From: Candidatus Muiribacteriota bacterium
GTDB lineage: Bacteria; Muiribacteriota; Muiribacteriia; Muiribacteriales; Muiribacteriaceae
Length of the DNA stretch: 37,350 nucleotides
Reading direction: 5' to 3'
Assembly (NCBI GenBank): GCA_041654635.1
Contig: JBAZDD010000001.1
Coordinates: 1-37,350 of the forward strand
The position numbers and the translations under genes were made by a program. Below are positions 1 through 37,350 of this stretch, piece by piece. Each line of letters begins with the position of its first letter. Position 1 is the stretch's first letter. A model generated the notes under the pieces. It ran no database searches and was not told where the DNA came from. It was given only the letters and a program-made list of their open reading frames with translations.

Positions 1-321
1 GACGATTTAATTTTAAAGAATATAATATTTAATCTGCATTTAAAAAAAAGTGCAGCTGATTTATTGTCTCTTGATATTTCTTCAGATTATCGAAATATCA
101 TAGCAAGGCATAATTTTGAAGAAAACGATGATTTTGATAACTCTGTTGATTTAAAACACGAGGTTGAACATATTTTTAAAATCATACAAAGTGAAAAAAT
201 TAAAAACGAAATAAGTGAACTTGAAGAACTTTTAAAAACAATTAAAGATGACGATAAAGATTATGAAAAAATTTCATATAAATATTTTAACCTTATTAAG
301 GATTTTAAAAAACTGTCTTAA
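1..321 (+). CDS. 3' end of an ORF open to the window edge; probably the C-terminal (helicase-interaction) region of DnaG primase
   Basis: Frame 1 has no stop from nt 1 to the TAA at 319-321, so the TTG at 64 in the ORF track is probably internal. The product call rests only on the conserved dnaG-rpoD gene order and on a helical, charged C-terminal tail. No catalytic motifs are present in this fragment. Confidence 0.4.
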   Translation, partial: DDLILKNIIFNLHLKKSAADLLSLDISSDYRNIIARHNFEENDDFDNSVDLKHEVEHIFKIIQSEKIKNEISELEELLKTIKDDDKDYEKISYKYFNLIKDFKKLS

Positions 322-333
322 GGAGAGCGCATA

Positions 334-1488
334 GTGTCTGATATTAATTATGAAATACTGAAAAAATATATTGATAAAGGTAAAACAGAAAATACAAAAA
401 CAACAAAGAAAAAGAAAAAATCTCCTAAAGCTATTGAAATTGATATGAGTGAAATAGATGATGTAATTAGTACCGATGACCTTGATGATGATGATGAATT
501 GTTTATTGATGACGATTATGTAGAGAATTTAGATGAAGTAGAAGAAATAGATGAATTAGATGAAGAAATTGAAGGTGAAGAAATTGATTTTGATACAACT
601 TTTGAAAAATCGATAATAAAACCTAAAACCTCAGCTTCCTCACCAGAACTTGATATTAGAAGTCTTGATGCTGTAAAAATGTATTTAAAAGGTATTGGTC
701 AGGCTCCGCTTTTGACAGCAGAAGAAGAAGTAGAACTTGCAAAAAGAATTGAAAAAGGTGATAAACAGGCAGAAAGAAAGCTTATTGAAGCCAATCTTCG
801 ACTTGTGGTATCTGTTGCCAAAAGATATACAAAAAGAGGACTTCTTTTTCTTGATTTAATTCAGGAAGGAAACCAGGGACTTATTCGTGCGGTAAAAAAA
901 TTCAAATATAAAAAAGGTTTTAAATTTTCAACATATGCAATATGGTGGATTAGACAGGCTATAACACGTTCTATAGCTGATCAGGCAAGAACTGTGAGAA
1001 TACCTGTTCATATGGTTGAAATTATAAACAGAATAAGAAAAATTTCCAAAAATCTTACCCAGGATTTAGGAAGAGAGCCTACCGTTGAAGAACTGGCTCA
1101 TACAGCAAGATTACCAGTTGATAAAATAAAAAATATTTTAAAAATATCCATGGAACCAGTTTCTCTTGAAACTCCAGTAGGTGAAGAGGATGACTCTCAT
1201 CTGGGGGATTTTGTTTCAGATAAAAATGCAATATCTCCTGACTTTGCAGCATTTAAAACTCTGTTGAAAGAACAGATAGAAAATGTTTTGGAAACTTTGA
1301 CTGAAAGAGAAGCAAAAGTAATAAAATACAGATTTGGTTTAAATGATGGATGTCCGAGAACTCTTGAGGAAGTTGGTCAGATTTTTGGTGTAACAAGAGA
1401 AAGGATAAGACAGATAGAAGCAAAAGCATTAAGAAAACTGAGACATCCAAGCAGAAGTAAAAAACTCAAAGAATTTTATATGGATTGA
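334..1488 (+). CDS. rpoD: Primary RNA polymerase sigma factor (sigma-70 family)
   Basis: GTG start 6 nt after the SD sequence AAGGAGAG (320-327). Acidic region 1.1 ([24 protein letters not shown]). Region 2 reads [75 protein letters not shown]. Region 4.2 HTH reads [30 protein letters not shown]. Confidence 0.97.
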
Positions 1489-1510
1489 TAAATAAAGTGA
1501 ATAAGTTAAT

Positions 1511-1554
1511 GAGTGAGTAAGATTGGAAAGATTAAAGCGTTTGCTTATTCACTC
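1511..1554. terminator. Candidate bidirectional hairpin between convergent rpoD and the - strand ORF
   Basis: GAGTGAGTAAG (1511-1521) can pair with CTTATTCACTC (1544-1554): 11 bp with one G-U and a 22-nt loop. Alternatively GTGAATAAG (1498-1506) pairs with CTTATTCAC (1544-1552). There is no strong U-tract, so the terminator function is tentative. Confidence 0.3.
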
Positions 1555-1612
1555 ACTCACTGTTCCTTCTTTACCTCACTCATTCACTGTTTGTATTTAC
1601 TCACTGCTTCTA

Positions 1613-2446
1613 TTAACGTATCAAAGCTGTGAGGGCTGTAGATACTTTTGCAAAAAATGATACTCCCGAAGAGCTTTGCACAGGTGTGTAGATATTTATT
1701 TTTTCCAAATCATAACGAAGTTCATCTATAAGATTAAGTTTTTTCAGAATATTGATTAAATCTTTTTTTTCGCTTTCTTTTAAAATTTCTGTGTTAAGAG
1801 CATATATAAGGTTTCTTATAATAAAAATCTGAGAAGTTTTTTCAAGCGCAGTAAAAATCATCTCTTTCTTTCCTGGAAAAGTTTGGTTTTTTATGCTGAA
1901 TGAAACTTCTGCAAGATTAGTTAAATCAATGACTTTTTTAGAGTTGTTTTTTGATTTCAAAGGTTTTTCTACTTTTAGAACCTCTTTTGTTTTGTGAATA
2001 TCTTCAGTTTTTTCTTCAAGTGGTTTTTCTTCAATCTCAAATTCATCGACTTCTTCATTTAAAATATAATTTGCAATATCAATCAGTTTTTTATGTTTTG
2101 TTTTATTAATAAATTCTCTGCATAACTCAGGATAATGTTTAAAAAAATTATTTTCCTGTAGATAACTTAAAGAATGAAAGCTTATTTTTTCTGACGGTGA
2201 ATTAATATTTTCAGCAAAAAATAAAATAAAATCATGGTCATTTCTTTTTGATATTATTGAAAAAATTATTTCAGCAAGCTCATTATTGCCTTGATTAAGT
2301 ATAAAAAGATTGTATAAATCTTTTGATGATAAAATATCATATATTAAAAATAAAACTTCATTATCTTTTTTCTTTTCATAATGTTCCTTATAAAGAAAAA
2401 GATATTCATTAAGCTGTTTTTCAATAATTTTGGGTATTGGTTCCAT
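1613..2446 (-). CDS. Hypothetical protein (277 aa), no motif recognised
   Basis: Long uninterrupted ORF with an ATG start, divergent from the 2540 ORF. Lys/Glu-rich central linker (EEKPLEEKTEDIHKTKEVLKVEKPLKSK). No catalytic or binding motif identified by eye. Confidence 0.55.
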   Translation of the reverse strand: MEPIPKIIEKQLNEYLFLYKEHYEKKKDNEVLFLIYDILSSKDLYNLFILNQGNNELAEIIFSIISKRNDHDFILFFAENINSPSEKISFHSLSYLQENNFFKHYPELCREFINKTKHKKLIDIANYILNEEVDEFEIEEKPLEEKTEDIHKTKEVLKVEKPLKSKNNSKKVIDLTNLAEVSFSIKNQTFPGKKEMIFTALEKTSQIFIIRNLIYALNTEILKESEKKDLINILKKLNLIDELRYDLEKINIYTPVQSSSGVSFFAKVSTALTALIR

Positions 2447-2479
2447 TTTTACCTCTCAATACATTTATCGGAACTGATA

Positions 2480-2508
2480 TTGTAAAAATTTAAATATATT
2501 GTTAGAAT
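2480..2508 (+). promoter_or_regulatory. Sigma-70-like promoter candidate for the Hint-like/STAS (and possibly polC) transcription unit
   Basis: TTGTAA (2480-2485), a 17-nt spacer, then TAGAAT (2503-2508), about 30 nt upstream of the ATG at 2540. The SD sequence GGAGGA lies at 2530-2535. The AT-rich background makes chance matches likely. Confidence 0.3.
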
Positions 2509-2539
2509 ATTAACTTAAGAATTACAGTGGAGGAAGATA

Positions 2540-3601
2540 ATGTCTGACAGACAGGAAGGTCTTTTGGCGGGGAATGATATATTAACCGAAAACGGTTATA
2601 TTAGCATTGGAGAATTAAAAGAAAAAGATAAAGTAATATGTGCAGGTGGCTGGGGACAGGTTGCTGTATCAAAAATCAAAAAAATTAAAAAAGAAAAATA
2701 TAAAGGTCAAGTTGTTGAGTTTCTTGTTGAAGGAAAAAAGAAAATAAGAATGCTTCCAAAACAGGTATGTTTTTCAAAATTTGATTTTACCGGGAATGCG
2801 TATTACATAGTTCTTATTTATCGTCAACAGAAAGGTTGGAGAATTGGTCTTGAAACCGATATGCGTGGATTAAACAAACAGAATTTGAATTATGATGATA
2901 AATTCTGGGTACTTGATATTTTACAGGATGAGATGGAAGCAATATATTTTCAGCATCTTTATTCATACAGATTTGGAATACCTATGGTTAATTTTGAGTC
3001 TAAAAATGATAAATTTAATTTCAACCAGGATTTTATTGATAAAATCTTTACCATAATTGATACAGAAGAAAGAGCAGAACAGGTTTTTGACGAACTTTCA
3101 ATGTATAGAGACTATCCTTATTACATTGCTCCTAACAAGCAGTTCGGAACAAAACTTTTAACAATAATAATGTTTGGAAATAAAGAAAGAGCTCCTGAGG
3201 ATGAATGGCATCTTCACAGAATATATGTAAATGTTGATCATAATAAAATTTCTTATGGAAAAACAAGTATAATTGACCCTGCAAGTAAATCTGCATGGAA
3301 TATTAATACAATAAGAAAAGATTATGACGAATTGAATAACTTTGCAAATGTTCTTGCTGGATTTGAAGAACTTGAAATAATAAGACGTTCACAACTTACA
3401 AGTCAGTCACCTTTCTTTTATTTTCCGGCAACCCATCTTAAAAAAACCATGCTGCTTCCTGTATATAATAAAAAAGAAAAGAAAATTGATGAAAAAAGAA
3501 TAGAAAATGTATCAATGGGCGAATATGAAGGCGAAGTTTATTCAATAGAAGTCGAAAATTTGAGAAACCTTGTCGCAAATGATATACTGGTTTACAGTTA
3601 A
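2540..3601 (+). CDS. Free-standing intein-like (Hint-fold) protein with degenerate splicing residues and a roughly 200-aa central insert
   Basis: N-terminal GLLAGNDILTENGYISIGEL resembles intein block A. C-terminal GEVYSIEVENLRNLVANDILVYS-stop resembles blocks F/G. Nucleophile Cys1, block-B TxxH and the terminal HN are all substituted. The ORF has its own SD and ATG, with no flanking extein sequence. Confidence 0.65.
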   Translation: MSDRQEGLLAGNDILTENGYISIGELKEKDKVICAGGWGQVAVSKIKKIKKEKYKGQVVEFLVEGKKKIRMLPKQVCFSKFDFTGNAYYIVLIYRQQKGWRIGLETDMRGLNKQNLNYDDKFWVLDILQDEMEAIYFQHLYSYRFGIPMVNFESKNDKFNFNQDFIDKIFTIIDTEERAEQVFDELSMYRDYPYYIAPNKQFGTKLLTIIMFGNKERAPEDEWHLHRIYVNVDHNKISYGKTSIIDPASKSAWNINTIRKDYDELNNFANVLAGFEELEIIRRSQLTSQSPFFYFPATHLKKTMLLPVYNKKEKKIDEKRIENVSMGEYEGEVYSIEVENLRNLVANDILVYS

Positions 3602-3610
3602 GAGGATTTT

Positions 3611-3916
3611 ATGGATATTAATGTAATTTTAAATGAAGAAGAATTGGAAGTCACGCTTGAAATTGCTGGTGAAATCACAATAAATAACTTTAATGAACTT
3701 TCTACAACAATTGAAAAAAATATGGGAAAAAACATTGATTTCATACTTGATTTTTCAGGTGTTACATACATCGATTCAGCTGGGATTGGTGGTCTTGTTG
3801 CAAAACTAAAAGAAATTTTCAATTACGGTGGTAATTTAAAAATAATAAATACTCCATCAAAAATTCTTAAACTTTTCAGGTTGACAAAACTTGACAAGTT
3901 TTTTGAAATCTACTGA
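3611..3916 (+). CDS. STAS-domain anti-sigma-factor antagonist (SpoIIAA/RsbV-like)
   Basis: 101 aa. Motif DFSGVTYIDSAGIGGLV carries the phosphorylatable Ser in the DSAG context. The C-terminal KILKLFRLTKLDKFFEIY is typical of the family. Starts 9 nt after the previous stop. Confidence 0.9.
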   Translation: MDINVILNEEELEVTLEIAGEITINNFNELSTTIEKNMGKNIDFILDFSGVTYIDSAGIGGLVAKLKEIFNYGGNLKIINTPSKILKLFRLTKLDKFFEIY

Positions 3917-3972
3917 ATAACAACAGCACAATTTAACTAAAACAGGTTGGCTGAATATTTGAGAGAGGTAAA

Positions 3973-6900
3973 ATGTCTAATTTTATTATTGAACTTGAAG
4001 AAGAAGATTTCAAAAATATTACAGGCGAATCATATTCATATATAGTTAATCATCAACTTATTGTGGATTCTGCTACAAATAATATAAAATTTAAATTGTT
4101 TTCATCAGAAGAAAATTTTTCAAAAATAAACATTTCAGAAATAGAAAAAAAATTTTTAACAAAGTATCCTGGAACTCCAGGTAATCTGAAAATTAATCTG
4201 ATAAAACCAAAAAGCAATATAAAAGATGTAAATCTTGCTAAAGAAAATATAATAAAAAAAGTTGCTTCTATTAATGGAAGAACAAAGCTTTTTCCAAGAT
4301 TTGCAAAAAACATTGAGTTTGAGTCTAACTCTGTAAAAATTATTATTGAAGCAAATTATTTAAATACAATAAATGATTTTGTAAAAAAAATTGAGAAAAT
4401 CTGTCGTGATGAATTTTTTAAATACAATTCTTCAAAACCTGATAAAGTTTTATTTGAAACTTTTGAAAATAAAAATATTTTTCCTGATATTGAACCAGAA
4501 GTAATTGTATATGAAGAAAGACCGGTTCAACCCAGACCAAAACCAGTTGTGAATAATACTAAAAAAAACGAATTTGCATATAGAAACAGAAGAAATAAAA
4601 ATTACTCAAAGTGTGATATCAATACAATAAGACTTGATACTGATGTAAGTGTTAAAGGCAAAATACTTCACTGTGAAGATATTAGAGCCACCAAAAATGG
4701 GAAATTTATTCATTCATATATTTTGTCAGACAAACTTGATTCAGTATATGTAAAAAGTTTTGAAAAAGAAGAAAAGCCTCTTTGTAAAAAAGGTCAATTT
4801 GTTGAAGTAAAAGGCAGGGTTAAATATGATGAATTTCAGAAAGAAACAGTAATATACTGTGATGAAATTTCTGAATCTGAACCTGAAACAAGAATGGATA
4901 ATTATCCTGAGAAAAGAGTCGAGCTTCATCTTCATACAAAAATGTCAATGGATGATGCAACTTGTGATATAAATGAAACAGTAGCTCTTGCTGCCAAATG
5001 GGGTCATAAAGCAATAGCGATAACTGATCATGCTGTTGTTCAGGGATTTCCAGTTTTTTATAATGCCTGCAAAAAAAATAATATTAAACCAATTTTTGGT
5101 GTAGAAGGATATTTATTTACAGGTGATGAAAATAATTTCAGAAATAAAGCTTCAAAAGATAAAACATTTCATATAATAATATTGGTAAAAAATAATACAG
5201 GAAGAAAGAATTTATACAAAATAATATCTGAATCCCATCTAAATTATTTTTACAGCAGACCATTAATTCCTCTTTCAATTATTGAAAAATATAAAGAAGG
5301 GCTTATTTTTGGCTCAGCATGTGAAAGAGGAGAACTTTTCCGAGCAGTATTAAATAAAAAAAGTGATGAAGAAATTGCTGAAATAGCTCAAAGATATGAT
5401 TTTTTTGAAATTCAGCCCATAACCAATAATAAATTTCTTATAAGACAGGGTGTGGTAGCTGATGAAGAAGAATTGAGAAATTTAAACAGACAGATTGTAA
5501 ATCTGGGAGAAAAATTTAATAAACCTGTTGTTGCAACCTGTGATACACATTTTCTTGACCCATGGGATTTTGAATACAGAAAAGTATTACAGGCAACAAA
5601 AGGATATGCTGATTTCATGTTTCAGCCAGAGCTTTATTTAAGAACAACCGATGAAATGCTCGAAGAATTCAGTTATCTTGGCGAAGAAAAATCAAAAGAA
5701 GTATGTGTTGACAATACTGTTGCAATAAGCGAGCTTATAGAAGAATTTAAACCAATACCAGATGGATTTTATCCACCTTCAATTGAAAATGCAGAAGAAA
5801 ATCTTGTTAAAATGGTAAACAAAAATGCAGAAGAAATATATGGGAATCCGCTTCCTGAAGTTGTCAGAGAAAGAATAGATTTTGAGCTTGATTCAATTAT
5901 TAAATATCAATTTTCAACACTTTTTTTTCTTGCTCATCTTCTTGTAAAACGATCACTTGATGATGGATATCTTGTTGGTTCAAGAGGTTCGGTAGGTTCT
6001 TCAGCGGTAGCAAGATTTTCAAATATAACTGAAGTTAATCCGCTTCCTCCTCATTATGTATGTGAAAATTGTAAATATTCCGAATTTTTTACTGATATTG
6101 ATATTGTTGGAGTTGACCTTGAGGATAAAAATTGTCCAAAGTGTCAGAATAAATTGAAAAAAGATGGATTTAATATTCCATTTCAGGTTTTTATGGGATT
6201 TGAAGGTGATAAAGTGCCTGATATCGATTTGAACTTTTCGGGTGAATATCAGTCTGTAATTCATAAATATGTCGAAGAACTGTTTGGAAGCTCGCATACT
6301 TTTAAGGCTGGAACAATATCCATGCTGAAAGAAGGACAGGGAGCAATGTATTTAAAAAAATATCTTGAAAGAATTTCAGATTCAACAACCAGCCTGAAAA
6401 AAAGTGATGAAATAAGGATTGTTAAAGGAATAGAAGGGGTAAAAAAAACTACTGGACAGCATCCGGGTGGGGTAATAGTTGTTCCGAAAAACATGGAAAT
6501 ATATGATTTTTCTCCTGTAAATTATCCAGCTAATAAAAAAGAAACTGGAGTAATTACAACTCATTTTGATTATCATGTTATGGATGCTCAGCTTGTAAAA
6601 CTTGATATGTTAGGTCACGACGATCCAACAATTATAAAACATCTTCAGGAAATGACCGGAGTGGATATATTTAAAATCCCTCTTGATGATAAAGAAACAA
6701 TGAAATTTTTTACAGAAGTTAGAAGCACGGCTATTCCTGAATTTGGAACCAATTTTGTAAAAAGAATGTTAGAAGACACAAGACCGACAAAATTTACAGA
6801 ACTTATAAGACTTTCAGGACTTTCACATGGAACAGATGTCTGGACAAATAATGCACAGGAGCTTATTAGAAGTCAGACAGCAGATCTGGCTAATGTTATA

Positions 6901-7608
6901 TCAGTTCGAGATGACATAATGAACTATCTTATAAATAAAGGATTGCCAAAAAAATTATCATTTGATATTATGGAACATGTGAGGAAAGGAAAAGGTCTTA
7001 AACCTGAAATGGAAGAATTGATGAAAAAACATCAGGTTCCAGACTGGTATATTGATTCATGCAAAAAAATAAAATACATGTTTCCAAAAGCACATGCTGT
7101 AGCTTATGTAGTAATGGCCTACAGAATTGCATGGTTCAAGGCAAATTATCCACGAGAGTTTTATTCAGCCTATTTCGGAGTAAGAACATTTAATGGAATA
7201 ACTTCTAAAGATATTGTACAGGGAAAAAAATATGTTATTGACAGAATAAATATATTAAGGTCTTTCAAAGATGCATCAGCTACTGATAAATCCCTTTTAT
7301 CATATCTTGAAGTTGCTCTCGAGGCGATGGAAAGAGGAATTGATTTTATTGAAGTTGATTTATACAAATCAGACTATTCAAGATATAAACTTGAAGGGGA
7401 AAATTCATTAAGATGCCCTCTGATATCACTTGAAGGACTTGGGGAAAAGGCAGCAATGAAAATATGTGAAGAAAGAGAAAAAAAACCTTTCAGAACTCAG
7501 CAGGATTTAGTTGCAAGATGTGGATTAAATAAAAATGTTCTCGCTTTACTGCGAGAGAAAAACTGTATGGGAAATCTGCCGGAAACAGATAACCTTTCAC
7601 TGTTCTAA
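3973..7608 (+). CDS. polC: DNA polymerase III alpha subunit, PolC type, apparently lacking the internal proofreading exonuclease domain
   Basis: OB-fold segment (VSVKGKILHCEDIRATKNGKFIHSYILSD...VEVKGRVKYDEFQKE). PHP start RVELHLHTKMSMDDA...AITDHAVVQGFP. PolC Zn-finger PPHYVCENCKYSEFF...NCPKCQNKL. Palm motif PDIDLNFSGEYQ, then TTGQHPGGVIVVP and the LVKLDMLGHDDPT motifs. 1211 aa against about 1430 for canonical PolC. Confidence 0.95.
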   Translation: MSNFIIELEEEDFKNITGESYSYIVNHQLIVDSATNNIKFKLFSSEENFSKINISEIEKKFLTKYPGTPGNLKINLIKPKSNIKDVNLAKENIIKKVASINGRTKLFPRFAKNIEFESNSVKIIIEANYLNTINDFVKKIEKICRDEFFKYNSSKPDKVLFETFENKNIFPDIEPEVIVYEERPVQPRPKPVVNNTKKNEFAYRNRRNKNYSKCDINTIRLDTDVSVKGKILHCEDIRATKNGKFIHSYILSDKLDSVYVKSFEKEEKPLCKKGQFVEVKGRVKYDEFQKETVIYCDEISESEPETRMDNYPEKRVELHLHTKMSMDDATCDINETVALAAKWGHKAIAITDHAVVQGFPVFYNACKKNNIKPIFGVEGYLFTGDENNFRNKASKDKTFHIIILVKNNTGRKNLYKIISESHLNYFYSRPLIPLSIIEKYKEGLIFGSACERGELFRAVLNKKSDEEIAEIAQRYDFFEIQPITNNKFLIRQGVVADEEELRNLNRQIVNLGEKFNKPVVATCDTHFLDPWDFEYRKVLQATKGYADFMFQPELYLRTTDEMLEEFSYLGEEKSKEVCVDNTVAISELIEEFKPIPDGFYPPSIENAEENLVKMVNKNAEEIYGNPLPEVVRERIDFELDSIIKYQFSTLFFLAHLLVKRSLDDGYLVGSRGSVGSSAVARFSNITEVNPLPPHYVCENCKYSEFFTDIDIVGVDLEDKNCPKCQNKLKKDGFNIPFQVFMGFEGDKVPDIDLNFSGEYQSVIHKYVEELFGSSHTFKAGTISMLKEGQGAMYLKKYLERISDSTTSLKKSDEIRIVKGIEGVKKTTGQHPGGVIVVPKNMEIYDFSPVNYPANKKETGVITTHFDYHVMDAQLVKLDMLGHDDPTIIKHLQEMTGVDIFKIPLDDKETMKFFTEVRSTAIPEFGTNFVKRMLEDTRPTKFTELIRLSGLSHGTDVWTNNAQELIRSQTADLANVISVRDDIMNYLINKGLPKKLSFDIMEHVRKGKGLKPEMEELMKKHQVPDWYIDSCKKIKYMFPKAHAVAYVVMAYRIAWFKANYPREFYSAYFGVRTFNGITSKDIVQGKKYVIDRINILRSFKDASATDKSLLSYLEVALEAMERGIDFIEVDLYKSDYSRYKLEGENSLRCPLISLEGLGEKAAMKICEEREKKPFRTQQDLVARCGLNKNVLALLREKNCMGNLPETDNLSLF

Positions 7609-7610
7609 TT

Positions 7611-8342
7611 ATGATAGAAGTAAAGAATTTAAACTATCTGCATATATTAAAAAATTTAAATTTCAACATAAAAGAAAATTCAATTACAGGAATTATCGGA
7701 AAAAATGGCTCTGGAAAAACCACACTTTTAAGACTTTTAGCAGGTTTTATCAAACCTGAAAATGGTGAAATATTTTTAAATGGAACAAATATCATAGAAT
7801 TTTCCACAAAACATATTGCAAGGAATTTAGTTTATATACCACAAAAAATAACAATTAACTATGATATAAAAGTAAAAGAATTTTTATTTTTTTCAAGATA
7901 TGCTTGGGCTGATTCTCAAAAAAAATCAGACAATTTAATAATGGAAGCTCTTGAAAAAGTAGATATGAAAAATTATATTAATTCAAACTGCAGAGTGTTG
8001 TCTGGTGGAGAAATGGCTAAAATAATGCTTGCAAGTGCAATAGTCCAGCAATCTCCAGTTTGGGTTCTTGATGAACCAACAGCTTTTTTAGACCCGAAAT
8101 CAGAAGTTGATTTTTTTAAAATGCTTAAGAAATCAGTAAACAATAAAACTGTTATTATAGTAACGCACAATCTGTTTCATATTTTTAAAACAGCAACACA
8201 TATAATTTCACTCAAAGATGGTGAGGTTATATATGACAAAAAAACTGAGTTATACAACGAAAACGATTTATTAAATGTATATAATGTTAAATTCAACATG
8301 AAAAAACAGGGAGATAAACTGATTTGCTATCCAGAAAGCTGA
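7611..8342 (+). CDS. ABC transporter ATP-binding protein (iron-siderophore/cobalamin FepC/BtuD-like)
   Basis: Walker A GKNGSGKTTLLRLLAG, signature LSGGEMAKIML, Walker B VWVLDEPTAFLD, H-loop VTHNL. ATG lies 2 nt after the polC stop. Confidence 0.9.
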   Translation: MIEVKNLNYLHILKNLNFNIKENSITGIIGKNGSGKTTLLRLLAGFIKPENGEIFLNGTNIIEFSTKHIARNLVYIPQKITINYDIKVKEFLFFSRYAWADSQKKSDNLIMEALEKVDMKNYINSNCRVLSGGEMAKIMLASAIVQQSPVWVLDEPTAFLDPKSEVDFFKMLKKSVNNKTVIIVTHNLFHIFKTATHIISLKDGEVIYDKKTELYNENDLLNVYNVKFNMKKQGDKLICYPES

Positions 8343-9283
8343 TTATAAAATATATTGTTTTTTTTTCAATCTGTTTCGTTTTATTTGTTGCAGCTCTGTT
8401 TATGGGAGAAAAATACAATTTATCAGATGAGCGTCAATTAACAATTTTTTTAAATCTCAGATTATCAAGAGTGATTCTTGGATTTCTAGCAGGAGGAATT
8501 TTAGCACTTGCGGGACTGTCTTTCCAAACTCTTTTTCAAAATTCCCTGGCTTCACCATTTACACTGGGAATTGCTTCAGGAGCTTCTCTTGGAGCTGCTG
8601 TAGTTATGAAAACAGGTTTTATCTGGATTATACCCGGGATTTCTGCTTTAATGGCTGGGTCTTTTGCCGGAGCGCTTTTATCAGTGCTTTTTATTTATAC
8701 TATTGTAAATATAAAAAAAAGTGACAGAAGTTATGTATTGCTGCTCGGAGGAGTTGCGTTTAATTTTTTTGCTTCAAGCATCGTGCTTTTTTTACAGTAT
8801 GTAGGTGATTTATCGGTTTCATTCAGACTTGCAAGATGGACAATGGGGACACTTGATTCGGTTGATTTTATTCCAGTTTTAAGATTAATTCCTTTTTTTC
8901 TTCTTATAATAAGCGTATCTTTATACTATTATCGTGAACTTGACATACTCGTATTCGGGGAAGAACTTGCCGCAGTAAGGGGAGTTGATGTAAAATCACT
9001 TGAAATAAAATTTTTTATAATAGTCAGCATGGCAGTTGGTTCAGTTGTTTCACTCTGTGGACCAATAGCATTTGTTGGATTAATGGTTCCTCATATTGTA
9101 AAACAGATTTTTGACATAAAGCATTTTTCTTTAAGTATAGCCTGTATAATTGCAGGCGGAAGTTTCCTGGTTTTCTGTGATGGTTTATCAAGGATTCTTA
9201 TTACAGGAAGTCAAATTCCTGTCGGAATAATAACTTCCTTTCTCGGAGCACCATTTTTTCTGTTTCTTCTGTTGAAAAAATAG
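8324..9283 (+). CDS. FecCD-family ABC permease (BtuC/FepD-like)
   Basis: Multi-span membrane protein with the family-typical SPFTLGIASGASLGAA and a C-terminal PVGIITSFLGAPFFLFLL. The TTG start overlaps the ATPase gene by 19 nt; the exact start is uncertain. Confidence 0.88.
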   Translation: MLSRKLIIKYIVFFSICFVLFVAALFMGEKYNLSDERQLTIFLNLRLSRVILGFLAGGILALAGLSFQTLFQNSLASPFTLGIASGASLGAAVVMKTGFIWIIPGISALMAGSFAGALLSVLFIYTIVNIKKSDRSYVLLLGGVAFNFFASSIVLFLQYVGDLSVSFRLARWTMGTLDSVDFIPVLRLIPFFLLIISVSLYYYRELDILVFGEELAAVRGVDVKSLEIKFFIIVSMAVGSVVSLCGPIAFVGLMVPHIVKQIFDIKHFSLSIACIIAGGSFLVFCDGLSRILITGSQIPVGIITSFLGAPFFLFLLLKK

Positions 9284-9297
9284 CACTGCGGGAGTAT

Positions 9298-9344
9298 AAT
9301 AAATACGGGAATAAATACGCGAATAAAACGCGAATGAAACGCGG
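9298..9344. repeat. Four tandem 11-12 bp imperfect direct repeats (consensus AATAAAW-ACGCG) upstream of nifU
   Basis: AATAAATACGGG (9298-9309), AATAAATACGCG (9310-9321), AATAAAACGCG (9322-9332), AATGAAACGCGG (9333-9344). Read directly from the sequence, 60 nt upstream of the nifU ATG. Confidence 0.8.
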
Positions 9345-9403
9345 TGAACCTTAAAAGCAAAAAACAATAAAATTTGATTAATGAAGATAATAGGGAGGTT
9401 TTT

Positions 9404-9967
9404 ATGAATACAGATTATAATGAAAAAGTTATGGACCATTTCATGAATCCAAAAAATGCTGGAGAAATTAAAAACGCCTCAGCAGTAGGTGAGGTAGGGA
9501 ATGCTGCCTGTGGTGATATGATGAGAATATATCTTGATATAGATGAAAAAGGATTTATAAAAGACGTAAAATTTAAAACATTCGGATGCGGAGCAGCAAT
9601 AGCAACAAGCTCAATTGCAACCGAACTTATAAAAGGTAAACATATAAGTGAAGCAAGAAAACTTACAAATAAAGCAATAGTAGAAGCTCTCGGCGGGCTT
9701 CCAAAACAGAAAATTCACTGTTCAGTACTTGCTGCTGATGCAATAAATAAAGCTCTCGATGATTATGAAGGAATAGTAAGAACAGATGAAAATCCAATTA
9801 TATGTTCATGTATGGGAATTGACAAAAAAACAATAGAAGAAGCAGCAGAACATGGCGCGTTTTCCTATGAATCCATACAGGAAAAAACAGGAGCAGGAAC
9901 AGGTGCATGCAAGGGAGAAAGATGCAAGGAAAAAATTCTTGATATTTTAGACAAATATAATTGTTAA
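9404..9967 (+). CDS. nifU: NifU-like Fe-S scaffold: IscU-type N-domain plus a BFD-like [2Fe-2S] domain, with no C-terminal Nfu domain
   Basis: The ATG at 9404 follows the SD sequence AGGGAGG (9393-9399), so the TTG at 9374 in the ORF track is probably not the start. IscU motifs GNAACGDMM, FKTFGCGAAIATSS and IHCSVLA. Second domain Cys pattern CSC-x32-C-x4-C. Confidence 0.9.
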   Translation: MNTDYNEKVMDHFMNPKNAGEIKNASAVGEVGNAACGDMMRIYLDIDEKGFIKDVKFKTFGCGAAIATSSIATELIKGKHISEARKLTNKAIVEALGGLPKQKIHCSVLAADAINKALDDYEGIVRTDENPIICSCMGIDKKTIEEAAEHGAFSYESIQEKTGAGTGACKGERCKEKILDILDKYNC

Positions 9968-9979
9968 GGAGTTAAAAGT

Positions 9980-11155
9980 ATGAGAAGAGTTTATCTTGAT
10001 AACAACGCAACAACTCCGTTATTACCTGAAGTAAAGCAGGAAGTAATAGAATTTTTAGATATATATGGGAATGCTTCATCTCTACATAAATTTGGAAAAG
10101 AATCCAGATTAAGAATTGAAAAAGTCAGAGAAAAGATTTCCGAATATATTGGAGCAAAAAAGAATGAAATATATTTTACAAGTGGAGCCTCTGAAGCTAA
10201 TAACCTTGTGCTTAAAGGAGTAAGCTCGTGTGGTAAAACCTGCTGTCCCGGTAAAGAATCTAATCCACATATAATTACCACAGTAGTAGAACATCCTTCT
10301 GTGCTGAACACATGTAAATGTCTTGAAGGACTCGGAGTGGAAGTAACATATCTTAAGGTGGATTCAGATGGAAGAATAAGTCTTGAAGAACTCGAAAAAT
10401 CAATTAAAACAAATACTTCGCTCATATCAGTAATGTTTGCCAACAATGAAATAGGTACAATTCAGCCAATTCGAGAAATAGGTTTAATTGCAAAAAAACA
10501 CAATATAAAATTCCATACAGATGCAGTTCAGGTTTTTGCAAAAGAAAATATAAATGTGGATGATTTAAATATTGATTTTCTAACTTTTTCAGGTCATAAA
10601 TTCAATGCTTTAAAGGGAGTTGGAGGATTATACATAAGAAGTAAAAATCATGTATGTCCATTAATTCATGGTGGTCATCAGGAAGGTATGCTCAGAGCAG
10701 GAACAGAAAATACGATTGGAATTATATCAATGGGAAAAGCATTAGAGTATTATATGGAGCACCCTGAAACAGAAGATAAAATACTTAAAATGAGAAATGA
10801 CCTTGAAAATTATATTCTTCAAAACATAAGTGACACAAAATTGAATGGACATAAAGAATACCGATTGAAAAACACTGTAAATATTTCTTTCAGATTTATA
10901 GAAGGTGAATCGATACTTTTGATGCTTGATCATCTTGGTATTGCAGTTTCAACAGGCTCAGCATGTTCTTCGGATTCTCTTGAACCCTCACATGTTCTGA
11001 AAGAAATCGGACTTGATGATGATATGGCACATTCAAGTGTAAGAATTTCACTTGGCCCACTGACAACTCAGGAAGAAATAGATTATGTTAAAAACAATAT
11101 TAAAAATGTAATTGACAGGCTCAGAAGCCTTTCTCCGCTTTACAACGAAGCATGA
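9980..11155 (+). CDS. nifS: Cysteine desulfurase, NifS type (class V aminotransferase)
   Basis: YLDNNATTP at the N-terminus, EHPSVLN, the PLP-lysine motif FSGHKF, the active-site loop STGSACSS, and C-terminal HSSVRISLG. Confidence 0.95.
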   Translation: MRRVYLDNNATTPLLPEVKQEVIEFLDIYGNASSLHKFGKESRLRIEKVREKISEYIGAKKNEIYFTSGASEANNLVLKGVSSCGKTCCPGKESNPHIITTVVEHPSVLNTCKCLEGLGVEVTYLKVDSDGRISLEELEKSIKTNTSLISVMFANNEIGTIQPIREIGLIAKKHNIKFHTDAVQVFAKENINVDDLNIDFLTFSGHKFNALKGVGGLYIRSKNHVCPLIHGGHQEGMLRAGTENTIGIISMGKALEYYMEHPETEDKILKMRNDLENYILQNISDTKLNGHKEYRLKNTVNISFRFIEGESILLMLDHLGIAVSTGSACSSDSLEPSHVLKEIGLDDDMAHSSVRISLGPLTTQEEIDYVKNNIKNVIDRLRSLSPLYNEA

Positions 11156-11182
11156 TTACATTATAATAAATGCTTGAAGTGT

Positions 11183-11259
11183 GCTCCCGTAGCTCAGAAG
11201 GATAGAGCAACGGATTCCTAATCCGCAGGTCGGAGGTTCGACTCCTCTCGGGAGTACCA
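11183..11259 (+). tRNA. tRNA-Arg (anticodon CCT), CCA encoded
   Basis: Hand-folded cloverleaf. Acceptor GCTCCCG/CGGGAGT (G1-U72 wobble). D arm GCTC-AGAAGGATA-GAGC. Anticodon arm ACGGA-TTCCTAA-TCCGC. Variable loop AGGTC. T arm GGAGG-TTCGACT-CCTCT. Discriminator A plus CCA. 77 nt. Confidence 0.9.
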
Positions 11260-11280
11260 GCACTTAAATCTGGAGGGTAA

Positions 11281-14055
11281 GTGAATAAAAAAAATTTAGT
11301 ATCTTTTTTCTTATTTTTAATTTTAATGGCAGCTTATGGAAAGTCATTAACTGTAAATTATCACCGATATGATGGGAATTATGATGAATGGAATTTATGG
11401 ATTTGGCTTGAAAATGGCGAAGGAAAAAGTTACAACTTCACTGAAAAAACAGATTACGGGGTTAAGACAATAATTAATTTCCCGGAAGAAGTTGAAAGAA
11501 TAGGATTTATTGTAAGAAAAGGTGAATGGGTTGAAAAAGATGTTGATGAAGACAGATATATTGATTTAACAAAAAGCAATAGAGAGATATGGCTATTGTC
11601 ATCGGATAGGGAAATATACAGCCGGAGGAATGATGTGGATACTTCAGACAGGATAATATCAGGATTTATTGAAAGCAGTAATACAATACGATTAGTTTTA
11701 ACTTCAGAAATAGAAACATCTTCAAGCAAAAAGAACTTTACTCTTAAAAATTCATCAGGGAATTTTATTGAAATAAAAAATGTTACACCATGGAATAGTA
11801 AAACAATTTCTACTGAATATGTAATAAATGGAAAAGAAATAACATTTGTTTTTTCTCCTGAAAAATATGGACTGAAAGCTGATAAAAATACAAAAGTTAG
11901 TATGGCTTCAAGTATTAATGGCTGGAAAGAAAACGACAAAAACTGGGAATTTAAATATATAAATGACAAAAATGTTTTTGAACTAACCAGAAAAATTGGA
12001 ATAAGTAAAGACATGGTGAGCGAAAACACAGAGTTTAAATTTGTTGTAAATCATGGAAAAAATACAAACTGGTATCCTCAGGGGGATAACATAATTGTTT
12101 CAACAAAGAATCATTCAAAAAAAGATAGAATAATAAAACTTGAAACTCTTGCAAAACTAAATCCTTATGAAAAATATACTGTTAAACACGAAAGTTTTGG
12201 ACAAATAACACCAATATCCTATAATATACTTGAAGAATATTCCCATGAAGGATGGTTAGGTAACAGATATTCAAAAGAACAGACAGTTTTTAAATTATGG
12301 TCTCCTGTAAGTACAAAAGCTTATGTCAGAATATTTGATAATGACAGTACTGAAAAATTCAGAGAATATGAAATGAAGTTAAATGGAAATGTTTTTGAAG
12401 CCACAATAAAAGAAAATTTAAAAAATAAATTCTATATTTACAGAATGGAAATGTATGGAGAAACAAAGTTTGCCCAGGATCCTTATGCATATTCATCCGG
12501 CGTTAATGGTAAACGTTCAGCAGTTGTTGATTTGAAAAGCACAGACCCTCAAAATTTCAGAAAATATTCAAAGCCAGAGTTTTCAGGAAAAAATACTGAT
12601 GCAGTTATTTATGAAATCCATGTAAGAGATTATTCAACTGATGAAAAAGTTAATTTTGAATGGAGAGGACAATTTAAAGGGCTTACTGAAAAAAACAGAT
12701 TTTTAAAAAATTATCCTGATATAAAAACAGGAATTGATCATATTAAAGAACTTGGTGTAACACATGTTCATATTCTTCCAGTAATGGATTTTGCAAGTGT
12801 TGATGAAAACAGAGGCGGTTTTAACTGGGGATATGACCCTTACAGCTATTTTTCTCTTGAAGGTTCATATTCATCAAACCCTTCAAATCCGGAAGTAAGA
12901 ATAAGAGAATTTAAAGAAATGATAAAAAGTTTTCATGAAAATGGATTGAGAGTAGTGCTTGATGTGGTATATAACCATACATATTCATCCATGGAATGTC
13001 CGCTTGCCCGAACAGTTCCATATTATTATTACAGACTTACTGAAGATGGAAAGTTCAGCAACGGTTCTGGTTGTGGAAATGAAACTGCTTCAGAAAAAAA
13101 CATGATGAGAAAACATATTGTGGAATCTCTGGAGTTTTTTGCAGATGAATACAGAGTGGATGGATTCAGATTTGATTTAATGGCTTTACATGACATTGAA
13201 ACCATGAAAATAATTGAAAAAAAGCTTAAACAAAAACACCCTGATATTATTATTTATGGGGAACCATGGGCAGCAGCTTCTTCAATGCTTAAACATGAAG
13301 AAATGTTTTTTAAAGGAGCCCAGAAAAATACAACAATCGGAGTATTTAATGATAATTTAAGAAATTCCATAAAGGGTGATTCTGATGGTTATGGAAAAGG
13401 TTTTGCAACTGGCGATTTAAAGGAAAAAGAAAACATAATAAAAGGTATTGTTGGTTCAATAGATGATTTTGCAGAAAAGGCATGCGAAACTGTAAATTAT
13501 GTGTCAGCACACGACAATCTTACATTATTTGATAAAATTGATAAATTACATACTAACAATTCAATGAAAAATAAAGCAAAAATGTCAATACTTGCAAATG
13601 CTTTAGTAATATTTTCTCAGGGGATGCCATTTATTCATGGAGGTGCTGAAATTTTAAGAAGCAAAGGTGGAAACCATAATTCTTATAATGCAGGTGATGA
13701 AGTTAATAAAATTTTATGGCAAACTAAGGTTGAAAATTTCAGAGTGTTTGAATACTACAGAAATATGATTGAATTAAGAAAAAAATACGACTGTTTCAGA
13801 ATGTCTGATAGAAATGAAATTACAGCCAATATAAAAATACATCATACTCCTGATGGTGTAATTGCAGTGGAATATTTAAAATCAGGATTGCTTGCTATTT
13901 TTAACGCTGATAAAAATGGAATAACTTTGAGATTTCCAGGCACATGGTCTGTTATCTTACCTCAATACGGCGAAGAAAAAAACTCAGGTAAGGTATTAAA
14001 AGATTATGTTTCAATAAATCCATTAAGCGTTTTAATTTTAAAAAAGGAAATATAA
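11281..14055 (+). CDS. pulA: Secreted type I pullulanase (GH13 with N-terminal pullulanase-associated/CBM modules)
   Basis: GTG start after GGAGGG. Signal peptide MNKKNLVSFFLFLILMAAYG. N-terminal HRYDGNYDEWNLWIW module. Type-I signature FNWGYDP. GH13 regions VVLDVVYNHT, DGFRFDLM, YGEPW and VNYVSAHDN. Confidence 0.93.
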   Translation: MNKKNLVSFFLFLILMAAYGKSLTVNYHRYDGNYDEWNLWIWLENGEGKSYNFTEKTDYGVKTIINFPEEVERIGFIVRKGEWVEKDVDEDRYIDLTKSNREIWLLSSDREIYSRRNDVDTSDRIISGFIESSNTIRLVLTSEIETSSSKKNFTLKNSSGNFIEIKNVTPWNSKTISTEYVINGKEITFVFSPEKYGLKADKNTKVSMASSINGWKENDKNWEFKYINDKNVFELTRKIGISKDMVSENTEFKFVVNHGKNTNWYPQGDNIIVSTKNHSKKDRIIKLETLAKLNPYEKYTVKHESFGQITPISYNILEEYSHEGWLGNRYSKEQTVFKLWSPVSTKAYVRIFDNDSTEKFREYEMKLNGNVFEATIKENLKNKFYIYRMEMYGETKFAQDPYAYSSGVNGKRSAVVDLKSTDPQNFRKYSKPEFSGKNTDAVIYEIHVRDYSTDEKVNFEWRGQFKGLTEKNRFLKNYPDIKTGIDHIKELGVTHVHILPVMDFASVDENRGGFNWGYDPYSYFSLEGSYSSNPSNPEVRIREFKEMIKSFHENGLRVVLDVVYNHTYSSMECPLARTVPYYYYRLTEDGKFSNGSGCGNETASEKNMMRKHIVESLEFFADEYRVDGFRFDLMALHDIETMKIIEKKLKQKHPDIIIYGEPWAAASSMLKHEEMFFKGAQKNTTIGVFNDNLRNSIKGDSDGYGKGFATGDLKEKENIIKGIVGSIDDFAEKACETVNYVSAHDNLTLFDKIDKLHTNNSMKNKAKMSILANALVIFSQGMPFIHGGAEILRSKGGNHNSYNAGDEVNKILWQTKVENFRVFEYYRNMIELRKKYDCFRMSDRNEITANIKIHHTPDGVIAVEYLKSGLLAIFNADKNGITLRFPGTWSVILPQYGEEKNSGKVLKDYVSINPLSVLILKKEI

Positions 14056-14059
14056 CTGA

Positions 14060-15343
14060 ATGTATAATTTTGCTCTTTTTTTTGTAAAATATTTATTTTT
14101 ACCTTTTATAATGATTTATTTCAAAATCACAGATAAAGTAAGATATAATCACCTTAAAGAAAGAAACAGTTATGATTTTGAAAATCAGATTCAGAACAGA
14201 AAAAATAATTCAAACAAAAGAATACTTATACATGCAGTCTCAGTTGGAGAAGTTGCAGCAGTTAAGCCTCTTATAGATTATTTTCTGAAATATCACCCTG
14301 AAATCAATATTACAGTAAGTAATGTAACACTTACAGGAAGAAAAATGGCTACAAAACTTTACGGGGATAAAGTTGAATATATATGGTTCCCGTTTGATTT
14401 TAAAAGAAACTGTCGCAAATTTCTTAAATTTTTAAATCCCTATATTGTATTAATTGCTGAAACTGAAATCTGGCCAAATTTTTTAACAGAAGCAAAAAAT
14501 TTGTGTATTCCTGCTATAATGATAAATGGAAGAATCAGTCCTGATTCTTATAAAAAATACAGCAGAGTTAAATTTCTATTAAAAAAATATTTAAACTGTT
14601 TTGAATTAATGGCTGTTCAGACAGAAGAAGATAAAAAAAGAATTATTGAAATAGGTGCATTGTCTGAAAAAGTTTATGTTATGGGAAATTTGAAATTTGA
14701 AGCAATGCTTGAAAAAATTGATGAAAAAAAGTTTGAAAATTTTGTTTATGAAATGGCAATTCCCGCTGAAAGAAAAATTATTACAGTAGGTTCAACACAT
14801 GAAGGTGAAGAAAAGTTTGTTTTGTCTTCCTTTATGAAACTCAAGGGGGAGTTTCCTGATCTTTCAATAATTCTTGCCCCTCGTCACCCTGAAAGAGTAG
14901 AACAGGTTATTGATTTATTGAAAAAAACCTCTCTTACCTGGATATTAAAAACTGAAATAGACCCAATATATCCAAATAAATATGATGTTACAGTATTAAA
15001 TACAATAGGAGAACTTCAGTTAAGTTATGCAATATCAGATATGGCAATAATCGGGGGTAGCTTTGTTCCAAATGGAGGTCACAATATACTTGAAGCATTA
15101 AAATTTGGAATACCTGTTTTTTATGGAAAATACATGTATAATTTTGAATTTATAAAAAATGAGGCTGAAAAATTTAATTGCGGTTTTGTTATAGAAAACG
15201 CTGAGGAATTATATGAGAAAATATTATTTTATTATAAAAATGAAAATGAATATATTAAAATTGAAGAAAATTGTGAAAAACTTATAGCTGCAAATACAGG
15301 CTCGCTAAAAAAAATACTGAGTGTTGTAAATAAATTTATATGA
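14060..15343 (+). CDS. waaA: 3-deoxy-D-manno-octulosonic acid (Kdo) transferase
   Basis: N-terminal membrane anchor, then the family motif IHAVSVGEVAAVKPLI, ETEIWPNF, and C-terminal GGSFVPNGGHNILEALKFGIPV. Confidence 0.88.
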   Translation: MYNFALFFVKYLFLPFIMIYFKITDKVRYNHLKERNSYDFENQIQNRKNNSNKRILIHAVSVGEVAAVKPLIDYFLKYHPEINITVSNVTLTGRKMATKLYGDKVEYIWFPFDFKRNCRKFLKFLNPYIVLIAETEIWPNFLTEAKNLCIPAIMINGRISPDSYKKYSRVKFLLKKYLNCFELMAVQTEEDKKRIIEIGALSEKVYVMGNLKFEAMLEKIDEKKFENFVYEMAIPAERKIITVGSTHEGEEKFVLSSFMKLKGEFPDLSIILAPRHPERVEQVIDLLKKTSLTWILKTEIDPIYPNKYDVTVLNTIGELQLSYAISDMAIIGGSFVPNGGHNILEALKFGIPVFYGKYMYNFEFIKNEAEKFNCGFVIENAEELYEKILFYYKNENEYIKIEENCEKLIAANTGSLKKILSVVNKFI

Positions 15344-16827
15344 GAAAATTACCTTTAATTTTATTCCTGTCAGTTTTATTTGTAAACTTTATTTTTTGCG
15401 ACAACGAAGATATTTATCTTAAAATAAACGACGAAATCAGCTCTCAGATTAAAAAAAGAAACATTATCGCAGATACTTTGAACAAATATGAAAAAATAAC
15501 AGAATCTAAAATTGTTAATTTCAAGCTTGTTAATTTTGATTATAATCCATATGCTTTTGCTGTTGAGGTTGATTCTTTTCCGGGAGCATATATTATATTT
15601 GATAAAGAAACATTTAGTTTACTTCAATGGCCAATTAATTTTTTAAATCAGGACAATAATATATTTGACAAACTACCGGTAATTAATATATTCAGTGTTT
15701 TGTTTCAAAAAATTAATACTTCAAGAGTAGATTATCCAATAGAAAAATTAGGTTATATTAATGAATATGCAAGTCTTACAGAAGGAATTGATATTTCACT
15801 GATAAAAGCGGAATTTAAAGAAAATCTTTATATGCTTCCAGGATTAGAATTATATTTGCTGAAAGATCAACGTGAATCTCAGAAAGGTATAGATTATCTC
15901 AATCGGTTAAATAATACATCAAGATTCAAATATTTGAATGAACCTGATAATCCCTCACATAAATGTTATTTTTTTGCTTTTGCAAATACAGTTGACTGGA
16001 AAAGAAACATTGCTGGTGAAAACCTGAAAAAAGACAGTTATATAAATTTTTTAAACAGAAAAAAAGAATATGGAATAGATCCCAGATTTCTTGAAATAGT
16101 TTACCGAGACTTTGCTGGGAAAAATAATCCAAATTTCAAAATACTTCCAGCTTTTTTTTATGAAGACCCTGTAACGAAAGAATCTGTAACTTATGGTATT
16201 GAAGGAGTGGTTGAAATATTAAGTAAATTTGATGAAATACCAGATGAAATAGAAGACTGGGAAGTAACAAAAGAAATTTTTAAAAAAAGAAAATATTACA
16301 ATGTTTTGAACAAATTTGAAAGTCTTAAAATTAATGATGAAAATTTTCTTTTTACATCAGAACAGATTAAAAAAGCATTAAAAAATTATGGAGCTCTTTT
16401 TGCCGGTTTAGGTTTAAGACATTTTGGAGCAGAACTTACAGCTTCATCTCATGCCGTAATGATATGTGGCTATTATGAAGTCGATGATTATTTTTTTCTT
16501 GTTTATCAGGATAGTTACGGGGAAGATAAACCTTATAAAATGCTACCTTTAAATTATTTCAATTTTGTTTATGCTATTCCATCTCCACTTGATTTTAAAG
16601 TAACTGAAAAAAATACGGCTGTTAATATTCTGTTTAAAACTCCATTTGGAAAAACAATACATCCTGAATTTGAAAATCAAAATATTGATTATAAAAAAGA
16701 AAGAAATGGTTCATATACTTTTTTAAGAAAACAGGTAGCGTATTCTGTAAAATTCAGGAAAGATTATTTCATGTCTGAGAAAAATTCTGATTTTTTTGAA
16801 GTATCAGTGGAAGAGTTGAAAAATTGA
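15340..16827 (+). CDS. Secreted hypothetical protein with a putative papain-fold cysteine peptidase core
   Basis: Signal peptide MRKLPLILFLSVLFVNFIFC. Candidate nucleophile context SHKCYFFAFANTV. Candidate His/Asx context SSHAVMICGYYEVDDYFFLVYQDSYG, comparable to papain HAVxxVGY...NSWG. ATGA overlap with waaA. Confidence 0.45.
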   Translation: MRKLPLILFLSVLFVNFIFCDNEDIYLKINDEISSQIKKRNIIADTLNKYEKITESKIVNFKLVNFDYNPYAFAVEVDSFPGAYIIFDKETFSLLQWPINFLNQDNNIFDKLPVINIFSVLFQKINTSRVDYPIEKLGYINEYASLTEGIDISLIKAEFKENLYMLPGLELYLLKDQRESQKGIDYLNRLNNTSRFKYLNEPDNPSHKCYFFAFANTVDWKRNIAGENLKKDSYINFLNRKKEYGIDPRFLEIVYRDFAGKNNPNFKILPAFFYEDPVTKESVTYGIEGVVEILSKFDEIPDEIEDWEVTKEIFKKRKYYNVLNKFESLKINDENFLFTSEQIKKALKNYGALFAGLGLRHFGAELTASSHAVMICGYYEVDDYFFLVYQDSYGEDKPYKMLPLNYFNFVYAIPSPLDFKVTEKNTAVNILFKTPFGKTIHPEFENQNIDYKKERNGSYTFLRKQVAYSVKFRKDYFMSEKNSDFFEVSVEELKN

Positions 16828-18050
16828 AAAACACGACACTTGATATTATTCTGACAAATGATCTTCATGGTAATTTTCTTGCGTTAAATGCTTCGAATAT
16901 TATTAAACAAAATAGTACAAATAATTGCATTTCTGTAGATACAGGTGATTTATTTTCAAGGTTTTATTCGGGGGAATTGATTATAATGAAAACTCCTGAA
17001 GTAATTGATTTCTGGCTTCCAGGCAATCATGACCTGAGTTCTGAAATACCAAAAATCAGAGATTTTGTACTGAAAGGTAATGTTAAAAAAATTATTTCAA
17101 ATGTCAAACCTGTGGTTGAAAATGATTTTATCGAAAATGTAATAATTGAAATTGATGGAGTGAAAATTGGAATTTTTGGAATAACAACTTATGTCAATTC
17201 TGATTTTTTTAAATTTAAAGATACCGCAAGGACCATAATAGAAAACGTAAAAAAACTTAATGATGTTGATTTTATAATACTTCTCTCACATTTGGGTATT
17301 AATGAAGACAGAAGAATAGCTGAAACAGTTCCTGAAGTGGATTTAATTTTAGGTGGTCACAGCCATACAAGAATGACTTCCCCTGAACTATATAAAAAAA
17401 CACTGATTTTTCATGCTGGAGGATATGGAGAACTTGTTGGGAAAGTTACATTATGCTTTAATAACAAAAAACTTTCAGCTTATTCAGGTCAAAATTATAA
17501 TGTTTCAGAATTTAAAGTAGAAGAGAGTTATATTGAGGAAATTTCAAATTATAAACGAAAATTAAAATCTGTTATTTTTAATAAAGAAAATTTAATATTT
17601 GAAAAATATTCAGATAACGTAATAACTCACGCAGTTCTTCAATCGATTAAACATGAAACTGGAATAAAAAATATCATATTAAACTCAAGTCTTATAAATC
17701 CTGTAATGCTTAAGGGAAAAGTGACTTTTGAAGATTTAAAATACATATTAGGATATCACACTGATTTGTATATAATGTCGGTTTCTATGAAAGATATTGA
17801 AAAAGTATTGAAAAGGTCAACTAAAGACTATTATACAAAATTGCATTTTATTAAAGAGGGGAAAAAGAGAAGTAATCTGGATATGGATTTATTGACCGAT
17901 GTTGTTGTAACCGATTTTCTTGCCCAGGGAGGTCATCATGGCGGTTCTATGTTTCCTGAATTTCGGTTTAAAGATAGAATAAAATTTAAAAAGGATCCAG
18001 TAAAAATTCTTGCTGATTATTTAAAGAACAACTTTGAACATATTGTATAG
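16824..18050 (+). CDS. Calcineurin-like metallophosphoesterase / 5'-nucleotidase family protein (no signal peptide)
   Basis: Ordered motifs TNDLHGN, DTGDLF, PGNHD, LLSHLG and GGHSHT, followed by a C-terminal 5'-nucleotidase-like domain. The TTG start overlaps the upstream TGA. Confidence 0.8.
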   Translation: MKNTTLDIILTNDLHGNFLALNASNIIKQNSTNNCISVDTGDLFSRFYSGELIIMKTPEVIDFWLPGNHDLSSEIPKIRDFVLKGNVKKIISNVKPVVENDFIENVIIEIDGVKIGIFGITTYVNSDFFKFKDTARTIIENVKKLNDVDFIILLSHLGINEDRRIAETVPEVDLILGGHSHTRMTSPELYKKTLIFHAGGYGELVGKVTLCFNNKKLSAYSGQNYNVSEFKVEESYIEEISNYKRKLKSVIFNKENLIFEKYSDNVITHAVLQSIKHETGIKNIILNSSLINPVMLKGKVTFEDLKYILGYHTDLYIMSVSMKDIEKVLKRSTKDYYTKLHFIKEGKKRSNLDMDLLTDVVVTDFLAQGGHHGGSMFPEFRFKDRIKFKKDPVKILADYLKNNFEHIV

Positions 18051-18803
18051 AGAAATGAATTCATCTTTTGAAAGTTGTTCAGGTCTTTTGTTTATAACAC
18101 TTGTATCAAAATCAATATTATTGATTTTCAAATTAGCTTTGACACTCTTTCTTTTGGCTAAAAAAAGTTTTTTTAAAAAATCAAAATAGTTCAAGGTTGG
18201 TGCGAAAGTGTTTTTTGGGATTATTTCAAGGAGACATGAATCTACTCTTGGTCTTGGGAAAAAACTGTTTTTGGAAACATGACTGAAAATTTTACAATCA
18301 CAAGTCGTGTTTAAAAAAATCGTCTGTGCATTTACCGGATTACATTTAACAACCTTGACTGCAAATTCTTTTTGAACCATCACAAGAATTTTTTCCGGAA
18401 GGTTGATGTTTGTAAGCAGTTTTTTTAGTATCTCTGAAGTAACAGAGTATGGAATATTTGCTATTACAGAATATTTTTTATTTATTGGAAGTGCACTTTT
18501 TAAAAAATCCTGCCTGATTAAAGATAAGTTTGGGAATTCTTTTTCAAGTTTTTTAACAATATTATAAATTCTATCATCAGATTCGTATGAAATAACTTTT
18601 TTTTCTGTTTCGCAAAGTTTTGATGTTAAAACACCTGCACCGGTACCAATTTCAATTATTATATCTGAATCTGTATGAGTTGAATATGTTTTCATCATTT
18701 CTAAAATATCATTGTCTTTGAGATAATTCTGACCATGGGTTGACAATAGAGAAAAATTTTTGTTTACTATTTCATTAAAAATGTCTTCGCGTATAGTTTT
18801 CAT
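18021..18803 (-). CDS. rsmA: 16S rRNA (adenine1518/1519-N6)-dimethyltransferase
   Basis: HGQNYLKDNDIL, SAM-binding IIEIGTGAGVLT, and VIANIPYSVTSEIL (the NIPY motif). C-terminal RPEQLSKDEF. Confidence 0.93.
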   Translation of the reverse strand: MKTIREDIFNEIVNKNFSLLSTHGQNYLKDNDILEMMKTYSTHTDSDIIIEIGTGAGVLTSKLCETEKKVISYESDDRIYNIVKKLEKEFPNLSLIRQDFLKSALPINKKYSVIANIPYSVTSEILKKLLTNINLPEKILVMVQKEFAVKVVKCNPVNAQTIFLNTTCDCKIFSHVSKNSFFPRPRVDSCLLEIIPKNTFAPTLNYFDFLKKLFLAKRKSVKANLKINNIDFDTSVINKRPEQLSKDEFISLYNMFKVVL

Positions 18804-18923
18804 GATTTCATATTATAACACATTTAAATTATTAAAAAAAAATAAAAAAATTATTTAAAAATAAATAATTATGTGTTAAAATACGATAATAATATAATAA
18901 TTACAGTACTGGACTTTATTTAT

Positions 18924-21146
18924 ATGAAAAAAAACGTATATTTTGAAGATGAATCTGTTCGCATATCAATGCAGACAAAACTTATGATACTATTTCTTAT
19001 TGTTGGAATTATTCCCTTGATAATACTTGGTTACAGAGCTTTTAACGACCAGAAAATTGTTATCAGAGAGCTTATTATAACCTCTAACTCAGGTATTGCA
19101 AACGTTGTTGCTCAGGAACTTAATCATAAAATTATCACTGTTCATCAGATGTTGAATTCTACCTCAAGAATACCAAGTTTTCAGGATGATAATTTTGGTG
19201 AAGAAATTGAAACAATTTTAAGAACAACAATAAAAAATTTTCCTATTTTCAATGCACTTTATTATATTGACAGATACGGAACAAAAGGTATGGCAGCTTA
19301 TGATGATTTTGGTGTAAAGGTTGAATCTCTTGAAAAAATAACTGAAATTGACCCTAATGTTTTAAAATACTGGTATCAGGGTATCGTCCGTGGAGCAAGT
19401 GTAAGTAAAGGCTTTTATTCAGATGTATATTTTAAAAAAAATAATAAAATTATGAGTGATGATGTTGTTGAACCTTTCCAGTTAATGGGAGTTTATGTAA
19501 AAGATAAACTTTCAGATATGATTGGAGTTCTTATAGCTGAAATAAAACTCAGTGAAATATGGGAAGTTGTAAACAGAATAAAATTTGGAGAAACTGGTTT
19601 TGCTTTTGTTGTTGATGATAAATCAGGATTTCTTATTGCTCATTCAAACGATAAAATAAATCCTGGAATTAAACTGCTTTCTGAAGATAAAATTCAAGAA
19701 ATTAAATCTTTTGGTCTCGGGGGCTCTACAACTCTTGACAGATATTCAAGAACGCTGAAACTTGTTTCATACGTTCAGACTGAACTTTACACCAAAGGTA
19801 ACGTTACAGATATTAAAGAATTATTTACTCCCGACTGGGGTGTTGTTGTAGAACAGACTGAAAGAGAAGCTTTTGAACCAGCAAAAAGACTTATGTTGAA
19901 AATTATTTTCATAGTTGTTCTTGGAACCATGCTGGCAGTTCTTCTGGCTATATTATTTGCTCATGGTATTACACGTGCGATGAAAACTCTGCATGTAGGA
20001 GCTTTAAATATTGCAAACGGGGATTTAACTCAGGAGCTTTTTATTGAATCTGAAGATGAAATTGGTGAGCTTGCAAGAGCTTTTGATAAAATGAGAATTA
20101 ATCTTCGAAAAAAAATTAATGATTTAAAAATTCTATATGAAATAAGTCAGACCATAAGCGCAATACTTGATTATAAAGAATTAATGTCAAAAATAATGGA
20201 TGTTACTGTAAAAGTTCTTGAAGCTGAAAAAGGTTCAATAATGCTTTTTGATGATGAGTCAGAAATGCTTACCATCGAAGCTTCTTATGGATTACCGACA
20301 GATATTAAAAGAGATACTTTTATTAATCCGAATAAAGGTATTGTTGCATGGGTTCTTAGAACAGGAAAACCTCTTCTTATTTATGATACGATGAAAGAAG
20401 CTGGATTTGAAAAAATGAAAGGAAGAAAAGTTGAAAGTGGAACACTGCTTTCCGCTCCACTCAAAGTTAAAGATAAAATTCTTGGTGTTATTAATATTTC
20501 TAAATCAATACCAAATACTTATACTGAAAGTGATAAGGAGCTTTTTACTGCAATCGTGCTTCAGGCTGCCATCGCTATCGAAAAAGCTATTTTATACCGA
20601 CTTGCAATTACAGATGGTATGACAAAACTATATATTCACAGATATTTCCAGCAGAGATTTGATGAAGAACTTGCACGTGCAATAAGATATAAAAAACCAC
20701 TTTCTCTTATAATGTTTGATATTGACCATTTTAAAAATTTCAATGACACATATGGACATCAGGTTGGAGACAAAGTATTAAAAATTGTTGCAAGACTGAT
20801 TGAAAAAAGTATAAGAGACGTTGATATTGCCGCAAGATATGGTGGTGAAGAGTTTGCAATCATACTACCCGAAAAGGATTGTGAGGCTGCTGCAATCCCT
20901 GCTGAAAGAATAAGAAAAAATATTGAAGATAATGAATTTTATGTTGAAGATAAAATAGTTCCAATAAGAGTAAGTCTTGGGGTTTCATCGTATCCGGAAC
21001 ATTCAGATAATAAAGCAGAATTAATAGAATTTGCGGATACAGCTCTTTATTATTCAAAAGAGACAGGCAGAAACCGATATACATTGTTCTCGCCTGAAAT
21101 ACTTGAAAAATTAAATAAAATGAAGTGTGAAAAAAAGGGAGAATAG
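18924..21146 (+). CDS. Membrane sensor diguanylate cyclase: periplasmic Cache-like domain, TM, HAMP, GAF, GGDEF
   Basis: TM helices at LMILFLIVGIIPLIILGY and IIFIVVLGTMLAVLLAILFA. HAMP segment NIANGDLTQELFIESEDEIGELARAFDKM. GAF segment LEAEKGSIMLFDDE...GVINISK. Active site RYGGEEFAIILP, with an I-site RDVD five residues upstream. The start could be the ATG at 18924 (chosen), the ATG at 18969 or the GTG at 18873. Confidence 0.9.
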   Translation: MKKNVYFEDESVRISMQTKLMILFLIVGIIPLIILGYRAFNDQKIVIRELIITSNSGIANVVAQELNHKIITVHQMLNSTSRIPSFQDDNFGEEIETILRTTIKNFPIFNALYYIDRYGTKGMAAYDDFGVKVESLEKITEIDPNVLKYWYQGIVRGASVSKGFYSDVYFKKNNKIMSDDVVEPFQLMGVYVKDKLSDMIGVLIAEIKLSEIWEVVNRIKFGETGFAFVVDDKSGFLIAHSNDKINPGIKLLSEDKIQEIKSFGLGGSTTLDRYSRTLKLVSYVQTELYTKGNVTDIKELFTPDWGVVVEQTEREAFEPAKRLMLKIIFIVVLGTMLAVLLAILFAHGITRAMKTLHVGALNIANGDLTQELFIESEDEIGELARAFDKMRINLRKKINDLKILYEISQTISAILDYKELMSKIMDVTVKVLEAEKGSIMLFDDESEMLTIEASYGLPTDIKRDTFINPNKGIVAWVLRTGKPLLIYDTMKEAGFEKMKGRKVESGTLLSAPLKVKDKILGVINISKSIPNTYTESDKELFTAIVLQAAIAIEKAILYRLAITDGMTKLYIHRYFQQRFDEELARAIRYKKPLSLIMFDIDHFKNFNDTYGHQVGDKVLKIVARLIEKSIRDVDIAARYGGEEFAIILPEKDCEAAAIPAERIRKNIEDNEFYVEDKIVPIRVSLGVSSYPEHSDNKAELIEFADTALYYSKETGRNRYTLFSPEILEKLNKMKCEKKGE

Positions 21147-21153
21147 TTTTTAA

Positions 21154-22653
21154 ATGAATTTTACAAGATATATGTTAATAAACATTCTTAATTCTGTTAT
21201 ATGGTTTCTTTTTTCATTCCGACTTTCCAGCAATTACAGCTGGATTTTCTGGATTTTCACAGCATTTTTTTTCATAACAAACACTATATATTTCTGGAAT
21301 AAAAATGATGATGAAGTATTTCAACGAACCGACACTTCTTTGTACATGACTTTTAACAATGGGGTTATGACTCTGGTGTTTTTCATGTTTATGACTGAAA
21401 TCGAACTTATTTATAAATTTCTGGCCATAGCACTTTTTCTTTTTATTGCACTTATTGCAACCAATTCAAGAAATGGTGACAGAAAAGATGTGTTTGAACT
21501 GAAAAATTTACTTGATTCAAAAATTCAGGAATTAGGTGAACTTCACAACATAAGTTCTGCCATAAACAGCATATTAGACCTTGAAAGATTGCTTGATATG
21601 GTTTTGTCAGTAACAGTAGATGTTTTAAAAGTTGGAAGAGTAAGTCTTTTTCTTTTTGATGAGGATAAAAAAAATCTTATACTTAAAATCAGTAAAGGGT
21701 TGAAAAAAGAGCTTATAAATAATCTTAAAATAAAAATAGGTGAAGGAATTATTGGAAAAGTTGCTGAAACAGGAAAACCACTTCTTATAAAAAATATTGA
21801 AAAAGAAATGCCAGAGCTTATTGAAAAATCAAAACATAATGAAAATCAGGATGAAAATAAAAAAGAGCATTATAAAACAAATTCTTTTCTATGTGTTCCC
21901 CTGAAAATTAAAAATGAAACTATTGGAGTTTTAAGCGTTAATGATAAAAATAATAATGAAATTTTTAACGAAAATGATCTTGAACTACTTACAATTCTTT
22001 CATCCCAGATAGCTGTTGCAATAGAAAATGCAAATCTTTATGATACAATGAAAGACAGTTATAAAAGTACAATCAAAGCACTTTCAAATGCTCTTGATGC
22101 AAAAGATTCCTATACTGGTGGTCATTCTTCCCAGGTAACAAAATACGCACTTCCTATTGCACTGGATTTAGGATTTGATAAACATTTTATTGAAAGACTT
22201 GAATACGCTGGGATGCTTCATGATATAGGTAAAATAGGAATTATTGAAACAATTTTGAATAAAAATGGAAGACTTACAGAAGACGAATTTGATGTAATTA
22301 AAAAACATCCAGTGATTGGTGCTGACATTTTAAGTTCAGTTTCTTTTCTTGAGGATATAGTTCCCATTGTAAGATATCATCATGAAAGATGGGATGGTAA
22401 TGGTTATCCTGAAGGTCTGAAAGGCGAAGATATACCTGTAGGTGCCAGAATTATTGCTGTAGCAGATACATTTGATGCTATGACCTCAGATAGACCATAC
22501 AGAAAAGGGCTTCCAGCAGAAATCGCAAGAGCTGAAATTGAAAGATGTTCTGGAAGTCAGTTTGACCCGGCGGTTGTTAAATCATTTTTAAAACTTTTTG
22601 ATGAAGGAAAAATTGTTGTTGAAAAATATGAATCTAAAAACAGGTGGTTTTAA
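21154..22653 (+). CDS. Membrane-anchored GAF/HD-GYP c-di-GMP phosphodiesterase
   Basis: N-terminal hydrophobic helices. GAF segment (KIGEGIIGKVAETGKPLLI...GVLSVNDKNN...IAVAIENANLY). HD-GYP motifs GGHSSQV, MLHDIGKIGI and HHERWDGNGYPEGL. Confidence 0.92.
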   Translation: MNFTRYMLINILNSVIWFLFSFRLSSNYSWIFWIFTAFFFITNTIYFWNKNDDEVFQRTDTSLYMTFNNGVMTLVFFMFMTEIELIYKFLAIALFLFIALIATNSRNGDRKDVFELKNLLDSKIQELGELHNISSAINSILDLERLLDMVLSVTVDVLKVGRVSLFLFDEDKKNLILKISKGLKKELINNLKIKIGEGIIGKVAETGKPLLIKNIEKEMPELIEKSKHNENQDENKKEHYKTNSFLCVPLKIKNETIGVLSVNDKNNNEIFNENDLELLTILSSQIAVAIENANLYDTMKDSYKSTIKALSNALDAKDSYTGGHSSQVTKYALPIALDLGFDKHFIERLEYAGMLHDIGKIGIIETILNKNGRLTEDEFDVIKKHPVIGADILSSVSFLEDIVPIVRYHHERWDGNGYPEGLKGEDIPVGARIIAVADTFDAMTSDRPYRKGLPAEIARAEIERCSGSQFDPAVVKSFLKLFDEGKIVVEKYESKNRWF

Positions 22654-23411
22654 TGTATATTGATTCTCATGCCCATATTACTCATGAAAATTTTGATGCC
22701 GACCGTGACGAAGTCATAAACAGAGCCATTGAGAATAAAATAGAAAAAATTATTAATGTATCATACGATCTTGATACCATGATGGATACTTTAAAAATTG
22801 TTGAGCAGTATGATTCAATTTATGGAACACTGGGAATTCACCCACATCATGCTGATGATTTTGATGATTCAATTCAAAATTATCTTATAAACTACCTTAA
22901 ATATAGAAAAATAATTGCGCTGGGAGAAATCGGACTTGATTATTTCAAATGTTATTCAAAAAAAGAAAATCAGATCAGTGCTTTTGAAAAACAGCTTGAA
23001 ATTGCAAAAAAATTTGAAAAACCAGTTGTTATTCACTGTCGAGACGCTTATGATGAAACTCTCAGCATTTTAAAAAATTCAAATATAAAACACGGGGTTA
23101 TGCACTGTTTTTCAGGCAACGAGAAACAGGCTGAAGATTTTCTTGAACTGGGATTGCATATTTCTTTTACAGGCACAGTAACGTGGAGAAAAAGCGATGT
23201 TTTACCGGTAAAAATTGTTCCAAAAGACAGACTGCTTCTTGAAACTGACTGCCCATACATGACACCTTCTCCAAATCGCGGAAAAAGAAATGAACCAGCA
23301 TTTATCATACACACAGCACAGAAAATTGCCGATATCAGAAATGAAAGTATTGAAGAACTCAGCAGTAATTGCTTTCAGAATACTTTAACACTTTTCAGGG
23401 GGTTGGATTAA
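22653..23411 (+). CDS. tatD: TatD-family metal-dependent hydrolase/DNase
   Basis: The ATG overlaps the upstream stop (TAATG). Motifs YIDSHAHI, GEIGLDY, VVIHCRDA, VMHCFSG and LLLETDCPYMTP. Confidence 0.92.
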   Translation: MYIDSHAHITHENFDADRDEVINRAIENKIEKIINVSYDLDTMMDTLKIVEQYDSIYGTLGIHPHHADDFDDSIQNYLINYLKYRKIIALGEIGLDYFKCYSKKENQISAFEKQLEIAKKFEKPVVIHCRDAYDETLSILKNSNIKHGVMHCFSGNEKQAEDFLELGLHISFTGTVTWRKSDVLPVKIVPKDRLLLETDCPYMTPSPNRGKRNEPAFIIHTAQKIADIRNESIEELSSNCFQNTLTLFRGLD

Positions 23412-24109
23412 TGGCTGACGGCGCTGGGGAACATCTTGAAAAATTAGAGCAGGGGTTGAACCTTCTTATTGAGGTTAAATCTGGTCTTTTCAGGGGAAAC
23501 TATCTTTCATCAATTGTTAAAATTGTGAAAAATCAGGAATTATACATACAGATACCTGAAAACAATGATGGAACTCAGGTTAAATTCTGGCCAAAAACTC
23601 TTTTAAGCCTGAGTTTCTTCAGAGAAAATGAACCAGGTGCTATTTACATATTCAATGAACCTTTAATAAGAATTGAGGAAGGTGTAAAGCCAAATCTTGT
23701 AATAGATTTTCCAAAATCTATAGAAAGAATTCAGCGAAGAAACTATGTAAGAGTTGATGTCAGACTCCCGTTTTATTATCAGAAATATACATTAAGCGAA
23801 GAACCGGAAATTATTCCAATTTTGAAAAAAGGTTATATTATGGACGTTTCAGGGGGTGGAGTTTTTCTCAGAACTCCTGAAAAAATGGAAAAAGATCAGT
23901 TTGTTCAGACAAAATTCAAGCTTGGTGATGAAGAGTTTGATATAAAAGGTAAAATAATGAGAGCAATATCGATAAGACGCGGAAAATCTGTAATGTATAA
24001 ATATGGAATAAATTTTGAAGAAATAATTGATATGGTTAGAAGAAAAATAATAGGTTATGTTTTTGATGTTGAACGTTCAAATATCAGAAAACAGAAAGAG
24101 GCTTACTGA
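23411..24109 (+). CDS. PilZ-domain c-di-GMP receptor with a YcgR-like N-terminal domain
   Basis: The ATG overlaps the tatD stop (TAATG). PilZ motifs QRRNYVRV (RxxxR) and DVSGGGVFL (DxSxxG), preceded by a roughly 110-aa PilZN-like domain. Confidence 0.8.
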   Translation: MADGAGEHLEKLEQGLNLLIEVKSGLFRGNYLSSIVKIVKNQELYIQIPENNDGTQVKFWPKTLLSLSFFRENEPGAIYIFNEPLIRIEEGVKPNLVIDFPKSIERIQRRNYVRVDVRLPFYYQKYTLSEEPEIIPILKKGYIMDVSGGGVFLRTPEKMEKDQFVQTKFKLGDEEFDIKGKIMRAISIRRGKSVMYKYGINFEEIIDMVRRKIIGYVFDVERSNIRKQKEAY

Positions 24110-24546
24110 TGAAAATTAAAATAAATATTATTGATGAAAAAAACTTTATCAGTCCTGAGTATATGTCTGAAAATGCTGCCGGAGCTGATATTTATTCCTG
24201 TGTTGATGAAAATATTTTAATAAAACCAAATTGCAGCGCGCTTATTCCCTGTGGATTCTCAATGGAAATCCCCCATGGTTATGAAGTGCAGATAAGACCT
24301 CGAAGTGGTCTTGCTTTTAAAAACTGTATAACCGTACTTAATTCTCCGGGAACAATTGATTCAGATTATCGTGGAGAAGTTAAAGTTATTCTTATCAACC
24401 ATGGGAAAGAAGATTTTACAGTAACAAATGGAATGAGAATAGCTCAGATGATTGTCAATAAAGTTGAGAAAGCTCAATTTGAAATTTCTGACAATTTATC
24501 TGAAACAGGTAGAGGCAGTGGTGGATTTGGTCATACCGGAGTATAA
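24109..24546 (+). CDS. dut: dUTP diphosphatase (trimeric dUTPase)
   Basis: The five dUTPase motifs: AAGADIY, IRPRSGLA, SPGTIDSDYRGEV, RIAQM and GRGSGGFGHTG. Confidence 0.95.
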   Translation: MKIKINIIDEKNFISPEYMSENAAGADIYSCVDENILIKPNCSALIPCGFSMEIPHGYEVQIRPRSGLAFKNCITVLNSPGTIDSDYRGEVKVILINHGKEDFTVTNGMRIAQMIVNKVEKAQFEISDNLSETGRGSGGFGHTGV

Positions 24547-26138
24547 TGAATAACGTTCAGAAGCTTGAAAAAGAGAATAGAGAACTAAAACATGCGTTAG
24601 ACAACTTGATTATTAACTTCAATAAGCTGTCAAATAGATTTCTTCATTCAACCACACTTGAAGAAAGTCTTGATGCAATTTTCGATCTTTTTTTTGAAAT
24701 GTTTACCTATGAAGAAATTGCAGTTTATTTAATGAAAGACAATTTTGAACTTGTAAAATACAGAAATTTATCCGAAGAATCCTATGAAGAAGTATCAGAT
24801 ATTCAGGAAGAAAACATATTTGACTGGGTTATTCTTCAAAATAAGAGAATAATATTGGACAGAAAATACAAGGAAGGAAGTTATATATTTCTTCCTCTAA
24901 TAATGAAAAATCGCTCGCTTGGTATTCTGCTTATTGGAACAGCAAAAGACAGTAACAATCTTACAAAAGAAGAACAGGACATTCTTGATATAATATCAGC
25001 TCAGGTAACCGTTTCAATTGAAAATTCAACATTATATTCTTCAATTGATGATCAGAAAAGAAAACTTGATAATATTAAAAATTATCTGAATAATGTTATT
25101 GAAAATTTTAACGAAGGTCTTATTGTAGTTGACAACGATTATATTGTAACCACAATAAATAAGGCAGCCGAAACTTTTCTTGGATTTACAAAAAAAGATA
25201 TTCTGCTGAAAAACATAAGACTTTTTTATTCAAACTGGTTTACACCTGAATTTTTTGAAAAAATTGCCCAATGTCTTCATGACAGTGAAATAAAAAATCA
25301 CATGGTGGAACTTGCGGGGAAATACCTGAAATTTACAATACTTCCATTTGAAGGAATTCATAAAAACATTACAGGGGCAATAATTCATATTGAAGATATT
25401 ACAACTTCAATGGAACTTGAAAAATTAAAAGAAATTGATGATTTTAAAGATCAGGTTATTTCAAACGTTTCACATGAACTTAAAACTCCTCTTACTTCGA
25501 TAAGAGCTTATACAGAAACTTTGCTTGAGATAATCGCATCTGATAAAAAAGGCTATCCTGAAGAATTTAAAGAATTTTTATCCGTAATCAACGATGAAAG
25601 TGAAAGATTATTGAATCTTATAGTAGAAATTCTTGATACTTCAAAGCTTGAATCGGGAAATGTTTCATTAAATTTGGTAAATCTTGATATAGGTGTTATA
25701 ATTAACAAAATCATTACAGGAATAGATTATTTAATTAAAGAAAAAAAAATCACAGTAGTAAAAAAATACAGCGATCAGGAAAATTTTGTTATCAAAGCTG
25801 ATTTAATAAAACTTGAACAGGTTTTTTATAACATAATAAGTAATGCGATAAAATATAATAAAGATGGCGGTAAAATAATTATTTCTTTAACTAAACAGAA
25901 AAAATCTGTTAAAATAGAAGTTGAAGACACCGGAATTGGAATTGCTGAAAAGAATCTGGAAAAACTTTTTGAAAAATTTTTCAGAGAACAGTCTGAACAC
26001 ACTGATAAAATTGGAGGATTCGGATTGGGACTTAATATTGTGAAAAATATAATAGACCTGCACCAGGGTTTTATTACATTTAAATCGGAAAAAGGGAAGG
26101 GAACAAAAGTAATTATTAAATTTCCTTATGAATTATGA
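24546..26138 (+). CDS. Cytoplasmic sensor histidine kinase: GAF, PAS, HisKA, HATPase_c
   Basis: GAF segment (SLGILLIGTAKDSNN...VTVSIENSTLY). PAS segment (VIENFNEGLIVVDNDYIVTTINKAAETFLGF). H-box VSHELKTPLTSI. N-box ISNAIKYN. G-boxes EDTGIGI and GGFGLGLNIV. No TM helix. TAATG overlap with dut. Confidence 0.9.
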   Translation: MNNVQKLEKENRELKHALDNLIINFNKLSNRFLHSTTLEESLDAIFDLFFEMFTYEEIAVYLMKDNFELVKYRNLSEESYEEVSDIQEENIFDWVILQNKRIILDRKYKEGSYIFLPLIMKNRSLGILLIGTAKDSNNLTKEEQDILDIISAQVTVSIENSTLYSSIDDQKRKLDNIKNYLNNVIENFNEGLIVVDNDYIVTTINKAAETFLGFTKKDILLKNIRLFYSNWFTPEFFEKIAQCLHDSEIKNHMVELAGKYLKFTILPFEGIHKNITGAIIHIEDITTSMELEKLKEIDDFKDQVISNVSHELKTPLTSIRAYTETLLEIIASDKKGYPEEFKEFLSVINDESERLLNLIVEILDTSKLESGNVSLNLVNLDIGVIINKIITGIDYLIKEKKITVVKKYSDQENFVIKADLIKLEQVFYNIISNAIKYNKDGGKIIISLTKQKKSVKIEVEDTGIGIAEKNLEKLFEKFFREQSEHTDKIGGFGLGLNIVKNIIDLHQGFITFKSEKGKGTKVIIKFPYEL

Positions 26139-28381
26139 ATAGAAAAATATACGAAAAATTCAGTATTGAGGATTGGATAAGGCTTGTAAGTATAAACAAT
26201 GCTATTGTTTCTGAGTTGCAGCTTGACAAAGTGCTTATTCTTATTCTTAAAAACGCTTTATCCTCAATAAATGCAATGCATGGTTCACTCATGCTTTTTG
26301 ATGATGAAGAATCTGATACTCTGAAAATTGCTGTTGCAGTAGGTATTCCACATAATATTATAAAAAAAGTTAAAATTAAAGTCGGGGAAGGAATTAGTGG
26401 AGAGGTTGCCAGAACAGGTGAGCCAGTGCTCATTCAGGATGTTGAGCATGACCCGGTTTTTGCAAGAAAAAACAGACCAAGATATTTTACAAAATCATGT
26501 CTTTCAGTTCCTCTTGTGTTTAAAAATAAAGTTATAGGTGTGTTCAATGTAAATGATAAGAAAAACTCAAAACAGTTTACTGAAAAAGACCTTATTTTTT
26601 CAAATACACTCGCTTCTCAGGCTGCGATTGCCATAGAAAATGCAAAATTATACATGCAGGTAAAAAAAGATAAAGTCAAACTTGAAAATCTTAACGTTGA
26701 ACTTGAAGAAAGTCTTTTTGCACTTTCTGAATATACTGAAGAACTTTTTGTATTTCATGAATTTACAAAAAAAATTTTTGATAAAGTTATAACATATATG
26801 GATTTAGATGAACTTACAGGAAAAATTTGTGAACTTTTCATGGAGCTTGAACCAATAAAATCAGATCTTGTAATTCTAAACTTTTTTGACAAAAATATTT
26901 TCAAAGTTTACAGTAAATCTGGTGAAGAAAAAAATTTTTCAAGCAGTGAAAAAGAAATAATATTAAAGATTTCAGATTATTGTCAGAAAAATAATGAATC
27001 AATGAGAATTCCTTTTGAAGAGGAAAGATATAAATTTTTTGAACAGGAAGCTTTAAAACATTACAATTCACTTCTTTCTGTTCCATTATATGGTAAAAGC
27101 GGCTCAATAGGTGTGCTCACTCTGGTAAAGAAAAATAAAAAATCAGGTTTATTTGATGAAAAAATCAGAAATCTGATGCTTATTTTTTCACTTCAAGTTT
27201 CAACAGCTCTTTCTCTGGTTTCAGCTTTAGAAGAAGTAATGAAAAAAAAGGTAATGGAAAATGAGTTGAAAGTTGCAGCAAAAATCCAGAAAATGTTTCT
27301 TCCTCGTGAAAACCCACTTGTTCCGGGACTTGAATTAAGTCATATCAACATTCCGACTTTTGAAGTTGGTGGAGATTATATTGATTTTCTCTGGCATAAT
27401 AATTCTAATCTGGGAATAAGTATTGGAGATGTTTCTGGAAAAGGCATTCCTGCGTCTCTCATAATGGCACTTACAAAATCCATAGTAAAGTCAAATGTTA
27501 CTCTTTACGATTCTCCAAAAGAATTACTTGAAAAAATAAACTATGAACTTCTTACAGAAATTGAAGGACACAGATTCGTTACCATGGCTTTTGGATTTTA
27601 CAACTGGGAGACAAGAAAACTTGAAATTGCGAAAGCAGGTCATAATCCACCACTTATATTTAAGAAAAGTGGAGAAATAATATCAATAAATCCTCAGGGG
27701 CTTTTCCTTGGAATGTTCCGAGACTGTATAATAAGACAGGAAGAATACAATCTTGATGTCGGTGATGTTCTTGTTTTATATACTGACGGGGTTATTGATG
27801 CAGAAGATTCAAAAGGTGTGAATTTTGGGTTAAAAAAAATGGAGAAAATAATCAGAGATAATATTGAAAAAAGTCCTGAAGAAATAAAAGACAAATTAAT
27901 AAAAAAACTTGAAAACTTTTATAAAGGTCAAAAACAGAATGATGATATATCAATTATAATTTGTAAAGCAATAGATTATTTTGAACGAAAATTTATAATA
28001 TCTTCAAATAAATCCCAGATACCAAGGTTACACTGGTACATTCAGAATCTTCTTAAAATGAAAGGTTATGAAAATGAGGATTTGAAGTTTAAAATAAGAC
28101 TCATTATAGATGAAATTTTAAGCAATGCTATTGAGCATGGTAATAAATACAATGATAATCGAAACATAGCAATATACCATAAAATTACATCAAAAAATCT
28201 CACAATTAAAATAATAGATGAAGGCAAGGGTTTTAACTGGCAGGAAAAAATCAGTAAGCAATGTGATATTAACATAAAATCAGAACGAGGCAGAGGTATT
28301 ATTATTGTTAAAGAGCTTTGCTCTTCAATAAAATACAACAAAAAAGGAAATGAAGTAACAATTAAAATTGATTTGGAATAG
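26135..28381 (+). CDS. Fusion protein: GAF, GAF, PP2C/SpoIIE-type phosphatase, RsbW/SpoIIAB-like serine-kinase (HATPase) domain
   Basis: GAF1 (KVGEGISGEVARTGEPVLI...GVFNVNDKKN...AAIAIENAKLY). GAF2 (SVPLYGKSGSIGVLTLVKK). PP2C motifs GGDYIDF, GDVSGKGIPASLIMA, LVLYTDGVIDAE and NDDISIII. C-terminal IDEILSNAIEHGN...IIDEGKGF...ERGRGIIIVKEL. ATGA overlap with the kinase gene. Confidence 0.85.
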   Translation: MNRKIYEKFSIEDWIRLVSINNAIVSELQLDKVLILILKNALSSINAMHGSLMLFDDEESDTLKIAVAVGIPHNIIKKVKIKVGEGISGEVARTGEPVLIQDVEHDPVFARKNRPRYFTKSCLSVPLVFKNKVIGVFNVNDKKNSKQFTEKDLIFSNTLASQAAIAIENAKLYMQVKKDKVKLENLNVELEESLFALSEYTEELFVFHEFTKKIFDKVITYMDLDELTGKICELFMELEPIKSDLVILNFFDKNIFKVYSKSGEEKNFSSSEKEIILKISDYCQKNNESMRIPFEEERYKFFEQEALKHYNSLLSVPLYGKSGSIGVLTLVKKNKKSGLFDEKIRNLMLIFSLQVSTALSLVSALEEVMKKKVMENELKVAAKIQKMFLPRENPLVPGLELSHINIPTFEVGGDYIDFLWHNNSNLGISIGDVSGKGIPASLIMALTKSIVKSNVTLYDSPKELLEKINYELLTEIEGHRFVTMAFGFYNWETRKLEIAKAGHNPPLIFKKSGEIISINPQGLFLGMFRDCIIRQEEYNLDVGDVLVLYTDGVIDAEDSKGVNFGLKKMEKIIRDNIEKSPEEIKDKLIKKLENFYKGQKQNDDISIIICKAIDYFERKFIISSNKSQIPRLHWYIQNLLKMKGYENEDLKFKIRLIIDEILSNAIEHGNKYNDNRNIAIYHKITSKNLTIKIIDEGKGFNWQEKISKQCDINIKSERGRGIIIVKELCSSIKYNKKGNEVTIKIDLE

Positions 28382-28403
28382 CATATATATGCAGGGGGCG
28401 GAT

Positions 28404-28775
28404 TTGAAAAAGATACTGGTGGCTGATGATGAAAAAAATATTCTGAGAATTATTCAGTTTAATTTGACAAAAGCAGGATATAATGTCATAACAGCAGAGG
28501 ATGGTGGAGAAGCTTTTGAAAAAATAGTTAAAGAGAAACCAGACCTTGTAATTCTTGATATAATGATGCCAAAACTGAATGGGTTTGAAGTTTGTTCAAA
28601 AGTGAAAAAAGAGTTGAAAATGAAAGTGAAAATTATTCTGCTTTCAGCTAAGGGTCAGAAAAATGATATAGAAAGAGGAAATGAATCAGGAGCAGATAAA
28701 TATCTGGTAAAACCATTCAGCCCTAAAATATTATTAGAAACAATAGAGGAAATGCTAGGGTCTGGCCGCGCCTGA
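28404..28775 (+). CDS. Single-domain CheY-like response regulator receiver
   Basis: KILVADDEKNILRII, phospho-acceptor context DLVILDIMMPKLNGFEV, then LSAKG and KYLVKPFSP. The TTG at 28404 sits 5 nt after AGGGGG. The in-frame ATG at 28389 is an alternative start with no SD. The last 5 codons and the TGA lie inside the 51-bp repeat. Confidence 0.88.
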   Translation: MKKILVADDEKNILRIIQFNLTKAGYNVITAEDGGEAFEKIVKEKPDLVILDIMMPKLNGFEVCSKVKKELKMKVKIILLSAKGQKNDIERGNESGADKYLVKPFSPKILLETIEEMLGSGRA

Positions 28776-28872
28776 AGTTGAGCTTAAATATGCGGCCTGA
28801 CCCATCGTTTTGCTGGCCGCGCCTGAAGTTGAGCTTAAATATGCGGCCTGACCCATCGTTTTGCTGGCCGCC
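28762..28872. repeat. GC-rich 51-bp tandem direct repeat, 2.2 copies, with internal GGCCGC/GCGGCC inverted repeats
   Basis: CTGGCCGCGCCTGAAGTTGAGCTTAAATATGCGGCCTGACCCATCGTTTTG occurs at 28762-28812 and identically at 28813-28863. A partial copy CTGGCCGCC follows at 28864-28872. I count 28/51 G+C, against a roughly 30% background. Confidence 0.9.
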
Positions 28873-28906
28873 AGTTTTATAGCTATTATTGCTTTGGAGG
28901 AAATTA

Positions 28907-29242
28907 ATGAATTTAGAAGAAAAAATCAAGTTTATTGTTGAAAAAATTGAAGAAAAGAAAGGAATAGACATTTTAGTTGTAGATGCTCCTGAAAAACAGC
29001 TTATTGATAAATTTGTAATCTGTTCCGGCTCTTCAGACCCTCATATAAAAACAATATATGAAAATTTAAGAGTAAGTCTCAAAGATAATAATGTTCACAT
29101 TTACAATATTGAGCAGAATTTTAATCTGGCAGCGGGATGGCTTGTTATTGATACAGGAGATGTTGTAGTACATATAATGAGTGAAGAAAAACGCGAATAT
29201 TATGAGCTTGAAGATTTATGGAGTGAATACATAGGTAAATAA
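28907..29242 (+). CDS. rsfS: Ribosomal silencing factor RsfS (iojap family)
   Basis: ATG at 28907, 6 nt after GGAGG (28896-28900). Motifs DILVVDAPEKQLIDKFVICSGSS and WLVIDTGDVVVHIMSEEKREYYELEDLW. Confidence 0.9.
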   Translation: MNLEEKIKFIVEKIEEKKGIDILVVDAPEKQLIDKFVICSGSSDPHIKTIYENLRVSLKDNNVHIYNIEQNFNLAAGWLVIDTGDVVVHIMSEEKREYYELEDLWSEYIGK

Positions 29243-30313
29243 ATGGCAGAAATATCTGAAATTATATTTAAACTTGATAGTACAGACCCGAATATATGGC
29301 GTGATGCAATAGAAAGTTTGAAAAATGTTGATAAAAATCAGGCAAAAAGACTGTTGATGCAGATTATTACAACTTCTCCTGATTTGGGTAAAAAATATCT
29401 TGCAAAAAAAGTTCTTGCTGAAATAAATCCGCAGGAAGCTTCAAAGGTTTCGGATGAACCTGAAAAACCAAAACCTGTTTTACAGAACACCGAAGCTAAT
29501 GCTTCACCAGAAAAATCATCAGGAAGTAAGCTGTCTGATTATCTCCATTCAGATGATTATGAAACAGTTGTCAAAGCAATAATGCATATAATGCAGAATA
29601 ATCTTAAAGATTTTCTCCCACAGCTTGTAAATATGCTTAAACCGGAAGCTCATCCTTTTGTGAGAGCTACTCTGGTGAAAGCATTATGTAAATTGGGTGG
29701 GGTTAATTATCTGAAAATTGTTGTAATTTATCTGAAAGATGAAGATAACAGAGTGAGAGCAAATACTATTGAAGCACTTGAAACACTCGGACATTCAGCA
29801 GTTTTTCCTTATATAATGCCTATGATAAATGATCCTGATAACAGAGTAAAAGCAAATGCTCTAAAAGCAATAAAAAATCTTGACAGAGAAAAAATGTTAT
29901 CAGTTATAAAAAACATGATGGCTTCAAAGGAAGATTATTATGTAATATCAGCTATGTTTGTAATAGAAAGTCTTGAACTTACCGAGCTTGACAGAGAGCT
30001 TGAACAACTGATGGATGACGATAGAGATGAAGTTGCTCAGAAAGCAAGAGAACTTGGTCAAAAGCGCGGATTAAAATCATCCTCAGCTTCAACAACTCAG
30101 GAAAATGTAGATTTCAAGGGAATTGTTGATAAGGTGATATTAAACAGAGGATTAGTTTTAAAAAATGAAAAAGGCGTGAGAGTAGGAGTGATTTTCCCTG
30201 ATAACTCCAAAATCGCATTAAATCAGATGATTGGAGTATCAGGAAGGTTAGTTAAAGATGACAGATATTTTTTTATTCTACCAACAAAAATTGGGCTCAT
30301 ACGGCAGAATTGA
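29243..30313 (+). CDS. HEAT-repeat protein (PBS-lyase-type HEAT repeats), function unknown
   Basis: Repeated units such as PFVRATLVKALCKLG, DEDNRVRANTIEALETLG and DPDNRVKANALKAIKNL. A low-complexity linker is followed by a roughly 70-aa C-terminal domain I cannot assign. Confidence 0.6.
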   Translation: MAEISEIIFKLDSTDPNIWRDAIESLKNVDKNQAKRLLMQIITTSPDLGKKYLAKKVLAEINPQEASKVSDEPEKPKPVLQNTEANASPEKSSGSKLSDYLHSDDYETVVKAIMHIMQNNLKDFLPQLVNMLKPEAHPFVRATLVKALCKLGGVNYLKIVVIYLKDEDNRVRANTIEALETLGHSAVFPYIMPMINDPDNRVKANALKAIKNLDREKMLSVIKNMMASKEDYYVISAMFVIESLELTELDRELEQLMDDDRDEVAQKARELGQKRGLKSSSASTTQENVDFKGIVDKVILNRGLVLKNEKGVRVGVIFPDNSKIALNQMIGVSGRLVKDDRYFFILPTKIGLIRQN

Positions 30314-30641
30314 ACTTTTTTTTCTATTATGGTCAGTAAGTATTTCCCTGCTGGTTTTGTCTGAAAGAATTTTATTTTATTTTATAAAAAAAAATAAAAT
30401 AAAAAATCTACTTATTTTAAAAATTTCGGTTAAATCATTAGTATTTTCAATTATTTCATCTTATATAATTTTTTTTTACTGGATTATAACTTTATTTAAA
30501 CCAGATTTAACAGCCTTTTTCCTTTTTATATTTTATTCAGTAACCGGTTATATGTATAATAAATATGTATTGAAGTTGCTATCTACTGCAATACTTGGTA
30601 TTTTTATTGTATCGTACGTTATAAGGAGTATTATTTTATGA
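30258..30641 (+). CDS. Small hydrophobic membrane protein, hypothetical (start uncertain)
   Basis: Three to four predicted TM helices. Its stop overlaps the Omp85 start (ATGA). The ATG at 30258 would overlap the HEAT gene by 56 nt, so an internal alternative start is possible. Confidence 0.35.
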   Translation: MTDIFLFYQQKLGSYGRIELFFLLWSVSISLLVLSERILFYFIKKNKIKNLLILKISVKSLVFSIISSYIIFFYWIITLFKPDLTAFFLFIFYSVTGYMYNKYVLKLLSTAILGIFIVSYVIRSIIL

Positions 30642-32320
30642 AAAAAAGTTATTTATTATTTATTTTTATGGTTTTATTTTTGATAAACTCTCATGGCTTC
30701 GTTATAAATAAGGTAAATCTTGCTGGAAATAATACAATTATGGATTCAGTGATAAAGCTTTCAATTTCAGTTAGAGAAGGCGATAAAATTCCACAGTCAG
30801 AAAAAGAATTAGTTGATTTCTCTGAAAATCTTAAAAATGAAATTCTTGAACTTGGTTTTTTTGGCAACGCAGCAGTGACCATTGTTCCTGTAAGCAGAGA
30901 AGCGGCAAATCTAAACATTCAGGTTCTTGAATTCCCTGTGATTAAAGACATAATAATTGAAGGTGAGGAAGAAATTCTTGACAGAAATGAAATTATATCA
31001 AGAATGAAAACTAAAAAAGGAGATATACTCAACATTAATAGTTTTCGTGAAGATCTTATAAGTCTGAGAGATTACTTTTTTGAAAAAGGTGTTATACTGG
31101 GTGGAGAGTCATCTATTAATCTGAGCGAAGAATTTGATAAAGTTATTATAAAAATATATCGTTCTCAGGTTAACAGTATTGAAATTGAAGGTAATCTTAA
31201 AACAAGAGATAATGTTATTACAAGAGAGCTTGAGTTTGAAGTTGGATCAGCTTACGATTTTGTTAAAATGAGAAGATCATATCAGAATCTTGCCAATACA
31301 GGATATTTTAAAAAAATTGACTTTATTCCGCAGCCAAATGAAGATGGTGATATAGATCTTAAAATTGAAATTGAAGAAGATAATACAGGAGAATTTCGTT
31401 TTGGGGGAACCTATGGTTCTGAAAACGGATTGACTGGATTAATAGAAGTCAGAGAAAAAAACTTCAAAGGAAAAGGTTTTACTCTTAATGTTAAAGCAGA
31501 ATTCGGTGGATATGACAATTATGAGCTTGGATATTATAATCCAAGATGGAAAGATAAAAAAATAAGTCAGGGAATAAATTTTTATGATACAAAATATGAA
31601 AGAGACAGTTATTCTTCAACTGGAGTATTTCTGTCAACATACGAGGAAAGAAAAAAAGGTTTTAATATTTCCTGGGGAAAATATTACACAAGATTTTCAA
31701 GATTTGGAGCAACTTTTTATAATGAAAATATACAGATAAGTCCAGCAACCGCAGGTATAAAAGATAAAAATTCTCAGACATTAAGTCTTTCCATATCAAA
31801 AGATGTCAGAGATAATATTTTCTATCCAACTTATGGATATTATGCAATTTCATGGATAGACTATACCGGTGGATTATTAAAAGGACCTGATGAATATACA
31901 AGATACACTACTGATTTTAGAAATTTCAAACAGCTTTCACCGAGAATGGTATTAGCAACAAGAATTAAATATGGTAAAATTGACGTAAGAGAAGGTTCTG
32001 TTGAAGATTACGAACTTTTATCCTTAGGTGGAGGCAACTCACTGAGAGGGTATAGATTAAGAGAATTTTCTGGAACGGAAATGGCTCTGGGAAATCTTGA
32101 GTTCAGATATTCAATGAGCGAAGCATTTAAATTATGTCTTTTTTATGATACAGGAAGTATGAATTTTAATGACAGAATTTCCAAATCTGGTTCAAAATCA
32201 GCTTATGGAATAGGATTACAGTTTAAAACACCACTTGGAATACTCCGACTTGACTGGGGTAAACCTGTTGAGTCTGGTAGAAAAACCCGAAACTATTTTA
32301 ACTTTGGACCTATTTTTTAA
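30638..32320 (+). CDS. Omp85-family outer-membrane protein (BamA/TamA-like) with a short POTRA region
   Basis: Signal peptide MKKSYLLFIFMVLFLINSHG. POTRA-like repeats (INKVNLAGNNTIMDSVI, IKDIIIEGEEEILDRNEI, IEIEGNLKTRDNVITRELEFEVGSAYD). Beta-barrel region with GGGNSLRGY. Terminal aromatic residue in ...NFGPIF. Confidence 0.85.
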   Translation: MKKSYLLFIFMVLFLINSHGFVINKVNLAGNNTIMDSVIKLSISVREGDKIPQSEKELVDFSENLKNEILELGFFGNAAVTIVPVSREAANLNIQVLEFPVIKDIIIEGEEEILDRNEIISRMKTKKGDILNINSFREDLISLRDYFFEKGVILGGESSINLSEEFDKVIIKIYRSQVNSIEIEGNLKTRDNVITRELEFEVGSAYDFVKMRRSYQNLANTGYFKKIDFIPQPNEDGDIDLKIEIEEDNTGEFRFGGTYGSENGLTGLIEVREKNFKGKGFTLNVKAEFGGYDNYELGYYNPRWKDKKISQGINFYDTKYERDSYSSTGVFLSTYEERKKGFNISWGKYYTRFSRFGATFYNENIQISPATAGIKDKNSQTLSLSISKDVRDNIFYPTYGYYAISWIDYTGGLLKGPDEYTRYTTDFRNFKQLSPRMVLATRIKYGKIDVREGSVEDYELLSLGGGNSLRGYRLREFSGTEMALGNLEFRYSMSEAFKLCLFYDTGSMNFNDRISKSGSKSAYGIGLQFKTPLGILRLDWGKPVESGRKTRNYFNFGPIF

Positions 32321-32937
32321 TGGATAAAAAAGACATAAGTGAAATCACAATTGAAAATCTGTCACATATTGTTAAAACACCATTATCAATAATCTTAGGC
32401 TATACTGAAATACTTCTTGCAGGAATTGCGGGGAAAATGAATGATGAGCAGGAAGAATACATAAAAAAAATAAAAAATGAAGTTTTAAACACAGATAATT
32501 ATCTGAACATTTTTATTGATAATATTGAAAAAGAGTTCAGTAATATAAATTCAAAAATTAAGGAATTAAATCTAACTGAAATTTTAAAAGATGTTTTTCT
32601 GATTTTTTATTCAAAATGCGAAAATGGAAAAAAATGCCTTGATTTTATACTTCCTGAAAAAGATTATTTTTATAAACTGCATGAAGATTTTAAAAAAGCA
32701 GTTATACTGATAATTCAGGATATGATGAAAAAAATGGGAGAAGAAAACAAGATTAAACTTAAATTCAGCCCAGGTGATTCTGCCGGTTTTATGATTGAAA
32801 TTTACACAGAAGCAGGATGTATTGAAGATTTTTTCAATACAGATTCAATAATGATAATAACAGCTAAAAAAGTGCTTAACCTTTCAGGAATCAGTGTTTT
32901 TATTAAAGATAAAAAGGTAAATATAAAATATGAATGA
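32320..32937 (+). CDS. Small cytoplasmic HisKA-like protein lacking recognisable ATP-binding boxes
   Basis: H-box-like ENLSHIVKTPLSIILGYTEILL near the N-terminus. I could not find N, G1 or G2 boxes in the remaining roughly 150 aa. TAATG overlap with the Omp85 gene. Confidence 0.45.
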   Translation: MDKKDISEITIENLSHIVKTPLSIILGYTEILLAGIAGKMNDEQEEYIKKIKNEVLNTDNYLNIFIDNIEKEFSNINSKIKELNLTEILKDVFLIFYSKCENGKKCLDFILPEKDYFYKLHEDFKKAVILIIQDMMKKMGEENKIKLKFSPGDSAGFMIEIYTEAGCIEDFFNTDSIMIITAKKVLNLSGISVFIKDKKVNIKYE

Positions 32938-33844
32938 AAAAATTGGCCTTCTAATGGGAGGAAAGTCAAAAGAAAGAGAAATATCACTACGCAGTGGCAA
33001 AAATGTTCTTGAAGCACTTCAGAAAAATGGATACGAGGTAGTAACTCTTGATACAGATGATAATCTTTTATTAAATATTCGAAAAGAAAAAATTTCGCGT
33101 GTTTATAATGCACTTCATGGAACTTATGGTGAAGATGGTACAATTCAGGGATTTTTAGAGCTTTACAATATAAAATATACGGGCAGTAAAGTATTAGGCT
33201 CTGCAATATGTATGAATAAAGCCGTAACAAAACAGCTTCTATCAGAAGCCGGAATAAACAATTCACCATTTCAGACCGTAACTTATAGAGATTATATCAA
33301 AGGAAATTTGAATTTTGATAAATTTGATTTTCCTGTAGTTGCAAAACCAAACTCTGAAGGTTCAAGCATAGCAGTTTCAATAATTGAAACCAGAGAAGAA
33401 TTAGAAAAATATTTTTCTGACAATCTTGAAGAATATAAAAATGTTCTTGTTGAAAAATTTATAAGAGGGCGTGAAATAACAGTTGGCATAATAGGTTGTG
33501 AAGAATTGACAGTACTTCCCATACTTGAGCTGAAACCCCATAATAAATTTTATGATTATGAAGCAAAATATACCCCTGGAATGACTGATTTTATAATTCC
33601 TGCTGATTTTCCAGTTCAGGTTGAAAATAAAATTAAAACCATGGCGGAAAAAGCCCATAAAATTTGTCACTGCCACGGTGTTTCAAGAGTTGATATGATA
33701 GTTGATGAAAACAATATTCCTTATATACTTGAAATAAATACATCACCGGGAATGACCGATCAATCAGACCTTCCTGCACAGGCAAAAGCAGCAGGTATTA
33801 ATTTTGAACAGCTTGTTGAAATTATAATGAGGAGCACAGACTGA
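32930..33844 (+). CDS. ddl: D-alanine--D-alanine ligase
   Basis: IGLLMGGKSKEREISLRSG, ALHGTYGEDGTIQGFLE, VVAKPNSEGSSIAVS and LEINTSPGMT. Confidence 0.95.
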   Translation: MNEKIGLLMGGKSKEREISLRSGKNVLEALQKNGYEVVTLDTDDNLLLNIRKEKISRVYNALHGTYGEDGTIQGFLELYNIKYTGSKVLGSAICMNKAVTKQLLSEAGINNSPFQTVTYRDYIKGNLNFDKFDFPVVAKPNSEGSSIAVSIIETREELEKYFSDNLEEYKNVLVEKFIRGREITVGIIGCEELTVLPILELKPHNKFYDYEAKYTPGMTDFIIPADFPVQVENKIKTMAEKAHKICHCHGVSRVDMIVDENNIPYILEINTSPGMTDQSDLPAQAKAAGINFEQLVEIIMRSTD

Positions 33845-33845
33845 T

Positions 33846-34382
33846 ATGGGAAAATTTCCATACACAAAAGAAGATATATTAAAAATTACAGAAATTAAAG
33901 AAAGACTGCTGCGTTTCTGGGTAAAAGAATATAAACTTAAAAAATATGTAAATTCCTCTAAAGCTGGAAATACTTATTCTGAAAAAGCCCTTTTTTATAT
34001 AAAAGTAATAAAATTTCTCAAAAATGAAGATATATATTCAACGAAAGGAATAGTTCAAATTGTTGAAAATCTTAAAAAAGGAAATAACATAATTTCAGAA
34101 ATGGAGTTTTTCAAAAGTTTTGAAAAGGAATTTATTAATATTTCATCAGAAAATAATACATTAACTGACATAGAAAAACATACTGAAAATATTTCTGAAA
34201 AAAACAATGATACAGGTGATGAATATTATTTTAACCTGCTTAGAAAAGCAGAAACTCTAATATCGCAGAATAATTATTTCGATGCAATAAATCTGCTCAC
34301 TTTAATCAGTAACAATTCTGAAACTTATAACGCTATTGCAAGAGAAATGATTTCTCTGCTGGAATCTTCAGATGAAAAATAA
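33846..34382 (+). CDS. Hypothetical protein with a MerR-like N-terminal HTH
   Basis: YTKEDILKITEIKERLLRFWVKEYKL...YSEKALFYIKVIKFLK follows the MerR HTH-wing spacing pattern. The C-terminal half has no recognisable motif. Confidence 0.4.
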   Translation: MGKFPYTKEDILKITEIKERLLRFWVKEYKLKKYVNSSKAGNTYSEKALFYIKVIKFLKNEDIYSTKGIVQIVENLKKGNNIISEMEFFKSFEKEFINISSENNTLTDIEKHTENISEKNNDTGDEYYFNLLRKAETLISQNNYFDAINLLTLISNNSETYNAIAREMISLLESSDEK

Positions 34383-34695
34383 ACTAATAATAATTCTTGC
34401 CACAGTTATTGGCTTTTTGCTTCTCTTTGGAGCCTCAGTTATGGCAAAATACAATCAGATTGCAATGCTGAATGAAGAAATTGAAAACAAGTACATTAAT
34501 ATTAATAAGTTAATAATTCAGAAAAATGAAATCAATTCTCATACAGAGCTTGAAGAAATAAATAAAATAATTGAAAAAGAAATACTGAGTTACAATCAGT
34601 CAGTAAAATTTTATAATATATTTATAAGTAAAGGAATAAATTCTTTCTTTGCAGGAAAATTCAAATTTAACCAGAAAAGAAATTGGGGTGAATAA
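34372..34695 (+). CDS. Small membrane-anchored hypothetical protein (LemA-like N-terminus)
   Basis: N-terminal TM segment LIIILATVIGFLLLFGASV, followed by KYNQIAMLNEEIENKY, which resembles the start of LemA proteins. At 107 aa it is much shorter than typical LemA. Confidence 0.3.
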   Translation: MKNKLIIILATVIGFLLLFGASVMAKYNQIAMLNEEIENKYININKLIIQKNEINSHTELEEINKIIEKEILSYNQSVKFYNIFISKGINSFFAGKFKFNQKRNWGE

Positions 34696-34698
34696 ATA

Positions 34699-35265
34699 AT
34701 GGCAAAAAAACCTTCGCGTCTATTAAAAATAGTACTTTGTTCTGTATTTTCATCACTTGCATTTGTGCTCATGCTTTTTGAAATCCCTTTTTTTGGGGCT
34801 TTTACATGGCTTAAATATGATATATCAGATGTTTCACTCCTTCTTGTCGGGTTCAAGCTTGGTCCATTATTTGGAATTATTTCTGTTTTTTTAAGAAATA
34901 TTCTATTCTGGATTCTCAAAGGTGATGGTTATGGAATATTTGGATTTGTAATGAGTACAGTGGCTGGATTGAGCTTTATACTTCCGCCAGTTATTTTTTA
35001 CAATAGAAAAAAAAGTATGAAAAATGCCTATACAGGACTGGTTCTTGGAATTTTATCCATGGTATTTATAATGATTCCATTAAATATATATATAGCAAAA
35101 ATAATGCTTAATATGGAAAATACTAAAGTAATAAGTTATATTATTTATGGTGTAGCCCCTTTTAATTTTCTTAAAGGAATATTAAACTCGATATTTGTAG
35201 TAATAATTTACAAAAAAATCTGGAAAATTATTGGTCAGGAGAAAACAGCAGATGAAAAAAATTGA
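34699..35265 (+). CDS. ECF-transporter substrate-specific (S) component, RibU-like
   Basis: Six-helix hydrophobic protein with FEIPFFGAFTWLKYDISDVSLLLVGFKLGPLFG, typical of ECF S components. No ecfA/ecfT genes adjacent, and no riboswitch-sized leader. Confidence 0.6.
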   Translation: MAKKPSRLLKIVLCSVFSSLAFVLMLFEIPFFGAFTWLKYDISDVSLLLVGFKLGPLFGIISVFLRNILFWILKGDGYGIFGFVMSTVAGLSFILPPVIFYNRKKSMKNAYTGLVLGILSMVFIMIPLNIYIAKIMLNMENTKVISYIIYGVAPFNFLKGILNSIFVVIIYKKIWKIIGQEKTADEKN

Positions 35266-35650
35266 ATTTTTTATTAGCAGTGCTGACATAAATAATAAAA
35301 ACGGTCAGGACTTTAAAGAATTTACTAACTGGTGCAGATATTTTAAATATGATTTATTCATAAATGAAACTGATTTTATTGTTGATGAAAAATCCATGGA
35401 AAGACTCAATATAGATTTATCAAATATTATTTCAGAAGATGATTTTCTTTTTAAATTAAAAAAAAGCTCAGGGAAGATTAAAGTTCTTATTCAAAATAAA
35501 GAAAGTGGATTGGAAAAAAATGCTGATTTTATATTTGCTTCAAAAAATACTGAATTAAAAGATAAAAACATACCTGTTCAAAAAGTATTTATAATAAATA
35601 ATTTTTCTGCTGCAAGAGAAATTTTATCAAATCTTGAGTTTTTAAATTAA
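35252..35650 (+). CDS. Hypothetical protein
   Basis: ORF with an ATG at 35252 (MKKIEFFISS...), overlapping the upstream gene end by 14 nt. No motifs recognised. Confidence 0.4.
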   Translation: MKKIEFFISSADINNKNGQDFKEFTNWCRYFKYDLFINETDFIVDEKSMERLNIDLSNIISEDDFLFKLKKSSGKIKVLIQNKESGLEKNADFIFASKNTELKDKNIPVQKVFIINNFSAAREILSNLEFLN

Positions 35651-35793
35651 TAAAATTCTCGATCAGAACCGGTTACCTTCAATTGCAAATTATCAATATA
35701 TATCAATAAAAATCTGAATAATTCAAAAAAAACTTTTGATTTATTAACTAATAAGGTTTAAAATTATTCTAACGACTTCACTGGAGGGGTGGA

Positions 35794-37350
35794 ATGAAAA
35801 AATTTTTTCTTTCTTTTTTTGTATTTTTAATTTTATCTTCATTTGTTTATGGTAAACAAAACAGCTCTGTTTATATGTTTAATCCTGAAAAAAGTGATTT
35901 AACAGAATTGCAGGAGTATCTTCATAATGAGCTGGTTTTAAAAAGAAATGAAAGGTTGCTTTTTAATAATTCTATAAAAGATATTATTGACAAAAATTAT
36001 AATTCTAAAAATATTTTAAAACTTAAAAACCTTGGCTTATTAAATATTACAGATTCAGAACTAATAAAAACAGATGATAAAACCCCTTTTGATGTTCTTA
36101 AATATGGTTATATTTTATATGAAGAAGAGTTTGATACTTTAATCAGAATTTTTTCAGGCGAAAGTTATTTTATAAATAAAATGCCGGATTTATTTGTAAT
36201 AAGCCGTGACAGAATATTCCCGGATATTTCAGCCCCTCAGGATGAAATAAATTTGTTTAAAAGAGCAGTAGATTTATTTTATGGTTCATATTACGAATAT
36301 ACTTTCATGTCAACGCAATCATATTCAAACGATTATATTAATAAATATGGTGAAGGTGTATTTATTGAGCAGGCAAAAATTTTAAACATAGCAGCAGGAA
36401 CGGCTTATAAAATCTATTCTTCATCAATAAGTCCTGAAAAAGGTCTTGAGTTAATTGAAGAGTTTATTGACACATATCCTAATTCTCAGTTTCTTGATTA
36501 TGCTTTATTTTTAAAGGGTTTCATGTATTACAATATGGCAGAATACCATAAATGTATTGAAATCTATACAGTTTTAGTAAATTCTCAAGATGAAAAAATC
36601 AAAGAAGAAAGTTCGTATCTTTTATCAATTACAAACTTTTTAAACGGCAATTTGACAGAAGCACAAAATTGGAAAAATATTTACCTGAATCAATACACAA
36701 AATATATTGAAAGATTTAAATATTTAGATTTAGTAATTTTATATAAAGAAAAACAGTATTTAAAATGTCTTGAAGAAATTTACATGTCATATATTGGTGA
36801 TTATGTTATATCAAAATATCTTATTATTCTTGAAGCATTGTGTTTTAATAAACTTGAAGAATATGGTAATGCTGAAATGCTTCTTGCAAATTTATCCGTA
36901 TCACCGAATAAATATTCAACTTTTGATATTTATGAAAGAGAATATGTAACAATTGGGGATAATGCCGAATTTATAAGAAATATTATACTTTTTAAAAAAG
37001 GGGATTATGAAGAATTAATCTATAATTTAAATAACTTTAATTTCAGAAGTTTTTCAATTTTAGGATACATGGGATATTTGGGTTATGCAAAAGCAATGCC
37101 TGAAATATTACAGGGACTGGCTGCCGGGGATAATCTAGGAAGTGGAAATATAAACAATGCTAAAAATTTACTTCAGGGCGTTATTTTAACAATTGACAGA
37201 AGTTATTTTAAAGAATTAAAGCCTTGGGCAAGACTTCGAGTTAATCATATATATAAAGATGTTACAGCACTTGATAATATGAAAATTGAATATATTGGAA
37301 CAAAACCAGGAATGCTGGCAGCGTATTACTCCCCAGTATTAAACAGTTTA
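35794..37350 (+). CDS. Secreted TPR-like repeat protein, 3'-truncated by the window edge
   Basis: Not in the supplied ORF track because it has no stop. I translated 519 codons from the ATG at 35794 (after the SD sequence GGAGGGG) to nt 37350 without meeting a stop. Signal peptide MKKFFLSFFVFLILSSFVYG. Helical repeats of the YbgF/BamD-like type (DTYPNSQFLDYALFLKGFMYYNMAEYHKCIEIY). Confidence 0.55.
   Translation, partial: MKKFFLSFFVFLILSSFVYGKQNSSVYMFNPEKSDLTELQEYLHNELVLKRNERLLFNNSIKDIIDKNYNSKNILKLKNLGLLNITDSELIKTDDKTPFDVLKYGYILYEEEFDTLIRIFSGESYFINKMPDLFVISRDRIFPDISAPQDEINLFKRAVDLFYGSYYEYTFMSTQSYSNDYINKYGEGVFIEQAKILNIAAGTAYKIYSSSISPEKGLELIEEFIDTYPNSQFLDYALFLKGFMYYNMAEYHKCIEIYTVLVNSQDEKIKEESSYLLSITNFLNGNLTEAQNWKNIYLNQYTKYIERFKYLDLVILYKEKQYLKCLEEIYMSYIGDYVISKYLIILEALCFNKLEEYGNAEMLLANLSVSPNKYSTFDIYEREYVTIGDNAEFIRNIILFKKGDYEELIYNLNNFNFRSFSILGYMGYLGYAKAMPEILQGLAAGDNLGSGNINNAKNLLQGVILTIDRSYFKELKPWARLRVNHIYKDVTALDNMKIEYIGTKPGMLAAYYSPVLNSL

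Follow-up and report, generated by a model that had tools for sequence, protein, structure and literature searches.

Gene Organization of the Locus

The DNA analyzed here (the window) is a 37,350-nt stretch of a Candidatus Muiribacteriota contig, and all nucleotide positions refer to this stretch. A free-standing intein-derived gene is found on the plus strand at 2540..3601. Its 353-aa product, referred to as the window protein, shows full-length homology to inteins inserted in motif III of UvrD/PcrA helicases. The gene sits in a dnaG-rpoD/STAS-polC neighborhood. It is followed on the same strand by a gene for a 101-aa STAS anti-sigma-factor antagonist (3611..3916; Pfam STAS, 7.9e-15; TIGR00377, 2.9e-16) and by one for a 1211-aa PolC-type DNA polymerase III alpha subunit without the exonuclease insert (3973..7608), both syntenic. 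On the other side lies a divergent gene (1613..2446, minus strand), which is syntenic in all Muiribacteriota loci; its 277-aa product has no family match. Among the other products of the window is a GAF-SpoIIE-HATPase_c_2 protein.

A Shine-Dalgarno sequence (GGAGGA, 2529..2534, plus strand) is located 5 nt 5' of the ATG, and GGAG or GGAGG is common to the orthologous loci. Consensus scanning and conservation point to a sigma-70-type promoter at 2480..2508 (plus strand), composed of TTGTAA, a 17-nt spacer and the extended -10 element TGtTAGAAT. Judged by consensus alone, the TTGTAA-17-TAGAAT arrangement does not exceed the chance expectation for so AT-rich a region (22 sites versus 16.2 +/- 5 expected). 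When the intergenic regions of four Muiribacteriota genomes were aligned, the -35 TTG, the extended -10 TGnTAnAAT and an upstream TTATCGG were found to be kept. The TTATCGG motif lies in the divergent intergenic region (2465..2471, plus strand) and its core TATCG (2466-2470) is invariant in the four regions; the motif might serve as an operator or be UP-like. An earlier sequence-only reading of this DNA had listed the 353-aa ORF, the Shine-Dalgarno sequence, the ATG and the TTGTAA-17-TAGAAT element; all are present, and the -35 and -10 elements are now seen to be conserved in four genomes.

Five full-length orthologs with 63 to 74% amino acid sequence identity were found in Muiribacteriota, and five genomes carry an uninterrupted 353-aa frame (all sequences compared in this work are from MAGs or metagenomes). 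A genome scan with the A1 alignment detected the gene in three Muiribacteriota species representatives only. The dN/dS values within Muiribacteriota are 0.12 to 0.16 with dS saturated, and all three regions of the protein are constrained. Synteny is identical in 5/5 Muiribacteriota loci examined. These alignments show long-term purifying selection on the window gene. Together with the conserved promoter they support what the sequence-only reading had proposed, a maintained free-standing, splicing-dead Hint protein and not a mobile intein.

Hint Fold at Both Ends of the Protein

Used as a single query, the window protein gave sub-threshold or no matches in Pfam, NCBIfam, PHROGs, PADLOC and PDB sequences. 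Pfam Intein_splicing matched aa 277-351 (2.8e-6, under the family threshold), TIGR01445 matched aa 13-70 and TIGR01443 matched aa 332-351. With the family profile added, the N-terminal half of the Hint domain, comprising blocks A and B, was assigned to aa 7-82 (2558..2785, plus strand; TIGR01445, family profile and AF2) and the C-terminal half with blocks F and G to aa 301-353 (3440..3598, plus strand; Pfam Intein_splicing, TIGR01443 and family profile). The family profile matched solved inteins at 1e-11. Its N-terminal Hint half matched the N-terminal part of gp41-1 and BIL structures, and its C-terminal half aligned with PI-PkoII and the MJ0781 intein.

Structure prediction by AF2 with six sequences was of no use (pLDDT 43); with 40 sequences the pLDDT of the window protein model was 88.1, and beta-strands were predicted in the N-terminal Hint half with pLDDT >90. 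In Foldseek the model superposes on mini-inteins, the hedgehog Hint domain and BIL domains with TM scores of 0.82 to 0.87 and probability 1.0, the closest example being the Mtu RecA mini-intein 2in9 (TM 0.87, rmsd 3.0, probability 1.0). The predicted structure confirmed a Hint fold at both ends. The intein-like blocks that had been pointed out at the two termini are therefore well beyond chance, and a fortuitous resemblance is ruled out by the profile and structure matches.

Descent from UvrD/PcrA Motif-III Inteins

A word-indexed homolog search returned six Muiribacteriota proteins only; an exhaustive profile search was needed before the helicase inteins became visible. Approximately 890 proteins match the whole window protein at E<=1e-3 in the profile search, and most of them are intein-bearing UvrD/PcrA helicases, with Pfam UvrD-helicase, Intein_splicing, UvrD_C and PcrA tudor domains. 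Window protein aa 3-353 match residues ~250-615 of these ~1000-1100-aa helicases in one stretch, with E values down to 3e-69. The intein junctions in the matched helicases fall in motif III (VVGDxDQ↓C...HN↓S/C-IYxWRGA, in which the arrows indicate the junctions). In BlastP, aa 8-352 aligned with residues 1-345 of an annotated UvrD/Rep helicase intein from Escherichia phage PaulScherrer (E = 5e-14), and phi92-type phage helicases carry an annotated intein of the same type. Foldseek comparison indicated that the phage relatives share the entire architecture (TMq up to 0.72, E ~1e-16). It was concluded from these alignments that the window protein descends from an intein in helicase motif III of UvrD/PcrA, an origin that the sequence-only reading missed. 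Proteins of this family are now annotated as "hypothetical", "DNA helicase-2" or "UvrD/PcrA", and the helicase labels are wrong.

An NJ tree placed all 30 free-standing proteins, with three inteins, on one side of a split. The free-standing clades are joined by a short branch (0.018) that lacks bootstrap support, which leaves a single origin unproven.

Loss of Splicing Residues and Absence of Exteins

The splicing residues were compared with those of 118 genuine inteins in a residue table. Cys1 (97% in the inteins) is replaced by Gly7 or Leu8, depending on the alignment; Leu had been proposed at this position, which is right to within one residue. The block B TxxH motif (T 98%, H 99%) reads L72-P-K-Q75, the block F Asp (99%) is Ser335, and the terminal His-Asn (99% each) is Tyr352-Ser353 followed by a stop codon, which takes the place of the +1 nucleophile of the C-extein. 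The LPKQ and the terminal Tyr-Ser with its stop agree with the sequence-only reading. These alignments show that every protein-splicing residue is lost in the window protein. Among the free-standing family members the splicing residues are kept patchily, which indicates that these members were derived from a working intein.

The window ORF begins six to seven residues ahead of intein residue 1 and ends directly after the last intein residue. There are no exteins, as had been noted: the divergent gene starts 93 nt upstream, leaving no N-extein ahead of the Hint gene, the STAS gene starts 9 nt downstream, and tblastn with PcrA proteins found no helicase remnants in the window. Around the free-standing genes there were no pcrA extein remnants or duplicated target fragments; a disrupted helicase gene and a flanking repeat of the WHO type are thereby excluded.

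The Insert and Its Possible Relation to GIY-YIG Endonucleases

The insert is about 215 aa long (aa 83-300; 2786..3439, plus strand), occupies the usual position of a homing endonuclease and is homologous to the helicase-intein insert; the sequence-only reading had placed some 200 aa here (roughly 85-290). It aligns without a break to ~118 inteins. Its dN of 0.17 to 0.19 versus dS of 0.95 to 2.2 indicates constraint. LAGLIDADG and HNH Pfam families gave no match in ~50 members scanned, even at E<=1, in agreement with the earlier failure to recognize either motif by eye. In the AF2 model the insert opens with two beta-strands and not with a LAGLIDADG helix. A PDB profile search with the A1 and A2 profiles gave no matches outside the Hint ends; the whole-model Foldseek search is dominated by the Hint fold and does not resolve the insert's own fold.

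The earlier suggestion of a weak GIY-YIG resemblance finds some support in the relatives and no PF01541 match in the window protein itself. The candidate core is at aa 86-152 (2795..2995, plus strand), as judged from AF2 secondary structure, sub-threshold PF01541 matches and hhalign. Its predicted elements (E88-95, E99-105, a short helix, E121-128, H131-145) follow the order strand-strand-helix-strand-helix. PF01541 matched four of ~45 inteins scanned, all genuine family members, in the same register with E values of 0.0026, 0.053, 0.18 and 0.29; all are sub-threshold, the best reaching 18.5 bits against a cut-off of 22.6. A PF01541 scan of the A2 alignment matched two of 40 members. Aligned with GIY-YIG by hhalign, the insert gave P = 0.004 to 0.014. 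Sequence and model together weakly suggest that the insert core is GIY-YIG-like.

The residues at the GIY-YIG catalytic positions are Val91, Trp100, Arg101 (kept) and Gln138, where the relatives have Y (96%), Y (69%), R (95%) and E (94%). Relative to the inteins the core carries the substitutions Y91V, Y100W, R113K, E117N and E138Q. Y91, R113, E117, E138 and H194, which are 92 to 96% conserved in inteins, are all replaced in the window protein, and the aligned Muiribacteriota orthologs show the same five replacements, except that position 91 is Val or Thr. The insert is thus probably nuclease-dead, an assignment that follows from the loss of conserved residues and not from a proven active site. 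R101, G103, R109, D120 and H226 are retained; with R101, R109, D120 and H226 in place, some residual or altered activity is conceivable.

A Sister Clade Adjacent to pcrA in Riflebacteria

Free-standing homologs of ~370 aa form a sister clade in Riflebacteria. In 5/5 loci examined, the Riflebacteria-type homolog is found immediately upstream of an intein-free pcrA: in L006, L007/L008, L011 and L012 it lies -17 to +17 nt upstream of a 717-791-aa UvrD/PcrA. The adjoining helicase keeps an intact, empty motif III, VVGDEDQSIYSWRGA. For 12 further homolog/PcrA cluster pairs the longest contigs are equal in size, which suggests that the two genes are on the same contig there too. The PcrA proteins show 39 to 57% identity and the homologs 29 to 54%, indicating co-divergence, and the sister-clade ORFs stay intact down to 29% identity. 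The Riflebacteria relatives keep Y91, R101, E117, D120, H194 and H226, and about half of them keep E138; in the Ozemobacter homolog (P0157) most insert residues are retained.

The free-standing genes of the window, of Muiribacteriota, and of the P0022 and P0052 relatives do not adjoin pcrA. Among the best 120 PcrA matches none from Muiribacteriota was found; these matches were from Riflebacteria (731-810 aa, all intein-free) and then from Firmicutes. From the adjacency in the sister clade, the family seems either to have started out as a free-standing element beside its target or to have a function bound up with pcrA.

Proposed Nature of the Protein and Alternative Explanations

We propose, with slightly more confidence than doubt, that the window protein is an intein derivative that has been domesticated, has no catalytic role and acts through binding, with DNA the most likely partner. 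The ancestor would have been a UvrD/PcrA motif-III intein, made of a Hint splicing domain and a nested ~215-aa endonuclease-type insert with a GIY-YIG-like core. This intein would have become a free-standing gene without exteins, and the free-standing family may have begun beside the target gene, like the yeast WHO elements, or with a function tied to pcrA. The Muiribacteriota copy would later have moved to the dnaG-rpoD/STAS-polC neighborhood, where the conserved promoter in front of it presumably drives its transcription. Without splicing or DNA cleavage, a rigid Hint-plus-insert scaffold and its recognition surfaces would be left, and binding would be a more likely function than catalysis. 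DNA is the most probable ligand, because homing endonucleases recognize a long specific DNA site and because dead enzymes of the WhiA type became DNA-binding regulators. A more specific version of this history is tentative and, in our estimate, rather doubtful: in a bacterial parallel to yeast WHO/HO, a pcrA intein escaped to a position beside its target and has been kept since the Muirbacteria/Riflebacteria ancestor as a non-cutting binder. Inteins carrying a GIY-YIG-type endonuclease would then also be a class not recognized before. In such a scenario the protein may act as a "homing-site guardian" on the empty pcrA motif-III site, shielding an essential gene from re-invasion by inteins; alternatively, it may control replication or repair genes as a new regulator with sequence specificity.

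A protein-protein role accounts for the sister-clade operon with pcrA no less well than DNA binding does. The protein might then be a partner or regulator of PcrA or of the replication-repair machinery, binding protein and not DNA, e.g., via the old extein-junction Hint cleft. This is possible, though we would not expect it. The operon-like arrangement in 5/5 loci, the co-divergence with pcrA, and the location of the Muiribacteriota gene among dnaG, rpoD and polC (replication and transcription) all argue for it. On the other hand, we know of no Hint domain or homing endonuclease that binds a helicase, and pcrA is not adjacent in the Muiribacteriota, P0022 and P0052 relatives. An origin as a selfish homing element would likewise place the gene beside its target (Coughlan et al., 2020, PMC7282813), and shared function is not required. 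A selfish origin raises the question of whether the protein is still an active, WHO-like free-standing homing endonuclease that cuts a target, close by or distant, and spreads by gene conversion. The descent from a homing element, the position of the Riflebacteria relatives beside the ancestral target with many insert residues kept, and the well-known free-standing GIY-YIG endonucleases located by their targets in phages (PMC2677866) would be in line with such activity. Against these points stand the five replaced insert residues in the window protein and its aligned orthologs, the fixed and syntenic locus in every Muiribacteriota locus examined, the low dN/dS over saturated dS, and the lack of duplicated target-gene fragments such as flank WHO elements. 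In addition, the Riflebacteria pcrA next to the homolog keeps the canonical empty site, which an enzyme of ancestral specificity would cut. We consider continued nuclease activity unlikely.

The sequence-only reading suggested co-expression with a signaling component, in which case the protein would belong to a partner-switching module together with the adjacent anti-sigma-factor antagonist. The STAS gene does follow in 5/5 Muiribacteriota loci, by 9 nt in the window, and a GAF-SpoIIE-HATPase_c_2 protein is encoded in the same window. The Hint-to-STAS gap nevertheless varies among the Muiribacteriota orthologs (9, 22, 118 and 324 nt), and Pfam and NCBIfam searches found no kinase, phosphatase, sigma or anti-sigma domain in the window protein. 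That reading had also asked whether homologs are free-standing next to STAS or polC. Those of Muiribacteriota are free-standing beside both, whereas the loci examined outside the Muiribacteriota clade have no STAS neighbor next to the free-standing relatives. Beyond Muiribacteriota synteny the link to STAS signaling finds no support, and a role in such a module is quite improbable. Least credible is a functionless, decaying remnant, either an intein pseudogene or a piece of a disrupted intein-bearing helicase gene. The loss of all catalytic residues is what one would expect of such a remnant. The intact 353-aa frames at 63 to 74% identity, the dN/dS constraint in each of the three regions, and the conserved promoter and Shine-Dalgarno sequence contradict a pseudogene. 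No helicase remnants flank the gene, and the sister-clade ORFs are intact in spite of their divergence. The full-length orthologs, dN/dS, synteny and conserved promoter likewise rule out a fragment of a larger disrupted intein gene. The non-catalytic binding protein proposed above is the reading that we retain.

Significance

Inteins are usually viewed as purely selfish elements; to our knowledge, HO in yeast is the one well-documented intein turned into a host gene. If the proposed reading is correct, intein domestication has taken place in bacteria too, in deep-branching phyla, and one clade is still linked to the gene that its ancestor parasitized. Like yeast with HO, bacteria would seem to have found a new use for a selfish element, and the family would offer a tractable case for learning which new purposes an intein scaffold can serve. 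The insert points to an intein endonuclease outside the LAGLIDADG and HNH types, with a possible relation to GIY-YIG; an earlier survey called GIY-YIG unknown in inteins (PMC2677866).

Comparison with Known Systems

In the literature searched, free-standing, orphan or extein-less inteins are not mentioned, nor are UvrD/PcrA inteins treated as such; Novikova et al. (2016) (PMC4760082) include UvrD inteins in their list. The annotated example used above is the 347-aa intein in the UvrD/Rep helicase of Escherichia phage PaulScherrer (MZ501100.1). The window protein resembles the UvrD/PcrA/Rep motif-III inteins in its full-length homology, in the order Hint N-terminal half, ~215-aa insert and Hint C-terminal half, and in size (347-370 aa). 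It differs in lacking exteins, Cys1, TxxH, the block F Asp, His-Asn and the +1 nucleophile, in having a gene and promoter of its own at a constant place in the chromosome, and in the replacement of five conserved polar residues in the insert.

The yeast WHO and HO genes are extein-less and intein-derived, and need no protein splicing (Coughlan et al., 2020, PMC7282813). They descend from the VMA1 intein and encode active nucleases with a LAGLIDADG endonuclease and a C-terminal zinc finger; WHO genes adjoin their target and host gene FBA1, with copies transposed elsewhere, and the HO lineage was domesticated (PMC7282813). The window protein is likewise intein-derived without exteins or splicing residues, and the distribution is similar, with the Riflebacteria clade by pcrA and the Muiribacteriota clade conserved elsewhere. 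Unlike WHO/HO, it has an insert of GIY-YIG-like type, no zinc finger (the protein ends with the Hint domain), helicase inteins as nearest relatives and degenerate nuclease residues; no duplicated pcrA fragment was found, and the bacterial host has no meiosis-linked homing. WhiA/DUF199 is cited in PMC7282813 as a bacterial transcription regulator that arose from a LAGLIDADG homing endonuclease. WhiA combines LAGLIDADG with HTH, has no Hint domain and has a function shown by experiment, whereas the role of the window protein is only predicted. As a homing-endonuclease scaffold without DNA cleavage, kept for DNA binding, WhiA is nonetheless a precedent for the proposed mechanism.

With GIY-YIG proteins (I-TevI and the Seg proteins) and UvrC, the first ~70 insert residues are predicted to have in common the strand-strand-helix-strand-helix order, and the vYLMy...GyRIGxT...R...EA...E...P pattern of the intein relatives is in register with GIY...YIG...R...E. 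The similarity stays below threshold (best Pfam E = 0.0026), no equivalent of the conserved Asn is apparent, and the window protein has Val, Trp and Gln for Tyr, Tyr and Glu. Dassa et al. (2009) stated that no intein with a GIY-YIG domain was known (PMC2677866). BIL and other non-intein Hint domains (PDB 2lwy; hedgehog, 1at0) share the Hint fold with the window protein (TM 0.82 to 0.83). They differ in being parts of larger proteins, in keeping the cleavage/ligation nucleophile and in having no endonuclease insert, and the window protein is clearly nearer to true inteins in sequence.

Homology to UvrD/PcrA inteins

The Hint gene is an ORF of 353 aa (2540..3601, + strand) in a Candidatus Muiribacteriota MAG; every sequence analysed here derives from a MAG or a metagenome. 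The peptide stretches quoted in the sequence-only reading were found in its translation, and the GGAGGA and TTGTAA-17-TAGAAT elements were located at 2529-2534 and 2480-2508, respectively. An identical deposited entry is labelled 'hypothetical protein' and the JGI label is 'DNA helicase-2'. Single-sequence searches gave sub-threshold intein matches at both ends: Pfam Intein_splicing (2.8e-6) and TIGR01445 and TIGR01443 (one match at each end). PHROGs returned one weak match only (E 0.18) and PADLOC none.

An exhaustive profile search with an alignment of six Muiribacteriota orthologues (A1) found 891 proteins at E<=1e-3, 84 of them at E<=1e-30. In nearly all of the best matches the whole query (residues ~3-353) aligned to one unbroken stretch, residues ~250-615 of ~1000-1100-aa proteins. 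Pfam identifies these as UvrD/PcrA helicases (UvrD-helicase, Intein_splicing, UvrD_C), most with an additional PcrA/UvrD tudor domain. The junctions lie in helicase motif III: VVGDxDQ precedes an element that begins with C and ends in VVHN, and (S/C)IYxWRGA follows. By sequence this reads as a textbook motif III intein insertion. In Escherichia phage PaulScherrer, this element forms part of the UvrD/Rep helicase precursor and is annotated 'intein'; it also occurs in phi92-like phages. In a single comparison, residues 8-352 of the window protein aligned to residues 1-345 of the 347-aa PaulScherrer intein (23% identity, E = 5e-14). UvrD inteins are listed as a class by Novikova et al. (PMC4760082). 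The match runs full length, including the ~215-aa insert between the Hint halves, so the ORF is an end-to-end homologue of one specific intein family and more than 'Hint-like at the ends'. A profile of the 40-sequence family alignment (A2) matched solved inteins at 1e-11. We conclude that the window protein descends from a PcrA/UvrD motif III intein.

AF2 prediction with the six sequences reached a pLDDT of 43 only, and with A2 a pLDDT of 88.1 (pTM 0.86). Foldseek matched the latter model to mini-inteins, hedgehog Hint and one BIL domain in the PDB (target-normalised TM 0.82-0.87, probability 1.0), among them the Mtu RecA mini-intein 2in9 (TM 0.87, rmsd 3.0) and hedgehog 1at0 (TM 0.83). The three best matches in a viral library fold search (E ~1e-16, TMq 0.59-0.72, ~380 columns) were phage proteins, a DNA helicase and a DNA methyltransferase among them, and evidently carry the same Hint-plus-insert architecture.

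Loss of splicing residues and of conserved insert residues

The window protein was compared column by column with 118 genuine family inteins, and all splicing residues are lost. Cys at residue 1 (97% in inteins) is Gly7 or Leu8, depending on the alignment. The block B Thr (98%) and His (99%) are Leu72 and Gln75, and the block F Asp (99%) is Ser335. The penultimate His and terminal Asn (99% each) are Tyr352 and Ser353, followed by the stop codon. The earlier proposal that no extein flanks the ORF is borne out: its nearest neighbours are a divergent gene 93 nt upstream and a STAS gene 9 nt downstream, and tblastn with PcrA proteins detected no leftover helicase sequence, either in the window or in the orthologous loci. 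The window protein is an intein by descent and functionally no intein, because it lacks the four defining features that were tested.

In about 50 members scanned, the insert had no match to LAGLIDADG or HNH families even at E<=1. GIY-YIG (PF01541) was the sole recurring catalytic family, with sub-threshold matches in four genuine inteins (E = 0.0026, 0.053, 0.18 and 0.29), all at the insert start and covering profile positions 1-69 of 78. Local hhalign runs that paired the insert profile with four GIY-YIG domains (Pfam check E = 3e-19 to 3e-10) reproduced the expected register at P = 0.004-0.014. The AF2 model places strand, strand, short helix, strand and helix at aa 88-145, the GIY-YIG order, and a frameshifted relative carries the JGI label 'predicted GIY-YIG superfamily endonuclease'. 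The GIY-YIG hunch of the sequence-only reading finds some support in the sub-threshold Pfam matches and the hhalign and AF2 results. The assignment is probable but weakly supported, the fold search having covered the whole model. GIY-YIG domains were stated not to be known in inteins by Dassa et al. 2009 (PMC2677866).

Polar insert residues conserved in the inteins are Y91 (96%), R101 (95%), R113 (92%), E117 (96%), D120 (88%), E138 (94%), H194 (94%) and H226 (83%). Five of these residues are lost in the window protein (V91, K113, N117, Q138 and Y194 stand in their place), and its aligned orthologues from Muiribacteriota have identical replacements except for Thr at 91 in one. Whatever the fold, these replacements make a working endonuclease unlikely.

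Conservation of the gene and its neighbourhood

Five full-length orthologues, each of 353 aa, share 63-74% identity. Against two of them dN/dS is 0.12-0.16 at a dS above 1, and the insert and the two Hint halves (N and C) are constrained individually. The gene is under purifying selection. Gene order is the same in 5/5 Muiribacteriota loci examined: dnaG, rpoD, divergent unknown gene, Hint gene, STAS, PolC-type polymerase, ABC transporter.

In the divergent intergenic region (window 2465..2508), a -35 TTG and an extended -10 (together TTGnnn-17-TGnTAnAAT) as well as TTATCGG are kept in four Muiribacteriota genomes despite diverged surroundings. This conservation suggests that the promoter-like element pointed out earlier is probably real, and TTATCGG could be a regulator-binding site. 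The earlier suggestion of co-expression with STAS is possible in the window, given the 9-nt gap; the gap is 9, 22, 118 or 324 nt across the orthologous loci, and co-transcription is therefore not a conserved feature.

The divergent gene (1613..2446, - strand) encodes a 277-aa protein, syntenic in all Muiribacteriota loci (257-301 aa), with no significant match in Pfam or NCBIfam and none in PHROGs or PADLOC. Loci L002/L003 have a second STAS gene on the same strand between this gene and the Hint gene. The polymerase (3973..7608, + strand) passes the NCBI PolC equivalog model NF001688 (1325 bits). Its residues 391-1211 match profile positions 607-1444 (1211 aa vs a 1445-position profile), no exonuclease domain was detected, and it looks like a PolC without the 3'-5' proofreading exonuclease insert. 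Orthologues elsewhere in Muiribacteriota are of the same size (1213, 1228 and 1221 aa). Further along, the ORFs at 18873..26138 form a stretch of signalling genes whose GAF-containing products include GGDEF, HD-GYP-like and histidine kinase domains. A 748-aa GAF-SpoIIE(PP2C)-HATPase_c_2 fusion at 26135..28381 (+ strand) belongs to this stretch and could serve this genome's STAS proteins as their partner-switching phosphatase/kinase.

Free-standing relatives and linkage to pcrA

The A1 profile search also returned ~340-380-aa proteins without Cys1. Used as queries in turn, these led to a clade of ~370-aa proteins from Riflebacteria, Candidatus Ozemobacter sibiricus and Candidatus Rifleibacterium amylolyticum among them. 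Muirbacteria and Riflebacteria have been described as related phyla (bioRxiv 10.1101/2024.01.30.578060). In every Riflebacteria-clade locus examined (L006, L007/L008, L011, L012) a 717-791-aa UvrD/PcrA gene follows directly downstream, with a spacing between an overlap of 17 nt and a gap of 17 nt. The adjoining helicase is intein-free with an intact motif VVGDEDQSIYSWRGA. Twelve further clusters have a longest contig equal in size to that of a PcrA cluster, which suggests that they share a contig with their PcrA cluster. The ~90 Riflebacteria PcrA clusters are all 731-810 aa, i.e. intein-free. The sister clade is thus linked to an intein-free pcrA. PcrA (39-57% identity) and the intein homologue (29-54%) diverge in parallel, which fits long vertical co-inheritance. 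A pcrA of Muiribacteriota was not found among the PcrA search matches listed.

Beyond the dead intein-pcrA pair, the Riflebacteria block extends to a small CBM_48/AMPK1_CBM protein and a ~1020-aa multi-GAF protein (L007 9436..13017; L011 8479..11113; L012 8386..11113). Two other free-standing proteins, P0022 and P0052, have no helicase nearby. They lie directly downstream of giant ORFs of >2563 aa and 1610 aa, respectively (L005 1..5905, L009 1..4833), and are followed by a radical-SAM gene (P0022) and a chemotaxis operon (P0052). Public labels on P0001, P0156 and P0171 ('DNA helicase-2', 'ATP-dependent helicase UvrD/PcrA [Clostridiales bacterium]' and 'predicted GIY-YIG superfamily endonuclease') are misleading; none of the three contains a helicase domain, and P0171 is a frameshifted copy of P0157.

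Cys1 is absent from every free-standing member. Retention of the remaining splicing residues is patchy: about half of the members have the block B His, several have the block F Asp and one has the terminal HN. This is the pattern that would be expected once constraint on a formerly functional site relaxes. More insert polar residues are kept in the Riflebacteria clade than in the Muiribacteriota clade. An NJ tree placed all 30 free-standing proteins on one side of a split, together with three inteins of divergent PcrA-like helicases; the joining branch is short and without a support value, and monophyly is weakly supported. These three (P0080, P0101, P0106), the nearest intein relatives in the tree, came from the A1 profile search. 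Their helicases have a tudor domain and a degenerate motif III (...YC before the intein, SSPxxF... after), and their inteins keep Cys1, terminal His-Asn and Ser+1.

Possible function and comparison with known systems

The window protein would act through binding and not catalysis. We tentatively favour DNA as the ligand, because the ancestral intein needed to recognise a long and specific DNA site and because a dead homing endonuclease, WhiA, has already turned into a DNA-binding regulator in bacteria (as cited in PMC7282813). The adjacency to pcrA in the sister clade may reflect a homing history, as in the yeast WHO elements, which adjoin the gene they cut (PMC7282813). It may also mean that the function is tied to PcrA; the present data fit either explanation. 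More speculatively, the dead endonuclease might sit on the empty pcrA homing site and shield it against intein invasion.

In the literature searched, we found no description of free-standing or extein-less inteins in bacteria. The window protein is surprising for intein biology and provides a testable case. WHO/HO is its closest precedent. What sets the window protein apart from WHO/HO is its endonuclease type, the absence of a zinc finger and of flanking target repeats, the degeneracy of its nuclease residues and the fact that its host is a bacterium.

Follow-up and report, generated by a model that had tools for sequence, protein, structure and literature searches.

The window analysed here is a 37,350-nt stretch of DNA from a Candidatus Muiribacteriota bacterium (contig JBAZDD010000001.1, assembly GCA_041654635.1), and it carries an uninterrupted reading frame for a PolC-type DNA polymerase III alpha subunit in which all catalytic residues are kept (Table 1). 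Both PolC equivalog models in NCBIfam recognise the product above their cut-offs (PRK00448, NF001688: 1325 bits, cut-off 873; TIGR01405: 1235 bits, cut-off 1043), and its scores with the DnaE models fall far under theirs. Pfam finds the PHP domain (residues 317-475), DNA_pol3_alpha, the finger domain and HHH_6. For the OB fold, the Pfam tRNA_anti-codon match at residues 225-299 has 18.7 bits and lies below the cut-off, the alignment to the OB domain of PDB 3f2b starts at residue 224, and the AF2 model shows a beta-barrel (E10-87) with SSB/RPA-like Foldseek matches. The initial annotation had described a PolC-specific architecture of N-domain, OB fold, PHP domain, zinc finger and a palm with PDIDLNF; Pfam, the 3f2b alignment and regular-expression searches recover all of these parts except the N-domain, which the sequence did not confirm.

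Neither of the PolC NTD models NI and NII (PF14480, PF11490) matches the ORF in Pfam, NCBIfam gives no match in the N-terminal region either, and hhalign returns a weak match to the N-termini of other PolCs (E 0.0017, probability 15%). The AF2 model of this region has a pLDDT of 75.7 and weak, generic Foldseek matches of NusA-KH, PrgH and RBM-like type, and the two alpha/beta modules of KH-like type that it predicts would fit a PolC NTD. Identity within Muiribacteriota is 30-34% for the N-terminal region versus 69-73% for the remainder of the protein, and judged by this comparison the region is fast-evolving. The NTD was also left unassigned in 7% of PolCs by Timinskas et al. (PMC3919608).

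Table 1. Features of the polC gene and its product (positions in the window)
Feature	Position (nt)	Strand	Residues	Remarks
polC	3973..7608	+	1211 aa	PolC-type DNA polymerase III alpha subunit without DnaQ exonuclease insertion; from ORF listing
N-terminal region	3973..4635	+	1-221	two predicted alpha/beta KH-like modules (aa 1-165), then low-confidence linker
OB fold	4642..4872	+	~224-300	N-terminal to PHP, as in PolC
PHP domain, N-terminal part	4915..5118	+	315-382	ligands H319, H321, D328, H353, E378
16-residue linker TGDENNFRNKASKDKT	5119..5166	+	383-398	at site of ~190-aa DnaQ exonuclease insertion; from junction alignments and translation
PHP domain, C-terminal part	5167..5772	+	399-~600	ligands H400, C450, D524, H526
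Cys4 zinc finger	6061..6144	+	C697, C700, C721, C724	regex match CENCKYSEFFTDIDIVGVDLEDKNCPKC; aligned to 3f2b Zn site region
Palm catalytic motif PDIDLNF	6217..6237	+	749-755	D750, D752
Third catalytic Asp	6604-6606	+	D878	Asp triad D750/D752/D878 invariant in 166 PolCs
Tandem helix-hairpin-helix	7336..7578	+	1122-1202	Pfam HHH_6, 42.3 bits
C-terminal beta-clamp-binding motif	7588..7605	+		protein end ...DNLSLF; alignment consensus end QLSLF

The exonuclease site in the PHP domain

Canonical PolC of the Bacillus, Staphylococcus, Enterococcus and Thermoanaerobacter type (PDB 9QPC; P0043 in our set) shares with the window protein the order OB-PHP-Pol3-Zn finger-HhH-clamp motif and 50-56% identity past the junction, but it carries a DEDDh exonuclease of about 190 aa (PF00929), with the motifs DIETTG398, NANFD479 and HRAVDD536 in P0043, that is absent here. 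The translation of nt 5098-5226 is GVEGYLFTGDENNFRNKASKDKTFHIIILVKNNTGRKNLYKII, exactly as quoted in the initial annotation, which had the GxE strand and the NLYKL-type strand joined by a short segment; the linker of 16 residues stands where exonuclease-containing PolC has about 206. No RNase_T domain (PF00929) is matched by Pfam in the ORF even at E <= 1, regular-expression searches of the ORF find none of the Exo I, II and III motifs, and a 206-position HMM built from the Exo insertion of PolC, which scores 311 bits on its positive control, has no hit anywhere in the window in any of the six frames (best E 0.27). The PolC profile matches in two stretches, the second of which places residues 391-1211 on profile positions 607-1444, with about 190 positions skipped. 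When 117 full-length PolCs are aligned, the stretch between ...KPIFGVEGY and NLYKIISES measures 54 aa here and 244-246 aa in the 81 canonical proteins, a difference of about 191 aa. The missing length is, by these alignments, that of the DnaQ-type exonuclease module, and the ORF product is, on the same comparisons, a genuine PolC minus this module of its PHP domain. The earlier claims that the protein lacks the internal exonuclease, that Exo motifs occur nowhere in the ORF and that the total length fits the loss of exactly this module all hold, and the alignment with other PolCs and the exonuclease HMM search give the same answer. The DNA at the junction contains only trivial AT-rich short repeats.

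The ligand columns of the N-terminal PHP part are invariant in the 117 aligned PolCs, and the nine metal ligands of the window protein read HHDHEHCDH, a complete site. The AF2 model (pLDDT 89.8, pTM 0.82) has a well-ordered junction, with a pLDDT of about 83 for the linker block and 92-95 for the adjoining blocks. PDB 3f2b is its best structural match (TM 0.93/0.94, rmsd 2.4 A) and also the best sequence match in the PDB, covering residues 224-1211 in one contiguous stretch (E 1.5e-302). The protein in 3F2B, 3F2C and 3F2D is an engineered Geobacillus kaustophilus PolC in which a short loop stands in for the Exo domain, at the same point of the PHP domain as here. This construct was made in the laboratory, is joined by an artificial linker of GSGSG type and has had its N-terminus removed, whereas the window protein is natural and full-length and has its own 16-residue linker, whose length is conserved in its lineage.

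Occurrence and origin of the exonuclease-less state

The initial annotation left it as a question whether natural PolCs of this kind had been catalogued. They had, in 2013: Timinskas et al. (NAR 2014, PMC3919608) found the Exo insertion missing in 6% of PolCs, from Clostridia and Negativicutes and in one extra copy in Thermotogae, and this earlier catalogue removes most of the novelty. By that figure the insertion is a usual trait of PolC but not an indispensable one. Natural exonuclease-less PolCs, such as that of Heliorestis convoluta (P0033, CP045875.1), resemble the window protein in having no DnaQ insertion, a short linker (10-37 aa) and an intact PHP nonet, polymerase motifs and clamp motif, and they are about 50-53% identical to it in the region that both have. 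They differ in that the N-terminal domain here is not recognisable by Pfam and in gene context, with dnaG-rpoD here versus proS-polC-rimP-nusA in Heliorestis convoluta. The host differs as well, being Candidatus Muiribacteriota and not Bacillota. The nearest named relatives of the protein belong to Candidatus Muiribacteriota / Muirbacterium halophilum, a phylum filed under 'Bacteria candidate phyla', and we take it to be a diderm candidate phylum because the window holds the outer-membrane genes for BamA and a Kdo transferase. Only the host is new, an uncultured phylum outside Firmicutes; the kind of enzyme was already known.

The exonuclease is absent from 36 of the 117 close homologues and from 22 of 137 representatives at 50% identity, retrieved with residues 215-1211 as the query. 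The distribution of the state is patchy, with at least 18 changes and 24 clades, and the linkers left in these proteins differ widely (10-37 aa), which implies many independent losses. Named cluster members for 20 representative PolCs were limited to Clostridia, Bacillota, 'bacterium' and Hydrogenedentota, and a scan of contigs with PolC turned up no Muiribacteriota locus, its matches being Clostridia MAGs and a single ORF of 407 aa with a PHP domain.

Within Muiribacteriota, an identical protein is present in NCBI assembly GCA_964483065.1, and the orthologues P0002-P0005 (61-72% identity; 1213-1228 aa where full-length) have no PF00929. Across four PolC lineages of the phylum, from independent ENA, Logan and NCBI assemblies, the architecture, the linker length (20 alignment columns) and the gene order (dnaG-rpoD-x-Hint-like-STAS-polC-ABC-FecCD-nifU-nifS) are all alike. 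Apart from the missing domain the enzyme is complete, and this state is conserved across the Muiribacteriota lineage. Neither the upstream Hint-like gene nor the STAS gene matches the Exo HMM, and both were rejected as candidates for the missing exonuclease. The initial annotation had also raised the scenario that a collapse or deletion had removed about 600 nt from the assembly. This is excluded, because independent assemblies and diverged orthologues carry the same architecture; together with the uninterrupted frame, the intact catalytic residues and a confidently modelled fold, this leaves a negligible likelihood that the domain is missing through assembly collapse or artefactual deletion, or because the gene is a decaying pseudogene. 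A different reading accepts the state as real and holds it to be primitive, with the Muiribacteriota PolC splitting off before DnaQ was inserted into the PHP domain. The Muiribacteriota clade (100% bootstrap) sits on a long branch without a supported sister (best 9% bootstrap), midpoint rooting sets it outside the sampled Bacillota PolCs, and its N-terminal domain escapes the Pfam PolC NTD models, all of which fit this reading. However, with E. coli DnaE as outgroup the root joins exonuclease-containing PolCs (P0166 in 79 of 200 replicates) and the Muiribacteriota branch is never among the eight commonest placements, a result obtained with a single outgroup sequence, saturated distances (1.5-1.8) and neighbour joining only. 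The ends of the linker (YLF-TGD.../...SKDKTFH) resemble the canonical insertion flanks (YLVNDG.../...DIKKxxTYH), and repeated losses are clear in other lineages, so we consider primitive absence very improbable. Since the clade stands apart without a supported sister, the Exo loss in Muiribacteriota was probably an independent event. We also regard as decidedly unlikely the broader proposal that this PolC either never gained the DnaQ exonuclease or lost it very early and independently, with the ancestral PHP domain as sole proofreader; if true, the lineage would be a living example of the pre-insertion form of PolC and would offer a natural test case for PHP proofreading by this enzyme.

Proofreading

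The reading that we moderately favour is that the gene encodes a functional chromosomal replicase of Candidatus Muiribacteriota whose DnaQ-type 3'-5' exonuclease disappeared in the ancestor of the sampled members, the 16-residue loop left at the site of loss rejoining the two PHP strands. Polymerisation would proceed as in canonical PolC, with the Asp triad, zinc finger, HhH and clamp motif, and the PHP domain, in which all nine metal ligands are kept, would proofread in cis, perhaps assisted by a DnaE-type partner polymerase (DnaE1) that has a PHP site of its own. Proofreading in cis is proposed by analogy with the PHP domains of some DnaE1 enzymes, where it has been shown experimentally. The PHP-proofreading DnaE1 of Thermus and Mycobacterium tuberculosis likewise has no integral DnaQ and a full HHDHEH[C/H]DH site (PMC3919608, PMC12926913); in contrast to it, the window protein, from another group of the C-family polymerases, has an N-terminal OB fold and a zinc finger and no DnaE C-terminal domain. 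E. coli DnaE is about 30% identical to the window protein over 641 columns.

The HHDHEH[C/H]DH nonet is the literature criterion for an active PHP proofreader (PMC12926913), and because it is intact here the PHP route is the best supported of the three options named in the initial annotation (a DnaQ in trans, the PHP domain or none). Among the 50%-identity representatives, the nonet is kept in 21 of 22 exonuclease-less versus 65 of 114 exonuclease-containing PolCs (Fisher P = 4.5e-4, kinship ignored). This association may merely mirror the split between Clostridia-type and Bacilli-type PolCs, and since exonuclease-containing Clostridia-type PolCs conserve the nonet equally, its presence is no proof of proofreading. 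In the literature we found no experiment that demonstrates a PHP exonuclease in any PolC; the paper on an exonuclease-deficient S. aureus PolC is silent on residual PHP nuclease, and a search for work on replication in Muiribacteriota returned nothing relevant.

Two other arrangements bear on how errors would be removed. A separate DnaQ/epsilon-like exonuclease encoded elsewhere in the genome could proofread in trans after domain fission or recruitment, comparable to DnaE with epsilon in E. coli. Bacteria carry many stand-alone DnaQ homologues (mean >3 per proteome, PMC12926913), the DnaQ domain of B. subtilis PolC is able to proofread for DnaE3 in trans, and our inspection was confined to about 40-50 kb of this genome, so that a DnaQ, a DnaE1 or a second, exonuclease-containing PolC could sit elsewhere. 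Against this, no RNase_T/DnaQ ORF or remnant occurs in any frame of the window, none lies just outside it or in the +/-10 kb polC flanks of three other Muiribacteriota lineages and Heliorestis convoluta, and the intact PHP site offers a candidate in cis; we judge proofreading in trans unlikely. The other arrangement would give the exonuclease-less PolC a restricted role and leave bulk synthesis to a DnaE1 that proofreads through a PHP domain of its own. Timinskas et al. raised the idea of DnaE1 as the main replicase for PolC+DnaE1 systems, to which genomes the exonuclease-less PolCs are confined, and some Clostridia have DnaE1 alone (PMC3919608). Such a demotion is at odds with the conservation of the PolC core in Muiribacteriota, the intact catalytic and clamp motifs and the conserved position of polC beside the dnaG-rpoD operon. 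The forward strand carries about 94% of the genes in the window, whose GC skew is positive along its whole length, which also argues against a restricted role. Such strand bias is typical of PolC-replicated genomes. We regard a main replicase of DnaE1 type as quite unlikely, and retain proofreading in cis by the PHP domain of a functional PolC as the preferred reading.

The present picture of bacterial replication is unchanged by this gene. The range of PolC, earlier listed from Firmicutes, Fusobacteria, Tenericutes and Thermotogae, now takes in a candidate phylum that has an outer membrane, and that of exonuclease-less PolC is extended beyond Clostridia, Negativicutes and the one extra copy in Thermotogae, with one further, apparently independent, loss of the Exo domain added. 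Taken together, the many apparently independent losses and the retention of the PHP site in nearly all exonuclease-less representatives strengthen the hypothesis that the PHP domain can proofread for PolC.

A PolC polymerase without its exonuclease module

The polC ORF encodes a complete PolC polymerase that lacks the DnaQ-type 3'-5' exonuclease (Exo). Pfam places the PHP (residues 317-475), DNA_pol3_alpha, finger and HHH_6 domains on it, with the OB fold below threshold; when the limit is relaxed to E ≤ 1, an RNase_T/DnaQ domain is still missing. The protein scores above the cut-off of both NCBIfam PolC equivalogs (1325 bits vs 873; 1235 vs 1043), and the match is split, residues 391-1211 corresponding to profile positions 607-1444 with about 190 positions skipped. 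The top PDB sequence match is 3f2b, the exonuclease-deleted PolC engineered from Geobacillus kaustophilus that the initial annotation had named for comparison, which aligns without a break over residues 224-1211 (E 1.5e-302), whereas full-length PolC (9qpc) aligns in two stretches with its Exo domain between them. When 117 full-length homologues are aligned, the segment spanning the site of the Exo insertion measures 54 aa here vs 244-246 aa in 81 canonical sequences. An Exo HMM built from 49 canonical insertions (positive control PolC, 311 bits) matches nowhere in the 37-kb window in a six-frame search (best E 0.27). The initial annotation had quoted the junction residues, which are an exact translation of the DNA, and had reported no Exo motifs; we likewise find none of Exo I, II or III in the ORF, and Pfam, the NCBIfam gap, the junction alignment and the HMM search all agree with its claim of a PolC without Exo.

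Outside the Exo site the enzyme is intact: its three catalytic Asp residues (D750, D752, D878) are invariant in 166 PolCs, a Cys4 zinc finger is present (C697/C700/C721/C724), and the last six residues, DNLSLF, form a clamp-binding motif. The AlphaFold2 model of residues 215-1211 has a mean pLDDT of 89.8 and a pTM of 0.82, the block holding the linker that replaces Exo scoring about 83 and the adjoining blocks 92-95, and Foldseek ranks 3f2b first (TM 0.93/0.94, rmsd 2.4 Å). The N-terminal 221 residues evolve much faster than the core, with 30-34% identity among Muiribacteriota vs 69-73%. Neither Pfam, with its PolC NI/NII models, nor NCBIfam recognises them, and their profile-profile match to other PolC N-termini is weak. 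They are predicted to fold into two alpha/beta modules, which faintly match KH-like structures, followed by disorder (residues ~166-221). This agrees with the PolC NTD as described in the literature, a likeness of modelled fold that does not prove homology.

Conservation and genomic setting

The initial annotation had raised an assembly collapse or deletion as the alternative. This is ruled out by the identical protein on another assembly (GCA_964483065.1, contig CAZAAN010000002.1, 48.9 kb), by independent orthologues, by synteny and by equal linkers. The nearest homologues (P0002-P0005, 61-72% identity), annotated as Candidatus Muiribacteriota or Muirbacterium halophilum, are 1213-1228 aa where full-length, none carries PF00929, and linker length is equal in four Muiribacteriota PolCs. 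Independent ENA, Logan and NCBI assemblies share the order dnaG, rpoD, minus-strand ORF, Hint-like ORF, STAS and polC, followed by ABC ATPase, FecCD permease, nifU, nifS, pullulanase and Kdo transferase. The common protein, synteny and linker length indicate that the architecture is older than the split of the Muiribacteriota lineages. Repeats in the DNA around the junction are trivial and AT-rich only.

Features of the window, in nucleotide positions
Feature	Position	Strand	Length	Remark
ORF	1613-2446	-	277 aa	no Pfam/NCBIfam family
Hint-like ORF	2540-3601	+	353 aa	two genes upstream of polC
polC	3973-7608	+	1211 aa	
PolC N-terminal region	3973-4635	+	221 aa	
Translated junction segment	5098-5226	+		
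Linker (aa 383-398)	5119-5166	+	16 aa	
Kdo transferase	14060-15343			outer-membrane marker
ORF	15340-16827	+	495 aa	no Pfam/NCBIfam family
Gene	18021-18803	-		
BamA/Omp85	30638-32320			outer-membrane marker

The window is low in GC (24-34%), each 2-kb interval of it has a positive GC skew, and all real genes except the two minus-strand entries lie on the plus strand. This strand bias and uniform skew suggest that the entire window belongs to a single replichore and that its genes are transcribed in the direction of replication; such a bias is typical of PolC-containing genomes. Housekeeping genes (a sigma-70 factor, ksgA, tatD, dut, ddl, rsfS) accompany the outer-membrane markers, and the window is chromosomal DNA of a diderm rather than part of a mobile element. 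In the NCBI taxonomy Muiribacteriota stand among the candidate phyla.

The free-standing Hint-like protein has weak matches to intein N- and C-terminal splicing regions, none of which reaches its cut-off (Pfam 27.7 bits, TIGR01445 18.8, TIGR01443 15.5). Its orthologues are 63-74% identical, occupy the syntenic position in every Muiribacteriota locus and, where complete, are exactly 353 aa long; the six homologues found database-wide are all from Muiribacteriota and annotated hypothetical. Because the catalytic Cys1 position varies (L/V/P) and Tyr-Ser/Thr/Cys replaces the terminal His-Asn, the protein would be incapable of splicing; judged by sequence, it may be a domesticated intein. The two ORFs without a family have counterparts of 257-298 and 405-483 aa at the same positions in other Muiribacteriota loci, also without a Pfam family, and may be lineage-specific proteins.

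Distribution and origin of the exonuclease-less state

The initial annotation had asked whether natural PolCs of this kind were catalogued, and they have been for more than a decade: 6% of PolC sequences lack the insertion (Timinskas et al., NAR 2014, PMC3919608), all in Clostridia and Negativicutes except an extra copy in Thermotogae, and all from genomes pairing PolC with DnaE1 (PMC3919608). The form is frequent in our sampling as well, the insertion being missing in 36 of 117 full-length close homologues, including cultured Heliorestis species with complete genomes, and in 22 of 137 full-length representatives at 50% identity. One 50%-identity representative (P0139, 1323 aa) has, where the ~206-aa domain would stand, an insertion of 141 aa that looks low in complexity; it may be a decaying exonuclease, part-way from the canonical to the exonuclease-less form. 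A 407-aa ORF on a contig of Clostridium sp. HCP1S3_C6 (L012, 1792-3015), 28% identical to PolC residues 318-698 (PHP and the first part of the palm), may represent a PolIII-alpha-like fragment, either truncated or free-standing.

Linkers of exonuclease-less PolCs are 10-37 residues long and vary from group to group. In neighbour-joining trees of 923-961 shared columns, with the linker left out, the state is scattered (18 changes by Fitch parsimony, 24 maximal clades), and certain clades nest beside canonical PolCs at 100% bootstrap, such as P0057/P0061 next to P0036. The Muiribacteriota PolCs form a clade with 100% support and no supported sister (best 9%), equidistant from canonical and exonuclease-less Bacillota PolCs. 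It is improbable that they are primitively without Exo, since the E. coli DnaE outgroup places the root on exonuclease-containing PolCs rather than on their branch (on P0166 in 79 of 200 replicates), a weak test given saturated distances, and both linker ends resemble the residues flanking the canonical insertion. Scattered losses, tree position, outgroup root and linker ends together favour a secondary loss of Exo, probably independent, in Muiribacteriota.

Proposed proofreading by the PHP domain

All nine PHP metal ligands are present (H319, H321, D328, H353, E378, H400, C450, D524, H526), and from these residues we infer that the PHP domain would proofread. The PHP metal site of PolC is highly conserved (PMC3919608), a 2026 survey takes the motif HHDHEH[C/H]DH as what defines a PHP proofreader as 'active' (PMC12926913), and Clostridia usually have three candidate proofreaders, the PolC PHP, the DnaE1 PHP and the PolC DnaQ (PMC12926913). 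Among the 50%-identity representatives the nine ligands are kept in 21/22 PolCs without Exo vs 65/114 with it (Fisher p 4.5e-4, uncorrected for phylogeny), as expected if PHP is indispensable after DnaQ loss, although the association may be a mere split between Clostridia-type and Bacilli-type PolCs. A DnaQ encoded elsewhere in the genome could act in trans, but this seems unlikely, as the window and the DNA immediately beyond it carry no DnaQ gene, and neither do the 10-kb flanks of polC in other lineages. PolC always occurs together with DnaE1 or DnaE3 (PMC3919608), and a DnaE partner is expected in the host genome. The sole representative without Exo whose nine ligands are also destroyed (P0218, 1178 aa; HRSLENSDQ) has neither candidate proofreader.

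The observation and reading of the initial annotation were thus right. PolC has been listed for Firmicutes, Fusobacteria, Tenericutes and Thermotogae only (PMC3919608); what is new is an exonuclease-less PolC, probably arisen by an independent loss, in a diderm candidate phylum outside Bacillota. Its value is modest: it offers one more natural case in which to study whether the PHP domain does the proofreading of PolC.

Follow-up and report, generated by a model that had tools for sequence, protein, structure and literature searches.

The signalling gene cluster at positions 18924 to 28775 of the 37,350-nucleotide window, the whole stretch of DNA that was analysed, from the metagenome-assembled genome of an uncultured Candidatus Muiribacteriota bacterium, is real and conserved in the Muiribacteriaceae, and consists of two older signalling cassettes plus housekeeping genes. 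As these cassettes sit end to end with housekeeping genes, the cluster is novel in how its known parts are arranged, but does not represent a new type of system. Gene order across relatives identifies the cassettes, modules A and B (Table 1), as autonomous units joined in the Muiribacteriaceae only. The best explanation, which we consider rather likely, is a composite polycistronic array made up of the two modules, as self-sufficient older cassettes, and single-copy housekeeping genes.

Table 1. Coordinates of the modules, genes and noncoding features
Feature	Position	Strand	Basis or context
AT-rich divergent intergenic region	18804-18923	+	Flanked by rsmA/ksgA (18021-18803, minus strand; NCBIfam) and the cyclase gene
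Module A	18924-24109	+	dCache-HAMP-GAF-GGDEF, GAF-HD-GYP, TatD, YcgR-like PilZ
Diguanylate cyclase, dCache_1-TM-HAMP-GAF-GGDEF (module A, gene 1)	18924-21146	+	Pfam
Membrane-anchored TM-GAF-HD-GYP c-di-GMP phosphodiesterase (module A, gene 2)	21154-22653	+	Pfam HD_5, 143 bits
TatD/YcfH-family metal-dependent nuclease (module A, gene 3)	22653-23411	+	TIGR00010, 263.5 bits (cut-off 206)
YcgR-like c-di-GMP receptor, PilZNR-PilZ (module A, gene 4)	23411-24109	+	Pfam
dut, trimeric dUTPase	24109-24546	+	NF001862, 189.9 bits (cut-off 103)
Module B	24546-29242	+	(HDOD in Wallbacteria-type relatives), GAF-PAS kinase, GAF-PP2C-RsbW-like fusion, receiver, rsfS
Cytoplasmic histidine kinase, GAF-PAS-HisKA-HATPase_c (module B, gene 1)	24546-26138	+	Pfam
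Fusion protein, GAF-GAF-SpoIIE(PP2C)-HATPase_c_2 (module B, gene 2)	26135-28381	+	Pfam
Stand-alone CheY-like receiver (module B, gene 3)	28389-28775	+	Pfam
GC-rich 51-bp unit, two tandem copies and a partial third	28762-28872	+	Sequence, RNA fold
rsfS, ribosomal silencing factor	28907-29242	+	Pfam

The cluster holds eight genes, not the nine counted in the preliminary description, which itself listed eight. Pfam and NCBIfam profile matches agreed with the domains predicted there, including five GAF domains across the cluster's proteins, and the catalytic motifs were all intact. The cyclase starts at the ATG at 18924, its orthologs aligning from residue 1, and carries the motif RDVD-x5-GGEEF (I-site and active site) at residue 631. 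HDIGK and HHERWDGNGYP are present in the HD-GYP phosphodiesterase, RIQRR/RNYVR and DVSGGG in the PilZ protein, and intact H, N, G1 and G2 boxes in the histidine kinase. The fusion protein retains all four PP2C aspartate (metal-binding) motifs as well as RsbW-type N and G boxes, and is predicted to be bifunctional, a serine phosphatase and an RsbW-like kinase; the receiver retains its DD, D57 and K motifs.

As described earlier, the genes are co-directional and tightly joined by 7-nt gaps or 1- to 4-nt overlaps (in gene order: 7-nt gap, TAATG, TAATG, TGATG, TAATG, ATGA, 7-nt gap). Although this spacing is real, it is not a special trait of the cluster, since most same-strand junctions in the window, which is almost entirely one-directional, are equally short. 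The AT-rich region upstream of the cyclase gene is the probable promoter region of the cluster; it contains a promoter-like site at 18854-18882, and such sites were not enriched over shuffled sequence. Searches within the cluster found neither a terminator nor an RNA element. Promoter and terminator scans of the cluster were no better than those of shuffled sequence, so that promoters inside it are possible. In the model that we propose, the cassettes would have become contiguous in the Muiribacteriaceae with dut at the joint, and would probably be read together from the AT-rich region, with rsfS co-transcribed as the final gene of module B. The GC-rich repeat downstream of the receiver gene folded into a stable structure (-53.6 kcal/mol, z = -3.7), after which come a short hairpin and a run of U; this modelled structure may be a terminator or attenuator. 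Its repeat unit is specific to the source genome, with one more copy (89%) on contig C52. The position of this structure, with its terminator-like tail, between the receiver gene and rsfS counts against a shared transcript.

The same gene order was found in all four Muiribacteriaceae genera compared, and so withstands the objection of chance juxtaposition that the preliminary description had named. It is complete in G003 and spread over two contigs in G002, with the break within the PilZ gene; in G001 the cyclase lies in three frames. The flanking housekeeping genes are also collinear throughout the family, and conservation of order within it is thus no proof of selection for the A/B junction, which may have been kept through inertia. 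Module A standing apart from module B was found in G008, G014 (Candidatus Wallbacteria) and two metagenome contigs (L035/L036), and three alternative genes occur downstream of module A, namely dut, a convergent holB and a DHQ-synthase-like gene. Module B with rsfS, and apart from module A, was found in G006, G007, G008 and metagenome contigs L037-L039. Identity to the cyclase is 67% for the G003 ortholog and 42-45% for those of Wallbacteria-type genomes. Orthologs of the fusion protein are full-length in two other families (G006 and G007; 34-35% identity), while in that of a third family (G008; 31% identity) the alignment begins at residue 182 and no GAF could be detected. In G006 and G008 an ortholog of the kinase gene precedes the fusion gene. 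The receiver gene stands on either side of the fusion gene depending on the genome, the G007 ortholog (44% identical) being on the opposite side. Downstream of the stretch originally described, rsfS comes after either the receiver gene or the fusion gene in G001, G003, G006, G007, G008 and L037-L039, representing four families, and is the conserved last gene of module B.

These distributions do not support the earlier view of the cluster as one integration of three signalling systems, since it lacks a coherent evolutionary history. In a single pathway of this kind, the partner-switching branch would feed the c-di-GMP branch or the reverse, either through a phosphorylated STAS protein that activates the cyclase, as HsbA-P activates HsbD, or through c-di-GMP or a shared GAF ligand that controls three GAF enzymes. 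Consistent with such a pathway, the genes adjoin one another in four genera and their stop and start codons overlap, and there is a precedent in the HsbR-controlled STAS protein HsbA-P, which binds and activates the diguanylate cyclase HsbD (PMC5085249). However, the c-di-GMP and kinase/PP2C/receiver blocks are unlinked in Wallbacteria-type relatives and two other families, lying on separate contigs and in other contexts in another family of the same GTDB phylum. The A/B junction is moreover occupied by a housekeeping gene, dut, which is followed in G001 by a DapB fragment. We consider a single integrated pathway unlikely.

The GAF domains of three of the proteins had been described as carrying near-identical strings, which was taken to suggest paralogous modules sensing a common ligand. 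The strings are present, but the domains are only 33.6-42.5% identical and the same strings occur in GAFs of distant phyla. Phylogenetic analysis resolved the five GAFs into five old orthologous clades, each strongly supported and predating the Muiribacteria/Wallbacteria split, and there was thus no recent duplication. Within the genome, the GAFs of the fusion protein and of the HD-GYP phosphodiesterase are each other's best match (42.5%), and no part of the proteins is more conserved than the sensor GAFs (73-83% between genera); both observations would suit a single pathway, whereas the age of the clades and their unsupported sister grouping speak against it. So does the residue pattern of the three similar GAFs (cyclase, HD-GYP and PP2C GAF-A): the 20 columns common to them are largely shared with Leptospira Lcd1 and Persephonella PmGH, and also with 22-89% of the genome's other GAFs, and no signature exclusive to the three was found among the shared columns. 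Since the strings also occur in Lcd1 and PmGH, they do not demonstrate a common ligand.

It is possible, if doubtful, that these three GAFs sense cyclic nucleotides, probably cAMP, in which case cAMP from class III cyclases would set c-di-GMP synthesis, c-di-GMP hydrolysis and the partner switch together. PP2C GAF-A matches the cAMP-binding GAF of Lcd1 (PDB 5W10; E 1.7e-21), the genome encodes six class III cyclase domains, and Lcd1 (GAF-GGDEF) and Tlr0485 (GAF-HD-GYP) are documented to be activated by cAMP (PMC8846402). The cyclase's own GAF, however, matches Lcd1 weakly (E 3.6e-6) and the GAF of PmGH better, and the columns shared by the three domains are mostly structural.

Under the two-cassette reading, module A would form a local c-di-GMP circuit. 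The membrane dCache/HAMP/GAF cyclase would make c-di-GMP, subject to product inhibition via its RxxD I-site, the membrane GAF-HD-GYP enzyme would break it down, and the YcgR-like PilZ protein would read its level and most likely brake the flagellar motor. The domain architecture and the flagellar genes that are present are the only grounds for this probable role as a flagellar brake. The PilZ RxxxR and DxSxxG motifs are invariant in 10 orthologs, the genome has only two PilZ domains including that of module A, and FliG was found in the lineage.

The presence of tatD and dut, previously left unexplained, is partly accounted for in the case of tatD, which is fixed in the older c-di-GMP cassette and is carried inside it as the genome's single copy; the joint is where dut, likewise single-copy, is found. 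As are these two, rsfS is single-copy in the genome, and tatD is the sole copy in each genome checked. The gene holds the same slot in G003, G001, G002, G008, G014 and L035/L036, while dut sits at the A/B joint in the Muiribacteriaceae only and does not follow the PilZ gene in G008, G014 or L035. TatD, and perhaps dUTPase, could be working parts of the circuit, TatD for example degrading the HD-GYP product pGpG or being controlled by PilZ. In two families and three downstream contexts, tatD stays between the HD-GYP and PilZ genes and overlaps them at its junctions, and the E. coli TatD model is named '3'-5' ssDNA/RNA exonuclease TatD' in NCBIfam. Nevertheless, TatD must also serve housekeeping because there is no second tatD in any of the genomes; it has diverged more quickly than the signalling proteins around it (52-57% identity between genera, whereas PilZ keeps 66-73%); and dut occupies the joint in a single family. 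NrnA-type nanoRNases are a usual route of pGpG removal, and each genome encodes two DHH proteins of ~325 aa, which by their size are candidates for NrnA. A role for TatD and dUTPase as circuit parts appears very improbable.

Module B is proposed to be a split partner-switching controller of the HsbR/CrsR type. The cytoplasmic GAF-PAS histidine kinase would phosphorylate the stand-alone receiver, which would determine how far the PP2C phosphatase half of the fusion protein prevails over its RsbW-like kinase half; the target of the fusion protein would be a STAS protein encoded elsewhere. Above the Pfam cut-off the genome yields 16 matches to STAS, none of them in the cluster. Fusion residues 394-704 match the phosphatase and kinase of Rv1364c (PDB 3KE6; E 7.5e-14). 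In G007-type genomes no kinase gene lies beside the receiver/fusion pair, which counts against the split-HsbR reading.

Parts of the array have relatives among known systems. As do YcgR flagellar brakes served by dedicated DGC/PDE pairs (enterobacterial YcgR and its Leptospirales homologues, PMC11800159), the YcgR-like protein combines PilZNR and PilZ, with intact RxxxR and DxSxxG, in a flagellated lineage; it differs in lacking the GAZ insertion and in sharing a cassette with its own cyclase, HD-GYP phosphodiesterase and tatD. In Lcd1, Tlr0485 and PmGH (GAF-HD-GYP, PDB 4MCW), as here, the GAF lies directly upstream of the catalytic domain and the strings GEGI.G.V..TG.P and IENA.LY are conserved, but both module A enzymes add membrane or periplasmic sensor parts, and the cyclase GAF is only weakly similar to that of Lcd1.

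A PilZ-domain gene also adjoins a TatD-family housekeeping gene in what we take to be the holB-pilZ-tatD neighbourhood of Pseudomonas, with holB-ycfH presumably its counterpart in E. coli, and holB is adjacent in G008 too; a literature search gave no support for the Pseudomonas neighbourhood. The Pseudomonas PilZ, a type IV pilus factor with a single domain, is not known to bind c-di-GMP.

Rv1364c of Mycobacterium tuberculosis is likewise a single chain that unites a sensor, a PP2C phosphatase and a GHKL serine kinase. Its sensor is a PAS domain and its STAS substrate domain is fused, whereas the module B fusion has GAF-GAF sensors and no STAS domain, either fused or adjacent.

HptB-HsbR-HsbA(-HsbD) of Pseudomonas aeruginosa and CrsR-CrsA of Shewanella oneidensis also place PP2C before an RsbW-like kinase/anti-sigma domain in one polypeptide. 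HsbR and CrsR have a REC-PP2C-kinase architecture, and the phosphorylated receiver turns HsbR from kinase to phosphatase (PMC5085249, PMC6482189). In both, which activity prevails depends on a receiver domain that a His-Asp relay phosphorylates, and by analogy a counterpart is proposed for module B. Module B differs in its separate receiver gene, the two GAFs at the fusion N-terminus, an adjacent classical histidine kinase instead of an Hpt protein, and the conserved downstream rsfS. Its lack of an adjacent STAS substrate gene, in contrast to hsbA or crsA, counts against the split-HsbR reading. The Pseudomonas HsbR system is tied to a diguanylate cyclase and flagellar control (PMC5085249, PMC6482189), whereas module B is linked to a cyclase by gene neighbourhood only, in one family. 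With a separate receiver gene and no STAS gene nearby, module B most resembles HsbR/CrsR.

Searches with Pfam and NCBIfam, together with a check of every diagnostic motif, recovered a cluster of eight genes on the + strand, and all motifs of the encoded proteins were intact. The domains, motifs and tight joints given in a preliminary description of the array were thereby upheld, and its count of nine genes was corrected to eight. Junctions were read from ATG starts that ortholog alignments support. Short junctions were the rule throughout the window, which has a G+C content of about 30% and is transcribed almost entirely in one direction, and thus are not a special mark of the cluster. Promoter and terminator scans of the cluster region gave signals no higher than those of shuffled sequence, and Rfam detected no riboswitch or other RNA family between 18000 and 29400. 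The probable promoter region, which separates rsmA from the cyclase gene, consisted almost wholly of A/T and had the arms of a 13-bp inverted repeat (TATTATAACACAT / ATGTGTTAAAATA) at its two edges. The source assembly is a metagenome-assembled genome (MAG) of 2.44 Mb that is 87% complete. For 2.4 Mb its signalling load was very heavy, with at least 7 PP2C-domain ORFs, 6 HATPase_c_2 ORFs, 25 GAF domains, about 9 GGDEF domains, about 8 HD-GYP domains and 6 class III cyclase domains, yet only 2 PilZ domains.

Features of the cluster and related loci (G, genomes; L and C, loci or contigs; C2, C52 and C200 belong to the genome of the window)
Feature	Location	Coordinates	Content	Junction to next gene
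rsmA/cyclase-gene probable promoter region	window	18811-18883	A/T-rich, inverted repeat	
Cluster	window, +	18924-28775	eight genes	
Cyclase	window, +		dCache_1-HAMP-GAF-GGDEF	7-nt gap
HD-GYP protein	window, +		GAF-HD_5	TAATG
TatD	window, +	22653-23411	TatD_DNase	TAATG
PilZ receptor	window, +		PilZNR-PilZ	TGATG
Dut	window, +		dUTPase	TAATG
Kinase	window, +		GAF-PAS-HisKA-HATPase_c	ATGA
Fusion	window, +	26135-28381	GAF-GAF-SpoIIE-HATPase_c_2	7-nt gap
Receiver	window, +		stand-alone receiver	
GC-rich tandem element	window	28762-28872	51-bp unit, two perfect copies and a partial third, between receiver gene and rsfS	
rsfS	window	28907-29242	follows receiver gene	
Nearest STAS match	window	3650-3913		
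Copy of 51-bp element	C52	8082-8128	89% copy	
Fusion paralog	C2	6416-8629	GAF-GAF-PP2C-HATPase_c_2	
STAS gene near C2 paralog	C2	14156-14792		
PP2C protein	C200	350-2584	GAF-GAF-PP2C	
STAS gene near C200 PP2C protein	C200	3449-3751		
Cyclase ortholog	G001, L015	15781-18072	three frames	
DapB fragment	G001, L015	11743-12072	between dut and kinase gene	
holB	G008, L031	5037-6083	convergent to PilZ gene	
Tubulin_2 protein	G006, L017	612-3119	upstream of module B	

The preliminary description had proposed looking for the same gene order in related genomes, and this order was retained in three other genera of Muiribacteriaceae (G001 to G003). In G003 all eight genes were present, with rsfS and the genes of a HEAT protein, a small membrane protein and Omp85 coming next. 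The order in G002 was spread over two contigs, with the break inside the PilZ gene, and the upstream genes were the same, including a divergent rsmA. Muiribacterium halophilum (G001) also kept the order. Its cyclase ortholog lay in three frames (ORFs of 172, 281 and 300 aa), reflecting either a pseudogene or assembly frameshifts, and a 109-aa C-terminal fragment of DapB lay between dut and the kinase gene. Cluster proteins of these relatives were 56-69% identical to those of the window. The array thereby withstood the refuting condition set in the preliminary description, an order shared with no relative. Since the flanks were collinear too, conservation of order in the family is, by itself, no proof of selection for the whole array.

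Deeper relatives divided the cluster in two. In the Wallbacteria-type family of the same GTDB phylum (G008 and G014), it was present as two unlinked pieces. Module A, comprising the cyclase, HD-GYP, TatD and PilZ genes, was found in G008, G014 and two metagenome contigs with the same domain architectures and near-identical protein lengths, and was followed there by a convergent holB or by a DHQ-synthase-like gene, not by dut. Conservation of module A in family f4 was considered and rejected, since the neighbours of the G012 PilZ ortholog were of different sizes and tatD of G006 lay 20 kb from the PilZ gene. Module B of G008, on a contig other than that of module A, consisted of HDOD, GAF-PAS kinase, PP2C-HATPase_c_2, receiver and rsfS genes. 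Variants occurred in two further families: HDOD-kinase-fusion-receiver-rsfS in G006, and TPR-TPR-receiver-fusion-rsfS in G007 and three metagenome contigs. The G007 receiver was 44% identical to that of the window and is thus its homolog on the other side of the fusion, making receiver and fusion the constant core of module B and rsfS its constant follower. Upstream of module B, G006 encoded an 835-aa bacterial tubulin-like (Tubulin_2) protein and then several TPR proteins; TPR proteins likewise preceded the module in G007. Thus, the array of the window is module A, dut and module B, joined only in Muiribacteriaceae. The unlinked modules outside this family, with their separate history, argue against reading the array as a single integration of three signalling systems, as had been proposed.

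The GAF domains of three cluster proteins had been put forward as paralogous modules sensing a common ligand, and a phylogeny of all five GAF domains as a test for recent duplication. Within the genome of the window, the first GAF domain of the fusion (GAF-A) and that of the HD-GYP protein were reciprocal best matches at 42.5% identity, and each was 33.6% identical to the cyclase GAF domain. A tree limited to this genome was unresolved; addition of orthologs resolved five clades, each strongly supported (cyclase 96/99; HD-GYP 99/96; GAF-A within the family 99/95; the second fusion domain, GAF-B, 95/90; kinase within the family 100/96). Both Muiribacteria and Wallbacteria are represented in the cyclase and HD-GYP clades, and the ortholog tree contained no supported sister relation among the three similar domains of the cyclase, HD-GYP protein and GAF-A. 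The five domains thus did not arise by recent duplication. An HMM built from the cluster domains detected the 25 GAF domains of the genome in 19 ORFs, many of them other GGDEF and HD-GYP proteins. GAF is thus simply the preferred cytoplasmic sensor of this lineage.

The sequence strings said to link the three similar domains were indeed shared among them. They are not distinctive, as they also occur in the cAMP-binding GAF domain of Leptospira Lcd1 (5W10; GEGIAGSVVQTKSPIFV) and in Persephonella PmGH (4MCW; KGIAGYVFRTGEILNI ... IENAILY). The 20 columns common to the three groups were largely the same in 5W10 and 4MCW and were found in 22-89% of the other GAF domains of the genome; residues that would set the three similar domains apart as a signature were sought but not found. 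With strings this generic, a single common ligand is unsupported. A cyclic-nucleotide ligand is plausible: GAF-A showed strong overall similarity to Lcd1 (E 1.7e-21), although the shared columns are generic, cAMP-activated GAF-GGDEF and GAF-HD-GYP enzymes are known (PMC8846402), and class III cyclase domains are encoded six times in the genome.

The cyclase carried a GGDEF domain (PF00990, 163 bits against a cut-off of 23.8) with GGEEF at residue 640 and an allosteric I-site, RxxD, five residues upstream (RDVD-x5-GGEEF; RDVDIAARYGGEEF). The HD-GYP protein (PF13487, 143 bits) had hydrophobic N-terminal segments, HDIGK at residue 356 and HHERWDGNGYP at residue 409. The PilZ protein showed YcgR architecture (PF12945, 33 bits against 23; PF07238, 44.9 bits against 22.5) and contained the c-di-GMP-binding motifs RxxxR (RIQRR/RNYVR) and [D/N]xSxxG (DVSGGG); residues R109, R110, R114, D145, S147 and G148-150 were invariant across 10 orthologs. 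In module A, c-di-GMP would be made, broken down and read by proteins of one cassette, a complete circuit that also encloses the only tatD of the genome. FliG_C, part of the flagellar motor that would be the target of the PilZ protein, was found in the genome of the window (partially, at the end of a contig), in G001 to G003, and in G006 and G007. The reader is of YcgR type in a flagellated lineage and accounts for one of only two PilZ domains of the genome; the output of module A is most likely control of swimming.

The presence of tatD and dut inside the array had been left unexplained. Both scored above the cut-offs of their models, TatD with TIGR00010 (263.5 bits against a trusted cut-off of 206) and the metal-ligand motifs HAH, GEIGLD and HCR, and Dut, a trimeric dUTPase, with the equivalog NF001862 (189.9 bits against 103) and motifs 3 and 5 (GTIDSDYRG and RGSGGFG). 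Each was single-copy in the genome, as was tatD in all members of the family and in the Wallbacteria-type genomes, and they are thus housekeeping genes, not specialised paralogs. The two differ in history: tatD is an old member of module A, and dut is confined to the joint of the modules in Muiribacteriaceae. Since the slot of tatD predates the family and has survived three downstream contexts, it reflects more than chance juxtaposition. In G008 holB, encoding DNA polymerase III delta', is convergent to the PilZ gene where module A ends, a placement that recalls the holB-ycfH/tatD neighbourhood of proteobacteria; literature searches for a holB-pilZ-tatD neighbourhood gave no usable support.

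At the other end of the array, the functional unit reaches past the 3' boundary first assigned to it, to rsfS, and the receiver and rsfS genes overlap in G001 and G008. In the window a GC-rich tandem element lies between them, its sequence also providing the final codons of the receiver and its stop. The element had a stable predicted fold of -53.6 kcal/mol (z = -3.7) and ended in a terminator-like short hairpin and U run; besides the C52 copy, two partial copies of about 24 nt lay on C68 and C6.

If tatD and rsfS were not passengers, TatD could act in turnover of c-di-GMP or linear dinucleotides or as a PilZ-controlled nuclease, as its position between the HD-GYP and PilZ genes would suggest, and the partner switch could control ribosome silencing in starvation, as the position of rsfS behind the PP2C-kinase/receiver pair in four families would suggest. 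Either link would join signalling by second messenger or by serine phosphorylation to a core function of nucleic acids or ribosomes, and we found no such connection described in the literature consulted on the topic. We regard this reading as a long shot. TatD as the pGpG nuclease of a lineage wanting a nanoRNase was weakened by two DHH proteins of NrnA size per genome, which make such a role unnecessary. TatD has, moreover, diverged faster than the signalling proteins encoded next to it, with 52-57% identity between genera against 66-73% for the PilZ receptor and 73-83% for the GAF sensor domains.

Collectively, the cluster is a real, conserved and well-formed signalling array that combines parts of known kinds in a new arrangement; all its components come from well-known families, and the array is thus no new kind of system. 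Its most useful new facts are the two-module origin, the conservation of tatD in a c-di-GMP cassette, and rsfS behind a partner-switch cassette, the latter two being conserved adjacencies of signalling and housekeeping genes. The cassettes form a clearly delimited pair in the little-studied candidate lineages Muiribacteriota and Wallbacteria, and are testable minimal circuits that could each be rebuilt with four or five proteins. More generally, independent units of a compact, one-directional genome can be strung together into what looks like one long, translationally coupled "operon". All functional steps that go further than the domains and motifs are inferred.

Module B has its closest counterparts among known partner switches. 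The kinase contained its H, N, G1 and G2 boxes (HELKTP, NAIKY, DTGIG and GFGLG), and the receiver its acidic pocket, phospho-Asp and Lys (DD13, ILDIMMP and KP108). With a neighbourhood shared in the genome of the window, G001 to G003, G006 and G008, the two are predicted, from gene adjacency, to form a classical two-component pair with phosphotransfer. In the fusion, a PP2C domain (SpoIIE, 163 bits) with the metal-binding Asp motifs GGDY, DVSGKG, TDG and DDIS was followed by an RsbW-like domain (HATPase_c_2, 61 bits) with the N and G boxes EILSNAIEH, DEGKG and GRG. As a single-protein query, the fusion retrieved no relatives among the named genomes. No STAS substrate gene was matched between the 18-kb and 30-kb positions of the window; elsewhere in the genome, 16 STAS matches exceeded the Pfam cut-off. 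A paralogous fusion on C2 and a GAF-GAF-PP2C protein on C200, in which no kinase domain was detected, both lay within a few kb of STAS genes, a neighbour that the cluster fusion lacks.

The match of Rv1364c to the fusion spans the phosphatase and kinase domains, and the fusion shares its PP2C-then-kinase layout with HsbR and CrsR. HsbR changes from a kinase to a phosphatase of a STAS protein when its fused receiver is phosphorylated (PMC5085249, PMC6482189). In contrast, the receiver of module B is detached, encoded by a separate adjacent gene (downstream here, upstream in G007); GAF-GAF occupies its place at the N-terminus of the fusion, and a classical kinase is adjacent. Since both a fused receiver and an adjacent STAS gene are missing, module B is not filed as a member of the HsbR/CrsR family. 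By analogy, we read it as a split HsbR-like phosphatase/kinase switch, with rsfS always next, that would work as HsbR does. Crosstalk between modules A and B is possible given the precedent of HsbA and HsbD, although the separate histories of the modules disfavour an obligatory link.
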